Assembly (NCBI GenBank): GCA_964634265.1
Contig: CAZWIM010000003.1
Location: forward strand, 138,541 to 202,540
Reading direction: 5' to 3'
Length of the DNA: 64,000 nt
Source of the DNA: an uncultured Chitinophaga sp.
Lineage (GTDB): Bacteria; Bacteroidota; Bacteroidia; Chitinophagales; Chitinophagaceae
Shown here: in pieces, positions 1 through 64,000 of the stretch
Numbering within the stretch: the stretch's first letter is position 1
How the letters are laid out: every line of letters starts with the position of its first letter
Notes under the pieces: generated by a model
Told to the model about the DNA's origin: nothing
Database searches by the model: none
The model's input: the letters and a program-made list of their open reading frames with translations, nothing else
Position numbers and translations under genes: made by a program

Positions 1-1086
1 GTTCAATGTTTCATTCACAGATTTTATACTTGTATCTCTTCCTACACTCATCCCGGGCCATAAATGTCTTTTCTTCGTATTTTCTGACTCCCACCATCCC
101 AATAATACCGGGAAGCTTGCAGTCTGCCGGTTGATGGGCCAATATAACTGCGGCGTGAAATAATCAATCCATCCTTTGTTCAGCCAAAGTTTTGCATCGG
201 CATACAATTGTTCATATTGATCGAACCCACTAACTGATTCAGGATAACCCGGCCGCCAGATTCCAAAGGGACTCAAACCAAATTTTACATGCGGCTTTGC
301 TGTTTTTATTTTTTTATACAAGTTTTCTATAAATACATTCACAGCTTCACGACGCCAGTCGCCTCTTGATAATTTACCGCCGCCTTTCACATAAGCATTC
401 CAGCTTACTGAATCGGGGAAATCCGCACCTAAGTTATAGGAAGGATAAGGGTAGAAGTAATCATCAAAATGAACGCCATCAATATCATACCTGTTAACAA
501 GATCCATCACAACAGCAGCAGAATGATCTTGTGTCCCTTTTTGTGCAGGATCCAGCCACCAGTATCCTTCTTTAAGATAAAGGGCCAGTTCAGGACGTTT
601 TTTTACAATGGAATTCTCGCTTATATCTTTACCGTCTTTGTGATGGGCCCTGTATGGATTCAGCCAAACATGCAGTTCGATTCCACGATTATGTGCCTCC
701 TCCACCCAAAATTCAAGCGGATCATAAAATGGCGATGGAGCCTGTCCTTGTTTGCCTGTCAGGTAATATGACCATGGTTCAAGTTCGCTTTTGTAAAGGG
801 CATCACATTGCGGCCTCACCTGCAGTATGGCTGCGTTGAAATGATGTTTTTGTAAGAAGTCAAGTAATTCTATTGCCTCTTTTTTTTGCTCTTCAGTACT
901 TAATCCCGGCTTACTGGGCCAGTTGATATTAGCTACGGTGGCAATCCAGGCAGCCCTGAATTCCTGTAAGACACTGCCTGGAGTCTTAGTGGTTGTGGTC
1001 GTAGCGGTTTTTTGTGTAGTGCTGCAGGCAACTATCAGAAACAAAATTGAACTGATTGCTGTCGTCCTAATGAAATGACGTATCAT
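1..1086 (-). CDS. Family-10-like glycosyl hydrolase (YddW/DigH-type) lipoprotein, truncated by window edge
   Basis: Manual translation from ATG 1086: MIRHFIRTTAISSILFLIVAC-STT...EFRAAWIATVANINWPSKPG...ILQVRPQCDALY...VHFDDYFYPY. Absent from the ORF track, presumably because it runs off the window. Confidence 0.85.
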   Translation of the reverse strand, partial: MIRHFIRTTAISSILFLIVACSTTQKTATTTTTKTPGSVLQEFRAAWIATVANINWPSKPGLSTEEQKKEAIELLDFLQKHHFNAAILQVRPQCDALYKSELEPWSYYLTGKQGQAPSPFYDPLEFWVEEAHNRGIELHVWLNPYRAHHKDGKDISENSIVKKRPELALYLKEGYWWLDPAQKGTQDHSAAVVMDLVNRYDIDGVHFDDYFYPYPSYNLGADFPDSVSWNAYVKGGGKLSRGDWRREAVNVFIENLYKKIKTAKPHVKFGLSPFGIWRPGYPESVSGFDQYEQLYADAKLWLNKGWIDYFTPQLYWPINRQTASFPVLLGWWESENTKKRHLWPGMSVGRDTSIKSVNETLN

Positions 1087-1144
1087 TTTCTTACTTTAAT
1101 ATGATGTAGTTGAATGTCCTTAAAAGTAAGGTAAAATGTCAGGA

Positions 1145-1822
1145 TTAATCCCTTAGGAGGTCAGGCCTTCTTTCTTTTGTTCTTTGCAATGCCTGTTCGT
1201 GGCGCCATTCGTCAATCAGTTTATGATTGCCACTCATCAATACATCCGGAACTTTCCATCCACGGAATTCCACAGGCCGGGTGTAAACCGGCGGAGCCAG
1301 CATGTTATCCTGGAATGAATCTGTCAGAGCAGAGGTTTCATCATTTAGAACACCCGGAATAAGCCGGCCTATTGCATCTACCAATAAAGCAGCAGGAATT
1401 TCGCCGCCGCTTAGTACAAAATCGCCAATGGAAATTTCCCTTGTTACATACTGTTGACGGATACGTTCGTCAATGCCTTTGTAATGACCGCATATGATCA
1501 GCAGGTTTTCTTTCAAAGAGAAAGCATTGGCCATTTTCTGGTTAAACGTTATCCCATCAGGAGTCATATAAATGATCTCATCGTATTTTCTGTTCAGTGA
1601 TAATTCATCAATAGCTTTTGCCAACGGTTCACACATCATTACCATACCTGCGCCACCGCCATATTGGTAATCATCCACCTGCCCATAATCGTTTACAGCC
1701 CATTTGCGTAGCTGGTGAACCTTGATTGTGAGCAGGTTCTTTTCCTGCGCCCTTTTCATCATGCTGTGGTGAAAAGGACTTTCCAGCAGTTCAGGAAGTA
1801 CAGTCAGAATATCGATGTGCAT
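1145..1822 (-). CDS. trmD: tRNA (guanine-N1)-methyltransferase
   Basis: Motifs VDDYQYGGGAGMVM, ICGHYKGIDER, SIGDFVLSGGE. Confidence 0.97.
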   Translation of the reverse strand: MHIDILTVLPELLESPFHHSMMKRAQEKNLLTIKVHQLRKWAVNDYGQVDDYQYGGGAGMVMMCEPLAKAIDELSLNRKYDEIIYMTPDGITFNQKMANAFSLKENLLIICGHYKGIDERIRQQYVTREISIGDFVLSGGEIPAALLVDAIGRLIPGVLNDETSALTDSFQDNMLAPPVYTRPVEFRGWKVPDVLMSGNHKLIDEWRHEQALQRTKERRPDLLRD

Positions 1823-1842
1823 GCGGCAAAGATAGGAACTGC

Positions 1843-2226
1843 TTAATTGCAGGAAACCTCCACAACGGAGCGGCTTTCATTCACCGCCCTGTCTTTGGCT
1901 ATTACCTGTATTTTATAATTGATGCCGGCAGAAGCGGTAATAGATTCATTAAAGCTGGTTGAATTTGACCCGGGATAAATATGTACATCCATAAGTAAGG
2001 TCCCTGTATTGCTATTGCTGACATGTATATGCACTTCTGCGATATACTCATTGTCAGTAATATTACCACTGATAGGTATGGACTGGCCTGCTGTGAATGA
2101 TAGCCCGTTAACAGGAGTATTGATGGTGATAACCGGAAAGACTTTATCTCTTTCACTCTCCTTATTCTTAGAACAAGAAACCACTAATGAAGTCATTATT
2201 ATTAAATGTGCATAGCAGGCTTTCAT
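1843..2226 (-). CDS. Hypothetical lipoprotein with Ig-like (Big/DUF4625-like) domain
   Basis: Lipobox LVVSC; 'PVITINTP...F..G..I.ISG.ITDN' beta-sandwich pattern. Confidence 0.7.
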   Translation of the reverse strand: MKACYAHLIIMTSLVVSCSKNKESERDKVFPVITINTPVNGLSFTAGQSIPISGNITDNEYIAEVHIHVSNSNTGTLLMDVHIYPGSNSTSFNESITASAGINYKIQVIAKDRAVNESRSVVEVSCN

Positions 2227-2240
2227 GCTACAAAATTAAA

Positions 2241-2269
2241 CAAAAAGAAACCCCCGGAGAACCGGGGGT
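2241..2269 (-). terminator. Intrinsic terminator of the candidate sRNA
   Basis: Minus strand ACCCCCGG-TTCT-CCGGGGGT followed by TTCTTTTTG. Confidence 0.85.
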
Positions 2270-2340
2270 CGTGTAGAAACAAAAACCAACAATAACTCAT
2301 TTTCATGAGTTACATAAGTGTATGTAATACTTTCACCTGG
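2241..2340 (-). ncRNA. Candidate low-oxygen-induced small RNA (~100 nt)
   Basis: Perfect -7 TAGCTTTG (2351->2344) preceded by tandem FNR-like boxes; two hairpins (2310-2327; 2293-2312 with GAAA loop on the minus strand); GC-rich terminator 2250-2269 with U-tract. Confidence 0.6.
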
Positions 2341-2343
2341 AAA

Positions 2344-2409
2344 CAAAGCTAATATTGGGGATTTCAGAAAAAACTGATTATTATCAATTAATTTATTGAT
2401 TGCTGTCAG
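2344..2409 (-). promoter_or_regulatory. Tandem FNR-like boxes plus -7 element (sRNA promoter)
   Basis: CTGAT-TATT-ATCAA 2374-2387 and TTGAT-TGCT-GTCAG 2396-2409 (22 bp apart); TAGCTTTG 2351->2344. Confidence 0.8.
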
Positions 2410-2479
2410 GTTAGAAGCACAAGAAAAATTAGTAAGCGGATTGTCCCGAACTTTAATTCCGCAAAGATGTTACCTGAAT

Positions 2480-2701
2480 ATGAAAAAAGCTGAATTGATA
2501 CCTGTTCTGATTGTAAGCAGTTTACTTCTTTTTTATGTTGTGCTGGCTTTTTTGGATAAGGCTTCGGGTTTTACATCCTTTATTTTTTCATTCTCACCAT
2601 TTTTGGTGATTTGGCTGGTATATTCTGTAATCCGTCATGGCGAATATAAAGGAAAGGAGCTAAAATCTGATGAAGAGTTCGGGTATACAGATAAACTATG
2701 A
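2480..2701 (+). CDS. Small two-TM hypothetical membrane protein
   Basis: ORF 2396..2701, with the likely start at ATG 2480 (MKKAELIP); two hydrophobic segments and a charged tail EEFGYTD. Confidence 0.7.
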   Translation: MKKAELIPVLIVSSLLLFYVVLAFLDKASGFTSFIFSFSPFLVIWLVYSVIRHGEYKGKELKSDEEFGYTDKL

Positions 2702-3415
2702 TCAGGGATGACAGACGACCGCTTCCCCGGGTGACTGAGGTAATTCGGGGCTGATAAAAGGTATTCCGAGGTTTAATCCACGCATTATGAGTATTAGTCC
2801 CATAGCCACTACAAAATAAGGGACAGCTTTTCTCAATAATTCTCTTGTTTCCAGCTTCAGCTTTTGCCCTGCATAGGCTACCAGCATCATGGCAGGCAGA
2901 GTACCCAGGCCAAACATGGCCATAAAGCCAATGCTGTGATAGACTTCGGTAAAGGACAGGGTAGCTGCAACAGCTACATATACTAGTCCACAGGGTAATA
3001 ACCCATTGGCAAGCCCCATTAAGAGAAAACTGAAAGGACTGCCGGCATTTTTTAAGATTTTACCAATCATTTTTTGTATTGAAGCATAAAACCTGTTCAG
3101 TAAACTTAGATGAACAGTATACCGGCTAAAAAAGTATAATGCTGCAAGTAACAGGACTATTATTCCCAACCCGATAGAAAACCATTGCTGATAACCAGAG
3201 ATATAAATTCTTCTGCCGGCAAGGCCAAATACCAGTCCGATCAGGGAATAAGTAATGACCCTGCCAAACTGGTAGATTAATAGCGAGAAAAATTTTTGTG
3301 GTTTTGAAAAATGATTTACCGGTAATGCCAGGCTAAGCGGGCCGCACATGCCCACACAATGCAGGCTGCCTGCTGCACCCAATGTAAATCCTGATATTAA
3401 TACCGGCCATAGCAT
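2702..3415 (-). CDS. cbb3 assembly-associated membrane protein (DsbD_2 / TauE-SafE-like)
   Basis: GSLHCVGMCGP and NGLLPCGLVY motifs; last gene of the cco operon. Confidence 0.88.
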   Translation of the reverse strand: MLWPVLISGFTLGAAGSLHCVGMCGPLSLALPVNHFSKPQKFFSLLIYQFGRVITYSLIGLVFGLAGRRIYISGYQQWFSIGLGIIVLLLAALYFFSRYTVHLSLLNRFYASIQKMIGKILKNAGSPFSFLLMGLANGLLPCGLVYVAVAATLSFTEVYHSIGFMAMFGLGTLPAMMLVAYAGQKLKLETRELLRKAVPYFVVAMGLILIMRGLNLGIPFISPELPQSPGEAVVCHP

Positions 3416-3852
3416 TATAAAACGGTCAGGCTTTTTTCTGAATAATATGTTTTACCATCTTGTGCCCAGCTGATCTTTACTGTATAGTTACCTGAAGCAA
3501 TTTCGGTTAAAGGGAATTGCTGCTGGCCATTTTCATTTACCTGTAAGGTGAATTTTTTGTCTTTTTTCTTGTCGTAGGCGCAATAGAATAAAACATCACC
3601 AGTGATACTCTTGTTCTTCATTTCTTCAGGAAGTTGCAGCATGACGCCATTTTCAGATTGCACCAGCGTTACGGATGAGCCGAGCTCATTTGTCCGGTTG
3701 GAGGCATCAATCACCTGCTGGTAGCGTAGTTCGCTTTTGTAATAATCTTTTTCTACCAGCTCAAAATTTGTACTCATTGAACGATAGACCAGGTAGCCCA
3801 TGCCCAGGCCGAAAACGATGAATGTAACCAGTAATTTGTTGCCCCAGTTCAT
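3415..3852 (-). CDS. ccoH: FixH/CcoH family protein
   Basis: MNWG..., N-terminal TM, 'LVEKDYYKSELRYQ' motif; position in the cco operon. Confidence 0.85.
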   Translation of the reverse strand: MNWGNKLLVTFIVFGLGMGYLVYRSMSTNFELVEKDYYKSELRYQQVIDASNRTNELGSSVTLVQSENGVMLQLPEEMKNKSITGDVLFYCAYDKKKDKKFTLQVNENGQQQFPLTEIASGNYTVKISWAQDGKTYYSEKSLTVL

Positions 3853-3873
3853 AATGTTGTATTGTTGGTTTTA

Positions 3874-5319
3874 TTATAGCTTACTAAAAGGTCCCATAAA
3901 GTTAGTGCTGATAGAAGTTACTTTTTTGTCACCTTCATACAGACCTATTTTCAACCTTAATTTCCTCTTGTCGATAACATTTCTAGGCAGCACTATGAAA
4001 AATGAACCCGACGCCTGGTCTTCTTCTTTCAGCAGTATATTCTCAGTACCTATCAATTGAACATGCCCGGTTTTTCCGAAGTCTCCTTCCAGTTTTAATG
4101 TAACGGGTATATTTTTTATGGTCTTGTTGATGATCTTAATGTTATACAGGTTAGAAATGCTGTCGGCGCCTCTTTCCTGGTAGAGCTGCCCTCTTGTCCG
4201 GACAATAGTACCATCAATATCTTTTCGGCTTAGCAGCAGAGCAGAAAGTAATCCCGTAAGCACAATCAGAATAATAGTGTAAAATTTCATTCTGCCGGTA
4301 TACCGGAGTTTTTTTCCTTCCGCAATACCGTTTTCAGATGCATATCTTATAAGGCCCCTCGGTCTGTCTACTGCATCCATCATCTTGTCGCAGGCATCAA
4401 TACAAGCAGTGCAGCCTACGCATTCCATTTGTGTGCCATTACGGATGTCGATACCGGTTGGGCAGACTTTTACGCATTGAAAACAATCAATACAATCACC
4501 CGTATTCAATTCAGCTGCCTGCCCTTTTTTATATTTACCCCTGGGTTCGCCCCGTTTATAATCGTAAGCTACGATCATTGAGTTTCTGTCAAGAAGTACA
4601 CCCTGCAATCGGCCGTAAGGACAAACAACGGTGCAAACCTGTTCTCTGAAAAAAGCATAAACTCCGTAAAAAACAGCAGAAAAAATCAATATGGCCATGA
4701 AGCCAACAAAATGCTCACTTACCGGTTCGCTGATTATCTTCAGCAACTGATCCATCCCAATGATGTAAGCAAGGAAAAAGTTGGCGATGATGAAAGCAAG
4801 CAGGTAAAAGACAATATGTTTTGTTACTTTTTTCCTGATCTTCTCAGCAGTCCACGGCGATTTGTTAAGAATTTTTTGTTTGGCTGCATCACCCTCAATC
4901 AGGTATTCCATTTTACGGAACAGCATTTCCATAAAAATAGTTTGCGGACAGACCCATCCGCAAAACAACCTTCCGAATGCTGCTGTAAAAAGTACAATGA
5001 AGATAATGAAGGTTACCATCGTCAGCCCGAAGATGAAAAAATCTTGGGGCCAGAAAATTTTTCCAAAAATGATAAACTTGGCTTCAGGGATATTGAAAAG
5101 GAATAGTGGTCTTCCGTTCAATTCAATAAAGGGAAGCGCAAAGAACAATGCAAAGAAGCCCCAGCTAACCCAGGTACGGATATTGTAAAATTTACCCTTT
5201 GGTTTTTGGGCAAAGACCCATTTTCGTTTTCCTTTTTCATCAACCGTTGCTATCCTGTCCCTGAAGGACTCACCGGTTGAATTCTCATTCTCTAAATTGT
5301 TCTTTGCCTGATTTTCCAT
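3874..5319 (-). CDS. ccoG: Cytochrome c oxidase accessory 4Fe-4S protein
   Basis: FGRLFCGWVCPQT, CTVVCPYGRLQ, CIDCFQCVKVCP, CVGCTACIDAC. Confidence 0.95.
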   Translation of the reverse strand: MENQAKNNLENENSTGESFRDRIATVDEKGKRKWVFAQKPKGKFYNIRTWVSWGFFALFFALPFIELNGRPLFLFNIPEAKFIIFGKIFWPQDFFIFGLTMVTFIIFIVLFTAAFGRLFCGWVCPQTIFMEMLFRKMEYLIEGDAAKQKILNKSPWTAEKIRKKVTKHIVFYLLAFIIANFFLAYIIGMDQLLKIISEPVSEHFVGFMAILIFSAVFYGVYAFFREQVCTVVCPYGRLQGVLLDRNSMIVAYDYKRGEPRGKYKKGQAAELNTGDCIDCFQCVKVCPTGIDIRNGTQMECVGCTACIDACDKMMDAVDRPRGLIRYASENGIAEGKKLRYTGRMKFYTIILIVLTGLLSALLLSRKDIDGTIVRTRGQLYQERGADSISNLYNIKIINKTIKNIPVTLKLEGDFGKTGHVQLIGTENILLKEEDQASGSFFIVLPRNVIDKRKLRLKIGLYEGDKKVTSISTNFMGPFSKL

Positions 5320-5328
5320 TTTGCTCTC

Positions 5329-6513
5329 TTATTTCATCGTCACTGAATTATTCTTATTGACACTTGAGTCTGCAGCAGGTTTTGCTGGCACAGCTTCCTC
5401 TTCTTTATACAATTCACCTTGTGGCTCTTTCGCATTTGCCGGTTTGGTACCTCTTAATGATTTAATAAAGCTGGCTACCTGTGCGATCTGTTTAGGTGAT
5501 AAATCATCTTTCCAGCTCTTCATACCATTCTTAGCTCCGTATTTAATTGTTTTAAACAGATCTTTAATATTACCACCATAGATCCAATAATCATCTGTTA
5601 GATTTGGTCCAATGGCATTTCCACCGCCTTCAGGTCCATGACAAGCAACACATTTAGACGGATCAGTAAAGATTGCTTTTCCTGCAGCCAGGTCATCTGC
5701 ACTGGTCAGTAGTTTTACAGTGTTCTCGTCTACAGCGTCTCCCTTTTTCTTCATGTATTCCTTTATCCTTGCTTCTGCTTTTGCTACTGATCTTTCATAT
5801 TCTTCTTTACTGGAAGGTGCGGTGTGTGATACATGGTAACGCCACAGGTAAATACCTGCAAAAATGATGGTGAAATAAAAGCCATATAACCACCATGGCG
5901 GAAGCCGGTTATTCAGTTCTCGGATACCATCATAATCATGGCCAAGATCCAGGTCTGCTTCTTCGCTAACGGGTTTCAGTTTATTGAACCTGTCCCACCA
6001 ACTGAGTTTATTTCTTTTGACTTCTGCAATCTGTTCAGGAGTTGCGGTCTCTGTAACAAATTTTTCTTTCTCAGTTTTAAGAAGAAATTTGATATTTAGC
6101 AGCAGCCCGATTATGATCATCAATTCAATAAAAAGCACACCTGCCATGATGTAAAATGTACCGGCTGACATACCAGCTATTGTTTTAGCGGCAGTAGAAG
6201 TGGTTTCAGGAGTTGTACCCTGGGCAAAAACACTTGTGCCACCCAAGAGAAAAAATATTACCAGCACAGCAGCAACCGACTGGCCTTTTTCCATCGCTTT
6301 CTTCTTTTTGAGTTTTACATCTGCCGCACCAATCAGGATATTGGCAAGGATGCCGATTACAATTAAAAGCAGCAACATCAATGTTACCAGCATGATGATC
6401 ATTGGATTGCTGAAAGGTGATGGTGCCGGAGGTCCTGCAGCCCAAACGGGTTGCGCAGCCCAGAGCAATAGCCCTGAGAAAAGACCGAATATGTATTTTA
6501 AATTCTTTCGCAT
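5329..6513 (-). CDS. ccoP: cbb3-type oxidase subunit III (monoheme, N-terminally extended)
   Basis: HDYDGIRELNNRLPPWW, CVACHG, GPNLTDDYWIYGG, GMKSW. Confidence 0.93.
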   Translation of the reverse strand: MRKNLKYIFGLFSGLLLWAAQPVWAAGPPAPSPFSNPMIIMLVTLMLLLLIVIGILANILIGAADVKLKKKKAMEKGQSVAAVLVIFFLLGGTSVFAQGTTPETTSTAAKTIAGMSAGTFYIMAGVLFIELMIIIGLLLNIKFLLKTEKEKFVTETATPEQIAEVKRNKLSWWDRFNKLKPVSEEADLDLGHDYDGIRELNNRLPPWWLYGFYFTIIFAGIYLWRYHVSHTAPSSKEEYERSVAKAEARIKEYMKKKGDAVDENTVKLLTSADDLAAGKAIFTDPSKCVACHGPEGGGNAIGPNLTDDYWIYGGNIKDLFKTIKYGAKNGMKSWKDDLSPKQIAQVASFIKSLRGTKPANAKEPQGELYKEEEAVPAKPAADSSVNKNNSVTMK

Positions 6514-6543
6514 AATTATAAGCTTATTGGTTAGTTTAATTGC

Positions 6544-6705
6544 TTAGTTGTCTAATGGAATACGGCTTATTTCCTGTAATTCTTTCTTTTTGGTTCTGAA
6601 AACCATCATTAACATCACCGAAAAGAAGATGACAAATATTAATAAGGACGCCAGTCCCATTATTTCCACACCGCTTACTTTTTCTAAATAATTAATGAAT
6701 TTCAT
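6544..6705 (-). CDS. ccoQ: cbb3-type oxidase subunit IV
   Basis: Manual translation (below ORF-track cutoff): MKFINYLEKVSGVEIMGLASLLIFVIFFSVMLMMVFRTKKKELQEISRIPLDN, lying between ccoNO and ccoP. Confidence 0.88.
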   Translation of the reverse strand: MKFINYLEKVSGVEIMGLASLLIFVIFFSVMLMMVFRTKKKELQEISRIPLDN

Positions 6706-6715
6706 GATTCAGATT

Positions 6716-8857
6716 TTATTTGTTTTCAGCAATGGGTTTTTTAGCTTCTCCCTGTATATCCCGGCCTAAACGCTGCAGGTAAGCAATAAGTGCTATCACT
6801 TCAACATTGGAAGCTGTTTCGATCTTATCTTTTTTCAGATTGGCAGCAATTGAATCAGCCTGGTGCATCAGGTCACGGTTGGCAATTTTATCATAGCCAT
6901 CCGGGTAAGGTACACCCAGTGTCTTCATCGCCCTGATCTTTGCAGGAGTAGAACCTGTGTCAATTTTATTATCCAGCAACCAAATATATCTCGGCATTAA
7001 TGAGCCGGGTGATGTAAGTCTTGGGTCATACATGTGAGTGTAATGCCAGGAGTCAGGTCTTTTGTTTTTATCGTGTCCTTCTCTTGCCAGGTCCGGACCG
7101 GTACGTTTACTTCCCCACTGGAACGGATGATCATAAACAAACTCACCGGCCTTGGAATATTCACCATACCTGGCCACTTCATCACGGAACGGACGGATCA
7201 TTTGAGAGTGGCAGGTATAACAGCCTTCTCTCACATAAATATCCCTGCCCTGTAGTTCAAGTGGTGTGTAAGGCTTCACACTGGCAATGGTCGGAACATT
7301 TGATTTTACCAGGAATGTCGGGATCATCTGTACAAGGCCACCTATTGCCACAAGGATTAAACTCAATACCAGCATAGTAACAGGTTTTCTTTCAATAACC
7401 CTGTGCCAGTATTCTTTTTTAGCATGTTCTCCCTTCACCAATGGTGCTGCTTCAGCAGCTTCGTTTGCAATAAACTTACCGGCAACGATCGTTTTATAAA
7501 GATTATAAACCATCATTAATGCACCGATGAGGTATAAAGAACCACCCACACTGCGGGCAATATACATGGGCTTGATATTGGTCACAGTTTGCAGGAAGTC
7601 ATATTTAATCTGACCTTCCGGTGTAAATTGTTTCCACATCAGGCTCTGTTCAAAACCAGCCCAATACAGGGGGACAGCATATAAAATGATACCAATGGTA
7701 CCCAGCCAGAAGTGGTTAGTAGCCAACTTCTTTGAATATAGATTGGTACCCCACATTTTAGGGATCATATAATAAAGGATCGCAAATGCAAGGAAGCCAT
7801 TCCAGCCTAATCCACCGATATGTACGTGGGCTATTGTCCAGTCACTGAAGTGAGAGATGGCATTTACATTTTTCAAACTCAGCATCGGGCCTTCAAAGGT
7901 GCTCATACCATAACAGGTAATAGCCACTACCATGAATTTCAGAACAGGATCTTCCCTGACCTTATCCCATGCTCCCCGTAAAGTGAATAAGCCATTCAGC
8001 ATACCGCCCCAGCTTGGTGCTATAAGCATGACGGAGAATACAACACCCAGTGATTGTGCCCAGTCAGGCAAAGCTGTATATAAAAGGTGGTGAGGGCCGG
8101 CCCAGATATAAATAAATATCAATGCCCAGAAGTGAATAATAGAAAGTCTGTAAGAATATACCGGCCTGTTAGCTGCTTTGGGTAGGAAATAATACATAAG
8201 TCCCAATACAGGTGTGGTAAGGAAGAAGGCTACGGCATTATGTCCGTACCACCATTGTACCAACGCATCCTGTACACCGGCATACCAGCTATAGCTTTTC
8301 AATGCTGAAACTGGTATTTCAATGGAGTTAACTATGTGCAGCATAGCCACAGTAACCCAGGTAGCTATGTAGAACCAGATGGCCACATACAGGTGACGTT
8401 CTCTTCTTTTAATAATGGTACCAAACATGTTGATACCAAAAATTACCCATACCAGGGTGATAGCGATATCAATTGGCCATTCCAGTTCGGCGTATTCTTT
8501 ACCGGTTGTTTTACCCATCAGCAGAGTTATGGCTGCTGCTGCAATAATGAGCTGCCAGCCCCAGAAATGAACCCAGCTTAGCTTATCACTGAACATTCTG
8601 GCTTTACAGAGACGTTGTAAAGAATAATAAATACCGGCAAACGATGCATTACCTACAAAGGCAAAGATGATGGCGTTGGTATGCAACGGACGGAGGCGTC
8701 CGAAGGTGGTAGCGGCAAGGTTAAGGCTGCTTTCCGGATAATAGATCTGTATAGCAGCCCATAAGCCGGCCAGCATACCTACAATACCGAATAAGATCGT
8801 GGCCAAACCAAAGGCTTTAACGATCTTATTGTCATAATAAAACTTTTCTACTTGCAT
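6716..8857 (-). CDS. ccoNO: Fused cbb3-type oxidase subunits I/II (CcoN-CcoO)
   Basis: RPLHTN, QWWYGHNAVAF, WAGPHH, AHVH, then EGCYTCHSQMIRP and WGSKRTGPDL. Confidence 0.97.
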   Translation of the reverse strand: MQVEKFYYDNKIVKAFGLATILFGIVGMLAGLWAAIQIYYPESSLNLAATTFGRLRPLHTNAIIFAFVGNASFAGIYYSLQRLCKARMFSDKLSWVHFWGWQLIIAAAAITLLMGKTTGKEYAELEWPIDIAITLVWVIFGINMFGTIIKRRERHLYVAIWFYIATWVTVAMLHIVNSIEIPVSALKSYSWYAGVQDALVQWWYGHNAVAFFLTTPVLGLMYYFLPKAANRPVYSYRLSIIHFWALIFIYIWAGPHHLLYTALPDWAQSLGVVFSVMLIAPSWGGMLNGLFTLRGAWDKVREDPVLKFMVVAITCYGMSTFEGPMLSLKNVNAISHFSDWTIAHVHIGGLGWNGFLAFAILYYMIPKMWGTNLYSKKLATNHFWLGTIGIILYAVPLYWAGFEQSLMWKQFTPEGQIKYDFLQTVTNIKPMYIARSVGGSLYLIGALMMVYNLYKTIVAGKFIANEAAEAAPLVKGEHAKKEYWHRVIERKPVTMLVLSLILVAIGGLVQMIPTFLVKSNVPTIASVKPYTPLELQGRDIYVREGCYTCHSQMIRPFRDEVARYGEYSKAGEFVYDHPFQWGSKRTGPDLAREGHDKNKRPDSWHYTHMYDPRLTSPGSLMPRYIWLLDNKIDTGSTPAKIRAMKTLGVPYPDGYDKIANRDLMHQADSIAANLKKDKIETASNVEVIALIAYLQRLGRDIQGEAKKPIAENK

Positions 8858-8877
8858 AAGCTGGGTTGTTTTTAGAT

Positions 8878-9048
8878 TTATTGTGATTGCGTTTTGGTTT
8901 TACTCGCAGGTTTATCATCAAACAGGATGCGGGAGGCAGGAGAGTAATCATCTTCAAACTGGCCACTGCGAACACCCCAAAGAAAGGCAGCCAAAAAAAG
9001 GCCGGCAACGGATATGCTGGCAATAAGAAGTATTAGTATCACACTCAT
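8878..9048 (-). CDS. ccoS: cbb3 oxidase assembly protein
   Basis: MSVILILLIASISVAGLFLAAFLWGVRSGQFED; likely start 9048. Confidence 0.92.
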   Translation of the reverse strand: MSVILILLIASISVAGLFLAAFLWGVRSGQFEDDYSPASRILFDDKPASKTKTQSQ

Positions 9049-9085
9049 GTCCTGTTTTTTTGTCACCGGCAGCTGCCGGGATTTG

Positions 9086-9151
9086 TAAAAGTATTTTGAG
9101 GGTATAGGGTGTCAGGTAATAATTATCACTCAGGGAACTGATTTTTATCAT
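9086..9151 (-). promoter_or_regulatory. Tandem FNR-like boxes plus -7 element (ccoS-NOQP promoter)
   Basis: GTAAT-AATT-ATCAC 9116-9129 and CTGAT-TTTT-ATCAT 9138-9151; TACTTTTA 9093->9086. Confidence 0.75.
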
Positions 9152-9185
9152 TTCCCTCTTCAAATAGCCTGTAAGACAATGATTT

Positions 9186-11582
9186 CTAAAGTTTCATCTG
9201 CCTGGCTATCCAACTGCTGCTGCCAAATGTGAGCAATAAAATGCTTAATGAGCTGGCCGGCATCAGTATCGCTGCGATCAATGGCGACAAGGTGCCTTGT
9301 ACAGCAAATGACAAACCGATAATGTTGTAAACAATAGAAAGCACAAAGCTGGCAATCACGATGTTTTTATTTGCCTTGCAAAGGCTGATGAATCTTGTAA
9401 GTCTTGGTAGCTCTGATGCCCCGATAATAGCATCGCTGGAAGGAGTAAAATTGTTGGTTTGTTCAGAAATAGCAACACCTACATTAGCCTGCTTTAAAGC
9501 ACCTGCATCATTCAAACCGTCTCCAATCATCATTACCCTTTCGCCTCTGTGCTGTAGTTCATGTATATACTGCAGTTTGTCTTCTGGCTGTTGGTTGAAT
9601 AAAAGAGTAGCTTTTTCTCCCAGCAGTTTCCGGAGATTTGCTTTCTCAGTATCGTTGTCACCTGATAAAACCGATATTCTGTAGTTCTTTTTAATTTGAG
9701 CCAGAAAGCTTGACAGGTTATCCCTGTAGTGATTGCTGAACTTGAAAAAGCCAAGCATCTCATTATCAATACTGGCATAAACTACTGTGCCATCGTGGCG
9801 ATGTGGGCTGCCGCTTACAAAACCATAAGATCCAAGCTTTACAAATTTCTCACCCATATACCCTTCAATTCCCTGACCAGTGATTTCTTTAAAATTTGTT
9901 ACATCAATTCTTTTACGGGGAGCAAGATGCAGTGAGAGGGCTTTACTTAACGGATGTGAGGAATGAATAGCCAGCGATGCCAGCAGTTCTTGCTGCCTGC
10001 TATCAAGGGGTTCACCTTCAAAGGAAATATCCTGTTGCTGAGTTGTGGTCAGTGTACCTGTTTTGTCAAAGACTACATGATCGATATCTGCAATGTCTTC
10101 GATGGTTTGCGCATTCCTCAGGTAAAACCTGTTCTTGCCAAGTATCCTGAGGATATTACCGTTGGTGAAGGTATTTGACAATAGAAGGGCACAGGGACAG
10201 GCAATAATAAAAATAGCTGTTACGGCAGGCCATATTCTTGCAGGGTCATTGATTTGCCAGTATACAGCAGTACTAACTGCAATAGTAAATACTATGTAGG
10301 TGAAGTAGCGGCTGAGAAGGTGAACAAAGGATACAGATTTTGTTTCTTCCTGCCTGAATTCATCCCGGTTCCAGAGTTTGGTTAAATAACTCTGGGCTAC
10401 TTCTTTTACCACCAGTATCTCAATATTGCCTTCAGTCTGTTTTCCGCCGGCATAAACCAGTTCTCCTACTTCTTTTAATACGGGTAATGATTCACCAGTG
10501 ACGAAGCTGTAATCAATAAACGCTTTTCCTTTTGTTAAGATGCCATCTGCCGGAATCAGTTCTTCATTATGAATAAGCAGTGTATCGCCAGGTTTTATTT
10601 CGGGTAATGTTGTTGGAACTTCTTTATTATCCTTTAGTACGGAAATGGCAATGGGAAAATATGAAGTGTAATCTCTTTCAAATGAAAGCTGGCGGTAGGT
10701 TTTGTCCTGAACAATTCTGCCGGCCAGCATAAAGAAAACGATGCCTGTCATGGAATCGAAATAACCGCCGCCTGTTCCGCTTAGTACTTCATAAGCACTT
10801 CTTACAAAAGTGATGATGATGGCTAATGCAATGGGTGCATCTATATTAAGAAATCTGTGCTTTAAACTTTTCCAGGATGATTGATAAAAGGGAAGAGCAG
10901 AATATAGAAGAACAGGAATGGCCAGGCCAAAATTCAGCCAGCGGAAAACACCTCTCAGGCCCGTTTCACTGGCGTCTATGCCAAAATACTCAGGAAAACT
11001 CATCAGCATGATGTTACCAAAAGCAAAGCCAGCCACACCTAATTGATAAACCATGCTCTTATTAATAGCCGGACGTTTTTCTTTCAGGTCATTCAGGCTG
11101 ATATATGGCTCATAACCGATGCTGGTCAAAACTTCAGCTACTTTTCTCAAACTGGTTTGTCCTGTAAGCAAAACAATTTCCACTTCTTTTCGGGTAAAAT
11201 TGACCTTGCTGGAAACCACACCAGGATCAAGACGATGCAAATTCTCCAGCAAATACAAACAGGAACTGCAATGCATTTGCGGAAGGTAAAAGGTAACATG
11301 TATTTGCTTATCGTCTTTAAAGCTGATCAGCTGAAGCTGAATTTTTTCATCGTCAAGAAAAGCGAATTTATCTTTCCTTACTTTGATCCGTTGGCTGAGA
11401 CCAGGATTTTCATTCAGTGAGTAATAGTCGCAGAGAGAATGTTCATTCAGAATCTGGAATACCATTTTACAGCCTTCGCAGCAAAAATGTTTTTCTTCCA
11501 GCTGAATTTTATCGTTGGGACAAGCTTCACCGCAGTGATAGCAGCTTATTTTTTCCTTGGTAATACTGTCAGGTGAAAGCAT
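9186..11582 (-). CDS. ccoI: Cu-translocating P1B-type ATPase for cbb3 assembly
   Basis: N-terminal CYHCG/CCEGC, HCSSC, CPCAL, DKTGT, GDGLND. Start placed at MLSPDS (11582) because the predicted -7 lies at 11609-11602. Confidence 0.93.
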   Translation of the reverse strand: MLSPDSITKEKISCYHCGEACPNDKIQLEEKHFCCEGCKMVFQILNEHSLCDYYSLNENPGLSQRIKVRKDKFAFLDDEKIQLQLISFKDDKQIHVTFYLPQMHCSSCLYLLENLHRLDPGVVSSKVNFTRKEVEIVLLTGQTSLRKVAEVLTSIGYEPYISLNDLKEKRPAINKSMVYQLGVAGFAFGNIMLMSFPEYFGIDASETGLRGVFRWLNFGLAIPVLLYSALPFYQSSWKSLKHRFLNIDAPIALAIIITFVRSAYEVLSGTGGGYFDSMTGIVFFMLAGRIVQDKTYRQLSFERDYTSYFPIAISVLKDNKEVPTTLPEIKPGDTLLIHNEELIPADGILTKGKAFIDYSFVTGESLPVLKEVGELVYAGGKQTEGNIEILVVKEVAQSYLTKLWNRDEFRQEETKSVSFVHLLSRYFTYIVFTIAVSTAVYWQINDPARIWPAVTAIFIIACPCALLLSNTFTNGNILRILGKNRFYLRNAQTIEDIADIDHVVFDKTGTLTTTQQQDISFEGEPLDSRQQELLASLAIHSSHPLSKALSLHLAPRKRIDVTNFKEITGQGIEGYMGEKFVKLGSYGFVSGSPHRHDGTVVYASIDNEMLGFFKFSNHYRDNLSSFLAQIKKNYRISVLSGDNDTEKANLRKLLGEKATLLFNQQPEDKLQYIHELQHRGERVMMIGDGLNDAGALKQANVGVAISEQTNNFTPSSDAIIGASELPRLTRFISLCKANKNIVIASFVLSIVYNIIGLSFAVQGTLSPLIAAILMPASSLSILLLTFGSSSWIARQMKL

Positions 11583-11601
11583 TTTTTTCCAAAATAATGC
11601 G

Positions 11602-11667
11602 TGAAAGTATTCCACTGTTAAAATACTTTATTTGAGCAACCTCAAAAAGTAAACTGATTTTTATCAG
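11602..11667 (-). promoter_or_regulatory. Tandem FNR-like boxes plus -7 element (ccoI promoter)
   Basis: TTGAG-CAAC-CTCAA 11632-11645 and CTGAT-TTTT-ATCAG 11654-11667; TACTTTCA 11609->11602. Confidence 0.8.
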
Positions 11668-13076
11668 TTCCTTTCTTCAGCAACATGGCGGGGAGCCTGG
11701 ATCGTAACCAGCTCTTCTTCAACGGTAGGCTTCTTTTGGGTGCTGCTGGCCAGTATTTTATAAACAGAAAAGATCAAAAGAAAGAGACCGGCGAAAATAG
11801 CGATGCCACTATAGGCAAATAGCTTGAACCATGGCTGGCTTTTTTGCATGATAGAAGCAAATACTTCATTGTTGAGTTTACCGCTGAGCTTCAGCAGCCC
11901 GCTGCCCAACAGAGAAATCCAGAAAAGAAGTAGCGAAATATTTGTAATGAGAATACCCCAGTTTATATGCAGTTTTTTCTTTTCAATTGCGGCTCTGTTT
12001 TCGTTTTGGATAATATAAAATAAAGATGCAAATAACAGCATTGTATTAATACCAATAGTGGCGCCCATGGCATGAGCTACTGTTATGTGAGTACCGTGAG
12101 TATAATAATTCCAGGACGGAACAGATATCGCAATAGCCAATGTAAGATTCAGAAATATCCAGATATCGGCATAGGAAAGCAGCCGATAGGGTATGTTATG
12201 ATAATTTTTCCGTGCCTGTGTCATGGTCTTTCTCCACTGCATTATTATGTATCCCAGTATAAGTAACTCCGTCATACTTATCACATAGGCTACTGTTTTT
12301 ACCCAGGGTGCAGCTGGTACTATATAAGTGTGATGGCCCCAGTTGAACATCAGGTTGGTCAACCCGAGAAAATAAAAAAAGAAAGCGATAGGCGAACGAT
12401 TGGCTTTGGTGTCACCGCTCAACTTTTCCATAACATACATACCGGTGCCGTACACCAGCATGTTCCAGCTACCTACCATGGAGCCAAGTGCTTTCCACTG
12501 CACTGTCACATCCCTGACGATATTGGTATGAAAATAATCCAGCAGCCACAAATAGGATTCAGACAAGGTAATAAAGAAGAAAAGTATACCTGTTGACCAA
12601 CTCCAGATATAAACAGGTGCGTTCTTATAATCAGGCTTAAGGGTAAAAAAGAAGTTGATAGCAAAAGGTACCCATGACAGCATGATTACTGCGCCGAGTA
12701 ACGGGGGAAACTCCAGGTATTCTCTTCCCCCAAAATAGCCAAGAAAAAAACAAACTAAAATGAGCAAAGAAACTGCTGAGTGGAGAAAAAAGTGTATCCA
12801 GGCACCTTGTTGCCAGTGAAGAGGTCTGCCTGTTACTCTTGGTAAATAGTAATATAAACCGGCTTGTGCTGCCGTAAATATCCAGCTGATAACAAGATAT
12901 ACATGCAACGGTCTTGTTTTCTGAAAGGCCAGCTGATCTTTTAAAAATGGTGGAAGGATATATTGCAGCCCGCCGATAACTCCCAGCAACAAACCAATCA
13001 GGAGGTAACTTACAGAAAGCAGTAAAAATGCCTTTGCTGTTTTGTCAGAAGTGTATATAGCAGTGTCCTTAAACAT
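11664..13076 (-). CDS. Non-canonical heme-copper superfamily subunit I (NorB/CcoN-related)
   Basis: About 12 TM; RPLH58, GREYLEFP, NWGH248H249, E270 and AH335AM337 present; helix-VI His absent (QWKALGSMVGSWN). Confidence 0.85.
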   Translation of the reverse strand: MFKDTAIYTSDKTAKAFLLLSVSYLLIGLLLGVIGGLQYILPPFLKDQLAFQKTRPLHVYLVISWIFTAAQAGLYYYLPRVTGRPLHWQQGAWIHFFLHSAVSLLILVCFFLGYFGGREYLEFPPLLGAVIMLSWVPFAINFFFTLKPDYKNAPVYIWSWSTGILFFFITLSESYLWLLDYFHTNIVRDVTVQWKALGSMVGSWNMLVYGTGMYVMEKLSGDTKANRSPIAFFFYFLGLTNLMFNWGHHTYIVPAAPWVKTVAYVISMTELLILGYIIMQWRKTMTQARKNYHNIPYRLLSYADIWIFLNLTLAIAISVPSWNYYTHGTHITVAHAMGATIGINTMLLFASLFYIIQNENRAAIEKKKLHINWGILITNISLLLFWISLLGSGLLKLSGKLNNEVFASIMQKSQPWFKLFAYSGIAIFAGLFLLIFSVYKILASSTQKKPTVEEELVTIQAPRHVAEERN

Positions 13077-13082
13077 AACAGG

Positions 13083-13460
13083 TCAGGGCTTGGATTTATA
13101 GGTTACAGCAGTTGAGTCTACATATTTTAAGTAACTGATAATATCAGCGATTTCATCAGCTTTAAAATGAAAATTGGGCATTCTGGGTCCACCTGCCTGT
13201 AAGAAGGCTTTCATATAAACTTCACCCCGTTGCGGATCGCTGTAGGCAGTTGTCAGTTCAGGACCCAGGTAGCCGCCTAAACCGTATATCTGGTGGCAGG
13301 CAACGCAATTGTATTGTTCATACAGGTATTTACCACGGGATACTTTTTCTGCTTGTTGTCCTGTTAATTGTATCTCACTTTCCGTTCCTTTTGAATAAAT
13401 GACTGTACTGTAAACCGCATAGCTGGTGAATAAAGTGAGAAAGACTGCTATTTTGATCAT
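13083..13460 (-). CDS. Membrane-anchored monoheme cytochrome c (NorC-like)
   Basis: N-terminal TM, CVACHQIYGLGGYLGPELT, PRMP axial Met. Confidence 0.88.
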   Translation of the reverse strand: MIKIAVFLTLFTSYAVYSTVIYSKGTESEIQLTGQQAEKVSRGKYLYEQYNCVACHQIYGLGGYLGPELTTAYSDPQRGEVYMKAFLQAGGPRMPNFHFKADEIADIISYLKYVDSTAVTYKSKP

Positions 13461-13480
13461 CAGTACTTTGTTTAAAAGGG

Positions 13481-13546
13481 CGAAAGTATTTTCAGGCTTT
13501 GCAGGCAGCGGTGATTTTTCTCAGCCACCGGCCTGATAGTTCTCAT
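13481..13546 (-). promoter_or_regulatory. Tandem FNR-like boxes plus -7 element (norCB-like promoter)
   Basis: GTGAT-TTTT-CTCAG 13511-13524 and CTGAT-AGTT-CTCAT 13533-13546; TACTTTCG 13488->13481. Confidence 0.78.
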
Positions 13547-13569
13547 TTATTCTACTTTTTTAATGGACT

Positions 13570-13593
13570 AAAAAGCATAATCGTATGTTATGC
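13570..13593 (-). terminator. Probable terminator after nosY
   Basis: Minus strand GCATAA-CATACGA-TTATGC-TTTTT (short, AT-rich stem). Confidence 0.45.
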
Positions 13594-13622
13594 CAGAAAG
13601 ACTTTTAGCTCTGCTCTCTTTG

Positions 13623-14390
13623 TTAGAGATCTTTTCTATTGAATCTGCGTATAGCTAGCCAAAGGGGTAATACTGTCCACAGTAGCATGATACCTATTGT
13701 AAACAGCAGACCAGTGCTGCTGGTAAAGAAATCTTTGTATAAGGCGCTTGTGACTCCCATTAATGCACTGATGTCCATCTTTAATGTAACAAAGATTCTT
13801 CCAACATCAATCGGGTTCAGCGATATGAGGGGCAATGTGATTTTTTCCAGCGGGTAATCGCTAAAATTAAAGATTATGAGTAAAATAAGGCCATCAAAAA
13901 TAAGGGTGAAGTAAAACCAAAGCAGGAGAGCGGCACCGATACCCCTGGCTTTGTCTCTTGACCTGACTGATGCAAAAAAGGCAATAGCCACAAAAACAAC
14001 AGTTAAAGCCATCCCGGTCAAAAGCAGTGCAAAGCCGGTTTCATCCGGTGCATAAATGAGGATGGGCAAACCTACGCCGATCAGGAAGGCGCTGAGTAAT
14101 GATATACTTACACCGGCAAACTCACTTATTATGATGCGGGTACGGCTCATTGGCTGCGATGACATCAGTTCTATAAACTCATAAGAATTATAATAGTGAA
14201 TAGTGGTGAATACAAGACTAACCAGCGGCAAAACAATCAATACAATATTTAGCAAACTCAGCATGGCCTTACTGCTGTTTTCTTCCATATTGAACATACT
14301 CAGTGAAACAACCAGTAAAAACAGGGTATAGGCTAATACGATCTTGCTTCTTAGTATATCGTACAGCACATATTTTGATACCTTCATCAT
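13623..14390 (-). CDS. nosY: Nos ABC transporter permease
   Basis: Six-TM ABC-2 permease with LNPID motif, downstream of nosD-nosF. Confidence 0.88.
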   Translation of the reverse strand: MMKVSKYVLYDILRSKIVLAYTLFLLVVSLSMFNMEENSSKAMLSLLNIVLIVLPLVSLVFTTIHYYNSYEFIELMSSQPMSRTRIIISEFAGVSISLLSAFLIGVGLPILIYAPDETGFALLLTGMALTVVFVAIAFFASVRSRDKARGIGAALLLWFYFTLIFDGLILLIIFNFSDYPLEKITLPLISLNPIDVGRIFVTLKMDISALMGVTSALYKDFFTSSTGLLFTIGIMLLWTVLPLWLAIRRFNRKDL

Positions 14391-14401
14391 AGCTGCGGGG
14401 T

Positions 14402-15169
14402 TTAATAGATTTTCTCGTCTTTTTTAACTTCCAGTATCTTGTCTATCCACTCATTTGTGAGCTTTTCACCTTTCATAATCCTGGCAATAGCTTTACCCAG
14501 CCTCAGTTCGCCTGTTTCTTCCTGTAATGTCTGCATATCTTTAAAGAATTGCATTTTACCTTCCTGCAGGTACATCACATGTGTGGTCAGTTCATCAAGA
14601 TCGCTTAGTATATGAGAAGTGATGAGGATCAGCTTATTTTTTTTCTTTTCAGCAATGATCTTATCTTTTAATAGTTCAGAAGAAAGCGGATCAAGACCGG
14701 CGGTGGGTTCGTCAAGAATTAATATGGCAGGATCGAACAGGAATGCCAATGCAGCGCTAACTTTTTGACGGGTGCCTCCGCTCAATGTCCGCATAGGTTT
14801 ATCATATATCTTTTCCAGTTCAAATTGCCTGATCAATGTTTCATCCTGCTTATCAGTCGCTACTCCCCGAATGTTTTCAATCATACGGAAAAGTTGACCG
14901 ATCCTCATATTGTCAGGATACCGTCCAATCTGCGGCATATAACCGATATTGGCCCGATAGGAGTGATCCCCGCTGATCACATGCCCGTCAACTGTGATCT
15001 TGCCTTTATCGGGGCGTACCATCCCCAAAATGGATTTGATAAGGGTCGTTTTTCCGGATCCGTTTGGCCCGATAAGTGAAATTACCTGCCCTTTTTCCAT
15101 GTTGGCGTTGATATCGTCCAATACCTGGAGTTTGCGGAACCGCTTGCTGATATGTTCAATACTGATCAT
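14402..15169 (-). CDS. nosF: Nos ABC transporter ATPase
   Basis: GPNGSGKT, LSGG, ILDEP. Confidence 0.9.
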   Translation of the reverse strand: MISIEHISKRFRKLQVLDDINANMEKGQVISLIGPNGSGKTTLIKSILGMVRPDKGKITVDGHVISGDHSYRANIGYMPQIGRYPDNMRIGQLFRMIENIRGVATDKQDETLIRQFELEKIYDKPMRTLSGGTRQKVSAALAFLFDPAILILDEPTAGLDPLSSELLKDKIIAEKKKNKLILITSHILSDLDELTTHVMYLQEGKMQFFKDMQTLQEETGELRLGKAIARIMKGEKLTNEWIDKILEVKKDEKIY

Positions 15170-16398
15170 AGCTTCAGTGATTTCATCATTGGTTTTTTGT
15201 CTACAAGGTTTTCAGGGGTAAGACTTGGTATGGCTTTTTCAGCTTTGTCAAGCAGTTGAACGGTAAAACTTCTCAACAGCATCAGGGCATTGGGGTTTTG
15301 TTCTATGATCATAGAATACATGCTCACCGGATGATAAGGAATGTCGCCCACTCCATCCCTGTTGATATCGTACCCTTCATATTTATCCCAATAGTTACTG
15401 CTAAATTCATTCAGTGACACCGACCCGTTAGTGCCAACATCAAAACTGTTGCCTGAAAAATTATTACGCTGAAAAATGTTATTCTCACAACTCGCCTGAA
15501 CTTTAATGGCCCATCCGTTTTCCCTAAAAGTATTCCGTTCAATCGTCATGCGGCTGGTGCCTTCCATGTGTATGCCCACTGTGTTTTTGTAGAAAGTGTT
15601 ATGAGATATATAGCTGTCAGAAATATCTTTTAAAAGTATGCCATATGCAGATGACCCCCAGTTTTGATCAAAGTGATTGTTTTCCATCTTAACCTTTTTG
15701 GAATACATCACAGCCACACCAGCTCCATTATTTATGAAAGTATTATTCAGGTAAGCGTCATCATTGGAGAACATAAAATGTAAACCATAGCGAATATTTT
15801 TCTCACTATGATTATTTCTGATGATTGAATGGGTCACAAATTCAAAATAAATACCATCCCGGTGACCCTGGATATTGTTGTTTTCAATTACTGCATAGCT
15901 CGATTTCCACAAATGAATACCATTTCCGGTCAATTGTTCAGACCTGGGAGAGCCTGTTATTATATTGTTTTTAATGGTAGCATAGCTGGTATTAGATACA
16001 TGAATAGCAAAGTAGGCATTGGTTACTTTATTCCCGTCAATGGTGACTTTTGAAGCGTCCACCAGTTTTATGGATGCATAGTCATTTAATGCAGAATATC
16101 CGGAGTTTCTGAATGCAAGGCCTTTTATGCTGATATTCTGGCCACTTATCAGCATAATCTCATACTTATTCTCTCCCTCCAGTATGGGATAGTTTTGGCC
16201 TATGATCGTTATTGATTTTGTTAGTTGTAAAGCACCTTCTTTATAGAGCCCCGGCATCACAGTGATGCTGTCATAATCTTTGGCTATTTCGATGGCTTTC
16301 CGGATAGATGTTACTGACTGATTCTTACCCACGATAATATTCCGGCCAAATCCGGTTGCCGGTAACAGAATTAATAATATCAGGACGAAGCGGTGCAT
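15166..16398 (-). CDS. nosD: N2O reductase maturation protein
   Basis: Beta-helix repeats, GNGIHLW, HRDGIYFE, RYGLHFMFS, NYWDKYEGYD.N.DG.GD. Confidence 0.95.
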   Translation of the reverse strand: MHRFVLILLILLPATGFGRNIIVGKNQSVTSIRKAIEIAKDYDSITVMPGLYKEGALQLTKSITIIGQNYPILEGENKYEIMLISGQNISIKGLAFRNSGYSALNDYASIKLVDASKVTIDGNKVTNAYFAIHVSNTSYATIKNNIITGSPRSEQLTGNGIHLWKSSYAVIENNNIQGHRDGIYFEFVTHSIIRNNHSEKNIRYGLHFMFSNDDAYLNNTFINNGAGVAVMYSKKVKMENNHFDQNWGSSAYGILLKDISDSYISHNTFYKNTVGIHMEGTSRMTIERNTFRENGWAIKVQASCENNIFQRNNFSGNSFDVGTNGSVSLNEFSSNYWDKYEGYDINRDGVGDIPYHPVSMYSMIIEQNPNALMLLRSFTVQLLDKAEKAIPSLTPENLVDKKPMMKSLKL

Positions 16399-17429
16399 TA
16401 TTGCTGGCTTTTGAACAACTCCTCCCAGGTATGTAATGTACCTTCTTTTGTACTATTGGCTTTTTCAGCCGCTTCTTTTGATGAAAATGCGGCGGCATTA
16501 CTTCCCATCGGGCTTCTTAATTGCGGGTTTACCAAAAAGGTAGCTTTTTCCACATCAATGAAATCATTTTCTTTTTCAAAATTGATGACAACTCTTTGTG
16601 AAATTTCTTTTTCTTCCAACATACCGGATTTCAGAAAATTGATCATACATACGAGGTCATCAAATTTGTATACTTTACTTTTCTTGGTTATCACTTCACA
16701 TCCATATTTGGGATCCATGATACCCATTTTACAAAAGTGACAATTATCCTGTCCGTACTTAAATGGTTCTGGTTTTGCAGAACAGGAGCTAAGAAAGAGC
16801 CCCAGCAAAATAACAGGTGCCGCAAATGTGGTGGTTTTAAGTTTTTTTGAAGCTTTACGGTGCTTATACCACTCCGCAAACCAAACTGCAAAGGCGAGAC
16901 AGCCTGCTCCAATCACTATCCAGCCACCTACGTCTGGAAATGAATAAGAATCAAAATTCAGTAAACGTTTGTGGCCAATCAGCGGCGGCTGATAAGACAT
17001 GTCCGGCACCTGGATAGGTGCTTTTGGATCAAGGTTATGTCCGTATTTATAGCCCCATTGGTAAAAGTCCCACATAGCCAGTATGCCACCCAGGATAGTC
17101 AGACCTATATAGGCAAGCAGGAACTTGCGATTACCAGTAATGGCGACTATCATACCCAACAGCATGAAAAAGCCGACTACATAAGGCAGGTATTTAAATT
17201 CAGGGAACATGTCAACCGTAATGTGCTCCATACCGATATAATGGTTCAGGCCATTAATAATATCTACATCACCGGTAAGGCCATTTATCCAAATGTTCAT
17301 TGTCAGACCTTCCGGATATTGGGGAGCAAAAAGGTCTATACGCCAGGCGGGAAGAAAGAAAACGGCAATCAATGCACCAGATGCAAATGCTACTAGAATC
17401 CTCGATGCGACACTCAGTTTGTTGTTCAT
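16398..17429 (-). CDS. nosL: Clade II Nos membrane protein (NosB-like) fused to NosL copper chaperone
   Basis: N-terminal WRIDLFAPQYPEGL...LNHYIGM membrane domain; C-terminal CHFCKMGI, FDDLVC, SPMG; likely start MNNKLS. Confidence 0.85.
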   Translation of the reverse strand: MNNKLSVASRILVAFASGALIAVFFLPAWRIDLFAPQYPEGLTMNIWINGLTGDVDIINGLNHYIGMEHITVDMFPEFKYLPYVVGFFMLLGMIVAITGNRKFLLAYIGLTILGGILAMWDFYQWGYKYGHNLDPKAPIQVPDMSYQPPLIGHKRLLNFDSYSFPDVGGWIVIGAGCLAFAVWFAEWYKHRKASKKLKTTTFAAPVILLGLFLSSCSAKPEPFKYGQDNCHFCKMGIMDPKYGCEVITKKSKVYKFDDLVCMINFLKSGMLEEKEISQRVVINFEKENDFIDVEKATFLVNPQLRSPMGSNAAAFSSKEAAEKANSTKEGTLHTWEELFKSQQ

Positions 17430-17501
17430 AACCCTGTTTTTAATGACTTCCGGGGCATTGCACCCCGGAAGCTTCAATTTTTAAACCTTCAACAAGAAAA
17501 G

Positions 17502-18062
17502 CTATTTTTTAGCCGGTGGTAGCAATACCTCATCAATTACATATACAAGTCCGTTACTTGCGGGAATGGCAGCTACAATATTTGCTTTGCCATTTATTTT
17601 TATTTTACCATCTGCAGATTTACTGATAGTAATATTATCTCCGTTGGCCTGGCCTATTTGCTGACCGTCCTGCAGCATATTTTCTTTAAATACGCCTAGT
17701 GCAACATGGTATTCAAGAATGTTCTGCAAATCTGCTTTTTTATCATCTTTCATTAATCCATCAACAGTTCCTGCAGGGAGTTTATCAAAAGCAGCATTGG
17801 TTGGTGCAAACACGGTAAAAGGCCCGGCGTTTGAAATATCATCTACATATTCAGCCTGTTTAAGGGCAGCCACCAATGTGGTATGATCGGGTGAGCCAAC
17901 AGCTACTTTTACTATATCCTTTTGTGATACATCGTCCTTCACATTTTCCTGTCCCCCCGCTGTTACTGTTTCATCAGTAGCAGCAGTTTCTTTTTTTTCA
18001 TTATTGCAGGCATTTGTAAATATGATAAGTGCGACTGGCAGCAGTAAGATTAGTTTTTTCAT
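17502..18062 (-). CDS. Fasciclin (FAS1) domain lipoprotein
   Basis: Lipobox FTNAC; GPFTVFAPTNAAF, ILEYHV, ASNGLVYVIDEVLLP. Confidence 0.92.
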   Translation of the reverse strand: MKKLILLLPVALIIFTNACNNEKKETAATDETVTAGGQENVKDDVSQKDIVKVAVGSPDHTTLVAALKQAEYVDDISNAGPFTVFAPTNAAFDKLPAGTVDGLMKDDKKADLQNILEYHVALGVFKENMLQDGQQIGQANGDNITISKSADGKIKINGKANIVAAIPASNGLVYVIDEVLLPPAKK

Positions 18063-18091
18063 ATACTTATATTTTAAGTATGAAAGTTGAT

Positions 18092-18119
18092 AAGAGCAAC
18101 CGCATATGCGGTTGCTCTT
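18092..18119. repeat. Perfect 28-bp palindrome between nosZ and the fasciclin gene
   Basis: AAGAGCAACCGCAT|ATGCGGTTGCTCTT. Confidence 0.9.
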
Positions 18120-18126
18120 TACTTAA

Positions 18127-20130
18127 TTATTTCTTTTGAGTGGTGTCTTTGGGGGTAACTGGGGCTGTTTTACCAGTACTGAATGTAAGCGGCACATTCG
18201 ACCCGGCAGGGCTTACTCTTACATACCCTTGCATTTCCTGGTGCAGTGCAGAGCAGAAGTCTGTGCAATACATGGGGTATATACCCACTTTTTCTGGTTT
18301 CCATGCCAATGTTTGAGTTTCACCAGGCATGATCAACAGTTCGGCGTTATTAGCACCTTTAACTGCAAAGCCATGCGGCACATCCCAGTCCTGTTCCAGG
18401 TTAGTAACATGGAAGTAAACAATGTCGCCCAGTTTTACACCTTCGATATTGTCAGGAGTGAAGTGAGAGCGGATAGAGGTCATGTACACATGTATTTCAT
18501 TACCTTTTCTTTCCACTCTTGCATTGTTATCACCCAATGCAGCATAAGGGTTTTTGTTTTCTTCGATTTTATAGATCTTGGTTGAATTCTTCATGATCAG
18601 TTCAGCAGGAATGGCTTCAGCATAGTGCGGCTCACCAATTGTGGGGAAGTCAAGCAATAGCTTCATTTTTTCACCGCTGATGTCATATAACTGGGCACTT
18701 TGTGTCAGTTCAGGACCTGTAGGCAGGTAACGGTCTTTTGTGATTTTGTTGTAAGCAATTACATATTTGCCATGTGGTTTTTTAGTAGGACCACCGGGCA
18801 CACAGAGGTGACCAATTGAGTAATACGTAGGTACACGGTCAACCACTTTCAGGTCTTTAATATTCCATTTTACTATCTCAGATGATACGAAGAAAGAGGT
18901 ATAGGCATTACCTTTTGCATCAAATTCTGTATGCAAAGGGCCTAATCCTGGTTTTTGTACCTCACCATGTAAAACAGCTTCATATTTTAAAACAGGTATA
19001 CCATCAAAGTTGCCATCAAAATTCTTCTGGGCTATTGCTTCCTGGATTTTGGTGAAAGAAAATACCGGTATTACGGCTGCCAGTTTACCACTGCCTACAA
19101 TATACTCACCGGTAGGATCGGTATCACAACCGTGGGGTGATTTGGGGCAAGGCATATAATACACCATATCGGGGCAATCTTTTGGATCAAGTACCAGTAC
19201 TTCATTTTCCATAGTTGAAGTGGCAGAATGAGTGCTTTCATTATACACATTATGTGCATACTTCACGGCTTTCTTAACTCCTTTGCCTGCTTTTGCATAC
19301 TCTTCTGCTTTTTTCCAGTTCACTGCCATAATAAAATCTTTGTCTTTCTGGGAAGCATTCACTTCCAGCAGTGTATTGGCTTTTTCAGAATTGTAACAGC
19401 TAAAGAACATCCAGCCAGCAGATTTGCCTTTGCCGGCACGGGCAAGGTCATAATTTACACCCGGGGTAAGTATCTGGAAAGCGATATTCATGTTGCCGGA
19501 AGTTTTATCAATGCCGATAAAACTTACAGTTCCTTTAAAGTTCTCTTTGTATGTTTCAATGGGTACATCTTGTTTATCACCAATAGGAATACTGAAACGG
19601 GTACCAGCCACAACGTACTCGGAATTCTCAGTTATGAACGGAGAAGAGTGGTTGCCGGCACTGTTGGGAATTTCAATAATTTCTGCTGTTCTGAATGTTT
19701 TAAGGTCAATGCGGGCAATACGAGGAGTGTTATTAGCATTACCAAATGCCCAGCGACCGTCATGCTCTCCGTTCGTAACAGACAGTGCTATGTGGTGCAG
19801 ATCATCCCAGGGTACAAAACCATGTGATGTGTTCAACATAGGTTTGGATTCTTCACTGTAGCCCCAGCCTTTTTCAGGATCAACGGAAAAAACGGGTATA
19901 ACACGGAACAAACGTCCTGATGGTAAACCATACACAGACATTTGCCCGCTGAAACCACCGGAAACAAAGTTGTAGAATTCATCATATTTACCGGGGGCAA
20001 CGTAAACCTTGGAAGCAGCATTTCCGCTTACGGCTGATTGCGATCCTTTGGGTTTACAGCCCTGCATGAACACCAATCCAGTCGTTAATAACAGGAATGG
20101 TATTGTTGTTCTTAAAAATTTGTGTTTCAT
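18127..20130 (-). CDS. nosZ: Clade II (Sec-dependent) nitrous oxide reductase
   Basis: No twin-Arg signal; lipoprotein-like signal ...FMQGC; CuZ His motifs DLHH, GNH, PHG, GPLHT, GHL, EPH; CuA motif H...CTDFCSALHQEM. Confidence 0.97.
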   Translation of the reverse strand: MKHKFLRTTIPFLLLTTGLVFMQGCKPKGSQSAVSGNAASKVYVAPGKYDEFYNFVSGGFSGQMSVYGLPSGRLFRVIPVFSVDPEKGWGYSEESKPMLNTSHGFVPWDDLHHIALSVTNGEHDGRWAFGNANNTPRIARIDLKTFRTAEIIEIPNSAGNHSSPFITENSEYVVAGTRFSIPIGDKQDVPIETYKENFKGTVSFIGIDKTSGNMNIAFQILTPGVNYDLARAGKGKSAGWMFFSCYNSEKANTLLEVNASQKDKDFIMAVNWKKAEEYAKAGKGVKKAVKYAHNVYNESTHSATSTMENEVLVLDPKDCPDMVYYMPCPKSPHGCDTDPTGEYIVGSGKLAAVIPVFSFTKIQEAIAQKNFDGNFDGIPVLKYEAVLHGEVQKPGLGPLHTEFDAKGNAYTSFFVSSEIVKWNIKDLKVVDRVPTYYSIGHLCVPGGPTKKPHGKYVIAYNKITKDRYLPTGPELTQSAQLYDISGEKMKLLLDFPTIGEPHYAEAIPAELIMKNSTKIYKIEENKNPYAALGDNNARVERKGNEIHVYMTSIRSHFTPDNIEGVKLGDIVYFHVTNLEQDWDVPHGFAVKGANNAELLIMPGETQTLAWKPEKVGIYPMYCTDFCSALHQEMQGYVRVSPAGSNVPLTFSTGKTAPVTPKDTTQKK

Positions 20131-20194
20131 AATATGTATTTAGCAGTTTTGAAAAGAGGTTCCTTTGCTTCCGTTGGTTCTTGTTTTGGTTCTT

Positions 20195-20665
20195 TTATTT
20201 TTCACCGTCATTGCTGCGCATGAACTCCAGTACTTTCCTTGCGTCCTCTTTAGCGATGTTTTGATTCGGCATTCTCACCATACACTGTTCCAGTAATTTT
20301 TGTGCTTCGGCATCACTTTCAAGCATCATGTCAACATTGGTGATCATATTCATGATCCAAAGAGGCTTTCTTCTTTTGGTAACATCTTTCCATCCGGGAC
20401 CCACCAGTTTTTCTTCAGTAAGGCGATGGCAAGACTGACATTTCAACTCATAAGTGCTTTTTCCGGCGCTGACCATTGCCTGGTCTAAAGGGGTATTTAA
20501 AGTGATATCCCCTTCTTTTAATTCTGTGCCATGAACTTCAGGTTGGTTCTTGGTCAGGTCTTGTACATCAACAGGTTTTTCATCTTTTTTTACACCTTCA
20601 TTGCAGGCAAATAAAAAAGCGCCGCCGGCGATTAATACAAGGGCCGAAAGTTTGAGTGATTTCAT
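20195..20665 (-). CDS. Monoheme cytochrome c lipoprotein (NosC-like, first gene of nos operon)
   Basis: Lipobox LFAC; CQSCH; VRMP. Confidence 0.9.
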   Translation of the reverse strand: MKSLKLSALVLIAGGAFLFACNEGVKKDEKPVDVQDLTKNQPEVHGTELKEGDITLNTPLDQAMVSAGKSTYELKCQSCHRLTEEKLVGPGWKDVTKRRKPLWIMNMITNVDMMLESDAEAQKLLEQCMVRMPNQNIAKEDARKVLEFMRSNDGEK

Positions 20666-20726
20666 GTTTAATTTTTTAGTGATTAGATGATATAATTCTT
20701 TAAACTAAAGTTACATGGTTTTTAAA

Positions 20727-20744
20727 AAAGACATCGATGTCTTT
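20727..20744. promoter_or_regulatory. Candidate Rrf2 operator 1
   Basis: Perfect palindrome AAAGAC-ATCGAT-GTCTTT immediately downstream of the predicted nos -7 element. Confidence 0.65.
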
Positions 20745-20752
20745 AATGGGGT

Positions 20753-20818
20753 CAAAAGTATCAGGGAGTAAAACTGTATAATATGACAACCATCAAATAA
20801 TCAGCTGATATTTATCAC
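20753..20818 (-). promoter_or_regulatory. Tandem FNR-like boxes plus -7 element (nos promoter, possibly bidirectional)
   Basis: ATGAC-AACC-ATCAA 20783-20796 and CTGAT-ATTT-ATCAC 20805-20818; TACTTTTG 20760->20753; degenerate TTTTTTTG 20841-20848 at the mirror position on the + strand. Confidence 0.8.
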
Positions 20819-20825
20819 CTTGAAA

Positions 20826-20843
20826 TAGGACAGCTTGGTCTTT
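20826..20843. promoter_or_regulatory. Candidate Rrf2 operator 2 (autoregulatory)
   Basis: TAGGAC-AGCTTG-GTCTTT, same GAC-N6-GTC core as operator 1, overlapping the rrf2 promoter. Confidence 0.55.
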
Positions 20844-20852
20844 TTTTGCAAA

Positions 20853-21293
20853 ATGGTATGTTCTAAGTCTTTTGGATATGCTCTAAGGGGGATACTTTAT
20901 GTTGCATTGATGAATGATCAGAAGCCCCGGGTACAGGTAGAAGAAATAGCTGAAAAGCTATCTGTACCCAAGCATTACCTGGGTAAGATTATGAAGCAGG
21001 TGGTGAAAGAAGGTATCCTATCATCTACAAAAGGTCCTTATGGCGGTTTTTCTTTAAATGAAACTACGCTTTCAAGTCCTTTGATTAATATCCTTAAGAT
21101 CACAGATGGGTTTGAACAATTCAATACCTGTGTGCTAAGATTAAGAAAATGCAATTCCAGCCGTCCTTGTCCGCTTCATGACCAGATTGAAGCTAACAGG
21201 AAGCAATGGTTACAAATATTTTCTAAAACCAGTATAGGAGACCTTTTGAACAAAGATGAAGTCAGCTTCCTGGAAGGGCTGGCAACTATTTAA
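20853..21293 (+). CDS. Rrf2-family transcriptional regulator (Fe-S type, possibly NO-responsive)
   Basis: SKSFGYALR, STKGPYGGF wing, CVLRLRKCNSSRPCPLH; ATG 20853 preferred over TTG 20835. Confidence 0.9.
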   Translation: MVCSKSFGYALRGILYVALMNDQKPRVQVEEIAEKLSVPKHYLGKIMKQVVKEGILSSTKGPYGGFSLNETTLSSPLINILKITDGFEQFNTCVLRLRKCNSSRPCPLHDQIEANRKQWLQIFSKTSIGDLLNKDEVSFLEGLATI

Positions 21294-21305
21294 AGTCAGA
21301 AAGAC

Positions 21306-21371
21306 GATATAAAAATCATTCTCCGGCCTGATTTAAGTCAGGTCAGCAGCATATTACATATTCTAATTTGC
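21306..21371 (+). promoter_or_regulatory. Tandem FNR-like boxes plus -7 element (ric promoter)
   Basis: GATAT-AAAA-ATCAT 21306-21319 (half site) and CTGAT-TTAA-GTCAG 21328-21341; TAATTTGC 21364-21371. Confidence 0.65.
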
Positions 21372-21408
21372 CTCCAAATTTTCTTTTTAAAAAAGAAATG
21401 AGAGTATT

Positions 21409-22164
21409 ATGTTTTTGAAGCCATTACGAATAGAACCAACTTCATTTGTAACAGATATTGTAACGGCTGATTACCGGACTGCAGAAGTATTTCGTAAATA
21501 CGATATCGAATACTGCTGTGGCGGAAGATGGCCGTTAGAAATGGTTTGCCATGCAAAAGGACTTAATATAAACGACCTCACCAGGGAATTGGAGCAGTCA
21601 ATTCGCTCTGTACAGGTGCCCAATTCATTGCCTTTTAATGAATGGCATATTGATTTTTTAGCTGATTATATTGTAAATGTTCATCATCATTATTTGCGTA
21701 CACAGCTTCCTGAAATAAAGGAACTGATCCGGAAGTTTTCAGAGGAGCATTTAAAAAAATATCCTTTTTTGCAGGAGGTTGAAAAAATATTCCTCCAATT
21801 ATATAAGGAAATGATTCCTCACCTGAAGCAAGAAGAAGAGATCATTTTCCCTTATATACGACAGATAGCTCATGCCTATGAAAGCAGTGAGTCTTATGCC
21901 AGTTTGCTGGTAAGAACACTTCGCAAACCTGTGGAAGAAGTAATGAACCACGAACATGCTTCCGTGGTGAGATCAGTACATCGTATCAGGGAACTTACAA
22001 ATGATTACACTCCTCCGCCAAATGCCTGTGTTAGTCATAAGGTCACATTCTCTAAATTGAAAGAACTGGATAACGACCTGATGCAGCATATGCACCTGGA
22101 GAATAACATCCTCTTTCCCCGGGCTATTGAAATGGAAAAAATCTTGTTAGCCACAAAGGATTAG
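21409..22164 (+). CDS. ric: Iron-sulfur cluster repair di-iron protein (Ric/YtfE/ScdA)
   Basis: DYRTAEVFRKYDIEYCCGG, HHHYLR, HLKQEE, EH, HMHLENNILFP. Confidence 0.95.
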   Translation: MFLKPLRIEPTSFVTDIVTADYRTAEVFRKYDIEYCCGGRWPLEMVCHAKGLNINDLTRELEQSIRSVQVPNSLPFNEWHIDFLADYIVNVHHHYLRTQLPEIKELIRKFSEEHLKKYPFLQEVEKIFLQLYKEMIPHLKQEEEIIFPYIRQIAHAYESSESYASLLVRTLRKPVEEVMNHEHASVVRSVHRIRELTNDYTPPPNACVSHKVTFSKLKELDNDLMQHMHLENNILFPRAIEMEKILLATKD

Positions 22165-22229
22165 AATCGTTGGTTATCACATTTTTTCTCTCAGCTCCTT
22201 TTCCTTAATTTGCTGCTTTTTAAGAGCTT

Positions 22230-23477
22230 ATGCATCTTGACGCAGCACATATGACATCTCTGTTCGAGAATGCTACAGAGGGAATTATTTTGGTAAATCA
22301 ACAAGGGGAGATTGTATTGGCCAATCCTTCTGCTGGCCGGATGTTTGGCTATGAACCGGACGAACTGATCGGACAACAAATTGAAATACTTATTCCTGAG
22401 AGGTTCAGTACTCATCACCATCATCACAGAGATGGGTTTTATCAAAAACCATCAAACAGGGTTATGGGGCAGGGCCGGGATCTGTATGGTAAAAGAAAAG
22501 ATGGCACTGACCTGCCCGTGGAAGTTAGTCTGAGCCATTATAAAAAGGAGGATCAGCTTTTTGTGATTGCCTTCATTGTTGATATTACAAAGCGGAAAGA
22601 AATAGAAAGCAGCATGCTTCAGCAAAAGCGGGAGCTGGAAAAGATCACCGATAAAATACGGCAGCTTAATGCCAGCCTGGAAGTAAAGGTAGAAGAACGG
22701 ACACTTATATTGAAAGAAGCATTGCAGAAGCTTGAGCAGTCACAATTGGAACTGAGTGAAGCACTGGATAAAGAAAGACAACTGAATGAGATCAAAAGCC
22801 GCTTTGTTTCAATGGCGTCTCATGAGTTCAGGACACCGCTGAGTACTGTTCTTTCTTCGGCATCATTGCTGTCTAAATACAAAACAGGAGAAGAACAGGA
22901 GAAAAGGGATAAACATATTCAGCGGATCAAGAATTCAGTCAATCACTTAAATGACATACTGGAGGACTTCCTTTCTTTGGGCAAACTGAATGAAGGAAAA
23001 GTTGATAAAGTAGCCGACCAGGTTTCCCTTAAGGAAGTAATACTTGATACAATGGATGAGATGAGGGGCATTTTGAAAAAAGATCAATACTTTGATTTCC
23101 AGTGTGATTCTGATTGTAATGCCTGTACGGATAAAAAGCTATTCAAAAATATCCTTATCAACCTGATCAGCAATGCCAGTAAGTTTTCCGACGAAGGAAA
23201 GAAAATCCTTATCAAGAGCAAGGTAGAAGATGATAATGTTATTGTCTCCGTTATTGATGAGGGAATTGGTATATCCGAAGAGGATCAGCTGCATCTTTTT
23301 TCCAGCTTCTTCCGTGGGGCCAATGCTACCAATATCCAGGGCACCGGCCTAGGATTGCACATTGTGAAGAGTTATATTGATCTGCTGGGAGGGGATGTAA
23401 GATTAAAGAGTACGTTAAATACAGGAACAACAATTACCTTTACGGTTCCTGTAAATTTACTTGAAAAGGAAGAATAG
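22230..23477 (+). CDS. PAS-domain sensor histidine kinase (FixL/DosP-like PAS)
   Basis: PAS with HHHHHR..F...P..RVMGQGRDLYGKRKDG; SHEFRTPL H-box; NLISNASKFS; DEGIG; GTGLGL. Confidence 0.92.
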   Translation: MHLDAAHMTSLFENATEGIILVNQQGEIVLANPSAGRMFGYEPDELIGQQIEILIPERFSTHHHHHRDGFYQKPSNRVMGQGRDLYGKRKDGTDLPVEVSLSHYKKEDQLFVIAFIVDITKRKEIESSMLQQKRELEKITDKIRQLNASLEVKVEERTLILKEALQKLEQSQLELSEALDKERQLNEIKSRFVSMASHEFRTPLSTVLSSASLLSKYKTGEEQEKRDKHIQRIKNSVNHLNDILEDFLSLGKLNEGKVDKVADQVSLKEVILDTMDEMRGILKKDQYFDFQCDSDCNACTDKKLFKNILINLISNASKFSDEGKKILIKSKVEDDNVIVSVIDEGIGISEEDQLHLFSSFFRGANATNIQGTGLGLHIVKSYIDLLGGDVRLKSTLNTGTTITFTVPVNLLEKEE

Positions 23478-23512
23478 ATAACCTGTTGCTATAACCAACA
23501 AAAAACCAACAC

Positions 23513-24568
23513 ATGAAATCAATACTGGTAATAGATGACAACCCCGATATCAGGGAGAATACCGCAGAAATCCTGGAGCTGGCAGGATATAAAACCCTGA
23601 CAGCTGAAAATGGTAAGAAGGGTGTTGAGTTAGCCCAAAAAGAAAAACCAGATGTTATTGTTTGTGATATAATGATGCCTGAACTTGACGGGTATGGTGT
23701 GTTGCACCTGCTCAGAAAGAACCCGGAAACAGAGCAAATCCCATTTTTATTTCTTACTGCTAAAACAGAGAGAAGTGATTTTCGCAAAGGGATGGAAATG
23801 GGAGCTGATGATTATATTACCAAGCCATTCGAAGACATCGAATTACTGAATGCCATAGAAACCCGTCTTCGCAAAGCGGCGATCATGGATAATAAGTATG
23901 CCGCATCTCATCAAGGTATCAACCAGTTCATTAAGGATGTAAAAAATTCAGGACTGATGAGCCAGCTGGCTGATCAGTACGATGTAGAAGTTTATACAAA
24001 GAAGCAGACACTTTACCAGGAGGGAAAACGGCCAAGGTTCCTCTATTACCTGGTCAAGGGCAAGGTGAAAGGATTTAAGACACATGAAGATGGTAAGGAA
24101 TATATAACGGATCTGTTCAGCGATGGCGACTTTATTGGCTATCCTGCTTTAATTGAGGATAAAAACTATGATGATTCTGCTGTTATCCTTGAAGATGCAG
24201 AGATCATGCAGATACCCAGGGAAGATTTTCTGCAAATGATCTACGGCAATATAGATATCGCAGCTAAGTTTATCCGGATTATTACACAGAATGTTAAAGA
24301 AAAAGAAGACAGGCTGCTGAACCTTGCTTACAGCTCGTTAAGAAAAAGAGTAGCAAAAGCGTTGGTGGATATACATGGTAAATTCAACGCAGAAAACCCT
24401 AGTAAGCCCCTTGAGATTTCAAGAGAAGATTTTGCGCATTATGTAGGAACGGCTACGGAATCCCTTATCCGTACACTTAGCGATTTCAAGTCCGAGAAAC
24501 TCATCGAAATAAAAGATGGAAAAATATCTATCATCAATTTAGATAAGCTCAAAAACTTATTATTTTAA
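23513..24568 (+). CDS. Response regulator with REC plus Crp/Fnr (cNMP + HTH) domains
   Basis: ILVIDD, CDIMMP, KPF receiver; Crp fold; HTH GTATESLIRTLSDF. Confidence 0.92.
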   Translation: MKSILVIDDNPDIRENTAEILELAGYKTLTAENGKKGVELAQKEKPDVIVCDIMMPELDGYGVLHLLRKNPETEQIPFLFLTAKTERSDFRKGMEMGADDYITKPFEDIELLNAIETRLRKAAIMDNKYAASHQGINQFIKDVKNSGLMSQLADQYDVEVYTKKQTLYQEGKRPRFLYYLVKGKVKGFKTHEDGKEYITDLFSDGDFIGYPALIEDKNYDDSAVILEDAEIMQIPREDFLQMIYGNIDIAAKFIRIITQNVKEKEDRLLNLAYSSLRKRVAKALVDIHGKFNAENPSKPLEISREDFAHYVGTATESLIRTLSDFKSEKLIEIKDGKISIINLDKLKNLLF

Positions 24569-24569
24569 A

Positions 24570-24602
24570 TAAAACCCTCCGCATTGCGGAGGGTTTTTCT
24601 TT
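24570..24602. terminator. Terminator between convergent regulator and hsp20 genes
   Basis: AAACCCTCCGCA-T-TGCGGAGGGTTT flanked by A/T tracts. Confidence 0.88.
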
Positions 24603-24626
24603 TCATCAGGGTATGTCCCTGTACGA

Positions 24627-25079
24627 TCAGTTTACAGAGATGTTTTTAACCTTTTTAGGTTCTTTTACTTCCATTTTTGGGATCATGATCTTCAACTCTC
24701 CGTTCTTGTACTCAGCATTGATCTTGCCATAATCGCAGTTTTCAGGTAATGAAAAACTGCGGCTCCAGCTGCTGTAATTGTACTCCCTGCGGTTGTAGCG
24801 TCCGTTCTTTTCTTCTTTTTCTTCCCTTTCATGTTCAGCACTGATGGTCAGCATGTCGTCAAAAGCTTCTACCTTGAAATCTTTCTTTTCAAGGCCCGGC
24901 GCTGCTATAGCCAGCCTGAACTCAGTGTCTGTTTCTGTTACGTTTACAGCCGGAACATTCATCACCTTGCCAAAATTGAAAAACTCATCCAGCGGAGCGT
25001 TGAAAAACTTGTCCATCCAGCCTTTGTCAAACAAAGTTGGCCAGGAAGTTCTGGGTTTGTCAACAGCTTTAGTTTCCAT
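24627..25079 (-). CDS. Hsp20/alpha-crystallin small heat shock protein
   Basis: PAVNVTET, APGL, RREYNYSSWSRSFSLP, YKNGELKIMIPK; likely start METKAV. Confidence 0.95.
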   Translation of the reverse strand: METKAVDKPRTSWPTLFDKGWMDKFFNAPLDEFFNFGKVMNVPAVNVTETDTEFRLAIAAPGLEKKDFKVEAFDDMLTISAEHEREEKEEKNGRYNRREYNYSSWSRSFSLPENCDYGKINAEYKNGELKIMIPKMEVKEPKKVKNISVN

Positions 25080-25119
25080 AAAACTGAGTTTTAAGGTGAT
25101 CATTAATTCCAATTCAGGA

Positions 25120-25186
25120 GAAAGTTATTTTGAGATCTCAGCGAGAAACAATGACAGACGTAAGTTGTAATACTGATTTTTGTCAG
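25120..25186 (-). promoter_or_regulatory. Tandem FNR-like boxes plus -7 element (hsp20 promoter)
   Basis: ATGAC-AGAC-GTAAG 25151-25164 and CTGAT-TTTT-GTCAG 25173-25186; TAACTTTC 25127->25120. Confidence 0.7.
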
Positions 25187-25226
25187 CAATGCTGGAAAAA
25201 GTGATTAAGTAAAATATTAGCTGATA

Positions 25227-25646
25227 TTAGCTGAAAGCATCCCTGTTAATATCATAGTCATCAGGAGGCAATTCTTTATCTTTTCCGTTCGTTATTTCCC
25301 TCCCATGATTATTTTGCTGCTGAAGGGTCCAGTTGTCAGTCATGGTCGTTTCAAGCCAAAGGTTACCTGATTTTCTAAAGACCTGTACAGCAAGATTGAA
25401 TTTATCTTTAAATAGTTTTTCCAGTTCGTTCACTTTCATATCTTCTTCAATCTCAATGACACCGCCTTGCAGTGAAAGATTATTGTCGCCCAGTTTTCGG
25501 TTATGCGGGATAATCTGTTTTACAGAAAAGTCTGACCGGGAAAAGGACTTATTATTGAAGAATTCAATTTTCAGGAACGGAAATGCACTATTGAAATCCT
25601 TTTGGATCTCACTAATCAGCCGCTCAGGTGCAATGTACAACTCCAT
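25227..25646 (-). CDS. Hypothetical cytoplasmic protein with internal duplication
   Basis: ORF 25227..25667, likely start MELY (25646); two homologous halves. Confidence 0.75.
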   Translation of the reverse strand: MELYIAPERLISEIQKDFNSAFPFLKIEFFNNKSFSRSDFSVKQIIPHNRKLGDNNLSLQGGVIEIEEDMKVNELEKLFKDKFNLAVQVFRKSGNLWLETTMTDNWTLQQQNNHGREITNGKDKELPPDDYDINRDAFS

Positions 25647-25769
25647 ATTCACTGAATTAGTAAACATAGTTTAATGAAATGTCAGATACCTGCCCAGTAT
25701 ACCCAAAGGGTTCTCGCTTAGCTCCTACTAACACTATTGATAAGGGCATAAAGAGAAGGTTATTTATGA

Positions 25770-25835
25770 CGAAGCTAACCTCCTCCTTAGCGGATGTGAA
25801 TGATGCAAATAATACAACAGGATGATTTTCATCAC
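25770..25835 (-). promoter_or_regulatory. Tandem FNR-like boxes plus -7 element (hypothetical gene promoter)
   Basis: ATGAT-GCAA-ATAAT 25800-25813 and ATGAT-TTTC-ATCAC 25822-25835; TAGCTTCG 25777->25770. Confidence 0.75.
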
Positions 25836-25844
25836 TGAGCAGAG

Positions 25845-26228
25845 TCATTCGAAAAACTCATCAAGGTCACGTCTTTGTTTCTTGGTTGGGCGTCCAACTT
25901 TACTTAACCGCTTGCCGGTATGGAAACTGGCCGCCTGGAATTGCAACCTTTGCAGTTCTTCTTCAGGAGTGATATCTAAATAATAATTGATCGCTTCACT
26001 ATAAGCAACCCTGTTATACAGCAGGCCTGTCACTTTAATACGCCATCTTTTGGCTTCCGTTTTTACTTCATACTCATCGCCAACGGATACATTCTTTGCA
26101 GCTTTTGCCTGCATACCTTCATATTTCACTTTACCGGTATCGCAAGCAGCAGCAGCAGCTGTTCTTGTTTTGAACAAACGGATCGACCATAGGTATTTAT
26201 CAAGCCGTAATTTTTCTTTGGAAGGCAT
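25845..26228 (-). CDS. hslR: S4-domain RNA-binding heat shock protein (Hsp15)
   Basis: RLDKYLWSIRLFKTR, GRPTKKQRR. Confidence 0.92.
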   Translation of the reverse strand: MPSKEKLRLDKYLWSIRLFKTRTAAAAACDTGKVKYEGMQAKAAKNVSVGDEYEVKTEAKRWRIKVTGLLYNRVAYSEAINYYLDITPEEELQRLQFQAASFHTGKRLSKVGRPTKKQRRDLDEFFE

Positions 26229-26241
26229 ACTCAAAAATAAA

Positions 26242-26268
26242 AAACCTCATCTAAAAGTGATGAGGTTT
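26242..26268 (-). terminator. Terminator after M20 peptidase gene
   Basis: AAACCTCATC-TAAAAGT-GATGAGGTTT with T-tract on the minus strand. Confidence 0.75.
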
Positions 26269-26288
26269 AAAAAGTATAAAAGCAGATC

Positions 26289-27656
26289 TTACGATTCCGC
26301 AAAATATTTGTGGAAATAAGGTATCGTTTCAATGCCCTTGTAATAATTATCTATATTATATTTTTCATTAGGGCTATGCAGATTGTCATTGTCCAAGCCG
26401 AAGCCCATAAAAACAATCTTAACTCCCAGCTCCTTTTCTAATATTGAACAGATAGGAATACTTCCGCCACCCCGAACAGGGATTGGTGTTTTACCAAAAG
26501 TGGTTTCCAGTGCTTTGGATGCAGCTTTATAACCTTTACTGTCAATAGGCGTAAGATAAGGCTCACCACCGTGGTGCAACTCGGCTTTTACTTCTACAGA
26601 TGGAGGAGCGATGGATTTAAAATAATTAAGCAATACCTCAGTCATTTTATGCGATGACTGGTTGGGCACTAATCGGGCAGATATTTTTGCATATGCTTTT
26701 GAAGGTAGTACAGTTTTAGCTCCTTCGCCTGTATAGCCACCCCAGATACCATTTAATTCAAGTGTAGGCCGGATGCCGGTTCTTTCATACGTAGTATAAC
26801 CTTTTTCTCCCCACAATTCTTTTACACCCAGTTCATCTTTATATTCCTGTTCATTGTAAGGGGCTTTATTCAGCATATCCCTTTCTTCTTTTGATGCCAC
26901 CAAAACATCATCATAGAAACCAGGGATGGTAATATGGTTATTCTCATCGTGACAGGAGGCGATCATTTTGGCCAGAATGGTAATAGGGTTTGCCACAGCG
27001 CCACCGTATGTTCCGCTGTGCAGGTCACGGTTGGCACCGGTTACTTCTACCTGTATATAGCTAAGGCCTCTCATTCCTACATCCAGTGAAGGATTTTCCA
27101 TGCTGAGAAGGGCACTATCACTGATCAATATCACATCACATTTCAGCAGGTCTTTATGTGCCGCTACAAAAGGTCCAAGGTTGGGCGAACCCACTTCTTC
27201 TTCACCTTCGATCAGGAATTTGATATTGGTGGCCATGCTGTTTGTATTCGACATTATTTCCAATGCCTTTACATGCATGTAAAACTGGCCTTTGTCATCT
27301 GCAGAGCCTCTTGCAAATACTTTTCCATCTTTTATAACCGGTTCAAACGGACCGCTATGCCATAATTCCAATGGTTCAGCTGGCTGTACATCATAATGTC
27401 CGTAAACCAAAACGGTTGGTTTTGATGGATCAATTATTTTTTCACCATACACTACCGGGTGTCCGGCAGTTGCCATTACTTCTGCTTTATCGCAGCCGGC
27501 AGCCAGAAGGCTTTTCTTTACTGCCTCGGCACATTTCAGCATATCATCTTTATGTTCGCTTTTAGCGCTGACAGAGGGTATCCGCAGAAGGTCAAGCATT
27601 TCGTTCAGAAAACGGTCTTTATTTTTTTCCTGGTATTCTTTCCATGTTTGTGACAT
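26289..27656 (-). CDS. M20-family metallo-dipeptidase
   Basis: YGHYDVQP, RGSADDKG, EGEEE, DLHSG, LHSPNE. Confidence 0.94.
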   Translation of the reverse strand: MSQTWKEYQEKNKDRFLNEMLDLLRIPSVSAKSEHKDDMLKCAEAVKKSLLAAGCDKAEVMATAGHPVVYGEKIIDPSKPTVLVYGHYDVQPAEPLELWHSGPFEPVIKDGKVFARGSADDKGQFYMHVKALEIMSNTNSMATNIKFLIEGEEEVGSPNLGPFVAAHKDLLKCDVILISDSALLSMENPSLDVGMRGLSYIQVEVTGANRDLHSGTYGGAVANPITILAKMIASCHDENNHITIPGFYDDVLVASKEERDMLNKAPYNEQEYKDELGVKELWGEKGYTTYERTGIRPTLELNGIWGGYTGEGAKTVLPSKAYAKISARLVPNQSSHKMTEVLLNYFKSIAPPSVEVKAELHHGGEPYLTPIDSKGYKAASKALETTFGKTPIPVRGGGSIPICSILEKELGVKIVFMGFGLDNDNLHSPNEKYNIDNYYKGIETIPYFHKYFAES

Positions 27657-27756
27657 AAAATTGGTTTTTTGGGATGACGAAGATAAGCAGGAAGAGCTTA
27701 TGTCTGCCTGAGGTTTTTGCTGCCCGGTCCTGATTTGTATATACCCGGCTTAGGGT

Positions 27757-28365
27757 ATGCTGTCGTCAATGAAATTATCTACATTTAGCATTATGAAAGT
27801 AGTTCGGTCAATATTTACAGTGTCGTTGGTTCTGGTCTGCATGTCAGCAATGGCTGATGCAGGATTTTCTATCCGCAGGCGAACGGCCCCAAGCCAGATT
27901 ACGTTTGAGGGAACCGGTAACCTGGTCGGGTATAAATTAGTTTTGGTACAATACTCTTTTCATGGTGAGGATACCTTGCTTAGAAATCCTTTTATCAGCC
28001 GGAGAGATACGATTGCTGATGGTTACAAAATAGTTATACAGGATGGGGGGAAAAGGTGGGATGAGTCTGAGCGGTACTTACATTTTGCATTAGCCAAAAC
28101 AGATTCCGCCGGAAAAGTAACGGATACCTTTACCGTATATATGAAAAAATGGAACTATCATATGATGATCTCCGGTCAGAAAGATGGTAAGTTGCTATAC
28201 AAAATGAAAAAATCAAAAGCTTATTTTGATTATACGGTTATCGCTGATGATGAATCAGGTAATAATGGCAGGGTTAACCGTTGGATATTTATCCTTTGTT
28301 CTTTAGCAGGTCTTATGCTTTTGGTGTTATTATTCCTTAAACGAAAAAATATAAAACCGGCTTAG
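27757..28365 (+). CDS. Hypothetical secreted protein with C-terminal TM anchor and basic tail
   Basis: Signal peptide ending SAMA-DAG (start may be 27793); C-terminus WIFILCSLAGLMLLVLLFL-KRK. Confidence 0.75.
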   Translation: MLSSMKLSTFSIMKVVRSIFTVSLVLVCMSAMADAGFSIRRRTAPSQITFEGTGNLVGYKLVLVQYSFHGEDTLLRNPFISRRDTIADGYKIVIQDGGKRWDESERYLHFALAKTDSAGKVTDTFTVYMKKWNYHMMISGQKDGKLLYKMKKSKAYFDYTVIADDESGNNGRVNRWIFILCSLAGLMLLVLLFLKRKNIKPA

Positions 28366-28378
28366 GCTGTTCTTAACT

Positions 28379-28684
28379 ATGCCACTTATTATTGCATTAA
28401 TAGGGTTCTTCATAATTAAGGGAGTTTTCCAATTGCCGTTTTATCTGAGGCAGTGGAAGGCATCTCTGCTTGTTGCTTTCTTTACCAGCCTGGCAGTGGT
28501 GCCTTTAATCACCATTTTGTATCATGAAACTTCCCTGGATTTTACACTGGTTTATGCGGCTATGATATTGTTAGACATTGCTGTATTGAACTTATTGGTA
28601 CAAAGAAACTGGTGGAAAGCAATACCGGCAGCCTTAATTGTAAATACGATTGCTATTCTCTTTTTTTTCATGGGAAACGGATAA
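28379..28684 (+). CDS. 101-aa multi-TM hypothetical membrane protein (paralog of 28859..29173)
   Basis: Hydrophobic; aligns without gaps to 28859..29173. Confidence 0.7.
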   Translation: MPLIIALIGFFIIKGVFQLPFYLRQWKASLLVAFFTSLAVVPLITILYHETSLDFTLVYAAMILLDIAVLNLLVQRNWWKAIPAALIVNTIAILFFFMGNG

Positions 28685-28706
28685 TTTAAAAAATAATTTT
28701 AAAGCT

Positions 28707-28862
28707 ATGTTCAGATTTTTTTTAGATATGCCACCCGAGCCGGCTTTTACTGAAAGAGCAAAGAATAACACATGGTTAATTGTGCTTGCATTAGCAGCTT
28801 TAGTTGCCTTGGTAGCTTACTTTATCTGGAAGCAACGTAAAAACAAAGAGGATAAGAAATGA
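28707..28862 (+). CDS. 51-aa single-TM small protein
   Basis: MFRFFLDMPPEPAFTERAKNNTWLIVLALAALVALVAYFIWKQRKNKEDKK; stop overlaps the next ATG (ATGA). Confidence 0.65.
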   Translation: MFRFFLDMPPEPAFTERAKNNTWLIVLALAALVALVAYFIWKQRKNKEDKK

Positions 28863-29173
28863 ACCCATGGCTTTTTTTTGTGCTTACGCTGGTGATAGAA
28901 TACCCGGTTATTCTTTTCTTTTATAAAAAGCAGTGGAAAGAAGTTGCCATTACTTTTCTTTTGCTTAACCTTTTCACCTGGCCACTTCTGCATTTTTTTC
29001 TATTGACAACAGATATTTCACTTCCTGTAATGGAATTGGGTGTGGCTTTAGCTGAAATGACGGGGTATAAATTGTTAATGAGGAGCAGTTGGAAAAAATC
29101 GTTTGCTGCTTCATTCATTGCCAATGGGGTAAGTTATGGGGCAGGCCTGCTGATTAATAATTATATTTTATGA
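28859..29173 (+). CDS. 104-aa multi-TM hypothetical membrane protein with intramembrane Glu/Asn
   Basis: TLVIE14YP, N37, E59, E66, N89; ATGA-coupled on both sides. Confidence 0.75.
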   Translation: MNPWLFFVLTLVIEYPVILFFYKKQWKEVAITFLLLNLFTWPLLHFFLLTTDISLPVMELGVALAEMTGYKLLMRSSWKKSFAASFIANGVSYGAGLLINNYIL

Positions 29174-30240
29174 ACTTAACTTATAACCGGAGTTTGCAAC
29201 CTGTTTACTGGGGATTGCTACATGGCGTTAATGATCTTGCTGCAGGGTTTCTGCTCGCAGCTTATACATTGACACATGGGTATAACGACAGCTTTTTGTT
29301 TATCAGTATTTATGCGATACTCGGATTTGGCGGGCAATTGCCTGTTGGGTTCTGGCTGGATAAGCAAAAAAATATTGCTTTGTTTGCAAAAATTTCGGTC
29401 TCACTTTTACCTCTTTCTTTACTTTTCTTTTTTATATCTGCTGAAGCTGCGATAATATGTTCCGGAGTGGCATCAGCCTTCGTACATGTTACTGGCGGAA
29501 CAATTTGTCTTCAGGTGCATGATAATAAATCAGGGCCTTTGGGATTATTCACCGCACCTGGTGTTTTGGGCCTTACTATTGGAGGTTTATTGGGTGAGGC
29601 TGGATATTGGCTGCCCGTAATTTTATTGCTTGCGACATTGCTTGTAACTATTTCTATTTTCAGACTGCCTTTGCCGGTTTATCAGGCTCCGGAGAAAAAG
29701 GAAAGTGAATTGGATAGACATGATCTTGTGATGTTGTTGTTGTTACTTTTTATGTGCTTCCGTTCTTTTTTATTTGATGTGGTAAACTATGTAGCAGAAA
29801 ATTATGAAGATGGCGTTTTATACATCGGTGTAAGTGCCTTTTTAGGGAAAATAATTGGTGGTTTTGTGGCTGACAAAGTTGGGGTCAGAAAATTTATTTA
29901 TATAACACTTTTTACAGCACTGATCCTTTTCCAGTTCGGAAAAAATAATATTTATATGTTATGTGCAGGTATTACTTTCCTTCAAAGTTCTGTGCCTGTC
30001 ACATTACTGATGATGAGCCGTAGCCTGCTTTTTCATCCGGCTAGTGCCACTGCATTCAGTTTGGGAGCATCAATCATATTTGCCGGTTTGCCTTTATTCC
30101 TTGTTAGTGATAAGAAGGTTTTTCATGATCTTTTCACGGAACCGGGTTTAATCACAGTCATTTATATCTTGATCCTTGCGACCGCATTTTTTGTGACCGG
30201 CCTTTTTATGAAAAAACTCTTTTTGAACAGGAATGGATGA
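29170..30240 (+). CDS. MFS-like polytopic membrane protein
   Basis: About 11-12 TM; QLPVGFWLDK and IIGGFVADKVG loop motifs. Confidence 0.7.
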   Translation: MNLTYNRSLQPVYWGLLHGVNDLAAGFLLAAYTLTHGYNDSFLFISIYAILGFGGQLPVGFWLDKQKNIALFAKISVSLLPLSLLFFFISAEAAIICSGVASAFVHVTGGTICLQVHDNKSGPLGLFTAPGVLGLTIGGLLGEAGYWLPVILLLATLLVTISIFRLPLPVYQAPEKKESELDRHDLVMLLLLLFMCFRSFLFDVVNYVAENYEDGVLYIGVSAFLGKIIGGFVADKVGVRKFIYITLFTALILFQFGKNNIYMLCAGITFLQSSVPVTLLMMSRSLLFHPASATAFSLGASIIFAGLPLFLVSDKKVFHDLFTEPGLITVIYILILATAFFVTGLFMKKLFLNRNG

Positions 30241-30336
30241 AAGCTTTCGGAGGTAAAAATTATTGGTATAACTGTTTAAAAGGAATCAATAAGCTGGTTT
30301 TAAATCAATAAATACCGGCTGTTTTGGAGACTTATT

Positions 30337-32547
30337 ATGGGAATAAAATCTTCATCTAGTATTAAAATTTTGCCGATGCGTCTATTATTTTACCTGATTT
30401 TGACAATGGGAATTACCGGAACTCTTCCTGCACAACAAAACTTTAGTCTAACTGACTTTTACCCCATTCCCATGAAAGTCAAAAAGGAGATGATAAAGGC
30501 ATACACGAATCATTTGTTTTCGGGTTGTGCTGAGGGTAACTGTGTTGATGGCAAAGGAACCTGGATTTCGGTTTATGTTTCGGGATTTGGCGGCACAGGT
30601 TATTCAGCAGAATACCTGCAAAATGTAAATCTGATCTATTATATCACAAAAGGTGTTTTCAAAGACAGCGGACTTGTATGTGAGGGACAACAAACCACCA
30701 CTTATTTTCCACTCAAACGAAATCATAGCTCGGAGGATTACCAGTCGGAAAATACAGCGAGACGTATTGATACTACCACTGCCGACTTGAAAACAGGGGT
30801 ATTTGATAAATATGAAAAGGGTTTTTATAGCAATGGAGAAGTGCAATTGATAGGCATGGCTAAAAAGTATAATTATAAAAAGGCGGTAGCCTGGACTCAG
30901 TGGGATAAGATCCGGTATGCAACTGTGGAATATTCTGCCACCGATATTTTTTCAAAATTCACCGGGATTGTTGATGAATACCTGCGGCCTCTTTATGGTG
31001 TAGCAACATATCGGGATGGCAGTGTTTTCAATGGTTTTTTTATCCGGAATAGCACTGGTCCGGGTTTTTATTTTAAATCTGCTGAAACAGAAGATGGGAA
31101 GCCCAGGGACGGAGCCGGGGATTTTGATTTTATGCCGGATATTAATTTGTTTCAACAGGCCTTTTCTACTTTTAATACAGGTAATACGCATTCAATAGAA
31201 GTAGGATGGGGTGATGCGGAACAGGAGAAAGAAGCAGGTATGCAACCAGTGGAAATTTACCGGGACCTTACCCGATATGGAGGTGGTGATGCTGGTTGGA
31301 TTTTTGGTGAAGATGGAAACCGTAAAACATCCCGATACACCGGCAAGGGTATCTACTATTACAGCGAGAATCTTTTTTATTTTGGTTCTTTTGATAATGG
31401 ACGTCCGGATGGTAAAGGTTTTTTGTATTACCGGCATGTTTACAGTGATACTACGTTGTGGCCATCAGAAACTTATTTTAAGTATGGCAATTTTATTCAA
31501 GGCTTTTTTAACGATGGTTACTTTATTTTTAAAAAGGGAAACCAGTTTGTTAAAAAGGAATTGCCGGTACCAAAAATTTCAGAATCTTCTTTTCGTTCCC
31601 TGGCTAAGGAAGCCAATAATAATAACACGCAGGCACTATTGGAACTGGGTGATATTTATTTTGAAGGAAAAGAAGTGAAACCTGATGTTACGAAGGCAAT
31701 AGGCTTTTACAAAAGAGCCCTGTCTTATGGTAATGCGCAGGCTGCTATTAAACTCGGAAGCTTGTATCAAAAAGGAGATCCTGTGAAGAAAATACAACGG
31801 GATTCGCTTAAAGCTGTATACTATTATAAACGGGGCGCCCAGGTGAAACAATCTGCTATTTCATCTGCAGCGGAAATCAAAGAATGCCTGGTAAAATATT
31901 TTCTTTTTGCTTATCCCTACCTTACGAGTGAGCAAGCAGCCCGATTTACCCTTGACGATGAATATAACATGGTGTCGGAGTTGTCTGATTTAGTATCTGC
32001 AGACTGGAAAAAAAGAAGAGAAAGAGAAAGGTTAGAAGAAGAGGCAAGAAAGAAAAAGTCAGAGGAGCAGGCCAATAAAGAAAAAGCAGAAAGCAAAGAA
32101 GTAGTATTATCTGAAGAAGAAGAAAGGAATCTCGTAGGAAAAATATTTTTTAAGACCTATAGCGCCTCCACGGGAAGAAATAATTGGAGTACTGAAACAA
32201 TTTTCTACAAGATTACAGGCGTTCAAAAAGGCGAGGCCCGGGTAATTTACTCTACTACTGCAGATGTTACTATTCGTAATGGAAATAAACCGATTCAGTT
32301 GTTTGTGGCTAAGAGCAATGGATTTACCGAGGCCAGGAAAAACTATCATAAATGTAATGGATGCAGTGGAGGTGGCACTATAGCGAAAACCAGTACCAGT
32401 ACCTTTAAACACACTAACGACTATACCTATACATTGGGCAAAAAAATAACATACACTTCTACCAGAACCGTTACAAGCTATGTAAAATGTAATAAATGCT
32501 ATGGAGCCGGATTTTGTCCGGTAGATGGATCAGCTCCGGAGTGGTAG
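30337..32547 (+). CDS. Secreted multidomain protein (MORN-like, Sel1 repeats, coiled coil, DnaJ-type Zn finger)
   Basis: Signal peptide (likely start 30376); CAEGNCVDGKG; YFGSFDNGRPDGKG; two Sel1 repeats; CNGCSGGG...CNKCYGAG. Confidence 0.75.
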   Translation: MGIKSSSSIKILPMRLLFYLILTMGITGTLPAQQNFSLTDFYPIPMKVKKEMIKAYTNHLFSGCAEGNCVDGKGTWISVYVSGFGGTGYSAEYLQNVNLIYYITKGVFKDSGLVCEGQQTTTYFPLKRNHSSEDYQSENTARRIDTTTADLKTGVFDKYEKGFYSNGEVQLIGMAKKYNYKKAVAWTQWDKIRYATVEYSATDIFSKFTGIVDEYLRPLYGVATYRDGSVFNGFFIRNSTGPGFYFKSAETEDGKPRDGAGDFDFMPDINLFQQAFSTFNTGNTHSIEVGWGDAEQEKEAGMQPVEIYRDLTRYGGGDAGWIFGEDGNRKTSRYTGKGIYYYSENLFYFGSFDNGRPDGKGFLYYRHVYSDTTLWPSETYFKYGNFIQGFFNDGYFIFKKGNQFVKKELPVPKISESSFRSLAKEANNNNTQALLELGDIYFEGKEVKPDVTKAIGFYKRALSYGNAQAAIKLGSLYQKGDPVKKIQRDSLKAVYYYKRGAQVKQSAISSAAEIKECLVKYFLFAYPYLTSEQAARFTLDDEYNMVSELSDLVSADWKKRRERERLEEEARKKKSEEQANKEKAESKEVVLSEEEERNLVGKIFFKTYSASTGRNNWSTETIFYKITGVQKGEARVIYSTTADVTIRNGNKPIQLFVAKSNGFTEARKNYHKCNGCSGGGTIAKTSTSTFKHTNDYTYTLGKKITYTSTRTVTSYVKCNKCYGAGFCPVDGSAPEW

Positions 32548-32604
32548 CACTAGTATGACGGTACTTTATGTATAAAATAAATGCTATGAAACTGAATTCG
32601 TATA

Positions 32605-33801
32605 TCAGGAATTATCAATCCTCTTATTGGTTGCAGGCTGATTTTCTTTTTTTGAATTGGAATTAACCGCTTTGGTCAAAAGCTTACTGCCAAACCGGTC
32701 TTTAATATCATCGACGGCTTTATAAAGGTTTAGTTTCTCCACTTTATTTTCAAACAAACTCATTTGTGTGGTAATAGGTATCATGTGGCTGAAACGGACA
32801 CCCAATAAGCGGACAGGTCTTCCTTTCTGGTATGTTTTGTTGAAGAGGTCTTTTACTTTGGCAATCAGTATATCATCCAATGCAGTGTAGTCAACCGTTT
32901 CTTGCCTTGAAATGGTCTCAAAATCTTTATACCTGATTTTTACGGTTACACAGCCAGTCATTTTTTCATCCTCTCTAAGCCCATAGCAGGTTTTTTCTGT
33001 AAGCCTTACTAATTCTTTATGCAGAAAATCTATGTCGGTGTAATCAGTATCAAAAGTATTTTCATGGCTCATACTTTTCTGCTCCCAGTCGGTGGCAATT
33101 TCTGCACTGCCACGGCCATGAGCTTTGTGCCAAAGGGCTTCACCCCATTTTCCGGCTATACGTTCCATAATTTCCATCGGCGTTTTCGCAATATCTTCAA
33201 TGGTGTAAATACCAAAACTTTTGAGGTGTTGTTCTGTTTGTTTGCCAACACCGTTTATTTTCTCAATACCCAACGGCCATAAGAACTCCAGTTCTTTTCC
33301 ATGGGGAATTTCAAGAAAACCATTTGGCTTAGCTTCATTGGTTGCCATCTTGCTGATAAACCGGGCCGATGATAACCCTCCGGATATTGGTAAACCTGTT
33401 TCTTTTGTGACCAACTGACGCAACTCCTGCGCAAACTTTGCTGAGCCAAAATATTTATCCATGCCTGTTAAGTCCACATAAAACTCATCAATACTGGCTT
33501 TTTCAAATAAGGGTACTTTCGAGGCAATCAGTTCGGTAACCCATCGGGAATACTTACTGTACTGACTGCTGCTGGCATGTGTAACGATAGCATGCGGGCA
33601 TAACTGTAGTGCCCTTTTCATCGGCATGGCAGAATGAACTCCATATTTTCTTGCCTCGTAGCTGCAGGTGGAAACAACTCCTCTCTCATAACCACCAATA
33701 AGAACGGGTTTTCCTTTCAGAGCAGGATTATTCAGTATCTCCACCGATACAAAAAAGGAATCAAGGTCGAAGTGGGCGATATAATGTTTGATATCTGACA
33801 C
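32605..33801 (-). CDS. dinB: DNA polymerase IV
   Basis: HFDLDSFFVSVE, STCSYEAR, SIDEFY; GTG start. Confidence 0.95.
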   Translation of the reverse strand: MSDIKHYIAHFDLDSFFVSVEILNNPALKGKPVLIGGYERGVVSTCSYEARKYGVHSAMPMKRALQLCPHAIVTHASSSQYSKYSRWVTELIASKVPLFEKASIDEFYVDLTGMDKYFGSAKFAQELRQLVTKETGLPISGGLSSARFISKMATNEAKPNGFLEIPHGKELEFLWPLGIEKINGVGKQTEQHLKSFGIYTIEDIAKTPMEIMERIAGKWGEALWHKAHGRGSAEIATDWEQKSMSHENTFDTDYTDIDFLHKELVRLTEKTCYGLREDEKMTGCVTVKIRYKDFETISRQETVDYTALDDILIAKVKDLFNKTYQKGRPVRLLGVRFSHMIPITTQMSLFENKVEKLNLYKAVDDIKDRFGSKLLTKAVNSNSKKENQPATNKRIDNS

Positions 33802-33820
33802 TTTTCACTAGTCGTAAAGC

Positions 33821-34339
33821 TTATTGTAAATAGATTTCCAGTAAACCTTCAGGTAATACTACCACCACTTCCTTTTTTTGGTGGTTTACTTTCTGCAGTG
33901 TTTCCTCATGCAACGGTATTAATACTTCTTTGCCTTTTATTTCCAAACGGCAAAGGAGCTGATGAGGCTGTTCAATAAGTTCCAGTATTTCACCGAGGGC
34001 TTCATTGTTATCGATTATGGTGTAACCGAGTAAACTGGCGGGTGCTGATTTCGCAGCATATTTTTTAAAATCAGCTTCTGGTAGCCAAACCTGTTTCTGG
34101 GTTAGTTTAAGTGCGGCTTCTCTTACATCAACCCCTTCCAGTTTAACATATATTTCATCTGCGGATCTGATCTTAGCTGATTCAATAAACCAGGGGAGAA
34201 ATGAATTTTTCTTTTCTTCTATGAAAATAGCGGACAGTCCTTTTAGAGAAGTTTTTTTCCCTAACTCATGTTTCAGCACCAATTCTCCTTTGAGACCATG
34301 AACAGCAACCAATTTCCCTATTTTGAAATATTCCGTCAT
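33821..34339 (-). CDS. rimM: Ribosome maturation factor
   Basis: IGKLVAVHGLKGE; PRC barrel EVLIP; likely start MTEYF. Confidence 0.93.
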   Translation of the reverse strand: MTEYFKIGKLVAVHGLKGELVLKHELGKKTSLKGLSAIFIEEKKNSFLPWFIESAKIRSADEIYVKLEGVDVREAALKLTQKQVWLPEADFKKYAAKSAPASLLGYTIIDNNEALGEILELIEQPHQLLCRLEIKGKEVLIPLHEETLQKVNHQKKEVVVVLPEGLLEIYLQ

Positions 34340-34397
34340 ACGTTGCAAAGCAAAATATAATCTGTGTAAATCTGCATAATCTTCTCCCAAATAAAAA

Positions 34398-34424
34398 AAT
34401 CCTTCCCGGAATACGGGAAGGATT
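34398..34424 (-). terminator. Terminator after rpsP
   Basis: AATCCTTCCCG-GAATA-CGGGAAGGATT with poly-T on the minus strand. Confidence 0.85.
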
Positions 34425-34448
34425 AAGAACTTTCAGGATGCGGAGGAT

Positions 34449-34895
34449 TTATCCTTCACTTCCGCCTTCGCCTTCGGCTTTTCTCTCAGGTCTGCGACCC
34501 GGAGCGGCACGTCTGGCTCTTTTCTGGCGGTAAGATTCTTCCTGGCGTCTTTTCACCTGGGCTTCATGCTCGGCACTCCACTTGGTGAATTTTTCCATTG
34601 CTGTAGCTTCATCAAACAGACCAAGACCTACACCACGAAGCAGGTGCTTCAGATATAATACTCCTTTGAAGCTCAGGATGCGGCGAACGGTGTCAGTTGG
34701 TGTGGCACCTTTGTTCAGCCACTCAAGGGCTTTCTGACGATCCAGCTGAATAGTAGCAGGAATAGTCAGGGGGTTGTAAGTACCTAATTTCTGGATGAAT
34801 TTGCCATCACGGGGAGCCCGGGAATCGGCTACTACAATGAAGTAGAAGGGTCTTTTCTTTGACCCGTGTCTTTGAAGACGGATTTTTGCTGACAT
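34449..34895 (-). CDS. rpsP: 30S ribosomal protein S16 (C-terminally extended)
   Basis: [31 protein letters not shown]; start MSAKIR. Confidence 0.97.
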
Positions 34896-35061
34896 AAATA
34901 GAAATTTAACAGCGTTAAACAATAATTGTTAGTTCCGGTAGAAACCGGACGGCAAATATAAGGCGGTCACCGCAGAATGACAAGTGAAAATTGGGGACTT
35001 ATGGGTCGAAATACAAGGTGAAATAGCCCTCATAGTAAAACTATAGACTCAAGACTAATCT

Positions 35062-36387
35062 TTATTTTTTCATTCCGGGCATCATCCTGCCGAATGCACC
35101 CATCTTGTTCATATTCTTCATCATATCCCGCATTTGCTCAAACTGTTTCATAAAAGCATTCACCTCGTTGAGGTCTTTTCCGGCCCCTTTAGCGATACGT
35201 TTTTTCCGGCTGCCGTCAATAAGGTCCGGGTCGGCTCTTTCTTCCGGAGTCATGGAGTTTATCATGGCTTCAATGCCCTTGAAGGAATCTTCGTTTATGT
35301 CAAGGTCTTTTACTTTGCTGCCAACCCCCGGTATCATACTCAGCATATCTTTCATGTTCCCCATCTTCTTGATCTGCTCCAGTTGCATTTTGAAGTCAGC
35401 AAAATCAAACTTGTTCTTCCGGATCTTGGCTTCCAGCTTTTTGGCCTGCTCTTCATCAAAGGCAGATTGGGCTTTTTCTACCAATGAAGTGATATCCCCC
35501 ATGCCAAGGATCCTTTGCGCCATTCTTTCGGGGTAGAACACATCCAGGGTATCCATTTTTTCACCACTGCTGGTAAACTTAATGGGTTTATTAACGGTGT
35601 ATTTGATAGAAAGGGCGGCACCGCCTCTTGTATCGCCATCCAGTTTTGTCAGCACCACACCTGTAAAGTCTAAGCGGTCGTTGAATGCTTTGGCGGTATT
35701 CACCGCATCCTGGCCGGTCATGCTATCCACCACAAACAAGATTTCCTGCGGATTTACTGCGCTTTTTACATTGGCCACTTCTGTCATCATCACTTCATCT
35801 ATAGCGAGGCGGCCGGCGGTATCTATGATGAGTACATTTTTATTTTTGCTTCTCGCTTCTTTAACGGCATTTTTAGCAATGTCAACTGCATCTTTATTCT
35901 CCAGTTCAATATGAACATCTACGCCAATTTGCTCACCCAGCACCCTTAATTGTTCCATCGCTGCAGGCCGGTAAATATCTGCGGCAACCAGCATGGGGGA
36001 GAGGCCTTTTTTGGATTTAAGGTAGTTGGCAAGCTTGCCGCTAAAAGTGGTTTTACCAGAACCCTGTAAGCCGGCAATCAGGATTACAGCAGGGTTACCT
36101 TTGGCGTTGAAAGGAGCTTCCTGTCCGCCCATTAATTCGGCGAGTTCATCCTTTACAATTTTCACCATTAACTGGCCCGGAGAAATGGCATTGAGCACCT
36201 TTTCTCCCAGTGCCTTATCCTTCACTTTGTCGGTAAATTCTTTGGCAATCTTATAATTTACATCGGCATCTACCAATGCCCGGCGGATGTCTTTTACGGT
36301 AGAAGCGATGTTAAGTTCAGTAATGCGTCCCTGGCCTTTCAGGTTTTTAAACGCCGATTCCAGTTTTTCCTGTAATGAATTGAACAT
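35062..36387 (-). CDS. ffh: Signal recognition particle protein
   Basis: GLQGSGKTT, DTAGR, TKLDGDTRGG, Met-rich M domain. Confidence 0.98.
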   Translation of the reverse strand: MFNSLQEKLESAFKNLKGQGRITELNIASTVKDIRRALVDADVNYKIAKEFTDKVKDKALGEKVLNAISPGQLMVKIVKDELAELMGGQEAPFNAKGNPAVILIAGLQGSGKTTFSGKLANYLKSKKGLSPMLVAADIYRPAAMEQLRVLGEQIGVDVHIELENKDAVDIAKNAVKEARSKNKNVLIIDTAGRLAIDEVMMTEVANVKSAVNPQEILFVVDSMTGQDAVNTAKAFNDRLDFTGVVLTKLDGDTRGGAALSIKYTVNKPIKFTSSGEKMDTLDVFYPERMAQRILGMGDITSLVEKAQSAFDEEQAKKLEAKIRKNKFDFADFKMQLEQIKKMGNMKDMLSMIPGVGSKVKDLDINEDSFKGIEAMINSMTPEERADPDLIDGSRKKRIAKGAGKDLNEVNAFMKQFEQMRDMMKNMNKMGAFGRMMPGMKK

Positions 36388-36418
36388 AGTTCACAAAAGT
36401 TTTCACTGTCACACAAAG

Positions 36419-36447
36419 AAAAAGTGAACATCAAATGTTCACTTTTT
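36419..36447. repeat. 13-bp inverted repeat in the ffh upstream region
   Basis: AAAAAGTGAACAT-CAA-ATGTTCACTTTTT. Confidence 0.85.
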
Positions 36448-36482
36448 AAAGAGTTGCAAAGATAAGTAGTGTACAAGTTATA

Positions 36483-37358
36483 TCATGCGCCTAAATAGGT
36501 TCTTAATAGTTTACAACGATTGGATGTTTTTAGTTTGGTAATGGCCTTGTCTTTGATCTGCCTTACCCTTTCCCTTGTGAGGTTGAATTTTTCACCTATG
36601 TCTTCCAGGCTCATAGGATGATCCACTCCTATACCAAAGAAAAAGCAGATAACCTCTTTTTGCCTTTCCGTCAGTGTTTTAAGGCTTCGGTCTATCTCGG
36701 TTTTTAGTGATTCGGTGTGGTAAAGTTCTCCGTCAGTTTTTTCTGCATTGGGATTTTCCAGCACATCAATCAGTGTGTTTTCTTCGCCCTCAGAAAGGGG
36801 AGAATCCATACTTACATGGCGGGCATTGATACCAAGGGTGGAGGCAACTTCTTCAAGGTCCATTTCCAGCACTTCAGCCAGTTCTTCTGCAGAAGGTTCT
36901 CTTTCATATTGCTGCTCCAATAGTGAATATGCCTTTTGGATCCGGTTAGTGAGGCCCACTTTATTAAGAGGCAACCTTACAATCCTCGATTGTTCGGCCA
37001 GTGCCTGTAAAATGCTCTGGCGAATCCACCAAACGGCATAGGAAATGAACTTAAATCCACGGGTTTCATCAAAACGCTGGGCTGCCTTGATGAGACCCAG
37101 GTTGCCTTCATTGATCAGGTCCGGCAAAGACAAACCCTGGTTTTGGTATTGTTTGGCAACAGATACTACAAAACGAAGATTGGCCTTGGTCAACCTGTCT
37201 AATGCCCGTTGATCTCCCTGCTTAATAAGGGTGGCTAATTTTACCTCTTCCTCAGGGGTAATGAGCTCGACTTTGCCGATCTCCTGGAGATACTTTTCGA
37301 GGCTTTGAGATTCACGATTCGTAATAGACTTCGTGATCTTGAGTTGTCTCATGCTCAT
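36483..37358 (-). CDS. rpoD: Primary sigma-70 factor (short Bacteroidota RpoD type)
   Basis: [49 protein letters not shown]. Confidence 0.93.
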
Positions 37359-37668
37359 AGGTATGGTTTTTAGAATGGTGTATTTTAAGGGTTAAAGAAT
37401 TATAAGTTTTGGTATTGCCTTATACTCTAAAAATACCCACCACAATTTCTTAGTTATTCAGAAAGCATTGAACTTCAAAGCAATTTAAGGAAATTGCTTA
37501 TTCCGGCAAAATAAATTTTGACATCTCATTAACGTTTATAAGGCTGGTTTATTTCACAACTTTTAAGGTTGGGGAAGGCTGAGGGAAAAATAAACCATAA
37601 AATATTTTGCCGCAATGATTTATTTTCTATTATTGCAGCCATCGCATCAATTTTTTGATTTAAGAATA

Positions 37669-38046
37669 ATGAGTAAACAATTATACACCTTAGAGTTCCC
37701 GGTTCGTTGCTCGCCATCCATTTTGTATGAGTTTTTGTCAACCCCTGCAGGTTTGGGAGAATGGTTTGCCGATAAAGTGGACGAAAGAGACAATGTTTTC
37801 TATTTTGGCTGGAATGGTGCTTTTGAGAAAGCAGAAGTAGTGGAAAGTGAGCAAGACAAGTTTATCAGGTTTCGCTGGCTGACTGCTCCGAAAGATGAAT
37901 ATTTTGAATTCCGTATTGATAAGTCTGAGATTACCAATCAAACTATTCTTGTTGTAAAAGACTTTGCTGAGAAGAAGGATATCAAAGACCAGAGTATGTT
38001 ATGGGACTACCAGGTGAAGGAGCTCTTTCACCGTTTAGGTAATTAA
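37669..38046 (+). CDS. START-like/SRPBCC domain protein
   Basis: LYEFLSTPAGLGEWFADKV; likely start MSKQ (alternative 37615). Confidence 0.82.
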   Translation: MSKQLYTLEFPVRCSPSILYEFLSTPAGLGEWFADKVDERDNVFYFGWNGAFEKAEVVESEQDKFIRFRWLTAPKDEYFEFRIDKSEITNQTILVVKDFAEKKDIKDQSMLWDYQVKELFHRLGN

Positions 38047-38654
38047 CCAGCCAATATTTCTAACAGAGACTTATAGTGGTTGAGTAAAAAATCTTCCGCA
38101 GTTTCCCATCTCTCTAAAGAAATTTTCGTTGCTATTTTAACGAATGAAGCTTCTTCAATTCGTTTCCTGTATGCCTCCTCCGTCATTTCTGAGACTGAGA
38201 TATAATTTTCAGGAAAGAAGTGGTGTATCCATTCATTCTCACTTATACAGTAATAAAATTTTTCTTGCTGTATCAAAGGGTAGGCGTTAATTAGTTTTTT
38301 CTCAAATACTTTTTTATTGCCTCCGGATATATGCAAGGTGATACTAAAGAAATTTCCCCACCAAAACATCGTTCTGATTGCTCCGAAACCGGACTCATCA
38401 AAAAAACGGGGGTAATCCAGCACTACATAAGGAAGACCTGAATAATTTTCCCCCTTAGATATCTTGGGTGAAGCCGTAAAGAACCTTGAAGGAAGTTTGT
38501 TTTTATATAATTGTAATACATTTCTCTGCTCCTCTTGCAATGATGAAAAGAACTGTACGATTTTTTCAATAATGGCATTCTTTGTTAAAATCCAGTCAGC
38601 ATTTTTTATCAGTTCAATCTCGGTTGATGAAAGCCTTATTTTTGCCTGATTCAT
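38043..38654 (-). CDS. Hypothetical protein
   Basis: 203-aa ORF; KISKGENYSGLPYVVLDYPR, RTMFWWG; no function recognised. Confidence 0.75.
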   Translation of the reverse strand: MNQAKIRLSSTEIELIKNADWILTKNAIIEKIVQFFSSLQEEQRNVLQLYKNKLPSRFFTASPKISKGENYSGLPYVVLDYPRFFDESGFGAIRTMFWWGNFFSITLHISGGNKKVFEKKLINAYPLIQQEKFYYCISENEWIHHFFPENYISVSEMTEEAYRKRIEEASFVKIATKISLERWETAEDFLLNHYKSLLEILAG

Positions 38655-38666
38655 ACTTAAAGATAA

Positions 38667-40103
38667 GTGTTCAAAAAACTAGATAAGCTCATTATTAAAG
38701 CCTTCATCGGGCCTTTCATTGCAACGTTTTTTATAACGCTGCTGGTGCTTATCATGCAGTTTTTCTGGTTATATATTGACGATTTTGTCAGTAAAGGATT
38801 GGGAACCGGTATAATCCTGGAGTTTATATTATACCTGAGTGCTACATTGGTCCCTCTGGCTTTACCGTTGGCCATCCTGCTTTCATCATTAATGACTTTT
38901 GGCAACCTTGGGGAGAGTTTTGAACTGGTTGCTATCAAATCGGCAGGCATCTCACTTCTCCGCTTTATGCGGCCACTTTTTTTTGTAACGATTCTTATTT
39001 CAGGAATTGCCTTTGTTTTCGCCAACAACGTCATTCCAATTGCTAACCTGAAGCAGAGGACTTTACTCTCGGATATTGTTTTCGCCAAACCAGCTTTTGA
39101 TCTGAAAGAAGGAGTATTCTACGATAAGATACCCGGATTTGCTATCAAGATTGGAAAGAAGGAAGAAAATGACAGTGTGGTCAGGGATGTGATCATTTAC
39201 GAACAGGGCAATCCATTGCAGGATAATTTCATTGTAGCCAAAAGCGGCATAATGCGGGTTTCAGATAATAAAAGGTTTCTTGAATTTAATCTGAAAGATG
39301 GTTGGCGTTACCAGGAAAGAGGGTATGCCTATGCGCAAGGAAACAGTGAATTTATCAGGATAGGATTTAAAGAGTATAAGAAGCAATTCGATCTGAGTAC
39401 ATTGGGTTTTACAAACCGTACTGCTGACAGCGTAAATAAAAACAATGAAAAAATGCTCAGCATGCGGCAGTTGCAAAAAGCTATTGACTCATTACAAAAA
39501 GAAAACCGGCGTATCAGGGACCAGATGACAAAGGACATGTTGCTTCAGTTTCACTTCGCCAGCCGCCCGGATTCGTTCTGGCTTCAGCCGGTATTGAATC
39601 AAAAACCTGCAGGGGAGGTAGTAAAAAGATTTGATCTATTGTTGCCAGATTCGGCGGAAGGGAATGTAAATCAGAATGTGCAGAATATGGCCTCCTCGGT
39701 CAGGCTCAGCACAGAATCACTTATCAGTACAGCCAACGACAAAGACAGGACTTTACGCAGGCATAAAATTGAATGGCACCGTAAAATTGTCCTTTCCCTT
39801 GCCTGCCTGGTTTTGTTCCTGGTAGGCGCCCCGTTAGGGTCTATTATCCGAAAGGGGGGACTGGGGACACCATTGATTTTTGCCATTATTTTCTTTATGG
39901 TTTTTTATTTTTCCAGTACTACAGGAGAAAAATTTGCCAAGGAAAATACCTTTACACCCTTTACGGGTATGTGGATGGCTACTTTTGTTCTTACTCCCGT
40001 AGGTATATTCTTGACTTACAAAGCCATGAGGGATTCCCAATTGTTCAATAAAGAGTTCTACTACCGGGCAGCCAGGTTTATAAAAAGGCTTTTTGGCCGC
40101 TGA
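38667..40103 (+). CDS. LptF/LptG-family LPS export permease
   Basis: LPLAILLSSLMTFGNLGESFELVAIKSAGISL; GAPLGSIIRKGG. Confidence 0.92.
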   Translation: MFKKLDKLIIKAFIGPFIATFFITLLVLIMQFFWLYIDDFVSKGLGTGIILEFILYLSATLVPLALPLAILLSSLMTFGNLGESFELVAIKSAGISLLRFMRPLFFVTILISGIAFVFANNVIPIANLKQRTLLSDIVFAKPAFDLKEGVFYDKIPGFAIKIGKKEENDSVVRDVIIYEQGNPLQDNFIVAKSGIMRVSDNKRFLEFNLKDGWRYQERGYAYAQGNSEFIRIGFKEYKKQFDLSTLGFTNRTADSVNKNNEKMLSMRQLQKAIDSLQKENRRIRDQMTKDMLLQFHFASRPDSFWLQPVLNQKPAGEVVKRFDLLLPDSAEGNVNQNVQNMASSVRLSTESLISTANDKDRTLRRHKIEWHRKIVLSLACLVLFLVGAPLGSIIRKGGLGTPLIFAIIFFMVFYFSSTTGEKFAKENTFTPFTGMWMATFVLTPVGIFLTYKAMRDSQLFNKEFYYRAARFIKRLFGR

Positions 40104-40281
40104 CCCCTTTTTTGGCCATATTTTCCCGAAAAATCACCTGTTTGTGGTATAGGATGGTAACCGGAAAATCTTCAATTTTAATGCAGCATATATCCGCTTA
40201 CTCAATCAAGACTTCCGTTTACTAATTCCGCCATGAAAACTTGCCGGCAATGTCGGAATTTCAGGTAATCAATAAAAACCA

Positions 40282-41880
40282 TTGAACCGAAAAATTAAGC
40301 TTATGCAATCAGCCAAAACTGTTACTGCAACTATGAGAAGGCAATCTTTACTTATTCTTTCCTTATTCGTTACCGGAAAAGCAATGTTGGCGCAGGATGT
40401 TATGAAAGTGCAATCAGGCGCCGTTATTACGGTACAAAATGGAGCGGAACTGGTAGTAAAAGGAGGAATTTCCCTTGATAATGGGAGTACCATCAGTAAT
40501 TCTGGAACGATACGGATGTCTCAGAATGGAGCTTCCGGAGCAGCCGATTGGATTGATAATACCGTGACCGGGTATAATTATGGTACAGGCAAAGTGGTGT
40601 TTAATGGTAATGGCGGGCATTTGATCAATACCAAAAGCATTTTTGGCCAGGTTGATATTGACGCTTCGGGCCATGCCACATTGGGGAGTGATGTGCAGGC
40701 TAATAAATGGTATCTGAAAAATGGTAAGCTGAATACAACTTCTTCTTTTAAAGCTATAGCTCTCAGTACAGATCAACTGGCAGTGGAGGCAGATCCTTCT
40801 AATGTTAATTTTTCCAATAGCTGGGTAAATGGAAACCTTAGGAGGTACGTATTGCCTGCATCAGTAATTACGTATATTTTTCCTGTTGGTGATGTTGCAA
40901 AAGTTAACAGGGCTGTTTTAGACAACTTAATTACTTCACCACTAAATAATCTTACTTATATAGATGCATCGTTTGGTCCTAAACCCGGAAACGATGTTGG
41001 ATTAGCCGTAACGGAAAACGGCCAGCCCTATGTTTCAGTCAATCCCGGAGGAGTTTGGTATTTAACACCTGATGTGATGCCAACTTCGGGAGCTTATGAC
41101 CTTTTGCTTTATTTCAACAGCTTTACTGCCCTGACAGACAATTCATTTGCTATTCTCAAGAGACAGAATGCATCAAGCAATGCGGCAGAATGGCTATCTC
41201 CTGTCGGAAGTATATTGCCTGCAAATAACCAACCGGGACGAGTTGTTTCTTCAGGTTATGCCAGGAGGAATAGCTTAAATAGTTTCAGTCAATTCGGAAT
41301 TGGTCAGCTTTCCGGCGTTTTGCCTGTCACACTGGTTGATTTTGATGCTAAGCGACTTACCCGTCAAAAAGTGCAGGTGAACTGGCAAACTGTATTTGAG
41401 CAAAATAACCTTGGATTTGATGTAGAAAGAAGATTAGACGGTGAGTCAGTATTCACAACCATCGGCTTTGCCCCAACAAAAGCTTTGAATGGCAGCAGTA
41501 CTTCACAAATAGATTACTCCTATACAGATGCAAATGGATATTCCGGCATCAGTTATTATCGCCTGAAGCAAATTGACCGTGACAGTCGTTACACCTACAC
41601 CCATATTAAAGCGGTAAAGGGTATGGGTGAAACACAAGTTAGTGTTCTGTTGTATCCCAATCCCAATTACGGACAGTTTTCTATCAGGCTTGATGGCGTC
41701 AACAGATCATTTGATGCATACATAACCGATATGAGCGGCAAAGTGGTGAAGCAATTAAGACTAACCAATAATAACAGTATAAATATATCCGGACTTACTT
41801 CAGGAACATATCTGATAAAGATCCCCGATGTGTTTGGGGCCGGTGAATCGTTCACCGAAAAGGTATTAGTGATCAAATAG
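40282..41880 (+). CDS. T9SS type A sorting-domain secreted protein
   Basis: Signal peptide, LPVTLVDF-type beta domain, C-terminal LYPNP...GTYLIKI; start uncertain. Confidence 0.85.
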   Translation: MNRKIKLMQSAKTVTATMRRQSLLILSLFVTGKAMLAQDVMKVQSGAVITVQNGAELVVKGGISLDNGSTISNSGTIRMSQNGASGAADWIDNTVTGYNYGTGKVVFNGNGGHLINTKSIFGQVDIDASGHATLGSDVQANKWYLKNGKLNTTSSFKAIALSTDQLAVEADPSNVNFSNSWVNGNLRRYVLPASVITYIFPVGDVAKVNRAVLDNLITSPLNNLTYIDASFGPKPGNDVGLAVTENGQPYVSVNPGGVWYLTPDVMPTSGAYDLLLYFNSFTALTDNSFAILKRQNASSNAAEWLSPVGSILPANNQPGRVVSSGYARRNSLNSFSQFGIGQLSGVLPVTLVDFDAKRLTRQKVQVNWQTVFEQNNLGFDVERRLDGESVFTTIGFAPTKALNGSSTSQIDYSYTDANGYSGISYYRLKQIDRDSRYTYTHIKAVKGMGETQVSVLLYPNPNYGQFSIRLDGVNRSFDAYITDMSGKVVKQLRLTNNNSINISGLTSGTYLIKIPDVFGAGESFTEKVLVIK

Positions 41881-41902
41881 CCTTTAACCAACCTTAACCT
41901 CT

Positions 41903-41937
41903 ATTGCCTTTGTTGTGTTAACAGCAAAGGCAATTTT
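41903..41937 (+). terminator. Terminator after T9SS cargo gene
   Basis: ATTGCCTTTG...CAAAGGCAAT-TTT. Confidence 0.7.
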
Positions 41938-41972
41938 ATTTCAGTAATTTCGGCAGACCAAAACTTATAACA

Positions 41973-42749
41973 ATGCGACTGCTATTTGTTTATTTAATAA
42001 TAGCTGCTTTACTTGGATGTAACTCCAGAGATGTAAATAGTAAAGGTTCTGCAAATACGGATTCAACCCAAACAGATACTACAGACAAGCAAACTGCCCC
42101 GATTGATCCCTTTAAGGGAACTGCTGCAGATATTCCTGCCACGATAAAAATTACCGGCACCATTCAGGAGGTTTGGAAATGGAAAGATAAAATGGGAGAT
42201 AACCTGCTTATAACTTCTTATGTAGCTCCGTATGAGGATAAGAACAAGAATGAATATGGTGAAGAAGGATTTACCGGGGAACTTTATGCAGCACACTATG
42301 CCGGAACGGATGGGGCTTATCGGCAAATATGGTCAATCTCGGAGGCAGAAAAATCATGTCCCTTTGACGTTACATGTGAGTTTATCAAAAATGCGGTTAG
42401 TATAACAGACCTTGATGCTGACAAGGTGGCAGAAGTAACTGTTCAGTATAAACTGGCTTGCCGCAGTGATGTATCACCGGCAATTATGAAACTGGCTATG
42501 TATGAGGGTGGTACAAAATATGGTCTGAAAGGACTGATGTGGTTAGCCACAAGCCCAGAGGATAAGTTTACAGTTACAGAAAATGATGCTAATCTCGAAA
42601 AGTTACCCGGTTACAAAGGAACAGAAGAAGAATACATGAAAACTTTTGGCCGTTATGAATCGGAAAAGGAGTTTTCCCAGGCTCCGGCTGAGTTCATCAC
42701 CCATGCCCGCAGCAGGTGGATTCGGTTTGTAAAAGAATCATTTGAATAA
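41973..42749 (+). CDS. Hypothetical lipoprotein (resembles M949_RS01915-type family)
   Basis: Lipobox LLGC; CPFD...ITDLDADKVAE...CRSDVSP pattern recalled from that family. Confidence 0.65.
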   Translation: MRLLFVYLIIAALLGCNSRDVNSKGSANTDSTQTDTTDKQTAPIDPFKGTAADIPATIKITGTIQEVWKWKDKMGDNLLITSYVAPYEDKNKNEYGEEGFTGELYAAHYAGTDGAYRQIWSISEAEKSCPFDVTCEFIKNAVSITDLDADKVAEVTVQYKLACRSDVSPAIMKLAMYEGGTKYGLKGLMWLATSPEDKFTVTENDANLEKLPGYKGTEEEYMKTFGRYESEKEFSQAPAEFITHARSRWIRFVKESFE

Positions 42750-42759
42750 ATGAAATCTC

Positions 42760-43746
42760 TTGAACAGGTCAAAACAAAATCTGAATGTACAAAAGTGGGT
42801 AGCACTAGTATCGGTACTATTGCTTGCTGTGAAGTTTCTTGCTTATTATTCTACTCACTCTGTGTCGATTCTTACTGATGCATTGGAAAGCATTGTGAAT
42901 GTAGTAGCAGGCCTCATTGGCCTCTATAGCTTGTATGTGGCGGCAAAGCCACGGGATAAAGACCATCCGTATGGGCATGGCAAGGCTGAGTTTCTTTCTG
43001 CAGCCGTAGAGGGGACGCTGATTGGCAGCGCTGGCGCTATTATTTTATACAAGGCAATTCAAGCCCTGATCAAACCGGTTGAGCTCCAAAAAATTGATTA
43101 TGGAATTTGGCTTGTTGCTGCTACAGCAGTTGTCAATTATATAATGGGTTATTTCTGTTTAAGAACAGGTAAAAGAAACGGCTCCCTCGCTTTGATTGCC
43201 AGTGGCAGGCATTTACAAAGCGATACACTGTCGACCTTGGGTATTATAACTGGTTTGATTCTGCTTTATTTTACCAAACTCGTATGGATCGATAGTGTAG
43301 TGGCAATTTTATTTGGTGTAATAATAATGATAACAGGATACCGTATACTTAGAAAATCTATTGCTGGTATTATGGATGAAGCGGATACAGATTTGCTGGA
43401 GAAGTTTGTTGGGATATTGAATGCAAACAGAAAAGAGAACTGGATTGACCTGCACAATTTAAGAGTAATTAAATACGGTAGTATATTGCATGTTGACTGT
43501 CATCTCACTGTGCCCTGGTATCTGAATGTGCATGAAGCCCATAGAGAAATTGATGTCCTGGCTGAACTGGTGAGAAAGGAATTTGGAGAGTCATTAGAAC
43601 TTTTTGTTCATTCTGATGGTTGTCTGCCTTTTTCCTGCAGGATCTGCCAAAAAGAGGGTTGCCCGGAACGAAGACATCAGTTTGAACAAAAAATTACCTG
43701 GACACTTGAAAATATTTCCAATAACAAAAAACATGAACTGGAATGA
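42760..43746 (+). CDS. Cation diffusion facilitator transporter
   Basis: DALESIVN, HPYGHGKAE, HLQSD, VDCHL. Confidence 0.93.
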   Translation: MNRSKQNLNVQKWVALVSVLLLAVKFLAYYSTHSVSILTDALESIVNVVAGLIGLYSLYVAAKPRDKDHPYGHGKAEFLSAAVEGTLIGSAGAIILYKAIQALIKPVELQKIDYGIWLVAATAVVNYIMGYFCLRTGKRNGSLALIASGRHLQSDTLSTLGIITGLILLYFTKLVWIDSVVAILFGVIIMITGYRILRKSIAGIMDEADTDLLEKFVGILNANRKENWIDLHNLRVIKYGSILHVDCHLTVPWYLNVHEAHREIDVLAELVRKEFGESLELFVHSDGCLPFSCRICQKEGCPERRHQFEQKITWTLENISNNKKHELE

Positions 43747-44135
43747 GAACAACCACGATTTGGAAAAAGAAGCATGAATTTGAAAGCCACCAAGGCGACA
43801 ATTATATCAAATTAGATGGAAGCAAGGAGCATGGATTTAGCCCCAAGGCACTATTACTGACCGGGCTCGCAGGTTGTTCCGGAATAGATGTTGTGGAAAT
43901 ACTAGAAAAGATGCGGGTAAAATTTTCACATTTTGAGATTGAAACAGAGGCCACCCAAACCGATGATCACCCCAAAGTTTTCAAGGATGTTCTTATAACC
44001 TATAAGATTAAAACAGATAAGGAAAATGAAGACAAAGTGAGAAAGGCTATTGATCTGTCGCTGGAAAAATATTGCGGTGTATCAGCAATGCTTCGTAAAA
44101 ACTCTCCAGTAAATTATAAGCTGATAATTGAATAA
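43743..44135 (+). CDS. OsmC/YhfA family protein
   Basis: LAGCSGID...KYCGV. Confidence 0.9.
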   Translation: MRTTTIWKKKHEFESHQGDNYIKLDGSKEHGFSPKALLLTGLAGCSGIDVVEILEKMRVKFSHFEIETEATQTDDHPKVFKDVLITYKIKTDKENEDKVRKAIDLSLEKYCGVSAMLRKNSPVNYKLIIE

Positions 44136-44147
44136 TAAATTGCTCAA

Positions 44148-44555
44148 ATGCTTTCTAAAAAATCACAATATGCCTTTAAGGCATTAACGTATCTGACAGA
44201 GCGTTATAAGAAAGGACCTGTTTTAATTGCTGAGATTTCAAAAAAGAAAAAGATCCCATTAAAGTTTTTAGAGAATATTCTGCTTGAGCTAAAAAAAGCA
44301 GACATACTTGACAGCAAGAAGGGAAAGGGTGGCGGTTATTTTCTTAAAAAAGATCCTTCTAAAGTTAAGATGGCAACTGTTATCCGGCTGGTGAACGGGC
44401 CTATTGCTATGCTGCCCTGCGTCAGCCTATATTTTTACGAACGATGCAAAAACTGCGATGAAAAGAATTGCGGCCTCCATGATATGATGGTGGAAGTAAG
44501 AGATGCAACACTTGGCATCCTGGAAAACAGGACACTGCAGGACCTGGTTGTATAA
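44148..44555 (+). CDS. Rrf2-family regulator (IscR/CymR-like)
   Basis: LSKKSQYA, SKKGKGGGY, CVSLYFYERCKNC...CGL. Confidence 0.92.
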   Translation: MLSKKSQYAFKALTYLTERYKKGPVLIAEISKKKKIPLKFLENILLELKKADILDSKKGKGGGYFLKKDPSKVKMATVIRLVNGPIAMLPCVSLYFYERCKNCDEKNCGLHDMMVEVRDATLGILENRTLQDLVV

Positions 44556-44557
44556 GT

Positions 44558-44572
44558 CTACTAATTTAGTAG
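44558..44572. promoter_or_regulatory. Palindromic candidate Rrf2 operator upstream of prx
   Basis: CTACTAA-T-TTAGTAG. Confidence 0.6.
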
Positions 44573-44606
44573 GAATTCATTATTTTCGTGTCCTAAAATC
44601 TATTTT

Positions 44607-45245
44607 ATGGGATTACGACTTGGAGACATAGCTCCCAACTTTAAAGCAAAAACTACTGTCGGGGTAATTGATTTTTATGATTATCTCGGGGACAATTGGG
44701 GAATTTTATTTTCCCATCCGGCTGACTACACACCTGTGTGTACTACAGAGTTAGGTAAAACTGCATTGCTGCAGCAGGAATTTGCAAAGCGGAATGTAAA
44801 AGTCATTGCGGTTAGTGTGGATCCATTAGATAAACATGAAGGCTGGGTAAAAGATATAAATGAAACACAGCATTGTACTGTTTCATTCCCGATTATCGCT
44901 GATGATGATAGGAATGTAGCTACCCTGTATGATATGATTCATCCCAATGCTTCAGAAACGTTTACCGTACGTTCACTTTTCGTTATCGGCCCTGATAAAA
45001 AGGTGAAATTGATGATTACCTATCCGGCTTCAACAGGAAGGAATTTTTATGAGGTGTTACGGGTTATTGATTCCCTGCAATTAACAGCAGGGTATAGTGT
45101 GGCCACACCGGCAGACTGGAAAAGCGGGGAGGATGTGATTGTGGTTCCCGCTGTATCCACTGAAGACGCTGTTAAAAAATTTCCGAAAGGAATTAAGGTG
45201 ATCAAACCGTATTTGAGATATACGCCTCAGCCTGACCTGAAATAA
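44607..45245 (+). CDS. 1-Cys peroxiredoxin (Prx6)
   Basis: FSHPADYTPVCTTE; YPASTGRNF. Confidence 0.95.
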   Translation: MGLRLGDIAPNFKAKTTVGVIDFYDYLGDNWGILFSHPADYTPVCTTELGKTALLQQEFAKRNVKVIAVSVDPLDKHEGWVKDINETQHCTVSFPIIADDDRNVATLYDMIHPNASETFTVRSLFVIGPDKKVKLMITYPASTGRNFYEVLRVIDSLQLTAGYSVATPADWKSGEDVIVVPAVSTEDAVKKFPKGIKVIKPYLRYTPQPDLK

Positions 45246-45281
45246 CTTAAAATTTGTAAAAATGATGTTGGGCAAGGATAA

Positions 45282-46016
45282 TTACTTGCCCTTTTTTCTT
45301 TTCTGGAGTTGTTGCAAAGTTGCCCGCATGTCTTTATGTAAGGGAGCTTCTAGTTCAATTATATTCCCGTCGATATCAGTAAAAGATAACTGGTAAGCAT
45401 GAAGGGCCAGCCTGTTTAGAATAGGCCTTTCTTCTTCTTCATTTTTTGACAACTTAAATTTTGATTTTAGTGACGAAACTAAGACAGGCTTTCCGTCGCC
45501 ATAAAGATTATCACAAACGATAGGATGGCCGATATCCTTCATATGTACCCGAATCTGGTGGGTACGTCCGGTATGTATTCTGAATTGCAGGAAAGAATAA
45601 ATTCCAAAATTTTCCAATACTTCATAGTCTGTTAGTGATTCTTTCCCCTTCCGGTGGATGATCATTGTGCCATTTTGGGCGGGATGTTCTGCTATCGGGC
45701 TATCAATACTGCCCTGCTGCTTTTCGGGACATCCGATTACTAATCCCAGGTAAATTTTTTTGGTTTGACTTTCCTCAAATTGTCTTGATAAGTGCTTATG
45801 AACTTCGTCATTTTTTGCAAATAAAATCAGGCCACTGGTATCCTTGTCTAGGCGGTGGACAGTAAAAATATTCCCATATTTTTCTTTCAGCATTGTTTTT
45901 AATGAAACTTCCTTTCCTTCCCTGTCAGGAATAGATAAAAGTCCTGAAGGTTTATTTACAGCAACCCAATTCTCTGTTTCTTCAATTACCCAATCGGATA
46001 TTTTTATTGAAATCAT
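45282..46016 (-). CDS. RluA-family pseudouridine synthase
   Basis: VNKPSGL, HRLDKDTSG, TGRTHQIRVH. Confidence 0.94.
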   Translation of the reverse strand: MISIKISDWVIEETENWVAVNKPSGLLSIPDREGKEVSLKTMLKEKYGNIFTVHRLDKDTSGLILFAKNDEVHKHLSRQFEESQTKKIYLGLVIGCPEKQQGSIDSPIAEHPAQNGTMIIHRKGKESLTDYEVLENFGIYSFLQFRIHTGRTHQIRVHMKDIGHPIVCDNLYGDGKPVLVSSLKSKFKLSKNEEEERPILNRLALHAYQLSFTDIDGNIIELEAPLHKDMRATLQQLQKRKKGK

Positions 46017-46037
46017 ACTAAGCAGTGTAATCAGAAG

Positions 46038-46991
46038 TTACTTTCCTTTTTTAAAGTGTTTCAAATCTCTAACTTCTTTTTCAGTGAGAAATCTCCATTT
46101 ACCACGATCAACATTTTTCTTGGTAAGACCTGCAAACATTACCCGGTCAAGTCCTTTTACATCATAGCCCAAATGTTCGAAAATGCGGCGTACGATACGA
46201 TTACGACCACTATGGATCTCAACACCAATTTGTGTTTTATCTTTCGAATCAGCATAAGCCAGTGTGTCTACGTTAGCCAGCCCGTCTTCTAAAACAACTC
46301 CATTCAATATCTGATCAAAGTCTTTTTTATCGAGTGGCTTATTCAGTGTGACATGATATACTTTTTTCACTTCATTGCTGGGATGAGTAAGTTTTTGAGC
46401 CAGCTCTCCATCGTTTGTCAGCAGTAAAACACCTGAAGTGTTTCTGTCAAGTCGCCCAACCGGGTAAACTCTTTCGTTTGTTGCCCTGCCAATAATGTCC
46501 AGTACAGTTTTCCTTCCCTGTGGATCATCCGTAGTGGTAATAAAATCTTTAGGCTTATTGAGAAGTATGTAAACAAGGTTCTTTGCCAGGAAGATTTTTT
46601 TTCCGTTAACCCTGATATCATCTTTTGCAAAAACTTTATGGCCCGGTTCTGTCACTGATTCACCATTCACTTTAACAAGCCCCTTTTTAACCAATTCAGC
46701 TGCTTCACGCCGGGCTGCTACACCGGCATTCGCAATAAATTTATTCAGCGGCATTGCGCCTGCCACTTCAGGTTTGATGTGAGCAGCAGGAGCGGCAGCA
46801 TGGCCTTTTTGTATTGCTTGTTGGTTAGCAGCCCCGGTATTTCTTGCCCTGGCTTCAGCTTTCCTCTTCTCAAAGTACTCTTCCTTTTCCTTTTTTATTT
46901 TTCTTTTTTCCTGCTTGAACTGTTCTTTAATGGCTGCATTACTTTTTTTGGTTGCAAACTTGCCAAAATTATGAGTGGGTTTCTTTTTCAT
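46038..46991 (-). CDS. RsuA/RluB-family pseudouridine synthase with S4 domain
   Basis: LNKFIANAGVAARREA, YPVGRLDRNTSG, GRNRIVRR. Confidence 0.94.
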   Translation of the reverse strand: MKKKPTHNFGKFATKKSNAAIKEQFKQEKRKIKKEKEEYFEKRKAEARARNTGAANQQAIQKGHAAAPAAHIKPEVAGAMPLNKFIANAGVAARREAAELVKKGLVKVNGESVTEPGHKVFAKDDIRVNGKKIFLAKNLVYILLNKPKDFITTTDDPQGRKTVLDIIGRATNERVYPVGRLDRNTSGVLLLTNDGELAQKLTHPSNEVKKVYHVTLNKPLDKKDFDQILNGVVLEDGLANVDTLAYADSKDKTQIGVEIHSGRNRIVRRIFEHLGYDVKGLDRVMFAGLTKKNVDRGKWRFLTEKEVRDLKHFKKGK

Positions 46992-47065
46992 GATGAGAAT
47001 TTTCTGTTTTACAACAGTAGTGAAACGTAAAGATAGTCTTTAGCCGGTCAATGACGGAAAAAGAA

Positions 47066-47086
47066 AAGCCCCGGAACACGGGGCTT
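47066..47086 (-). terminator. Terminator after Spy-like gene
   Basis: AAGCCCCG-GAACA-CGGGGCTT with T-tract on the minus strand. Confidence 0.82.
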
Positions 47087-47109
47087 GAATGTCTTATACG
47101 GATATCCAA

Positions 47110-47811
47110 TTAAATAATTTCTTTATCAGCAGGTTTTTGTCCTTGAGGTCCGTGAGGTTTACCGGGGCCACCTGGCTTTCTGTGGCCCGGTTTCTTACCT
47201 TGCTGCATTTTTTTCAATTGTTCTTCGGTAAGAACAGATTTCATATTCTCTTTCTGCTTTTTCATTAATTCTTTCATTTCTTCTCTTTTCTTTTCATCGC
47301 TGAGAGATTTATTTTCACGGATCGCTTTCATTTTTTCTCCCATTTCTTTTCTGTTCTTTTCAATCTTAGCTGCCTGCTCTTCAGTAAGGCCGAGATGTAT
47401 TTTCATCTTTTCCATCCTGGCTTTGGCATCTACTTCATGTATGGCCTTTCTTTCTGTCTTCATTTTTTCCAACTGTCCTTTTTGCTCAGTGGTTAGAATG
47501 TTCTCCATTTTTGTTTTTTGCTCTTTGCGGAGGTTTTCCATCCTGGTTTTCCATTCTTTTACGGTAATGTTCTCATTTTTTTTCAGGTCATCCATTTGCT
47601 TACGGAAATTTTCCCGTTGTGCTTTCATTTGTTCTTTCTGTGAATCAGTGAGATTCAATTTTTGGAACTCCATGACGCCGGGGCGATGCTGCATTTTTCC
47701 ATGGCGTTCATGAACGCCTTTACCGTCTCGTTTGCGTTCTGGTATTTCCTGTGCTTGTACAGAAATGGTGGCTATAGCACCTGCAACTACTGCTGCTAAT
47801 ATTTTTTTCAT
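47110..47811 (-). CDS. Periplasmic Spy/CpxP-like protein with four LTxxQ repeats
   Basis: Signal MKKILA...VQA; LTDSQ, LTTEQ, LTEEQ x2. Confidence 0.78.
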   Translation of the reverse strand: MKKILAAVVAGAIATISVQAQEIPERKRDGKGVHERHGKMQHRPGVMEFQKLNLTDSQKEQMKAQRENFRKQMDDLKKNENITVKEWKTRMENLRKEQKTKMENILTTEQKGQLEKMKTERKAIHEVDAKARMEKMKIHLGLTEEQAAKIEKNRKEMGEKMKAIRENKSLSDEKKREEMKELMKKQKENMKSVLTEEQLKKMQQGKKPGHRKPGGPGKPHGPQGQKPADKEII

Positions 47812-47960
47812 GGTTATCATTTTTAGTTTGGACGTCGGCTTGTTCTAAAAACTTTCGGCTTGGCTTGTTATAAAATTTTGTGAACGAAATACAGACCCAA
47901 ACCGGTAAAAGAGGTTTAACCAGAACTAAGAATTTGATCGTAAGTGGAAAAAATCAGGGA

Positions 47961-49010
47961 TTAATGGCTATCCTTATTAGCCAATTGACCACAGGCGGCA
48001 TCAATATCTTTGCCGCGGCTGCGCCGGAGACGGACATTGACCCGGTGTTTCTCAAGGTATTCCATAAAAGCCTGCACCTTGGCTTCTTCCGGTTTTTCAA
48101 ACCGGGCAAAATCGATTGGATTGTATTCGATGATATTAATAAGATCGGCGGGAACCTGCCTGTATAGCTTAATCAGTTCGTCAGCATCTTTCAGTGAATC
48201 GTTGAAATCCTTAAAAAGGATATACTCAAAAGTGATCTCGTTAGCGGTTTGTTTATAGAAATAGTTGAGAGCTTCAATGAGTGTTTTAATGTTATTACTG
48301 TCATTTATTGGCATTATCTCATGCCGCTTTGCATCATTGGCTGCATGTAGCGATAATGCCAGTTTGAATTTCACTTTGTCATCACCCAACTGTCTTATCC
48401 CTTTGGCTACACCTGCTGTGGACACGGTAATGCGCCGGGGGCTCATGGCCAGTCCGTCAGGTGAGGTAATCCGTTCAACTGCTTTCAATACATTCTTATA
48501 ATTCAGCAGCGGTTCTCCCATTCCCATAAAAACAATGTTGCTTAGTTTTTTTCCATGAATTCTTTCACACTGCTGGTTGATCAGCACCACTTCATCATAG
48601 ATCTCATCAAAATCAAGATTTCTTTTTCTATCTATATAACCGGTGGCACAAAATTTACAACTCAGCGAACAACCGATCTGGGAAGAAACACAGGCTGTAA
48701 AACGGGAAGTAGTGGGAATTAGTACACCTTCCACGAGGTGTCCGTCATGTGTTTTGAAACGGGATTTTACAGTACCATCAGCGGAATATTGTGTAGCATC
48801 GGTAGTTAATGCCGGGAGTGTAAAGGTTTCCCCCAGTTTTTGGCGCAGGTCTTTGCTGAGGTTGGTCATATCGGCAAAGCTCATGGCATGTTTTTGCCAG
48901 AGCCATTCATACACCTGTTTGGCCCGGAACTTTTTTTCGCCGAGTTCCTCAAAATACTGTTCAAGTTCCTGTAAGGATAAATGCCGTATGTTCCTGCTGA
49001 TTTTCTTCAT
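47961..49010 (-). CDS. rlmN: Dual-specificity RNA methyltransferase
   Basis: CVSSQIGCSLSCKFCATG, MGMGEP, DIDAACGQL; likely start MKKISR. Confidence 0.96.
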   Translation of the reverse strand: MKKISRNIRHLSLQELEQYFEELGEKKFRAKQVYEWLWQKHAMSFADMTNLSKDLRQKLGETFTLPALTTDATQYSADGTVKSRFKTHDGHLVEGVLIPTTSRFTACVSSQIGCSLSCKFCATGYIDRKRNLDFDEIYDEVVLINQQCERIHGKKLSNIVFMGMGEPLLNYKNVLKAVERITSPDGLAMSPRRITVSTAGVAKGIRQLGDDKVKFKLALSLHAANDAKRHEIMPINDSNNIKTLIEALNYFYKQTANEITFEYILFKDFNDSLKDADELIKLYRQVPADLINIIEYNPIDFARFEKPEEAKVQAFMEYLEKHRVNVRLRRSRGKDIDAACGQLANKDSH

Positions 49011-49080
49011 CGGCTGCAAAGATAGCCTGCAAACAAGGCATTCATCAGATTTCACAGATATTTGCTTTCAAATATTTTGA

Positions 49081-50277
49081 ATGAACCCTGTTTATATAAT
49101 TGACACCGTACGAACTCCGGTTGGTAAGTATGGAGGTGCACTTAGTTCTGTCAGGCCAGATGATCTGCTGGCAATAGTTATCAAGGCCCTGGTTGAGAGA
49201 AACAGAACTATAGATATAAATGAAATAGAAGATGTAATTGCCGGGGCAGCTAACCAGGCAGGTGAAGATAACCGGAATGTAGCCAGAATGGCGGCACTGC
49301 TGGCAGGGTTGCCGGTAACTGTGGCTGGCAATACTGTGAACAGGCTTTGTGCTTCAGGATTGCAGGCTATTATGGATGGTTCCCGGCAGATCATTTGCGG
49401 AGATGCAGAACTTATTATTGCAGGAGGGGCTGAGAGTATGACCAGGGCTCCATATGTATTGGCAAAAAGTACTGAAGCATACAGCAGGTCGGCAGAAATA
49501 TTTGATACTACAATGGGTTGGCGTTTCATTAATAAAGAATTGGCGGCAATGTACCATCCTTATACAATGGGAGAGACGGCGGAGAATGTTGCCAGGCAAT
49601 GGAACATAAGCAGGTCAGAACAGGATGAGTTTGCAATGACTTCACAGCAGCGTTATGCCGAAGCAAAAGCTGCAGGTAAATGGCAGGAAGAAATAATTCC
49701 TGTAACGGTGAGTAAGGGAAAAGACAAAATAACTGTAGGTACTGATGAGCATCCGCGGGAAACATCATTGGAAAAGCTGGCGGCCCTGAAACCGGCGTTT
49801 ATCAAAGATGGAACAGTTACAGCCGGAAATTCTTCTGGAATTAATGATGGAGCAGCAGCTATGTTGCTGGCAAGCGAAAAATCTGTCAACAAATATGGAT
49901 TAAAACCTATGGCAAGGGTTATGGCCATGGCAGTGTCTGGGGTAGATCCCTCCATAATGGGTATTGGGCCGGTACCGGCGGTAAAAAAAGTTTTACAAAG
50001 GGCCGGACTAAAAACCGATGATATTGATCTTATAGAACTGAATGAGGCGTTTGCTTCACAGGCACTGGCCTGCATAAGAGATTTGCATCTTGATAAGAAA
50101 AAAGTAAATGTAAATGGTGGTGCTATTGCCATAGGCCATCCACTGGGATGCAGCGGAGTTCGCATTTCAACTACTTTGTTGTATGAGATGAAGAGAAGGC
50201 ATTCCCGGTTTGGCTTAGCTACTATGTGTGTAGGAGTGGGGCAGGGGGCGGCTGTGATATATGAGAATATGGATTGA
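49081..50277 (+). CDS. Thiolase (acetyl-CoA C-acyltransferase, PcaF/PaaJ-like)
   Basis: NRLCASG, NEAF, GHPLG, CVGVGQG. Confidence 0.94.
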   Translation: MNPVYIIDTVRTPVGKYGGALSSVRPDDLLAIVIKALVERNRTIDINEIEDVIAGAANQAGEDNRNVARMAALLAGLPVTVAGNTVNRLCASGLQAIMDGSRQIICGDAELIIAGGAESMTRAPYVLAKSTEAYSRSAEIFDTTMGWRFINKELAAMYHPYTMGETAENVARQWNISRSEQDEFAMTSQQRYAEAKAAGKWQEEIIPVTVSKGKDKITVGTDEHPRETSLEKLAALKPAFIKDGTVTAGNSSGINDGAAAMLLASEKSVNKYGLKPMARVMAMAVSGVDPSIMGIGPVPAVKKVLQRAGLKTDDIDLIELNEAFASQALACIRDLHLDKKKVNVNGGAIAIGHPLGCSGVRISTTLLYEMKRRHSRFGLATMCVGVGQGAAVIYENMD

Positions 50278-50330
50278 TTTTGTTAATTTTTTCTTTTTAA
50301 ATTCGTTTTACGACTATAAACCAACAATAT

Positions 50331-50696
50331 ATGAGAACTATTTTCTTTTCTCTGTTGATGATCATTGGCAGTTTATCTATTAATGCACAAACTGATTCGC
50401 TGGAACAATACACTGGTAAATACAAGTTCCCCGATGGAAGCCCGGTTACAGAAATTGGGATCGTTATTGAGAACGGTATATTAATGGCCACATCTGCTAT
50501 GGGCAATTCAGAATTCAGGAAAACTGATACAAAAGATGTGTTTGAAGTAGTGGCTTATGCAGGTACGGCAACTTTCAGGAGAAATGATCAGAACAAAGTG
50601 GTGGGTGTGTTAATTCAGGTACAGGATATTAATATGGAAGGAACTAAAGGGGAAGGTTTGGCAATACGACAACAATATATTAAACATATTAAATAA
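50331..50696 (+). CDS. Small secreted hypothetical protein
   Basis: Signal peptide ending INA-Q; LEQYTGKYK motif. Confidence 0.72.
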   Translation: MRTIFFSLLMIIGSLSINAQTDSLEQYTGKYKFPDGSPVTEIGIVIENGILMATSAMGNSEFRKTDTKDVFEVVAYAGTATFRRNDQNKVVGVLIQVQDINMEGTKGEGLAIRQQYIKHIK

Positions 50697-50729
50697 TCCG
50701 TACATCAGTTACTGATGTACGGATTATTT
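50691..50729. terminator. 18-bp perfect inverted repeat between convergent genes (bidirectional terminator)
   Basis: AAATAATCCGTACATCAG-TTA-CTGATGTACGGATTATTT. Confidence 0.85.
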
Positions 50730-52096
50730 CAAAAAGGATATTTAACCAGGAACCCTGAAGGAATGGTCTCCTGTTCACCCGTGGCCAGCCTTTTAATTTT
50801 ACATTTATTTTCCATCATTTCAGCTTCACCATTAATAATGGCATAAGGAATATTTTTCTTTTCTGCGTATTTGAACTGCTTGTCAAATTTGCTGTTCTCA
50901 TGAAAGAGTTCACAGCGGATTCCTTTTTCCCTTAACTGTTGCATCAGCTCAAAAGAATAACGACTTTCTTTTTCCCCAAGATTGAAAAATAAAACCTGTG
51001 TGCCGATATGTACATCTGGCGGAAAAAATTGCAGTTCCTCCATTACATCATAAATGCGGTCGACACCAAATGAAATACCAACACCGGGTATATCCGGAAC
51101 TCCAAATAAACCTGTCAGGTCATCATACCGGCCGCCTCCACCAATGCTGCCGATTTTTACAGATGCCGGTGCTTTGGCTTCAAAAATGGTACCTGTATAA
51201 TAATTAAGTCCCCTTGCCAAGGCAGGGTCAACGATCAAATCAACATTATGAGTGCTAAGTTGTGTAAATAAGAACCGCAACTCTTCAATTCCTTTTTTGC
51301 CCGTTTCTGTTTTTCCAATTAAAGATTCCAGGCTATTTAGGATTGATTCGTTACTGCCGTTTACGGAAAGATATTTTTCTATGGTGTTTACCTGCTCATT
51401 CGTTAATCCACGTTGTACCAGTTCGTCTTTTACTTTGTCCAGTCCAATTTTATCCAGTTTGTCGATGGCAATGGTGATATCTGTCATCTTATCAACTCCG
51501 CCGCAAACTTCTGCTAGGGCTGCCAATATTTTGCGATGGTTAATCCTTAATTCAAAACCGGTGAGTTGCAGTTTATTGAAAACGGTATGATAAATGAGAG
51601 CCAGTTCTACTTCGTTGAGTAAGGATCGGCTGCCCACCACATCTGCATCACATTGGTAAAATTCACGGTAACGTCCTTTTTGTGGCCTGTCGGCCCGCCA
51701 TACCGGCTGCACCTGGTAGCGTTTAAAAGGGAAAGTCAGCTGGTTGTGATTCATCGCTACATAACGGGCAAAAGGAATAGTGAGATCGTATTTAAGTGCT
51801 CTTTCGGTAATACCTTTTGTGTTCTTGCCTTGTAAAACTTTTTCAAAATCTTCCCTTACCTGCTTTTCTTTTTCCGGATTATCCAATCCGTTATTCAGGA
51901 TTTTAAAAATGAGCTTATCTCCCTCTTCGCCGTATTTACCCATCAGCGTATCAATGTTTTCCATTGCCGGCGTTTCTAATGGCTGAAAGCCATATACTTC
52001 AAACACAGATTTAATTGTATTCAGTATATAGTTCCTTTTACGGACAACATCTGGTCCAAAATCTCTTGTTCCCTGTGGTAGTGTTGGTTTACTCAT
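50729..52096 (-). CDS. hisS: Histidine--tRNA ligase
   Basis: GTRDF, YDLTIPFARY, GRYREFYQCD, RGLNYYTG, GGGRYD. Confidence 0.97.
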   Translation of the reverse strand: MSKPTLPQGTRDFGPDVVRKRNYILNTIKSVFEVYGFQPLETPAMENIDTLMGKYGEEGDKLIFKILNNGLDNPEKEKQVREDFEKVLQGKNTKGITERALKYDLTIPFARYVAMNHNQLTFPFKRYQVQPVWRADRPQKGRYREFYQCDADVVGSRSLLNEVELALIYHTVFNKLQLTGFELRINHRKILAALAEVCGGVDKMTDITIAIDKLDKIGLDKVKDELVQRGLTNEQVNTIEKYLSVNGSNESILNSLESLIGKTETGKKGIEELRFLFTQLSTHNVDLIVDPALARGLNYYTGTIFEAKAPASVKIGSIGGGGRYDDLTGLFGVPDIPGVGISFGVDRIYDVMEELQFFPPDVHIGTQVLFFNLGEKESRYSFELMQQLREKGIRCELFHENSKFDKQFKYAEKKNIPYAIINGEAEMMENKCKIKRLATGEQETIPSGFLVKYPF

Positions 52097-52108
52097 ATCA
52101 TTGAAAGA

Positions 52109-52588
52109 TCAAAGATTTGCTGCAGGTATGCTTACACCGTACCTGGTGATTATTGTATCGCATACACGGTCTATCATGGAATATACTTCATGATAACCTG
52201 CTTCTGGTCCATACCAGGGATCCGGAACATCCATATTTTCTCCAGGGTAAATTTCATTCATCAGCAGATCAACTTTACCAGGGTCAAATTTATCCTTTGC
52301 GATTCGTTTTATTTCATCCAATACGTCCCCGGCTAAAGCATATATCTTATCATAGGTGTCAAAATCATTGGCTGAAAATCTTCTGGCTCTTTGGTGGCTT
52401 ATATCAATTCCGTTGAACCTTGCAACTTTTTGTGAAAGATGATGAGGTGGTTCACCAGTATGATAGTTATTAGTGCCGGCACTTTCGATACTCCATGTTA
52501 AACCTGCCTTAAAAGCTTTATCCTGCAATATTCCTTCTGCCAGCGGACTGCGGCAAATATTACCAAGGCAAACCATTAAAATTTTCAT
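52109..52588 (-). CDS. Low-molecular-weight protein-tyrosine phosphatase
   Basis: VCLGNICRSP; DPWYG. Confidence 0.95.
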   Translation of the reverse strand: MKILMVCLGNICRSPLAEGILQDKAFKAGLTWSIESAGTNNYHTGEPPHHLSQKVARFNGIDISHQRARRFSANDFDTYDKIYALAGDVLDEIKRIAKDKFDPGKVDLLMNEIYPGENMDVPDPWYGPEAGYHEVYSMIDRVCDTIITRYGVSIPAANL

Positions 52589-52703
52589 AAAGACAAAGGT
52601 AAGCTTCGTGAAGTATGCGCCAAGTCATTTGTATGAAGAAATGATGACAATCCTGGTTGTGGATTTTTATTGATCATCGCATCTATCTGTCAAACACACA
52701 CCC

Positions 52704-53531
52704 ATGACAAACAAAGAAATTTTAAACGCCGATTTGCTCGATATCATCTTCGAGAACAGGAATAAGGAATATGGCGCTTATGCACTACGCAGGGGATATA
52801 ATGTTCGTATGCTTACGGCATTAGGTGTCGGGCTATCTGTCATTTTAGTTTTTGCGCTGATGAATGCATTAAAGAAAGAAACCAGTGCTGCTGTTCATCA
52901 GGTGTCGAAGGAAAGAAATGAAGTAGTAATACGATCTATTCAAATGCCACAGGAAAAGCCAAAAGAACCTGAGCAAATGAGGCAGGCTTCCAAACCTAAA
53001 CCTGCACCTAAAGTAGCAGAGATAAAATTTACTAACCCCAAAATAACAGAGGATAACAAAGTAAAAGAGCCGCTGCCTCCGGTTGAAGACCTGAGCGGGA
53101 AGGTGACTTCTACACAGAACGTAGCCGGGATTCCTGATGATGGGAAGGAAAAATCAGTAACTAAACAGGAAGATCCTGTCGGTACAGGTACTGCCGGACC
53201 TTCTCAGCCTGTCGCAGATTTTATTATCCAGGAAAGAGATCCTGAATTTCCCGGAGGTGCAGACGCATTAAAAAAGTTCCTTGCCCGGTACCTTTCTACA
53301 CCGGACGAACTGGAAGCCGGCGAAAAAAAGGTAGTTAAAGTGAAGTTTAAAGTAGATAAAGATGGCAGCGTCAATACATTTGAGATTGTAACCAGTGGTG
53401 GTGACGGGTTTGATGACGAGGTACTTAGGGTAGTGAAGAAAATGCCCCGTTGGGTACCGGCTATCCAAAATGGCGTAAATGTTCCGGTAAGCTATGTACT
53501 GCCTGTAACATTTATAGGGATGGAAGAATAA
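52704..53531 (+). CDS. TonB-family energy transducer
   Basis: DIIFENRNKEYGAY.LR, TM segment, Pro-rich linker, PEFPGG...W.PA.QNG.NV. Confidence 0.92.
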   Translation: MTNKEILNADLLDIIFENRNKEYGAYALRRGYNVRMLTALGVGLSVILVFALMNALKKETSAAVHQVSKERNEVVIRSIQMPQEKPKEPEQMRQASKPKPAPKVAEIKFTNPKITEDNKVKEPLPPVEDLSGKVTSTQNVAGIPDDGKEKSVTKQEDPVGTGTAGPSQPVADFIIQERDPEFPGGADALKKFLARYLSTPDELEAGEKKVVKVKFKVDKDGSVNTFEIVTSGGDGFDDEVLRVVKKMPRWVPAIQNGVNVPVSYVLPVTFIGMEE

Positions 53532-53561
53532 ATTTTAATAATTTGCCTGCCCCGTAAAGAA

Positions 53562-53810
53562 ATGGCAATGTTTGAAGATTATGAAAAGAAGAAACGAAAC
53601 CAGGTTTCGTTGATGAAATCCCTGATGGATTATGGCATGGGGCTGATTATCCTTTTATTAGGTGTGTTTTTCTTCTTCCGTAACCAGTTCAAACTTTCTT
53701 TTAATGAAAGATTTCCTCCTGATGATATTGATAAGATACTGGGTGTAATGTGTATCATCTATGGCATCTGGAGGATTTACAGGGGGTATAAGAAAAACTA
53801 TTTTAAATGA
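53562..53810 (+). CDS. Small two-TM membrane protein
   Basis: 82 aa; YGIWRIYRGY; ATGA overlap with the next gene. Confidence 0.75.
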   Translation: MAMFEDYEKKKRNQVSLMKSLMDYGMGLIILLLGVFFFFRNQFKLSFNERFPPDDIDKILGVMCIIYGIWRIYRGYKKNYFK

Positions 53811-54745
53811 GTTGCCGCACAATCAGGAAGATCCCCGGTTCTTTTATTTTCATAGTTACGATGCTGGTTTCTGTGATAGGGTGTAAATCGTTTAAAGAGC
53901 AGGAGGATGAGCTGCCGGATAACAGGAGAAGAGGTACAATCTATGTCAGTGCAGATGAATCCTTCAAGCCGATCATCGATGAGCATGTTAAGGTGTATGA
54001 ATCCAATTATCCCGGTACTAAAATCAATGTAGATTATAAACCCGAAGCCGAATGCCTGAAAGATATGCTCATTGACAGCATCCGGCTGGTTATTACGACA
54101 AGGACTTACCACCAGGATGAAAAGGACTTTATAGTTGACTCTTTACGAAAATCGCCCAGGAGCATGGTGGTGGCAAGGGATGCAATTGCGGTGATTGTTC
54201 ACCCGGATTCACCCGATACACTATTTACTATGTCAGAAATAAGGGAAATACTTACCGGCAGGTACAAGAAAAAGTTAATTCCTGTTTTTGACGGCGTAAA
54301 AGCAACCAGTACAGTACGTTTTGTCATCGATTCAGTGTTAAGGGGTGATTCACTGACACCGGAGGCAATGGCGGCCAGGAGTAGTGAAGGTGTGATTGAT
54401 TATGTGGCAAAAACTCCCGGGGTGATTGGCTTCATTGGTGTTAGCTGGATAGGTAACCCGGAAGATTCAAGTCATCTAAGTTTTTTGAAAAAGGTAAAAG
54501 TGGCATCATTGGAAAGCACAGATATACCAGATGCATATGTTAAAGCTTACCAGGCAAACATTTACATTAAGCGGTATCCAATGGTACGGGATTTGGTTTA
54601 TATACTTAAAGAAAACCACAAGGGATTAGGAAATGGATTTGCCAATTTTATGAGCGGAGAGATCGGACAAATGATATTCAGAAGGGCCTATTTGGCACCG
54701 GCACAAAAAAACTTTGGAATCCGGCCCATCAGGCTGAATGAGTAA
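53807..54745 (+). CDS. PstS-like substrate-binding lipoprotein
   Basis: Lipobox VIGC; VSADES, DAIAVIVHP, YPMVR. Confidence 0.85.
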   Translation: MSCRTIRKIPGSFIFIVTMLVSVIGCKSFKEQEDELPDNRRRGTIYVSADESFKPIIDEHVKVYESNYPGTKINVDYKPEAECLKDMLIDSIRLVITTRTYHQDEKDFIVDSLRKSPRSMVVARDAIAVIVHPDSPDTLFTMSEIREILTGRYKKKLIPVFDGVKATSTVRFVIDSVLRGDSLTPEAMAARSSEGVIDYVAKTPGVIGFIGVSWIGNPEDSSHLSFLKKVKVASLESTDIPDAYVKAYQANIYIKRYPMVRDLVYILKENHKGLGNGFANFMSGEIGQMIFRRAYLAPAQKNFGIRPIRLNE

Positions 54746-54792
54746 AAGAAGGAGTTAGTTATATTTACAAACTTTTTAAAAGAAGAAGTAAA

Positions 54793-56559
54793 ATGAAGAA
54801 AACCTTAATTACACTACTTGCATCAGGGCTGCTATCGGTTGCGGTGCAGGCACAAACACTGCAGGAAGGGATTAACAATCTCTATGCGGGAAGGATCAAA
54901 AACGCCATCTCAGTTTTTGAAAAACTACTGGCTGTCAACCCCAATAATATTGAGGCTATATACTGGCTTGGCCAGACGAAACTGGAGACAGATGAGATCA
55001 TGGGGGCCAGGTTAAAGGATGTTCGAAGCATTTATGAAAAGGCGCTTCAGGCAACTAATGGTGCACCACTCATTAAAGTTGGTATGGGCCACATAGACCT
55101 GCTGACCAATAAGAATGAGGATGCCCGTCAGCATTTTGAGTCAGCCTTGACTATGACCCGTACAAAAAAGGGAGATGATCCTGTTATCAGCACTGCTATT
55201 GGCAGGGCCATTACAGATTCCAAAAATGGTGATTTCGCCTATGCCATCAGGCTGCTGGAAGATGCTGCATCAAAGGATCCAAAGAATACAGAAACATTAT
55301 TGCAACTGGGTAATGCTTACCGCAAAGCAAGACCCGGTGAGGGTGGAGGTCTGGCCTTTCAGACCTATAAAAAAGCTATTGAAGTCAATTCAAGCTTTGT
55401 TGGTCCGTATCTGAGGCTGGCCAAACTTTTTGAATCGCAGAAAAACTGGGAACTTTACTTACAGTACCTGAATGACGGCGTGGCAAAAGATCCTAAGTTC
55501 ACTGCCGCTTATTATGAACTATTCTATTATTACTTCTTCAGAGCACAGTTTACCGAAGCGGAAAATTACCTGACAAAGTATATTGATAGTAAATTACCCG
55601 AAACTGATATCCAGGACCAATTCCTGTACGCACAGCTATGTTGGGCTAAAAAGGATTTTAGTTGTGCTATCAGTAAAGCCGAAATTGTATATGTAGCGAT
55701 GGGTGATGTAACCAAGCCCAAAGTTTTCCGCCTGCTGGCAGATGCCTATTTCCAGAAAGGTGACTATGCTAATGCCAAAAAATACAGCGACCTGTTTTTC
55801 CAGAAAAAGAACCCGGATGATTATATTTCCGGAGACCATAAGATAAGAGCGGACATTTTATCCAAAACAGGGGGCACTACTGACGAGATATTTGTGAATT
55901 ACCTTCAGGGTTCTGTACTAGACACCTTACTTAGCTCTAAAATAGATTTTTTAAAACAAGGTGCTGAGTTTTTGAAAGCAAGGGGCGATAGTATCAGCCG
56001 GGTAAGGGAAGGCGATCTTCGACTTGAAATTGTTAAGCTAAAAGGGGATAAAGCAGGTCAGAGAGACTTCTTCGATGCCGGCTTTGCCTACTACCAGGGT
56101 AAAAATTATGAAAGAGCAGACAGTGTATTTGATGTTTTTACAGAAAAGTTTCCTGATGAAGTTTACGGCCCAATGATGCAGTATAATATTCACAGGGCAC
56201 TCGACAGTACCATGGAGAAGGGAATGGCAGTACCCTGGGCAGAAAAATACCTGAACATTCTCGAAAAAGATACCGCTAAAAATAAAAAGACGATTATCGG
56301 TGTGGCCAGCTACCTGGCATCTTACCATGCTAATATTGTAAAAGACAAAGAAAAGGCATTGGAATACCTGAGAAAGATGCTGGTGCTTGATCCTACAAAT
56401 GAAATAATAAAAAATAATATAAGTGTGCTGGAAAAAGCTCCGGCAACAAAGCCACCTTCACCTTCTAAGGGCGGGGCAACACCGGCGCCGGCCAAAACGG
56501 GTAATCCTAAGCCTTCCGCAAAGACAACAATAAATAAAGAAATTCCTATAAAGACTTAG
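54793..56559 (+). CDS. Secreted tetratricopeptide-repeat protein
   Basis: Signal peptide ending VQA-Q; multiple TPR-like helical pairs. Confidence 0.85.
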   Translation: MKKTLITLLASGLLSVAVQAQTLQEGINNLYAGRIKNAISVFEKLLAVNPNNIEAIYWLGQTKLETDEIMGARLKDVRSIYEKALQATNGAPLIKVGMGHIDLLTNKNEDARQHFESALTMTRTKKGDDPVISTAIGRAITDSKNGDFAYAIRLLEDAASKDPKNTETLLQLGNAYRKARPGEGGGLAFQTYKKAIEVNSSFVGPYLRLAKLFESQKNWELYLQYLNDGVAKDPKFTAAYYELFYYYFFRAQFTEAENYLTKYIDSKLPETDIQDQFLYAQLCWAKKDFSCAISKAEIVYVAMGDVTKPKVFRLLADAYFQKGDYANAKKYSDLFFQKKNPDDYISGDHKIRADILSKTGGTTDEIFVNYLQGSVLDTLLSSKIDFLKQGAEFLKARGDSISRVREGDLRLEIVKLKGDKAGQRDFFDAGFAYYQGKNYERADSVFDVFTEKFPDEVYGPMMQYNIHRALDSTMEKGMAVPWAEKYLNILEKDTAKNKKTIIGVASYLASYHANIVKDKEKALEYLRKMLVLDPTNEIIKNNISVLEKAPATKPPSPSKGGATPAPAKTGNPKPSAKTTINKEIPIKT

Positions 56560-56581
56560 AACTCGGTTTTCTTCTTTTACA

Positions 56582-56624
56582 AAAGAAAATCCCTTGCTGT
56601 TATGGTGGGGGATTTTTCTTTTTT
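56582..56624 (+). terminator. Terminator after TPR gene
   Basis: AAGAAAATCCC...GGGATTTTTCTTTTTT. Confidence 0.7.
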
Positions 56625-56633
56625 GTTTAAAAA

Positions 56634-56699
56634 CTGATGATAACCACATAGTACTATGATTTTTAATTAGGGTATTTTGCGCCGGTCACCTTATTTTTG
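56634..56699 (+). promoter_or_regulatory. Degenerate tandem FNR-like boxes plus perfect -7 element (nuo promoter)
   Basis: CTGAT-GATA-ACCAC 56634-56647 and ATGAT-TTTT-AATTA 56656-56669; TATTTTTG 56692-56699 at the same 23-bp offset. Confidence 0.55.
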
Positions 56700-56719
56700 C
56701 CGACAGTTCAAAAGAGCTT

Positions 56720-57115
56720 ATGATTCACCTTCTACAGACCGGTTTGAACACATCAGATGCCGGATCCTATCTTCCGGTAGCGCTACAGGTACTGATAGCA
56801 GTAGGTTTAGTGGCATTCTTAATGGCATTAACGCATTGGCTGGGCCCTAAACGTAAGACTTCAGACAAGTTGCAAAACTTCACCAGTGGAATTGAATCTC
56901 ATGGCGATGCCCGCCAGCCCATGGCTATCAAATACTTTTTGACGGCTATTTTGTTTGTGTTATTTGATGTGGAAGTGATCTTTTTCTACCCTTATGCGGT
57001 GAATTTCAAAGGTCTTGGCTGGGATGGGTTTTGGGCTGTTTTGATGTTCGTTGGCTTTTTCCTTTGTGGATTTATATATATAGTAAAGAGAGGGGCATTA
57101 AAGTGGGAAGACTGA
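56720..57115 (+). CDS. nuoA: NADH-quinone oxidoreductase subunit A
   Basis: YFLTAILFVLFDVEVIFFYP. Confidence 0.96.
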   Translation: MIHLLQTGLNTSDAGSYLPVALQVLIAVGLVAFLMALTHWLGPKRKTSDKLQNFTSGIESHGDARQPMAIKYFLTAILFVLFDVEVIFFYPYAVNFKGLGWDGFWAVLMFVGFFLCGFIYIVKRGALKWED

Positions 57116-57216
57116 GCTATTGAAATTTGTTTATAGAATATTGAAGATCTAGGTGAACCCCGGGTAGTACGAGTTGTTTTAGGTATTAAATCTTCAAAGA
57201 AAAAAATTGTAATAAC

Positions 57217-57801
57217 ATGTCTCGTCCGGTATCATATAATCTAATACAAAAGCCGCTGGTTGCTGATATCAGTATGGCTGAGATGCCAGAAGGCCACCAA
57301 GGGGAAGGTTTTTTCGCCACTTCTTTGGATAAAGTTATCGGGTTGGCAAGAAAAAATTCTATCTGGCCATTGCCTTTTGCCACATCTTGTTGCGGTATTG
57401 AGTTCATGGCTACTATGGGTTCTCATTACGACCTGGCTCGTTTTGGTTCCGAAAGGGTTGGTTTTTCTCCCCGTCAGTGTGATCTTCTGATGGTAATGGG
57501 CACCATTGCCAAGAAAATGGGTCCGGTAGTAAAGCAGGTTTATCTGCAGATGGCAGAACCCCGCTGGGTATTGGCTGTAGGTGCCTGCGCCAGCAGTGGT
57601 GGTATCTTCGATACCTATAGTGTTTTACAAGGAATTGACCAGGTGATACCTGTGGATGTTTATGTACCTGGCTGCCCACCAAGGCCTGAAGCGATAATCG
57701 ATGGTGTTATAAGGATACAGGACCTTGTTGGCAAGGAAAATCTCCGGAGAAGGAATACTGAACAATACAAAGCACTATTAGAAAGCTACGGAATACAATA
57801 A
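57217..57801 (+). CDS. nuoB: NADH-quinone oxidoreductase subunit B
   Basis: TSCCGIE, GACASSGG, PGCPPRPE. Confidence 0.97.
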   Translation: MSRPVSYNLIQKPLVADISMAEMPEGHQGEGFFATSLDKVIGLARKNSIWPLPFATSCCGIEFMATMGSHYDLARFGSERVGFSPRQCDLLMVMGTIAKKMGPVVKQVYLQMAEPRWVLAVGACASSGGIFDTYSVLQGIDQVIPVDVYVPGCPPRPEAIIDGVIRIQDLVGKENLRRRNTEQYKALLESYGIQ

Positions 57802-57803
57802 TA

Positions 57804-58310
57804 ATGGCGTTGACTAACGAACATATTAAGCAAAAACTGATTGAAAAATTTGGAGAGCAGGTTTCCGGCTTCGAAGAGCCATACGGTATGCTGACTTTTG
57901 AAGCGCCTAAGGAAATGAACCTGAAAGTGCTCAACTTCTTATACGACGATGCAGCATTGAAATTTCGTTTCCTTACAGATATTACAGGAGTACATTACCC
58001 GGACAAAATAGGCAATGAGCTGGCCGTTGTTTATCACCTGCATAATCTTGAGGATAATGTAAGAGCCAGGTTTAAAGTCTTTACCAGTGTAAGTACACCT
58101 GATGTGTATACGGCCACAGGATTATTTTCCGCCGCCAACTGGATGGAAAGAGAGACCTATGATTTTTTCGGGATAAATTTTGTAGGCCATCCTAACCTGA
58201 AGCGGATTTTGAATGTGGATGAGATGGATTACTTCCCGTTGCGAAAAGAGTTTCCGCTGGAAGACCAGACCAGGATTGATAAAGACGATGAAATGTTTGG
58301 AAGGGGATAA
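57804..58310 (+). CDS. nuoC: NADH-quinone oxidoreductase subunit C
   Basis: ANWMERETYDFFGINFVGHPNLKRIL. Confidence 0.96.
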   Translation: MALTNEHIKQKLIEKFGEQVSGFEEPYGMLTFEAPKEMNLKVLNFLYDDAALKFRFLTDITGVHYPDKIGNELAVVYHLHNLEDNVRARFKVFTSVSTPDVYTATGLFSAANWMERETYDFFGINFVGHPNLKRILNVDEMDYFPLRKEFPLEDQTRIDKDDEMFGRG

Positions 58311-58325
58311 TTAGCTAATGTGCTG

Positions 58326-58389
58326 ATTTGATAATTTGAGAATGATTGAACGGTCACTTTCAAATAATCAAATCGAAAAATTATCAAAT
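58326..58389. repeat. Intergenic inverted repeat between nuoC and nuoD
   Basis: ATTTGATAATTT (58326-58337) and AAATTATCAAAT (58378-58389). Confidence 0.7.
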
Positions 58390-58395
58390 TAAAGA

Positions 58396-59619
58396 ATGTC
58401 AGAACATCATATCAAATTACCCGAAGGCTCAATTGAGAAAACGACTACCACGCTGAACCTGGGCCCCACACACCCGGCTACTCATGGTGTGATGCAGAAT
58501 ATATTGGAACTGGACGGGGAAAGAATCGTTTCTACCGAACAAACCATTGGTTATATACATCGGGCATTTGAAAAGCTGGCTGAACGCCGTCCGTTGGCGC
58601 AAATCACTACTTTAACCGACAGGTTAAACTACTGTTCCTCTCCGTTAAATAATATGGGTTGGCACATGACCTGTGAAAAACTACTGGGTGTTAAAACACC
58701 AAAGCGGGTAGACTATCTCCGGGTCATCATTATGGAGCTGGCGAGGATTGCGGATCACCTGATTTGTAATTCTATTGTAGGTGTGGATGCAGGAGCTTAC
58801 ACCGGCTTCCTGTATGTGATGCAATACCGGGAATTGATTTATGAAATTTACGAAGAAGTATGTGGCGCAAGGTTGACAACTAATATTGGCCGAATCGGCG
58901 GTTTCGAAAGAAATTTTAATGACATCGCCTTCCAGAAACTGGAAAAATTCCTGAAAGAGTATCCCGCAGTATTAAAAGAATTTGAAAACCTGTTTCAGCG
59001 CAACAGAATTTTCATGGAAAGAACAATGGGCACTGGTGCTATCAGCGCTGAAAGAGCATTGAATTATGGTTTTACCGGTCCCAATCTCCGTGCCGCAGGT
59101 GTGGATTACGATCTTCGGGTACACTCACCTTATTCCAGTTATGAAGATTTTCAATTCAACATTCCGGTAGGAACCACTGGTGATAATTATGATCGCTGGC
59201 TGGTTCGTAACCAGGAAATGTGGCAAAGCCTTAGCATTATTGAACAGGCTTATCAAAAAGTACAAGAGTTCAAAGGTGCAGAAGCAGAAATATATCATGC
59301 CGATGTACCTGAGTATTACCTTCCTCCAAAAGCTGACGTTTATACAAAAATGGAGGCATTGATCTGGCATTTCAAGATCATCATGGGCGAAACAGAAATC
59401 CCGGCGGGAGAGGTATATCACTCAATAGAAGCGGCCAATGGAGAGTTGGGTTTTTACCTGATCAGCGATGGCGGACGTTCTCCGTATCGTTTGCATTTCC
59501 GAAGACCTTGTTTTGTGTATTACCAGGCTTTTGAAGAATTAATAAAAGGTTCGATGCTGAGTGATGCAATTATGACGATGAGTAGTTTAAACCTGATTGC
59601 CGGGGAATTAGATGCTTAG
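58396..59619 (+). CDS. nuoD: NADH-quinone oxidoreductase subunit D
   Basis: LGPTHPATHGV, GYIHRAFEK, RLNY, IAGELD. Confidence 0.97.
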   Translation: MSEHHIKLPEGSIEKTTTTLNLGPTHPATHGVMQNILELDGERIVSTEQTIGYIHRAFEKLAERRPLAQITTLTDRLNYCSSPLNNMGWHMTCEKLLGVKTPKRVDYLRVIIMELARIADHLICNSIVGVDAGAYTGFLYVMQYRELIYEIYEEVCGARLTTNIGRIGGFERNFNDIAFQKLEKFLKEYPAVLKEFENLFQRNRIFMERTMGTGAISAERALNYGFTGPNLRAAGVDYDLRVHSPYSSYEDFQFNIPVGTTGDNYDRWLVRNQEMWQSLSIIEQAYQKVQEFKGAEAEIYHADVPEYYLPPKADVYTKMEALIWHFKIIMGETEIPAGEVYHSIEAANGELGFYLISDGGRSPYRLHFRRPCFVYYQAFEELIKGSMLSDAIMTMSSLNLIAGELDA

Positions 59620-59670
59620 TATGATTTGTCACCCTGAGCTTGACGAAGGGTGATTAAAAGAATAAAGAAA

Positions 59671-60174
59671 ATGAGTTTGATTTTTTCAGACGAGAAATTA
59701 AAAGAAGTGCGAAATATAGTTGCCCGCTATCCGCAGGGTAAACATAGAAGTGCATTGATACCTGTGCTGCATTTGGCACAGGAAGAGTTTGGTGGATGGC
59801 TGAGTACAGAAACGATGGATTATGTGGCATCAGTATTGAACCTGAAGCCCATTGAAGTGTATGAAGTGGCTACATTCTACAGTATGTTTAACCTGAAGCC
59901 GGTTGGCAAATACATGTTTGAAGTGTGCCAGACAGGTCCTTGTATGCTGAATGGCAGTGATGATATTGTAAAATACATTTACGAAAAGCTGGGAATCAAA
60001 CCGGGTGAAACTACGGAAGATGGTATGTTTACCCTTAAAACGGTAGAATGTCTCGGTGCTTGTGGTTATGCCCCCATGATGCAGCAGGGAAAATATTATA
60101 AAGAGCATCTGACCAAAGAAAAAATAGATGCAATCATTGCTGAATGCAGGAGTACTGCAGCAGCTAAAAACTAA
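59671..60174 (+). CDS. nuoE: NADH-quinone oxidoreductase subunit E
   Basis: EVATFYSMF, CQTGPC, ECLGAC; likely start MSLIFS. Confidence 0.96.
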   Translation: MSLIFSDEKLKEVRNIVARYPQGKHRSALIPVLHLAQEEFGGWLSTETMDYVASVLNLKPIEVYEVATFYSMFNLKPVGKYMFEVCQTGPCMLNGSDDIVKYIYEKLGIKPGETTEDGMFTLKTVECLGACGYAPMMQQGKYYKEHLTKEKIDAIIAECRSTAAAKN

Positions 60175-60177
60175 TAC

Positions 60178-60594
60178 TTGAAAAAGTTATTAGTCATAGT
60201 TCTTTTATTGACGGCAGTTGTGGCCGGGGCTCAAACTGAAGAAGCGAAACTGGCAACAACGATAAAAGAGTTTCACCAGGCGTTGGTAAAAGGGAATACA
60301 GTTTCCATTAACCAGCAAACTGATAAAATACTGAGTTATGGACATAGCAATGGCTGGGTGGAGACTAAACAAGAGTTGATCAAAAACCTGGAAACAGGTT
60401 ATATGAAGTATAACAGTTATAAAGAAGACAGTCTGCAGGTAGTGATCAATGGCAATGTGGCAAATGCAAGATTTGTGGCAGATATAGCAGCAGCTCTTAA
60501 CGGAAAAGAAGGCAACTTTCATTTGAAGGTGCTGGAAGTTTGGGTGAAGAAAGGAAAGAGATGGTTGCTGTTTGCCAGGCAGGCAGTAAAGTAA
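60178..60594 (+). CDS. Secreted NTF2-like (DUF4440-type) protein inside the nuo operon
   Basis: TTG start, signal peptide ending AGA-Q; LSYGHSNGWVETK...VWVKKGKRWLL. Confidence 0.82.
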   Translation: MKKLLVIVLLLTAVVAGAQTEEAKLATTIKEFHQALVKGNTVSINQQTDKILSYGHSNGWVETKQELIKNLETGYMKYNSYKEDSLQVVINGNVANARFVADIAAALNGKEGNFHLKVLEVWVKKGKRWLLFARQAVK

Positions 60595-60638
60595 AAAAGC
60601 TTATAGTTATTGGCTAATGGCTGATAGCTTTTCTAAAT

Positions 60639-61997
60639 ATGGGACGAAAATTATTATTAGACAAAGCACACATTGAAGGCATCAGGTTTTATGATGTATA
60701 CCGCCGCGAAGGTGGTTATCGTAGTGTGGAGAAAGCGCTGAAATCAATGACACCGGACCAGGTGACGGATGAAGTAAAGAAAAGTGGCCTTCGTGGTCGT
60801 GGTGGTGCAGGATTTCCAACTGGAATGAAGTGGAGCTTTTTGGCTAAACCGGAAGGTGTGCCCCGTTACCTGGTGGTAAATGCTGATGAATCGGAGCCGG
60901 GAACTTTCAAGGACCGTTACCTGATGGAGTTCATTCCACATTTATTGATTGAGGGAATGATCACTTCATCGTTTGCTTTAGGATCTAATCGTTCTTATAT
61001 CTACATCCGTGGTGAGTATGCATGGATTGTTGATATACTGGAGCAGGCTATTGCAGAAGCAAAGAATAATGGCTGGTTAGGTAAAAACATTTTGGGTACC
61101 GGGTTTGATCTGGAAATTTATGTGCAGCGGGGAGCAGGTGCTTACATCTGCGGAGAAGAAACCGCTTTGCTGGAATCATTAGAAGGAAAAAGAGGTAACC
61201 CAAGAATCAAACCTCCATTCCCTGCTGTAAAAGGTTTATGGGATTGCCCTACTGTGGTAAATAATGTGGAGACAATTGCTGCAGTTGTGCCCATTGTAAA
61301 CGAAGGCGGAGAAGAATATGCCAAAATTGGTGTAGGCAAATCCACTGGTACAAAACTCATTTCTGCCTGTGGTAATATCAAAAAGCCCGGTGTTTACGAG
61401 ATAGACATGACCATTTCGGTAGAAGAGTTTATCTACAGTGATGAATATTGTGGCGGTATTGCCAACGGAAGAAAACTAAAAGCCTGTATTCCCGGTGGTT
61501 CTTCAGTACCTGTTTTACCGGCTAATCTCTTGCTGAAAACAGCAAAAGGAGAAACAAGATACATGAATTATGAGAGCCTTGCTGATGGTGGTTTTGCTAC
61601 CGGTTCGATGATGGGTTCAGGTGGCTTCATTGTAATGGATGACAGCCAGTGTGTGGTTCGTCATACTTATACATTGGCAAGATTTTATCGTCACGAAAGT
61701 TGCGGACAATGTTCACCTTGCCGTGAAGGAACTGGATGGATGGAAAAAATTCTCTGGAACCTTGAAACAGGTAAAGGGAAAATGAGTGATATTGACTTGT
61801 TGTGGGATATACAAAGAAAGATTGAAGGAAATACGATTTGTCCTTTGGGTGATGCAGCTGCATGGCCGGTGGCGGCAGCTATCCGTCATTTCCGTGATGA
61901 ATTTGAATGGCATGTTACCAACCCGGATGATGCACAAAGAAGAAATTATGGATTGGCACATTATGCTGATCCGATAAAGATGGCAACACCTGCATAA
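60639..61997 (+). CDS. nuoF: NADH-quinone oxidoreductase subunit F
   Basis: GLRGRGGAGFPTG, NADESEPG, GAYICGEETAL, CGQCSPCREG. Confidence 0.98.
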   Translation: MGRKLLLDKAHIEGIRFYDVYRREGGYRSVEKALKSMTPDQVTDEVKKSGLRGRGGAGFPTGMKWSFLAKPEGVPRYLVVNADESEPGTFKDRYLMEFIPHLLIEGMITSSFALGSNRSYIYIRGEYAWIVDILEQAIAEAKNNGWLGKNILGTGFDLEIYVQRGAGAYICGEETALLESLEGKRGNPRIKPPFPAVKGLWDCPTVVNNVETIAAVVPIVNEGGEEYAKIGVGKSTGTKLISACGNIKKPGVYEIDMTISVEEFIYSDEYCGGIANGRKLKACIPGGSSVPVLPANLLLKTAKGETRYMNYESLADGGFATGSMMGSGGFIVMDDSQCVVRHTYTLARFYRHESCGQCSPCREGTGWMEKILWNLETGKGKMSDIDLLWDIQRKIEGNTICPLGDAAAWPVAAAIRHFRDEFEWHVTNPDDAQRRNYGLAHYADPIKMATPA

Positions 61998-63110
61998 ATG
62001 AATTGTATGGCTGAAGAGAAGAAATTATTTAAAGTAACCATCGACAACATCACTATAGATGTTGAGCCTGGCACCACTATCCTTAATGCAGCCCGGCAAA
62101 TTGGTGGCGATGTAACACCTCCTGCCATGTGCTACTACAGCAAGCTGCAGGGAAGCGGTGGTAAATGCCGGACCTGTTTGGTAGAAGTGGCGGCTGGTTC
62201 TGCTGTTGATCCGAGACCAATGCCTAAGCTGGTAGCAAGTTGCCGCACTACGGTAATGGATGGCATGGTGGTAAAAAATATCACCAGTGAAAGAGTGCTG
62301 GATGCAAGAGCTGGTGTAGTAGAATTTTTGTTATTGAACCATCCGCTGGATTGTCCTATTTGCGATCAGGCTGGTGAATGTCACCTGCAGGATCTCAGTT
62401 ATGAGCATGGTAAAGAAGGTACCCGTTACGAGTTCAAGAGAAGGACATTTGAAAAAGAAGATATTGGTCCATATATACAGTTGCATATGACAAGATGCAT
62501 TCTTTGTTATCGCTGTACATATGTGGCTGACCAAATTACTAATAACAGGGTGCATGGAGTTTTGGACAGAGGCGATCATGCGGAAATTTCAACATATATC
62601 TCAAAGGCAATTGATAATGACTTTAGCGGAAATATGATTGATGTATGTCCTGTTGGCGCATTGACTGATAAAACATTCCGTTTCAAAAACAGGGTATGGT
62701 TTACCAAGCCGGTAGATGCACACCGTGATTGCGATAAGTGTTGCGGCAAAGTAACCTTGTGGCAAAGAGGCGATGAGGTGTTGAGGGTTACTGCCAGAAA
62801 AGACCAATGGGGAGAGGTGCAGAGTTATGATGGTAAGCCCGGCTGGATTTGCAATACCTGTCGTTTTGATAAGAAGCATGTAAATGACTGGGTGATTGAA
62901 GGTCCTACTAAGATCAGCCGTCATTCCGTAATCTCACAAGGGCATTATATAGGTATGCAAAAACCTAAAGAAACGATGCCGGAAGTGATGGGTGGAAGGG
63001 CCCCCAAACTGCTGATGGATATTCATGATATCAGTGAAGTGAACAGTGTTGATATCAGCGCTTTGCCCGGACCGGCAACAAGTAAAACATTTGAAAAGAA
63101 AGAACAATAA
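61998..63110 (+). CDS. nuoG: NADH-quinone oxidoreductase subunit G (short, Fe-S domain only)
   Basis: CYYSKL, KCRTC, HPLDCPICDQAGEC, CILCYRC, CPVGAL, CDKCCG...CNTC. Confidence 0.94.
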   Translation: MNCMAEEKKLFKVTIDNITIDVEPGTTILNAARQIGGDVTPPAMCYYSKLQGSGGKCRTCLVEVAAGSAVDPRPMPKLVASCRTTVMDGMVVKNITSERVLDARAGVVEFLLLNHPLDCPICDQAGECHLQDLSYEHGKEGTRYEFKRRTFEKEDIGPYIQLHMTRCILCYRCTYVADQITNNRVHGVLDRGDHAEISTYISKAIDNDFSGNMIDVCPVGALTDKTFRFKNRVWFTKPVDAHRDCDKCCGKVTLWQRGDEVLRVTARKDQWGEVQSYDGKPGWICNTCRFDKKHVNDWVIEGPTKISRHSVISQGHYIGMQKPKETMPEVMGGRAPKLLMDIHDISEVNSVDISALPGPATSKTFEKKEQ

Positions 63111-63119
63111 TAGCAGACC

Positions 63120-64000
63120 ATGTACTTACTGGCATTAGACCTGTGGTTGATCGTAGAGAAAGCAGCATTGATACTTTGTATCATTGGCCTCTCCTTTTTT
63201 ATTGCTATGTACACCACTTTGGCAGAACGTAAAGTGGCTGCATGGATGCAGGATCGCCGTGGCCCCAGCCGTGCAGGTCCATGGGGAATTTTTCAACCGT
63301 TGGCTGACGGGGGTAAATTGTTCTTCAAGGAAGAAATTATTCCACTGGCTTCTTCTAAGTTTCTTTTCATATTAGGTCCTGCCATGGCCATGACAACAGC
63401 ACTGCTGACCAGTGCCGTAATTCCATGGGGAGGCAACCTTCACTTGTTTGGTCGTGATATTTCCCTTCAGATAGCAGATATCAATATTGGTATCCTTTAC
63501 ATTTTTGGTGTGGTTAGTTTAGGTGTTTACGGAATAATGATAGGAGGGTGGGCTTCAAATAATAAATTTTCATTGCTCGCAGCTATTCGTGGTGCATCAC
63601 AAATGATCTCATACGAACTGGCCATGGGGCTTGCATTGATTGCTGTGCTGATGCTCACAGGTACGTTACAGATGAGCGGCATTGTAGGAAACCAGATGGC
63701 AGGCAATAATCTCTGGCATATATTCCTGCAGCCTCTTGGTTTTATTATCTTTTTCGTTTGTGCGTTGGCAGAGTGTAACCGTACTCCGTTTGACCTGCCA
63801 GAAGCAGAAAACGAGTTGAATTTTGGTTACCACCAGGAGTATTCATCAATGAAGCTGGGTTTTTATCTCTTTGCTGAATACATCAATATGTTTATCAGCA
63901 GTGCGGTGATGGCCACTTTGTTTTTTGGTGGTTATGATATTCTGCCGTTTGTAGATGAAGCAAAATGGGGATTATCTGAGAACCTGCTGACGATACTTGG
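63120..64000 (+). CDS. nuoH: NADH-quinone oxidoreductase subunit H, truncated by window edge
   Basis: Manual translation from ATG 63120: ...AERKVAAWMQDRRGPSRAGPWGIFQPLADGGKLFFKE...AECNRTPFDLPEAE. Confidence 0.96.
   Translation, partial: MYLLALDLWLIVEKAALILCIIGLSFFIAMYTTLAERKVAAWMQDRRGPSRAGPWGIFQPLADGGKLFFKEEIIPLASSKFLFILGPAMAMTTALLTSAVIPWGGNLHLFGRDISLQIADINIGILYIFGVVSLGVYGIMIGGWASNNKFSLLAAIRGASQMISYELAMGLALIAVLMLTGTLQMSGIVGNQMAGNNLWHIFLQPLGFIIFFVCALAECNRTPFDLPEAENELNFGYHQEYSSMKLGFYLFAEYINMFISSAVMATLFFGGYDILPFVDEAKWGLSENLLTIL

What the first reader, a model, noticed from the sequence alone, without database searches (positions are those of the whole stretch)
11664..13460. NorCB-like pair with a rebuilt active site next to nosZ
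Seen: the 470-aa protein keeps His58 (RPLH), the GREYLEFP loop, His248/His249, Glu270 and His335. The helix-VI segment reads QWKALGSMVGSWN (codons from 12500) where CcoN in this same window has QWWYGHNAVAF, so the CuB/FeB ligand His aligns with Gly198. The helix-X HxH becomes H335-A-M337 (codon 12068-12066). Known: canonical cNOR and cbb3 enzymes require the helix-VI His and a bis-His low-spin heme, and His/Met ligation typically raises heme potential. From memory, unverified here, surveys of the heme-copper superfamily mention a cNOR-related clade proposed as an alternative N2O reductase. Inference, three options: an atypical NO reductase protecting NosZ, a copper-poor N2O reductase, or a non-catalytic membrane electron conduit to NosZ (no nosG/nosH/nosR is seen here).
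Basis: partly seen in the sequence, partly recalled or inferred. Interest (0 to 1): 0.9.

Follow-up and report, generated by a model that had tools for sequence, protein, structure and literature searches.

The report
NorCB-like enzyme with rebuilt active site
Next to the gene for the enzyme that destroys the greenhouse gas N2O sits an intact, widely conserved relative of bacterial nitric-oxide reductase that has lost two of its six hallmark histidines; the family is already named in the literature as a possible second N2O reductase, but nobody has tested what it does.

Summary
The genes at 13083-13460 and 11664-13076 (minus strand, 6 nt apart) encode a NorC-like membrane cytochrome c and a 470-aa NorB-like subunit.

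Three alignment methods agree on these matches to Pseudomonas NorB:
- kept: H58=H60, H248/H249=H258/H259, E270=E280, H335=H347
- changed: G198=H207, M337=H349, N205=E215
- deleted: the iron ligand E211
- gained: an invariant Lys195 one helix turn before Gly198

These residues are invariant in 81 Bacteroidota orthologs down to 48% identity, and in representatives down to about 30%. This is therefore a family signature, not decay or a sequencing error.

In the tree the family, together with a sister clade (His195/Asp198/Ala270), is sister to cNOR+qNOR. That fits the cNOR-related "N2O red" family of Murali et al. 2024, whose function is untested.

Context points to low oxygen and nitrosative stress. 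Fnr-type boxes lie upstream. RIC/YtfE and an Rrf2 regulator are frequent neighbours. The nos cluster adjoins the pair in 36 of 81 loci.

The host genomes are almost all non-denitrifiers. 120 of 132 nosZ genomes in the order lack the pair.

My best guess (about 45%) is a cytochrome-c-dependent NO-detoxifying reductase that feeds N2O to NosZ. A haem-based N2O reductase remains possible (about 20%).

The parts
13083..13460 (-). NorC-like subunit, 125 aa. It has an N-terminal membrane anchor (residues ~4-22), haem-c motif C52-V-A-C55-H56 and a probable distal Met94. G62/Y64 align with NorC G71/Y73, the Ca2+ site.
   Evidence: Pfam Cytochrom_C and Cytochrome_CBB3. Best PDB hits are NorC 3o0r_C (E 4.7e-10) and the NorC-like 4xyd_B, with alignment CVGCHTLLGEGAYFAPEL / CVACHQIYGLGGYLGPEL and MPQFH / MPNFH. 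A homolog lies upstream of the HCO gene in 78 of 81 loci, directly upstream in 69.
11664..13076 (-). NorB-like haem-copper-oxidase subunit I, 470 aa, 12 TM helices.
- Low-spin haem ligands: His58 and Met337.
- Catalytic haem proximal ligand: His335.
- Distal pocket: His248, His249, Glu270, Lys195, Asn205, Tyr251, with Gly198 where the third metal His should be.
- Ca2+/proton-path residues kept: R118, E119, E122, D189.
   Evidence: Pfam COX1 E 2.7e-34. It falls far below the cut-off of the CcoN equivalog (57.8 vs 583 bits). NorB 3o0r_B E 4e-13. hhalign 99.5%. AF2 model pLDDT 79, pTM 0.82, all-helical. Foldseek gives TM 0.76-0.81 to cbb3 CcoN and 0.72-0.78 to cNOR NorB. Residue conservation.
13461..13622 (-). 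Own upstream region of the pair. It holds two TGA-N6-TCA (Crp/Fnr-type) boxes at 13512-13524 and 13533-13545, 21-22 bp apart and 63 and 85 nt upstream of the NorC-like start codon.
   Evidence: Sequence read. CTGA-N6-TCA occurs 26 times in the window against 8.9 +/- 3.4 expected. It lies upstream of the cbb3 genes, nos, RIC and this pair. A TGA-N6-TCA box lies within 180 nt upstream of the NorC-like gene in 43 of 69 loci against 10% of background windows. In 18 loci there are two or more boxes, most 22 bp apart. The simple scan called no intrinsic terminator here.
13623..20665 (-). Context: the clade II nos cluster directly upstream on the same strand.
- cyt c: 20195-20665
- Sec-type nosZ: 18127-20130
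- fasciclin protein: 17502-18062
- membrane-NosL fusion: 16398-17477
- nosD: 15166-16398
- nosF: 14402-15169
- nosY: 13623-14390
   Evidence: TIGR04246 950.8 bits against a cut-off of 625. Pfam NosL and Fasciclin. ORFs. The same block adjoins the pair in 36 of 81 loci, in at least two different arrangements.
20835..22164 (+). Context: Rrf2-family regulator (20835-21293) and the di-iron Fe-S repair protein RIC/YtfE (21409-22164), divergent from the nos/pair block.
   Evidence: Pfam Rrf2, ScdA_N + Hemerythrin. TIGR03652 RIC scores 211.3 bits against a cut-off of 204.7. Rrf2 is resolved only to superfamily level. In loci without nos (L019, L021-L024, L027) the same Rrf2-RIC pair is directly divergent from the NorC-like/HCO pair. 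In others a RIC paralog is the gene directly upstream on the same strand.
5329..11615 (-). Context: cbb3 oxidase module directly downstream. It comprises a CcoI-like P-type ATPase (9186-11615), a ccoNO fusion (6716-8857) and ccoP (5329-6513). An Fnr-type box at 11654-11667 overlaps the stop codon of the HCO gene.
   Evidence: Pfam, ORFs, box. The cbb3 module follows the pair in about 24 of 80 related loci, including loci that lack nos.

Best explanation
Shown: this is an intact two-subunit, cytochrome-c-dependent membrane haem enzyme. It belongs to a distinct clade that is sister to cNOR+qNOR inside the C-family/NOR branch of the haem-copper oxidoreductases. Very probably this is the clade that Murali et al. 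2024 call 'N2O red'.

The cNOR chassis is kept: a NorC-like anchored haem-c subunit, the Ca2+ site, the periplasmic proton-path residues, the proximal His of a catalytic haem, two of the three metal-site His, and Glu280.

Two things are changed:
- The electron-transfer haem has His/Met ligands instead of bis-His.
- The distal site is rebuilt. The helix-VI His is now Gly. The FeB glutamate is deleted. Glu215 is now Asn. An invariant Lys sits one turn before the Gly.

Inferred mechanism:
1. Electrons enter from periplasmic cytochrome c through the NorC-like haem c.
2. They pass to a raised-potential His/Met haem b.
3. They reach a high-spin haem. Its distal partner is either a 2-His/1-Glu (plus or minus Lys) non-haem metal, or no metal at all, with the Lys ammonium and Asn acting as polar or proton-donating groups.
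4. Protons come from the periplasm, so the reaction is not electrogenic.

Inferred role: under low oxygen the enzyme reduces NO made by neighbouring denitrifiers or by side reactions to N2O. This protects NosZ, cbb3 and Fe-S proteins. The N2O product goes to the adjacent NosZ. The hosts are otherwise non-denitrifying N2O reducers.
For: Identity and anatomy:
- searches support the subunit assignments, the alignment register and the fold.

Family-wide conservation of the changed residues:
-.

Tree:
- K clade, SH-aLRT support 97 (starred)
- K clade plus HD clade, 97 (starred)
- this pair sister to cNOR+qNOR, 81
- CcoN lies outside

Context:
- RIC/YtfE and/or Rrf2 lie in 37 of 80 related loci. RIC is often the gene directly upstream in the same orientation, or Rrf2-RIC is directly divergent from the pair where nos is absent.
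- Fnr-type boxes are conserved upstream.
- nos adjoins the pair in 36 of 81 loci, in at least two arrangements: co-directional after nosY, and divergent in the Flavipsychrobacter-type loci.
- In one genome a NOD-type qNOR homolog is divergently adjacent, 69 nt away.

Genomes:
- The window's genome has no nirK above cut-off, no nirS and no other NOR-type HCO.
- Of 15 genomes of the order that carry the pair, 1 has nirK and 0 have nirS.
- 10 of the 15 have no further HCO hit besides A-family and ccoNO-type oxidases (by score and ORF length) and the pair itself.
- 12 of the 15 have nosZ.

Electron entry:
- Distant members are fused to FixO-like and further cyt c domains, which confirms electron entry from c-type cytochromes.
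Against: - No activity, metal content or expression data exist.
- In cNOR, H207 and E211 bind FeB. From general knowledge of Paracoccus and Pseudomonas NorB mutants, loss of the equivalent Glu abolishes NO reduction. An ordinary cNOR mechanism is therefore excluded, and NO reduction would need different chemistry.
- The Rrf2 protein cannot be assigned to NsrR.
- The Fnr-type boxes fit oxygen control as well as NO control.
- The enrichment of nosZ among carrier genomes is significant by genome (12/15 vs 120/286, Fisher p = 0.006) but not by genus (7/9 vs 58/120, p = 0.16).
- Adjacency to nos and a published proposal also fit N2O as the substrate.
Confidence: 0.45

Rival explanations
1. It is a copper-independent, haem-based N2O reductase, as proposed by Murali et al. 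N2O binds at the catalytic haem. It is polarised and protonated by Lys195, Asn205 and Glu270, and reduced by two electrons from cytochrome c. This would give acetylene- and sulfide-insensitive N2O reduction alongside NosZ.
For: - The published proposal concerns a cNOR-related clade and cites the membrane-bound, acetylene/sulfide-insensitive N2O reductase of Flexibacter canadensis.
- The tree position fits that clade.
- nos adjoins the pair in 36 of 81 loci.
- The His/Met haem would suit a high-potential acceptor.
- The hosts make no NO of their own.
Against: - It usually coexists with NosZ and often sits beside it (12 of 15 genomes). A substitute enzyme would not be expected to do so.
- RIC/YtfE as an operon partner points to NO damage rather than N2O.
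- To my knowledge no haem enzyme is known to reduce N2O.
- The window's NosZ has a possible lipoprotein signal (FMQGC). That could by itself explain a 'membrane-bound' N2O reductase in Bacteroidota.
- I could not check whether F. canadensis carries this gene.
Confidence: 0.2
2. It catalyses some other reaction of a small oxidant at the rebuilt site. Candidates are NO dismutation or oxidation, or scavenging of O2 or peroxide. The aim would be to protect the oxygen- and NO-sensitive NosZ and cbb3 machinery under microoxic conditions.
For: - The site resembles no characterised HCO site.
- Another HCO lineage with one His replaced (NOD) has been proposed to have new chemistry (PMC3413370).
- A NOD-type gene is adjacent in one genome.
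- The sister clade occurs as a stand-alone two-gene module among housekeeping genes in Verrucomicrobiota and Saprospirales, like a detoxification module.
- The pair shares low-oxygen-type boxes with cbb3.
Against: - A conserved cytochrome c partner argues for a reductase, not a dismutase.
- There is no cross-link Tyr (L242) and only two His for a CuB-type metal, so it is not a canonical O2 reductase.
- A normal cbb3 oxidase is encoded next door.
Confidence: 0.2
3. It is a non-catalytic membrane electron conduit or scaffold that delivers electrons to NosZ, replacing nosGH/nosR.
For: - It is adjacent to nos here, and no nosR/nosGH is visible in the window.
- The raised-potential His/Met haem could serve pure electron transfer.
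Against: - 120 of 132 nosZ-carrying genomes of the order lack it.
- 3 of 15 carriers lack nosZ.
- 45 of 81 loci have no nos genes within 10 kb.
- The proximal His of a high-spin haem and a full set of polar distal residues are invariant, which is unnecessary for a wire.
- No quinol-site evidence exists, and the partner is an electron-accepting NorC-type cytochrome.
Confidence: 0.07
4. It is a decaying pseudo-enzyme or a sequencing or assembly error in this genome.
For: - Two of the six canonical His are missing.
- One related genome (G299) has an in-frame TAA in its copy.
Against: - The frame is intact here.
- The same substitutions are invariant across 81 orthologs, and in representatives down to about 30% identity.
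- More than 3300 homologous proteins were found.
Confidence: 0.01

Closest known systems
cNOR (NorCB), cytochrome-c-dependent NO reductase; Pseudomonas aeruginosa 3O0R, Roseobacter denitrificans 4XYD
   Same: - Two-gene norC-norB order with tight coupling.
- Anchored mono-haem NorC-like subunit with the Ca2+-site Gly and Tyr.
- 12-TM subunit I.
- GRE(Y/F)xE Ca2+/proton-path loop, and the R-D pair before helix VI.
- Two metal-site His, Glu280, the proximal His, and the THGT motif.
- No cross-link Tyr.
   Different: - Helix-VI His207 is Gly.
- The FeB ligand Glu211 is deleted.
- Glu215 is Asn.
- Trp204 is an invariant Lys.
- The low-spin haem has His/Met, not bis-His.
- It forms a separate clade, sister to cNOR+qNOR.
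- Hosts mostly lack nirK and nirS.
'N2O red' HCO family of Murali, Hemp, Gennis et al. 2024 (PNAS 121:e2316422121; PMC11214002)
   Same: - Described as closely related to cNOR, on the C-family branch.
- Lacks the active-site Tyr.
- Rare (25 NCBI and 293 GTDB genomes).
- Its rationale comes from a Bacteroidota organism (Flexibacter canadensis).
All of this fits the clade found here.
   Different: - Membership could not be verified against the authors' tree or HMM, because the supplements are not held.
- The accessible text of the paper gives no active-site description and no biochemical test.
- My context data lean towards NO rather than N2O.
cbb3-type oxidase subunit CcoN (3MK7). This is the name NCBI's pipeline gives to this family.
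   Same: - Equal structural similarity (TM 0.76-0.81).
- Same helix-VI length, with no Glu211 insertion.
- QW motif and the Ca2+ loop.
- Distant members are fused to FixO/CcoP-like cytochrome c domains.
   Different: - No helix-VII cross-link Tyr.
- No helix-VI His.
- His/Met haem.
- NorC-like rather than CcoO/CcoP partners here.
- 57.8 bits against the 583-bit cut-off of TIGR00780.
nNOR and gNOR (B-family-derived putative NORs, Murali et al. 2024) and NOD (qNOR-derived putative NO dismutase, Ettwig et al. 2012)
   Same: - nNOR also has a His/Met low-spin haem.
- gNOR has Asp in place of a metal-site His, as does the HD sister clade found here.
- NOD shows that loss of one metal His with Glu-to-Gln occurs in a conserved, expressed lineage.
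   Different: - nNOR and gNOR derive from the B family and have CuA subunits.
- NOD derives from qNOR and lacks an electron-input site.
- The present clade is on the cNOR/C-family side and keeps a cytochrome c partner.

Membership tests
cNOR (NorCB) | Upstream membrane-anchored mono-haem NorC subunit | tested here: met
   The 125-aa protein has a TM anchor, CVACH and Met94. Its best PDB hit is NorC 3o0r_C, E 4.7e-10. It is conserved in 78 of 81 loci.
cNOR (NorCB) | Histidine sextet (NorB H60, H207, H258, H259, H347, H349) | tested here: not met
   Four of six are kept. H207 is G198 and H349 is M337, in three alignments and family-wide.
cNOR (NorCB) | FeB carboxylate Glu211, plus Glu215 and Glu280 | tested here: not met
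   E211 has no counterpart (a one-residue deletion, as in CcoN). E215 is N205. Only E280 is kept, as E270.
cNOR (NorCB) | Ca2+ site between the haems (NorB Glu135; NorC Gly71/Tyr73) | tested here: met
   E119 is in the GREY loop. G62/Y64 of the small subunit align with NorC G71/Y73. This is sequence-level evidence only.
cNOR (NorCB) | Falls inside the cNOR clade | tested here: not met
   It forms its own clade with the HD sister clade (SH-aLRT 97), sister to cNOR+qNOR (81). This was a quick tree with only two cNOR references.
cNOR (NorCB) | NO to N2O activity | not testable with these tools
   Needs enzyme assays.
'N2O red' HCO family (Murali et al. 2024) | Branches next to cNOR within the C-family/NOR branch, and lacks the active-site Tyr | tested here: met
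   Tree. L242 stands at the cbb3 Tyr position, and no Tyr lies at the helix-VI position. The description is in PMC11214002.
'N2O red' HCO family (Murali et al. 2024) | Matches the authors' curated HMM or tree leaves (Datasets S3, S4) | not testable with these tools
   Supplementary files are not held.
'N2O red' HCO family (Murali et al. 2024) | Present in Flexibacter (Solitalea) canadensis, the organism behind the proposal | not tested
The organism is not among the 80 loci returned.
'N2O red' HCO family (Murali et al. 2024) | N2O to N2 activity insensitive to acetylene and sulfide | not testable with these tools
   Needs physiology and enzymology.
cbb3 oxidase CcoN | Helix-VII Tyr cross-linked to the helix-VI His; three CuB His; equivalog score | tested here: not met
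   L242 replaces the Tyr and G198 replaces the His. TIGR00780 scores 57.8 bits against a cut-off of 583.15.
NOD (putative NO dismutase) | qNOR-type fusion with the haem-less cyt-c-like domain; HH to HN; Glu to Gln; no electron input | tested here: not met
   The window protein has HH, keeps the Glu and has a cyt c partner. NOD-type proteins from related genomes form a separate clade.

The most novel reading that the evidence does not exclude
The enzyme has no second metal, or only a 2-His/1-Glu/Lys site, and uses a Lys/Asn/Glu-lined haem pocket to reduce N2O to N2. That would make it the first copper-independent biological N2O reductase. It would be the long-sought acetylene- and sulfide-insensitive activity of Bacteroidota. 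It would also be an N2O sink invisible to every nosZ-based survey.
Probability: 0.18. Interest if true: 0.95.

Novelty: new member of a known kind. Interest (0 to 1): 0.6.

Why it matters
- NosZ is treated as the only biological sink for N2O. A second, copper-independent enzyme would change greenhouse-gas budgets and survey methods.
- If the enzyme instead reduces NO, it is a new catalytic solution: only two metal-site His and a conserved Lys. The many Bacteroidota counted as 'non-denitrifying N2O reducers' in wastewater and soil would then also make N2O from external NO.
- In practice the family is annotated inconsistently. NCBI calls it 'cbb3-type cytochrome c oxidase subunit I' and IMG calls it 'nitric oxide reductase subunit B'. 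Genome surveys of denitrification traits therefore mis-score these organisms either way.
- Cultured carriers exist: Flavisolibacter ginsengisoli DSM 18119, Cloacibacterium normanense and Amniculibacterium aquaticum. The question is directly testable.

Tried and rejected
- Supplementary datasets of Murali et al., which would prove or disprove membership: not held. The preprint and the FIND preprint add nothing on this clade. The Ignavibacterium paper and the Danish wastewater MAG paper do not mention it.
- Names for representative proteins: the listing of cluster members returned none.
- Structure search cannot separate cbb3 from cNOR as nearest fold; the TM scores overlap. The tools give no coordinates, so I could not measure whether Lys195 reaches the His248/His249 site. 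The AF2 model is least confident exactly there (pLDDT 54-67 over residues ~240-300; below 50 at 188-192 and 252-254).
- The Rrf2 regulator could not be assigned to NsrR. NsrR, IscR and RirA models all score far below their cut-offs.
- An early MAFFT run put a gap after QW and shifted the helix-VI register by one. I rejected that register in favour of the ungapped one. It is anchored on the conserved Trp four residues before the His position, and HMMER, L-INS-i and hhalign all reproduce it.
- The simple terminator scan found no terminator between nosY and the pair. Whether the pair is also read through from the nos promoter stays open.
- Genome-level co-occurrence with nosZ is not significant once collapsed to genera.
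Full report
OBSERVATION

Two tightly coupled minus-strand ORFs lie at 13083-13460 (125 aa) and 11664-13076 (470 aa). They are 6 nt apart.

The large protein is a haem-copper-oxidase subunit I. Pfam COX1 gives E 2.7e-34. It is far from any curated equivalog: the CcoN model TIGR00780 scores 57.8 bits against a cut-off of 583. Its best solved relative is NorB of Pseudomonas aeruginosa cNOR (3o0r_B, E 4e-13). Next come Roseobacter NorB and then cbb3 CcoN.

The small protein has an N-terminal membrane anchor, CVACH and a distal Met. Its best solved relatives are NorC (3o0r_C, E 4.7e-10) and the Roseobacter NorC-like chain. The Gly and Tyr that help bind the inter-haem Ca2+ in cNOR are conserved.

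ALIGNMENT REGISTER

Three methods agree: HMMER against 3o0r_B, MAFFT L-INS-i with NorB, CcoN, qNOR-type and other HCOs, and hhalign of a 30-sequence family profile against NorB (99.5% probability). The matches to Pseudomonas NorB are:
- H58 = H60
- E119/E122 = E135/E138
- W194 = W203
- K195 = W204
- G198 = H207
- no counterpart of E211
- N205 = E215
- H248/H249 = H258/H259
- E270 = E280
- H335 = H347
- M337 = H349
- L242 stands where cbb3 has its cross-linked Tyr

The protein therefore keeps four of the six histidines that Ettwig et al. call the signature of the superfamily (PMC3413370). It lacks two of the four FeB ligands of cNOR.

NOT A PRIVATE DEFECT

More than 3300 homologs were scored. 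In 81 orthologs from Bacteroidota genomes, down to 48% identity, these residues are invariant: K195, G198, G202, W204, N205, H248, H249, T250, Y251, E270, H335 and M337.

Among representatives of 50%-identity clusters, down to about 30% identity, the same residues hold in 36-38 of 38 sequences.

A sister group at 25-30% identity, which I call the HD clade, reads QW-H-G-x-D, GHHH and A at position 270. It keeps H-x-M. Positions 195, 198 and 270 thus switch together, K/G/E against H/D/A. This suggests that they belong to one site.

PHYLOGENY AND FOLD

A quick maximum-likelihood tree of 67 sequences (LG+C20, SH-aLRT) gives the following support:
- K clade: 97
- HD clade: 100
- K clade plus HD clade: 97
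- this pair sister to cNOR plus qNOR-type proteins: 81
- CcoN lies outside; B- and A-type oxidases lie further out

The AlphaFold2 model (pLDDT 79, pTM 0.82) is an all-helical 12-TM bundle. Foldseek finds cbb3 CcoN (TM 0.76-0.81) and cNOR NorB (TM 0.72-0.78) as equally good matches. The model is least confident around helices VI-VIII. No coordinates are available to measure the site.

LITERATURE

Murali et al. [quoted passage not shown] They cite the 1990 and 1992 work on Flexibacter canadensis. They count 25 NCBI genomes, 597 IMG metagenome hits and 293 GTDB genomes.

The tree position, the missing Tyr, the rarity and the Bacteroidota bias all fit the clade found here. I could not check the authors' leaf list. 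The same paper notes that a His/Met low-spin haem in nNOR should raise the potential by about 150 mV. It also notes that gNOR has Asp for a metal-site His. These are parallels to M337 and to the HD clade.

GENE NEIGHBOURHOOD (80 RELATED LOCI PLUS THE WINDOW)

- The NorC-like gene accompanies the HCO gene in 78 of 81 loci.
- The nos cluster adjoins the pair in 36 of 81 loci. There are at least two arrangements. In Chitinophagaceae the pair is co-directional after nosY. In Flavipsychrobacter-type loci it is divergent from the nos operon.
- The cbb3 module follows the pair in about 24 loci, including loci without nos.
- RIC/YtfE and/or an Rrf2 regulator lie in 37 of 80 loci. Where nos is present, Rrf2-RIC is divergent from the whole block, as in the window (20835-22164). 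Where nos is absent, the same Rrf2-RIC pair is directly divergent from the NorC-like gene (L019, L021-L024, L027). In other loci a RIC paralog is the gene directly upstream on the same strand.
- Distant K-clade members are fused to FixO-like and further cytochrome c domains.

REGULATION

The 162-nt region upstream of the pair carries two TGA-N6-TCA boxes, at 13512-13524 and 13533-13545. CTGA-N6-TCA is three-fold enriched in the window (26 against 8.9 +/- 3.4). It lies upstream of the cbb3 genes, nos, RIC and the pair.

A box lies within 180 nt upstream of the NorC-like gene in 43 of 69 loci, against 10% of background windows. In 18 loci there are two or more boxes, most 22 bp apart. This is a conserved Crp/Fnr-type input. 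It does not say whether the signal is O2 or NO.

A PAS histidine kinase with weak FixL similarity lies next to RIC.

GENOMES

The window's genome is 98.5% complete. It has an A-type oxidase, the ccoNO oxidase and this protein, but no other NOR-type HCO. It has no nirK above cut-off and no nirS.

In 301 genomes of the order:
- 15 carry the pair.
- 132 carry clade II nosZ.
- 12 of the 15 carriers have nosZ, against 120 of 286 non-carriers (Fisher p = 0.006). By genus the figures are 7/9 against 58/120 (p = 0.16).
- 120 of 132 nosZ genomes lack the pair.

Among the 15 carriers, 1 has nirK and 0 have nirS. The nirS control search rang nowhere, so absence is less certain.

Ten of the 15 have no further HCO hit beyond A-family and ccoNO-type oxidases (classed by score and ORF length only) and the pair itself. 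The other five carry NOD-type or possibly sNOR-type proteins.

At phylum level only 6 of 401 sampled genomes carry it.

INTERPRETATION

Shown:
- The pair is intact and conserved.
- It is cytochrome-c-dependent.
- It is a relative of cNOR with a systematically rebuilt distal site and a His/Met electron-transfer haem.
- It forms its own clade.
- It is not required for NosZ and is not restricted to nosZ genomes.
- It is found in organisms that do not make NO themselves.
- It is embedded in a low-oxygen/nitrosative-stress neighbourhood.

Inferred:
- The catalytic haem is retained, because the proximal His, the Ca2+ site and the proton-path residues are invariant.
- The distal partner is either a 2-His/1-Glu (plus or minus Lys) metal or a metal-free Lys/Asn/Glu pocket.
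- The most likely substrate is NO, reduced to N2O that the neighbouring NosZ removes.

From memory only: E. coli YtfE/RIC has been proposed to release NO from damaged centres for reduction by Hcp. A RIC-NorC-like-HCO operon would be the membrane analogue.

The N2O-reductase proposal remains open. It would be the more important outcome. The conduit and decay readings are disfavoured by the data above.

VERDICT

This is a further member of a clade already named in print but never characterised. Interest is moderate to high because the function is an open, directly testable question with cultured carriers available. The same family has also been met by earlier follow-ups of this scan.

Noticed in passing
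L087 (G296:C1) 8527-12681: In a related genome the NorC-like/HCO pair (9905-10306 and 8527-9972, minus strand) is divergent, with a 69-nt spacer, from a 768-aa qNOR-type gene. That gene carries the NOD signature: GISHN instead of HH, STLQ instead of the Glu, and the NorB cyt-c-like domain PF22085. Similar NOD-type genes occur in G198 and G243; G295 has a like-sized 821-aa hit whose motifs I did not read.
   Followed up: partly
proteins P0223-P0268; loci L097, L098, L099: The sister 'HD' clade (QW-H-G-x-D, GHHH, Ala at position 270, still H-x-M) occurs in Saprospirales, Opitutales/Oceanipulchritudo (Verrucomicrobiota) and Parvularculaceae. It always has its own ~145-aa cytochrome c. In the three loci examined it was a stand-alone module among housekeeping genes. 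Its site converges on the Asp-for-His change described for gNOR.
   Followed up: partly
proteins P0136, P0149, P0159, P0190, P0176: Distant members of the K clade are ~540-820-aa fusions of the HCO domain with one or more cytochrome c domains; three of the four ~800-aa proteins also have a FixO-like segment.
   Followed up: partly
L058 4847-13135: This locus has the gene order Usp - RIC - NorC-like - two tryptophanase-type beta-eliminating lyases - HCO - MbnP - MbnH. The lyases split the cyt c gene from the HCO gene in several loci (L058, L060, L061, L069, L071). An MbnPH copper-lipoprotein pair follows.
   Followed up: no
window, e.g. 2374-2409, 4730-4743, 6596-6608, 9138-9150, 11654-11667, 13512-13545, 20805-20817, 21328-21341, 25173-25186: CTGA-N6-TCA palindromes are three-fold enriched (26 against 8.9 expected). 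They sit in intergenic regions of the cbb3, pair, nos and RIC genes, sometimes in tandem about 22 bp apart. This looks like one Crp/Fnr-type regulon.
   Followed up: partly
window 20041-20130 (NosZ N-terminus): NosZ starts MKHKFLRTTIPFLLLTTGLVFMQGCKPKG. This is a signal peptide ending in a possible lipobox Cys. A lipid-anchored NosZ could by itself explain the old reports of a 'membrane-bound' N2O reductase in Bacteroidota.
   Followed up: no
genome contig C10:92121-92771 (L084 1333-2622): A 429-aa membrane protein with weak matches to both COX1 (28.8 bits) and NnrS (29.2 bits). It may be an NnrS-like haem-copper protein of the NO response.
   Followed up: partly
L090, L091, L092, L093 (G295, G243, G097, G198): 472-490-aa HCOs have the full His set but GHTLFN in helix VI, with Asn where B-type oxidases have the cross-link Tyr. 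They may be sNOR-type NO reductases that coexist with the pair in some genomes.
   Followed up: no
G299:C32:20203-21564: The copy of the HCO gene in this related genome has one in-frame TAA. It may be a pseudogene or an assembly error.
   Followed up: no
one search hit table: Public annotation of this family is inconsistent. NCBI calls it 'cbb3-type cytochrome c oxidase subunit I' and IMG calls it 'nitric oxide reductase subunit B'. Surveys of denitrification traits will mis-score it either way.
   Followed up: no

What the first reader, a model, noticed from the sequence alone, without database searches (positions are those of the whole stretch)
20727..20848. Dual-input switch: Rrf2-type operators flank the tandem boxes in the nos/rrf2 divergent region
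Seen: palindrome AAAGAC-N6-GTCTTT (20727-20744) begins 9 nt after the nos -7 element, at a classic repressor position. A second copy, TAGGAC-N6-GTCTTT (20826-20843), overlaps the rrf2 promoter. The tandem boxes lie symmetrically between the two, with -7-like elements 23 nt away on both strands. Known: Rrf2 proteins with three Cys (NsrR, IscR) sense NO or Fe-S status and often autoregulate, and ric is a typical NO-stress gene. Inference: nos expression needs both low O2 and derepression by the Rrf2 protein. The GAC-N6-GTC motif is not one I recognise.
Basis: partly seen in the sequence, partly recalled or inferred. Interest (0 to 1): 0.7.

Follow-up and report, generated by a model that had tools for sequence, protein, structure and literature searches.

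The report
Rrf2 repressor site on nosZ promoter

Summary
Site 1 (20727-20744, extended 20725-20746) is real and functional-looking. It matches the consensus TAAAAGACATCGATGTCTTTTA and sits at a fixed distance after the nos -7 element. It is present in 18 of 18 same-genus genomes that keep the divergent rrf2 gene. It is absent in the two that lost rrf2 independently but kept the promoter, the Crp/Fnr boxes, ric, the PAS kinase and the REC-Crp regulator.

Genome-wide, only one other site scores as high. It lies before a YtkA-like lipoprotein / TonB (copper-type) receptor operon, and it is also lost in an rrf2-less genome. The same palindrome lies next to homologous Rrf2 genes (C-X6-C-X5-C-P-x-H) in many other Bacteroidia families, before ric, norC/norB-like, nos and ccoI genes. 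An RNA-hairpin reading fails.

Site 2 (20826-20843) is weak (score 11.0 against 28.7) and is absent from the 95% and 91% relatives, so its function is open.

Verdict: site 1 is the operator of an uncharacterised, NsrR-like but distinct Rrf2 subfamily. Together with the Crp/Fnr boxes it forms an AND gate on clade II nos. The signal (NO, redox or Fe-S status) is inferred, not shown.

The parts
20725..20746 (.). Site 1: 22-bp operator AAAAAGACATCGATGTCTTTAA (perfect 18-bp palindrome at 20727-20744). Its centre is 17 nt downstream of the nos -7 element, so it covers about +1 to +22 of the nos transcript.
   Evidence: sequence; conservation; score 28.7, the genome maximum; fixed spacing
20753..20760 (-). 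nos promoter -7 element TACTTTTG (Bacteroidota TAnnTTTG type)
   Evidence: conserved in all orthologous loci
20784..20795 (.). Crp/Fnr-type box A, TGACAACCATCA, 23 nt from the nos -7 element (class II-like, centre about -42 for nos)
   Evidence: retained in the rrf2-less genomes
20806..20817 (.). Crp/Fnr-type box B, TGATATTTATCA, 22 bp from box A and 23 nt from the rrf2 -7-like element
20826..20843 (.). Site 2: TAGGACAGCTTGGTCTTT, a weak operator-like palindrome between box B and the rrf2 -7-like element. Function uncertain.
   Evidence: score 11.0; not conserved; half-site scores 4.2 and 6.8
20841..20848 (+). rrf2 -7-like element TTTTTTTG, 4 nt before the ATG (near-leaderless mRNA)
   Evidence: GGTCTTTTTTTGCAAAATG is conserved in the nearest subclade
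20853..21293 (+). rrf2: 146-aa Rrf2-family regulator with invariant Cys93, Cys100, Cys106 and His109
21409..22164 (+). ric (ScdA_N + hemerythrin), downstream of rrf2
22230..24568 (+). PAS histidine kinase (22230-23477) and REC-Crp/Fnr fusion regulator (23513-24568). These are the candidate binders of the tandem boxes, not of the palindrome.
   Evidence: retained where the palindrome is lost
13623..20665 (-). Regulated operon: cytochrome c (20195-20665), clade II nosZ (18127-20130), fasciclin, nosL-fusion, nosD, nosF, nosY

Best explanation
Site 1 is the operator of the Fe-S-type Rrf2 regulator encoded divergently at 20853-21293. A dimer bound to TAAAAGAC-N6-GTCTTTTA covers about +1 to +22 of the cytochrome c-nosZ operon and blocks transcription from a promoter that a Crp/Fnr-type protein otherwise activates through two boxes at about -42 and -64. 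nos is therefore expressed only when the activator is on (probably low O2, through the PAS kinase / REC-Crp pair) and the Rrf2 repressor is released. Release probably follows a change to its Cys3-His-bound cluster caused by NO, which would make the protein a functional analogue of NsrR. The same regulator acts in trans on a second operon (YtkA-like lipoprotein plus a TonB receptor of the copper type). This would couple copper supply to N2O reductase synthesis.

Shown by comparison: the site, its conservation, its fixed position, its regulon, and its link to the Rrf2 gene.

Inferred: repression, the cluster, the signal, and the identity of the activator.
For: Conservation and position
- The site is present at the nos promoter in 18 of 18 same-genus genomes that have the Rrf2 ortholog.
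- It is also present in about 68 of 77 Chitinophagaceae loci that had enough upstream sequence.
- The distance from the -7 element to the palindrome centre is 16 nt in 46 of 65 distinct loci, with a range of 15-20.

Co-loss with rrf2
- G021 and G006 lack rrf2 and lack the site.
- Both keep cytochrome c-nosZ, the -7 element and both Crp boxes.
- Both also keep ric, the PAS kinase and REC-Crp at 50-80% identity.
- On a NosZ tree they fall in two different well-supported clades among rrf2-bearing genomes (96/90 and 98/96), which implies two independent losses.
- The two Rrf2 paralogs persist in these genomes.

Action in trans
- The only other strong site in the genome scores 26.7, at G000:C3:22673.
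- It precedes a small membrane protein, a YtkA-like lipoprotein and a TonB receptor whose best NCBIfam match is TonB-copper.
- That site is conserved in G003, G012, G020 and G024, and absent in the rrf2-less G021.
- In G043, rrf2 is unlinked from nos, yet the site remains at nos.

Same motif next to homologous Rrf2 genes elsewhere
- In a sister family (Rrf2 homologs 38-54% identical), rrf2-ccoI operons carry it just upstream of their -7 element in about 11 of 12 loci.
- Across the class Bacteroidia, 11 of 20 sampled loci carry 14 sites before ric, norC-like, norB/cbb3-like, nos or ccoI genes. About 0.4 would be expected from the G000 genome-wide rate.
- 26 of the 28 homologs examined keep C-X6-C-X5-C-P-x-H; for two loci the script found no ORF.

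Protein
- It reaches the Rrf2 Pfam and TIGR00738 cut-offs.
- Cys93, Cys100, Cys106 and His109 are invariant.
- The AF2 model (pLDDT 85) matches RsrR, NsrR, IscR and CymR structures.
Against: - There are no binding, expression or TSS data.
- At the second target the site is centred about -72, upstream of the Crp box. That is not a roadblock position, so the regulator may not be a simple repressor.
- ric and the NorCB-like pair, typical NO-regulon genes, have no site in this genome.
- The protein scores far below the NsrR, IscR and RirA equivalog cut-offs, so NO sensing cannot be transferred by orthology.
- An unidentified factor co-lost with rrf2 cannot be formally excluded.
Confidence: 0.68

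Rival explanations
1. Same binder and same operator, but the Rrf2 protein does not sense NO. It would report O2 or redox state, Fe-S cluster supply, or copper. The gate would then be a second oxygen or metal check on a copper-enzyme regulon (nos, Cu receptor, ccoI).
For: - The ligand set Cys3 + His (C-X6-C-X5-C-P-x-H) resembles IscR more than NsrR (the IscR ligands are recalled from the literature).
- Targets in this genus and in the sister family are copper-related: nos, the YtkA/TonB-copper operon, and the ccoI Cu-ATPase.
- ric and the nor-like genes are not targets in this genome.
Against: - In other Bacteroidia families the same motif precedes ric and norC/norB-like genes, a typical NO-response set.
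- rrf2 is co-transcribed with ric here.
- No sites lie near Fe-S assembly genes among the strong hits.
Confidence: 0.22
2. Site 2 (20826-20843) is a working second operator through which the Rrf2 protein represses its own rrf2-ric-kinase-regulator operon. This is what the reader proposed.
For: - Its score of 11.0 is reached by only 21 positions in 3.6 Mb.
- At that register, a left half as good as this arises by chance with P of about 0.002.
- It overlaps the rrf2 -7-like element, the position where sister families have clear auto-operators scoring 12-17.
Against: - It is absent from the 95%- and 91%-identical relatives (scores 3.9 and -3.5). The median best score in the same region of 78 other loci is -13.6.
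- The better half (GTCTTTTT) is the conserved T-rich promoter element itself.
- rrf2 loci unlinked from nos have no palindrome at all upstream of rrf2.
Confidence: 0.33
3. Site 1 is bound by some other transcription factor (for example the REC-Crp/Fnr fusion, a paralogous Rrf2, or an unlinked regulator), and its position beside rrf2 is coincidental.
For: No direct binding data exist. Two other regulators are encoded in the same operon.
Against: - REC-Crp, the PAS kinase and both Rrf2 paralogs are retained in the two genomes that lost the site.
- The motif follows homologous rrf2 genes into unrelated gene contexts in other families.
- The half-site is unlike the TGAY-N4-ATCA boxes.
Confidence: 0.07
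4. The palindrome acts as a 5'-terminal RNA hairpin of the nos mRNA (stability or attenuation), not as a DNA site.
For: - The palindrome would be transcribed at the 5' end.
- Mean predicted energy is -4.5 kcal/mol, with a z-score of -2.4 against shuffles.
Against: - In the mRNA orientation, pair 8-15 is a C-A mismatch in 26 of 65 loci, and only 29 of 65 keep an intact 6-bp stem.
- G6, A7, T16 and C17 are invariant, with no covariation.
- At other promoters the same sequence lies upstream of the -7 element, where it is not transcribed.
Confidence: 0.03

Closest known systems
NsrR (NO-sensing Rrf2 repressor of Proteobacteria, Bacillus, Streptomyces and Neisseria)
   Same: - Rrf2 fold with three C-terminal Cys.
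- A palindromic operator on or near the promoter.
- Targets in related Bacteroidia include ric (the ytfE/dnrN equivalent), nor-like genes and nos.
- NsrR is reported as a direct regulator of nitrogen metabolism in Magnetospirillum (PMC11014258, title and abstract seen).
- FNR-activated plus NsrR-repressed promoters are a known logic.
   Different: - The protein scores 35.5 bits against the 182-bit cut-off of the NsrR equivalog model.
- The operator is TAAAAGAY-N6-RTCTTTTA, not gATGyAT-N5-ATrCATc (PMC1274295).
- An invariant His follows the third Cys.
- No hmp or hcp targets were seen, and ric is not a target in this genus.
- NO response is untested.
IscR (Fe-S cluster regulator) and its type 1 site
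   Same: - A Cys3 + His pattern, with C-x-x-H after the third Cys.
- A GAC...GTC core in the operator.
- IscR can repress or activate depending on site position.
   Different: - The protein scores 45.8 bits against a 207.55-bit cut-off.
- The spacing is GAC-N6-GTC, not N7 (the IscR consensus is recalled from the literature).
- No strong sites lie near Fe-S biogenesis genes.
- The regulon is respiratory and copper-related.
Rrf2 genes next to clade II nos clusters of Bacteroidetes (Calderoli et al. 2018, PMC6264515)
   Same: [quoted passage not shown]
   Different: That work reports only gene neighbourhood. It gives no operator, regulon or evidence on mechanism.
FNR-activated, NsrR-repressed promoters of E. 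coli respiratory and NO-stress genes (general knowledge)
   Same: A class II activator box combined with an Rrf2 operator near the start site gives an AND gate of low O2 and NO.
   Different: Here there is a Bacteroidota -33/-7 promoter, a REC-Crp fusion as the likely activator, two tandem boxes shared by divergent promoters, and a different Rrf2 subfamily.

Membership tests
Rrf2 superfamily (PF02082 / TIGR00738) | Profile match above the curated cut-off | tested here: met
   Pfam Rrf2 76.8 bits (cut-off 30). TIGR00738 85.5 bits (cut-off 73.3).
Rrf2 superfamily (PF02082 / TIGR00738) | Winged-helix N-terminal domain plus a long dimerisation helix | tested here: met
   AF2 model with pLDDT 85.2 and pTM 0.81. 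Foldseek top hits are RsrR, CymR, NsrR-DNA (7b0c, TM 0.72) and IscR, all at 18-23% identity.
NsrR | Orthology (NCBIfam equivalog NF008240) | tested here: not met
   35.5 bits against a cut-off of 182
NsrR | Operator gATGyAT-N5-ATrCATc | tested here: not met
   The consensus here is TAAAAGACATCGATGTCTTTTA. The NsrR motif is taken from PMC1274295.
NsrR | Three conserved Cys that ligate an Fe-S cluster | tested here: met
   Cys93, Cys100 and Cys106 are invariant in 18 orthologs and are kept in 26 of 28 homologs examined across the class. The cluster itself is not testable here.
NsrR | NO-sensitive DNA binding | not testable with these tools
   Needs anaerobic protein biochemistry
NsrR | Regulon of NO-detoxification or denitrification genes | tested here: inconclusive
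   In this genome the targets are nos and a copper-uptake-like operon only. In other Bacteroidia families they are ric, norC/norB-like, nos and ccoI.
IscR | Orthology (TIGR02010 / NF008110) | tested here: not met
   45.8 bits against 207.55, and 30.9 bits against 275
IscR | Cys3 + His ligand set | tested here: inconclusive
   C-X6-C-X5-C-P-x-H is invariant. IscR has C-X5-C-X5-C-x-x-H (recalled). The PDB alignment covers only residues 8-82.
IscR | Control of isc/suf Fe-S assembly genes through type 1 (GAC-N7-GTC) or type 2 sites | tested here: not met
   Only two strong sites in the genome, at nos and at the TonB operon. The spacing is N6.
RirA | Orthology (NF008886) | tested here: not met
   44.6 bits against 193
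Transcription-factor operator (generic) | Sequence-conserved dyad at a fixed promoter position across species, with a phyletic link to the factor | tested here: met

The most novel reading that the evidence does not exclude
The C-X6-C-X5-C-P-x-H Rrf2 proteins form a previously undescribed, Bacteroidia-wide subfamily whose operator is TAAAAGAY-N6-RTCTTTTA. They would be the missing local master switch of clade II N2O reduction and of associated functions: ric, nor-like genes, the ccoI Cu-ATPase, and TonB/YtkA copper supply. Their cluster would respond to NO. N2O consumption by these abundant soil and wastewater non-denitrifiers would then be licensed by NO released by their neighbours. A second, non-repressive mode would operate at -72 of the copper-uptake operon.
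Probability: 0.4. Interest if true: 0.75.

Novelty: new variant of a known kind. Interest (0 to 1): 0.6.

Why it matters
Clade II nosZ organisms such as the Chitinophagaceae are major candidate sinks for the greenhouse gas N2O, yet what switches their nos genes on is essentially unknown. They lack NosR and the proteobacterial DNR/NnrR circuits.

A defined operator, a defined regulator, a minimal regulon (nos plus a copper-acquisition operon) and natural rrf2-less controls make the question directly testable. EMSA, reporter fusions and deletion in a culturable carrier would each address it. The 22-bp motif can also be used to predict nos regulation in metagenomes.

The link to a YtkA/TonB copper operon points to co-ordinated metal supply for the 12-Cu enzyme.

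Tried and rejected
1. RNA hairpin in the nos leader: rejected. There are 26 C-A mismatches among 65 loci, no covariation, and the same motif lies untranscribed at other promoters.
2. REC-Crp/Fnr fusion, PAS kinase or paralogous Rrf2 as the binder: rejected, because all are retained where the site is lost.
3. Enrichment of the short core AGAC-N6-GTCT in the window: none (12 found, 13.6 expected). Only the 22-bp matrix discriminates.
4. Further regulon members in G000: candidates scoring 14-18.5 lie inside coding regions or within the shuffle range. Pattern counts in 11 genomes were no higher than a reversed-pattern control.
5. First pass over the orthologous loci was misread. Loci from the genome search are in contig orientation, so minus-strand matches looked as if rrf2 were not next to nos. 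This was corrected.
7. The sigma-70 promoter scan was not used, because the organism has Bacteroidota -33/-7 promoters.
8. Literature searches found no description of this operator. Only the gene-neighbourhood observation exists (PMC6264515).
9. The repeat finder with default arm length missed the palindrome. It was found with shorter arms.

Full report
**What is in the sequence**

The window comes from a Chitinophagaceae MAG. The 187-bp gap at 20666-20852 separates two divergent gene groups:
- On the minus strand: a cytochrome c gene followed by clade II nosZ, a fasciclin gene, a nosL fusion, nosD, nosF and nosY.
- On the plus strand: rrf2 (ATG at 20853), ric (ScdA_N + hemerythrin), a PAS histidine kinase and a REC-Crp/Fnr fusion regulator.

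- Site 1, AAAGACATCGATGTCTTT (20727-20744), is a perfect 9+9 palindrome. It begins 8 nt after the minus-strand -7 element TACTTTTG (20760..20753).
- Site 2, TAGGACAGCTTGGTCTTT (20826-20843), overlaps the -7-like TTTTTTTG (20841-20848). That element lies only 4 nt before the rrf2 ATG.
- The two boxes, TGACAACCATCA (20784-20795) and TGATATTTATCA (20806-20817), each lie 23 nt from a -7(-like) element on their own side.

**Is it more than chance?**

The bare core AGAC-N6-GTCT (up to 1 mismatch) is not enriched in the window: 12 found against 13.6 expected. I built a matrix from orthologous sites, with the symmetric consensus TAAAAGACATCGATGTCTTTTA. With it:
- Site 1 scores 28.7.
- The only comparable position in the 3.6-Mb genome scores 26.7.
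- Local shuffles reach at most 18.5.
- Site 2 scores 11.0 and is the 21st best position. There are 21 positions at 11 or above, and shuffles give 8-19.

**Conservation of site 1**

One caution applies to the data. Loci returned by the genome search are in contig orientation, which misled my first pass until I corrected it.

After correction, all 18 same-genus genomes with an Rrf2 ortholog (46-91% identity) have rrf2 divergent from cytochrome c-nosZ. All 18 carry the palindrome just after the nos -7 element. Among 80 further Chitinophagaceae loci from public genomes, about 68 of the 77 with enough upstream sequence have it. These include the cultured Cnuella takakiae RG1-1.

The spacing is tight. 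The distance from the end of the -7 element to the dyad centre is 16 nt in 46 of 65 distinct loci, with a range of 15-20. G6, A7, T16 and C17 are invariant, and the spacer varies freely.

**Not an RNA hairpin**

In the nos mRNA orientation, pair 8-15 is a C-A mismatch in 26 of 65 loci. Only 29 of 65 keep an intact 6-bp stem, and the invariant positions never covary. At other promoters the same sequence lies upstream of the -7 element, where it would not be transcribed.

**Who binds it?**

Three independent lines point to the Rrf2 protein.

1. *Co-loss.*
   - Two same-genus genomes, G021 and G006, have no Rrf2 ortholog. In both, ric is directly divergent from cytochrome c-nosZ.
   - Both keep the -7 element and both Crp/Fnr boxes, but the palindrome position holds only eroded remnants.
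   - Both also keep ric, the PAS kinase and REC-Crp at 50-80% identity, and both Rrf2 paralogs. This excludes those proteins as the binder.
   - On a NosZ tree the two genomes sit in different well-supported clades among rrf2-bearing genomes (96/90 and 98/96). That indicates two independent losses.
   - Site 1 lies on the far side of the retained boxes from rrf2, so a single deletion cannot explain its loss.

2. *Action in trans.*
   - The second strong site, at G000:C3:22673 and outside the window, precedes three genes: a small membrane protein, a YtkA-like lipoprotein and a TonB-dependent receptor. The receptor's best NCBIfam match is the TonB copper receptor, below the cut-off.
   - YtkA/CtaK is a lipoprotein needed for CuA-centre assembly in B. 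subtilis (PMC9145763).
   - This site is conserved in G003, G012, G020 and G024, with different upstream neighbours.
   - It is absent in the rrf2-less G021, which keeps the operon and a Crp-like box.
   - In G043, rrf2 is unlinked from nos, yet the palindrome remains at the nos promoter. The rrf2 genes that are unlinked from nos have no palindrome upstream.

3. *The motif travels with the protein family.*
   - In a sister family of the same order, Rrf2 homologs (38-54% identical) head rrf2-ccoI (Cu-ATPase) operons. About 11 of 12 of these loci carry TAAAAGAT-N6-RTCTTTTA immediately upstream of their own -7 element.
   - In an even sample of the class Bacteroidia, 11 of 20 loci with 31-42% homologs carry 14 sites. 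About 0.4 would be expected from the G000 genome-wide rate.
   - Those sites lie before ric, DUF2249-ric fusions, norC-like and norB/cbb3-like genes, cytochrome c-nosZ and ccoI.
   - 26 of the 28 homologs examined keep C-X6-C-X5-C-P-x-H; for two loci the script found no ORF.

**The protein**

It is a clear Rrf2-superfamily member. Its AF2 model (pLDDT 85) matches the RsrR, CymR, NsrR and IscR structures about equally, at 18-23% identity. It scores far below the curated equivalog cut-offs for IscR (45.8 / 207.55), RirA (44.6 / 193) and NsrR (35.5 / 182). Cys93, Cys100, Cys106 and His109 are invariant. From recalled literature, this ligand pattern is closer to IscR (Cys3His) than to Streptomyces NsrR (Cys3Asp). 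It is therefore a distinct subfamily.

**How it most likely works**

At nos, the proximal box is centred about 42 bp and the distal box about 64 bp upstream of the inferred start, the geometry of class II activation. The Rrf2 dyad covers roughly +1 to +22, a roadblock position. The promoter therefore reads as an AND gate:
- the activator must be on (inferred: low O2, through the PAS kinase and REC-Crp), and
- the Rrf2 protein must be off.

The release signal is not shown. NO fits the regulon seen in other families (ric, nor, nos) and the rrf2-ric operon. Redox state, Fe-S status or copper remain possible, given the Cys3His pattern and the copper-centred targets here.

One observation does not fit simple repression. 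At the TonB operon the dyad is centred 30-31 bp upstream of a single Crp-like box, about -72 from an apparently leaderless start. That suggests anti-activation or co-activation.

**Site 2**

Site 2 occupies the kind of position used by auto-operators in sister families. Its left half would arise by chance at that register with P of about 0.002. Against this:
- The 95%- and 91%-identical relatives score 3.9 and -3.5 in the same region.
- The median best score over 78 other loci is -13.6.
- Its better half is the conserved T-rich promoter element itself.

I put its being functional at about one in three.

**What is known**

Calderoli et al. 2018 (PMC6264515) noted that clade II nos scaffolds of Bacteroidetes are enriched in Rrf2 genes, but described no operator. 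Rodionov et al. 2005 (PMC1274295) give the NsrR motif gATGyAT-N5-ATrCATc, which differs from the motif here. Four literature searches found no description of this operator.

Earlier unchecked AI notes of this scan report AGAC-N6-GTCT-type Rrf2 operators near N-oxide genes in other genomes. They agree with my reading but are not independent evidence.

**Verdict**

- Site 1 is the operator of an uncharacterised NsrR-like Rrf2 subfamily that controls clade II nos.
- The two-input architecture is supported.
- Site 2 and the nature of the signal remain open.

Noticed in passing
outside the window: G000:C3:22673-22694 (locus L061 4174-4197): Second strong operator in the genome (TAAAAGACCCTGATGTCTTTTA). 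It overlaps the stop codon of an ABC ATPase gene and lies 30 bp upstream of a Crp-like box. It heads an operon of a small membrane protein, a YtkA-like lipoprotein and a TonB receptor of the copper type. This is probably copper supply for NosZ. The -72 position is unexplained.
   Followed up: yes
window 20841-20855; L061 4244-4259: In both operons the -7-like element ends only 4-5 nt before the start codon (ATG of rrf2; GTG of the small membrane protein). The transcripts would be leaderless or nearly so.
   Followed up: partly
G021 (L033, L171) and G006 (L042, L172): Two same-genus genomes lost rrf2 independently. ric became directly divergent from cytochrome c-nosZ, and the operator decayed while the Crp boxes stayed. 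They are natural knock-outs that could be compared experimentally.
   Followed up: yes
L134 (CAZOOT010000048.1) and L093/L099: In L134 a deletion leaves only the half-site TAAAAGAC directly abutting the nos -7 element. In L093 and L099 one half is degenerate (GGCTCTTAT). rrf2 is still present in all three, so these may be partly derepressed nos promoters.
   Followed up: no
G022 (L016/L030, L040/L059): One genome carries two complete rrf2/cytochrome c-nosZ divergent loci, each with its own operator. The genome is flagged with 6% contamination, so the second copy may come from a second organism.
   Followed up: no
window 13461-13622 and 11664-13460: The NorCB-like pair next to nos has no Rrf2 operator in this genome (no position scoring 11 or above). 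In other Bacteroidia families, norC-like and norB/cbb3-like genes do carry the motif.
   Followed up: partly
L018/L174-L180, L204 (other Chitinophagales and Bacteroidia families): Homologous Rrf2 genes are co-transcribed with a CcoI/FixI-type Cu-ATPase and are autoregulated by the same palindrome. This is a second link between this regulator family and copper delivery to respiratory enzymes.
   Followed up: partly
window 44151-44549: A second Rrf2 paralog (27% identical) that is more IscR-like (TIGR02010 79.8 bits, still below the cut-off). It persists in genomes that lost the nos operator.
   Followed up: partly
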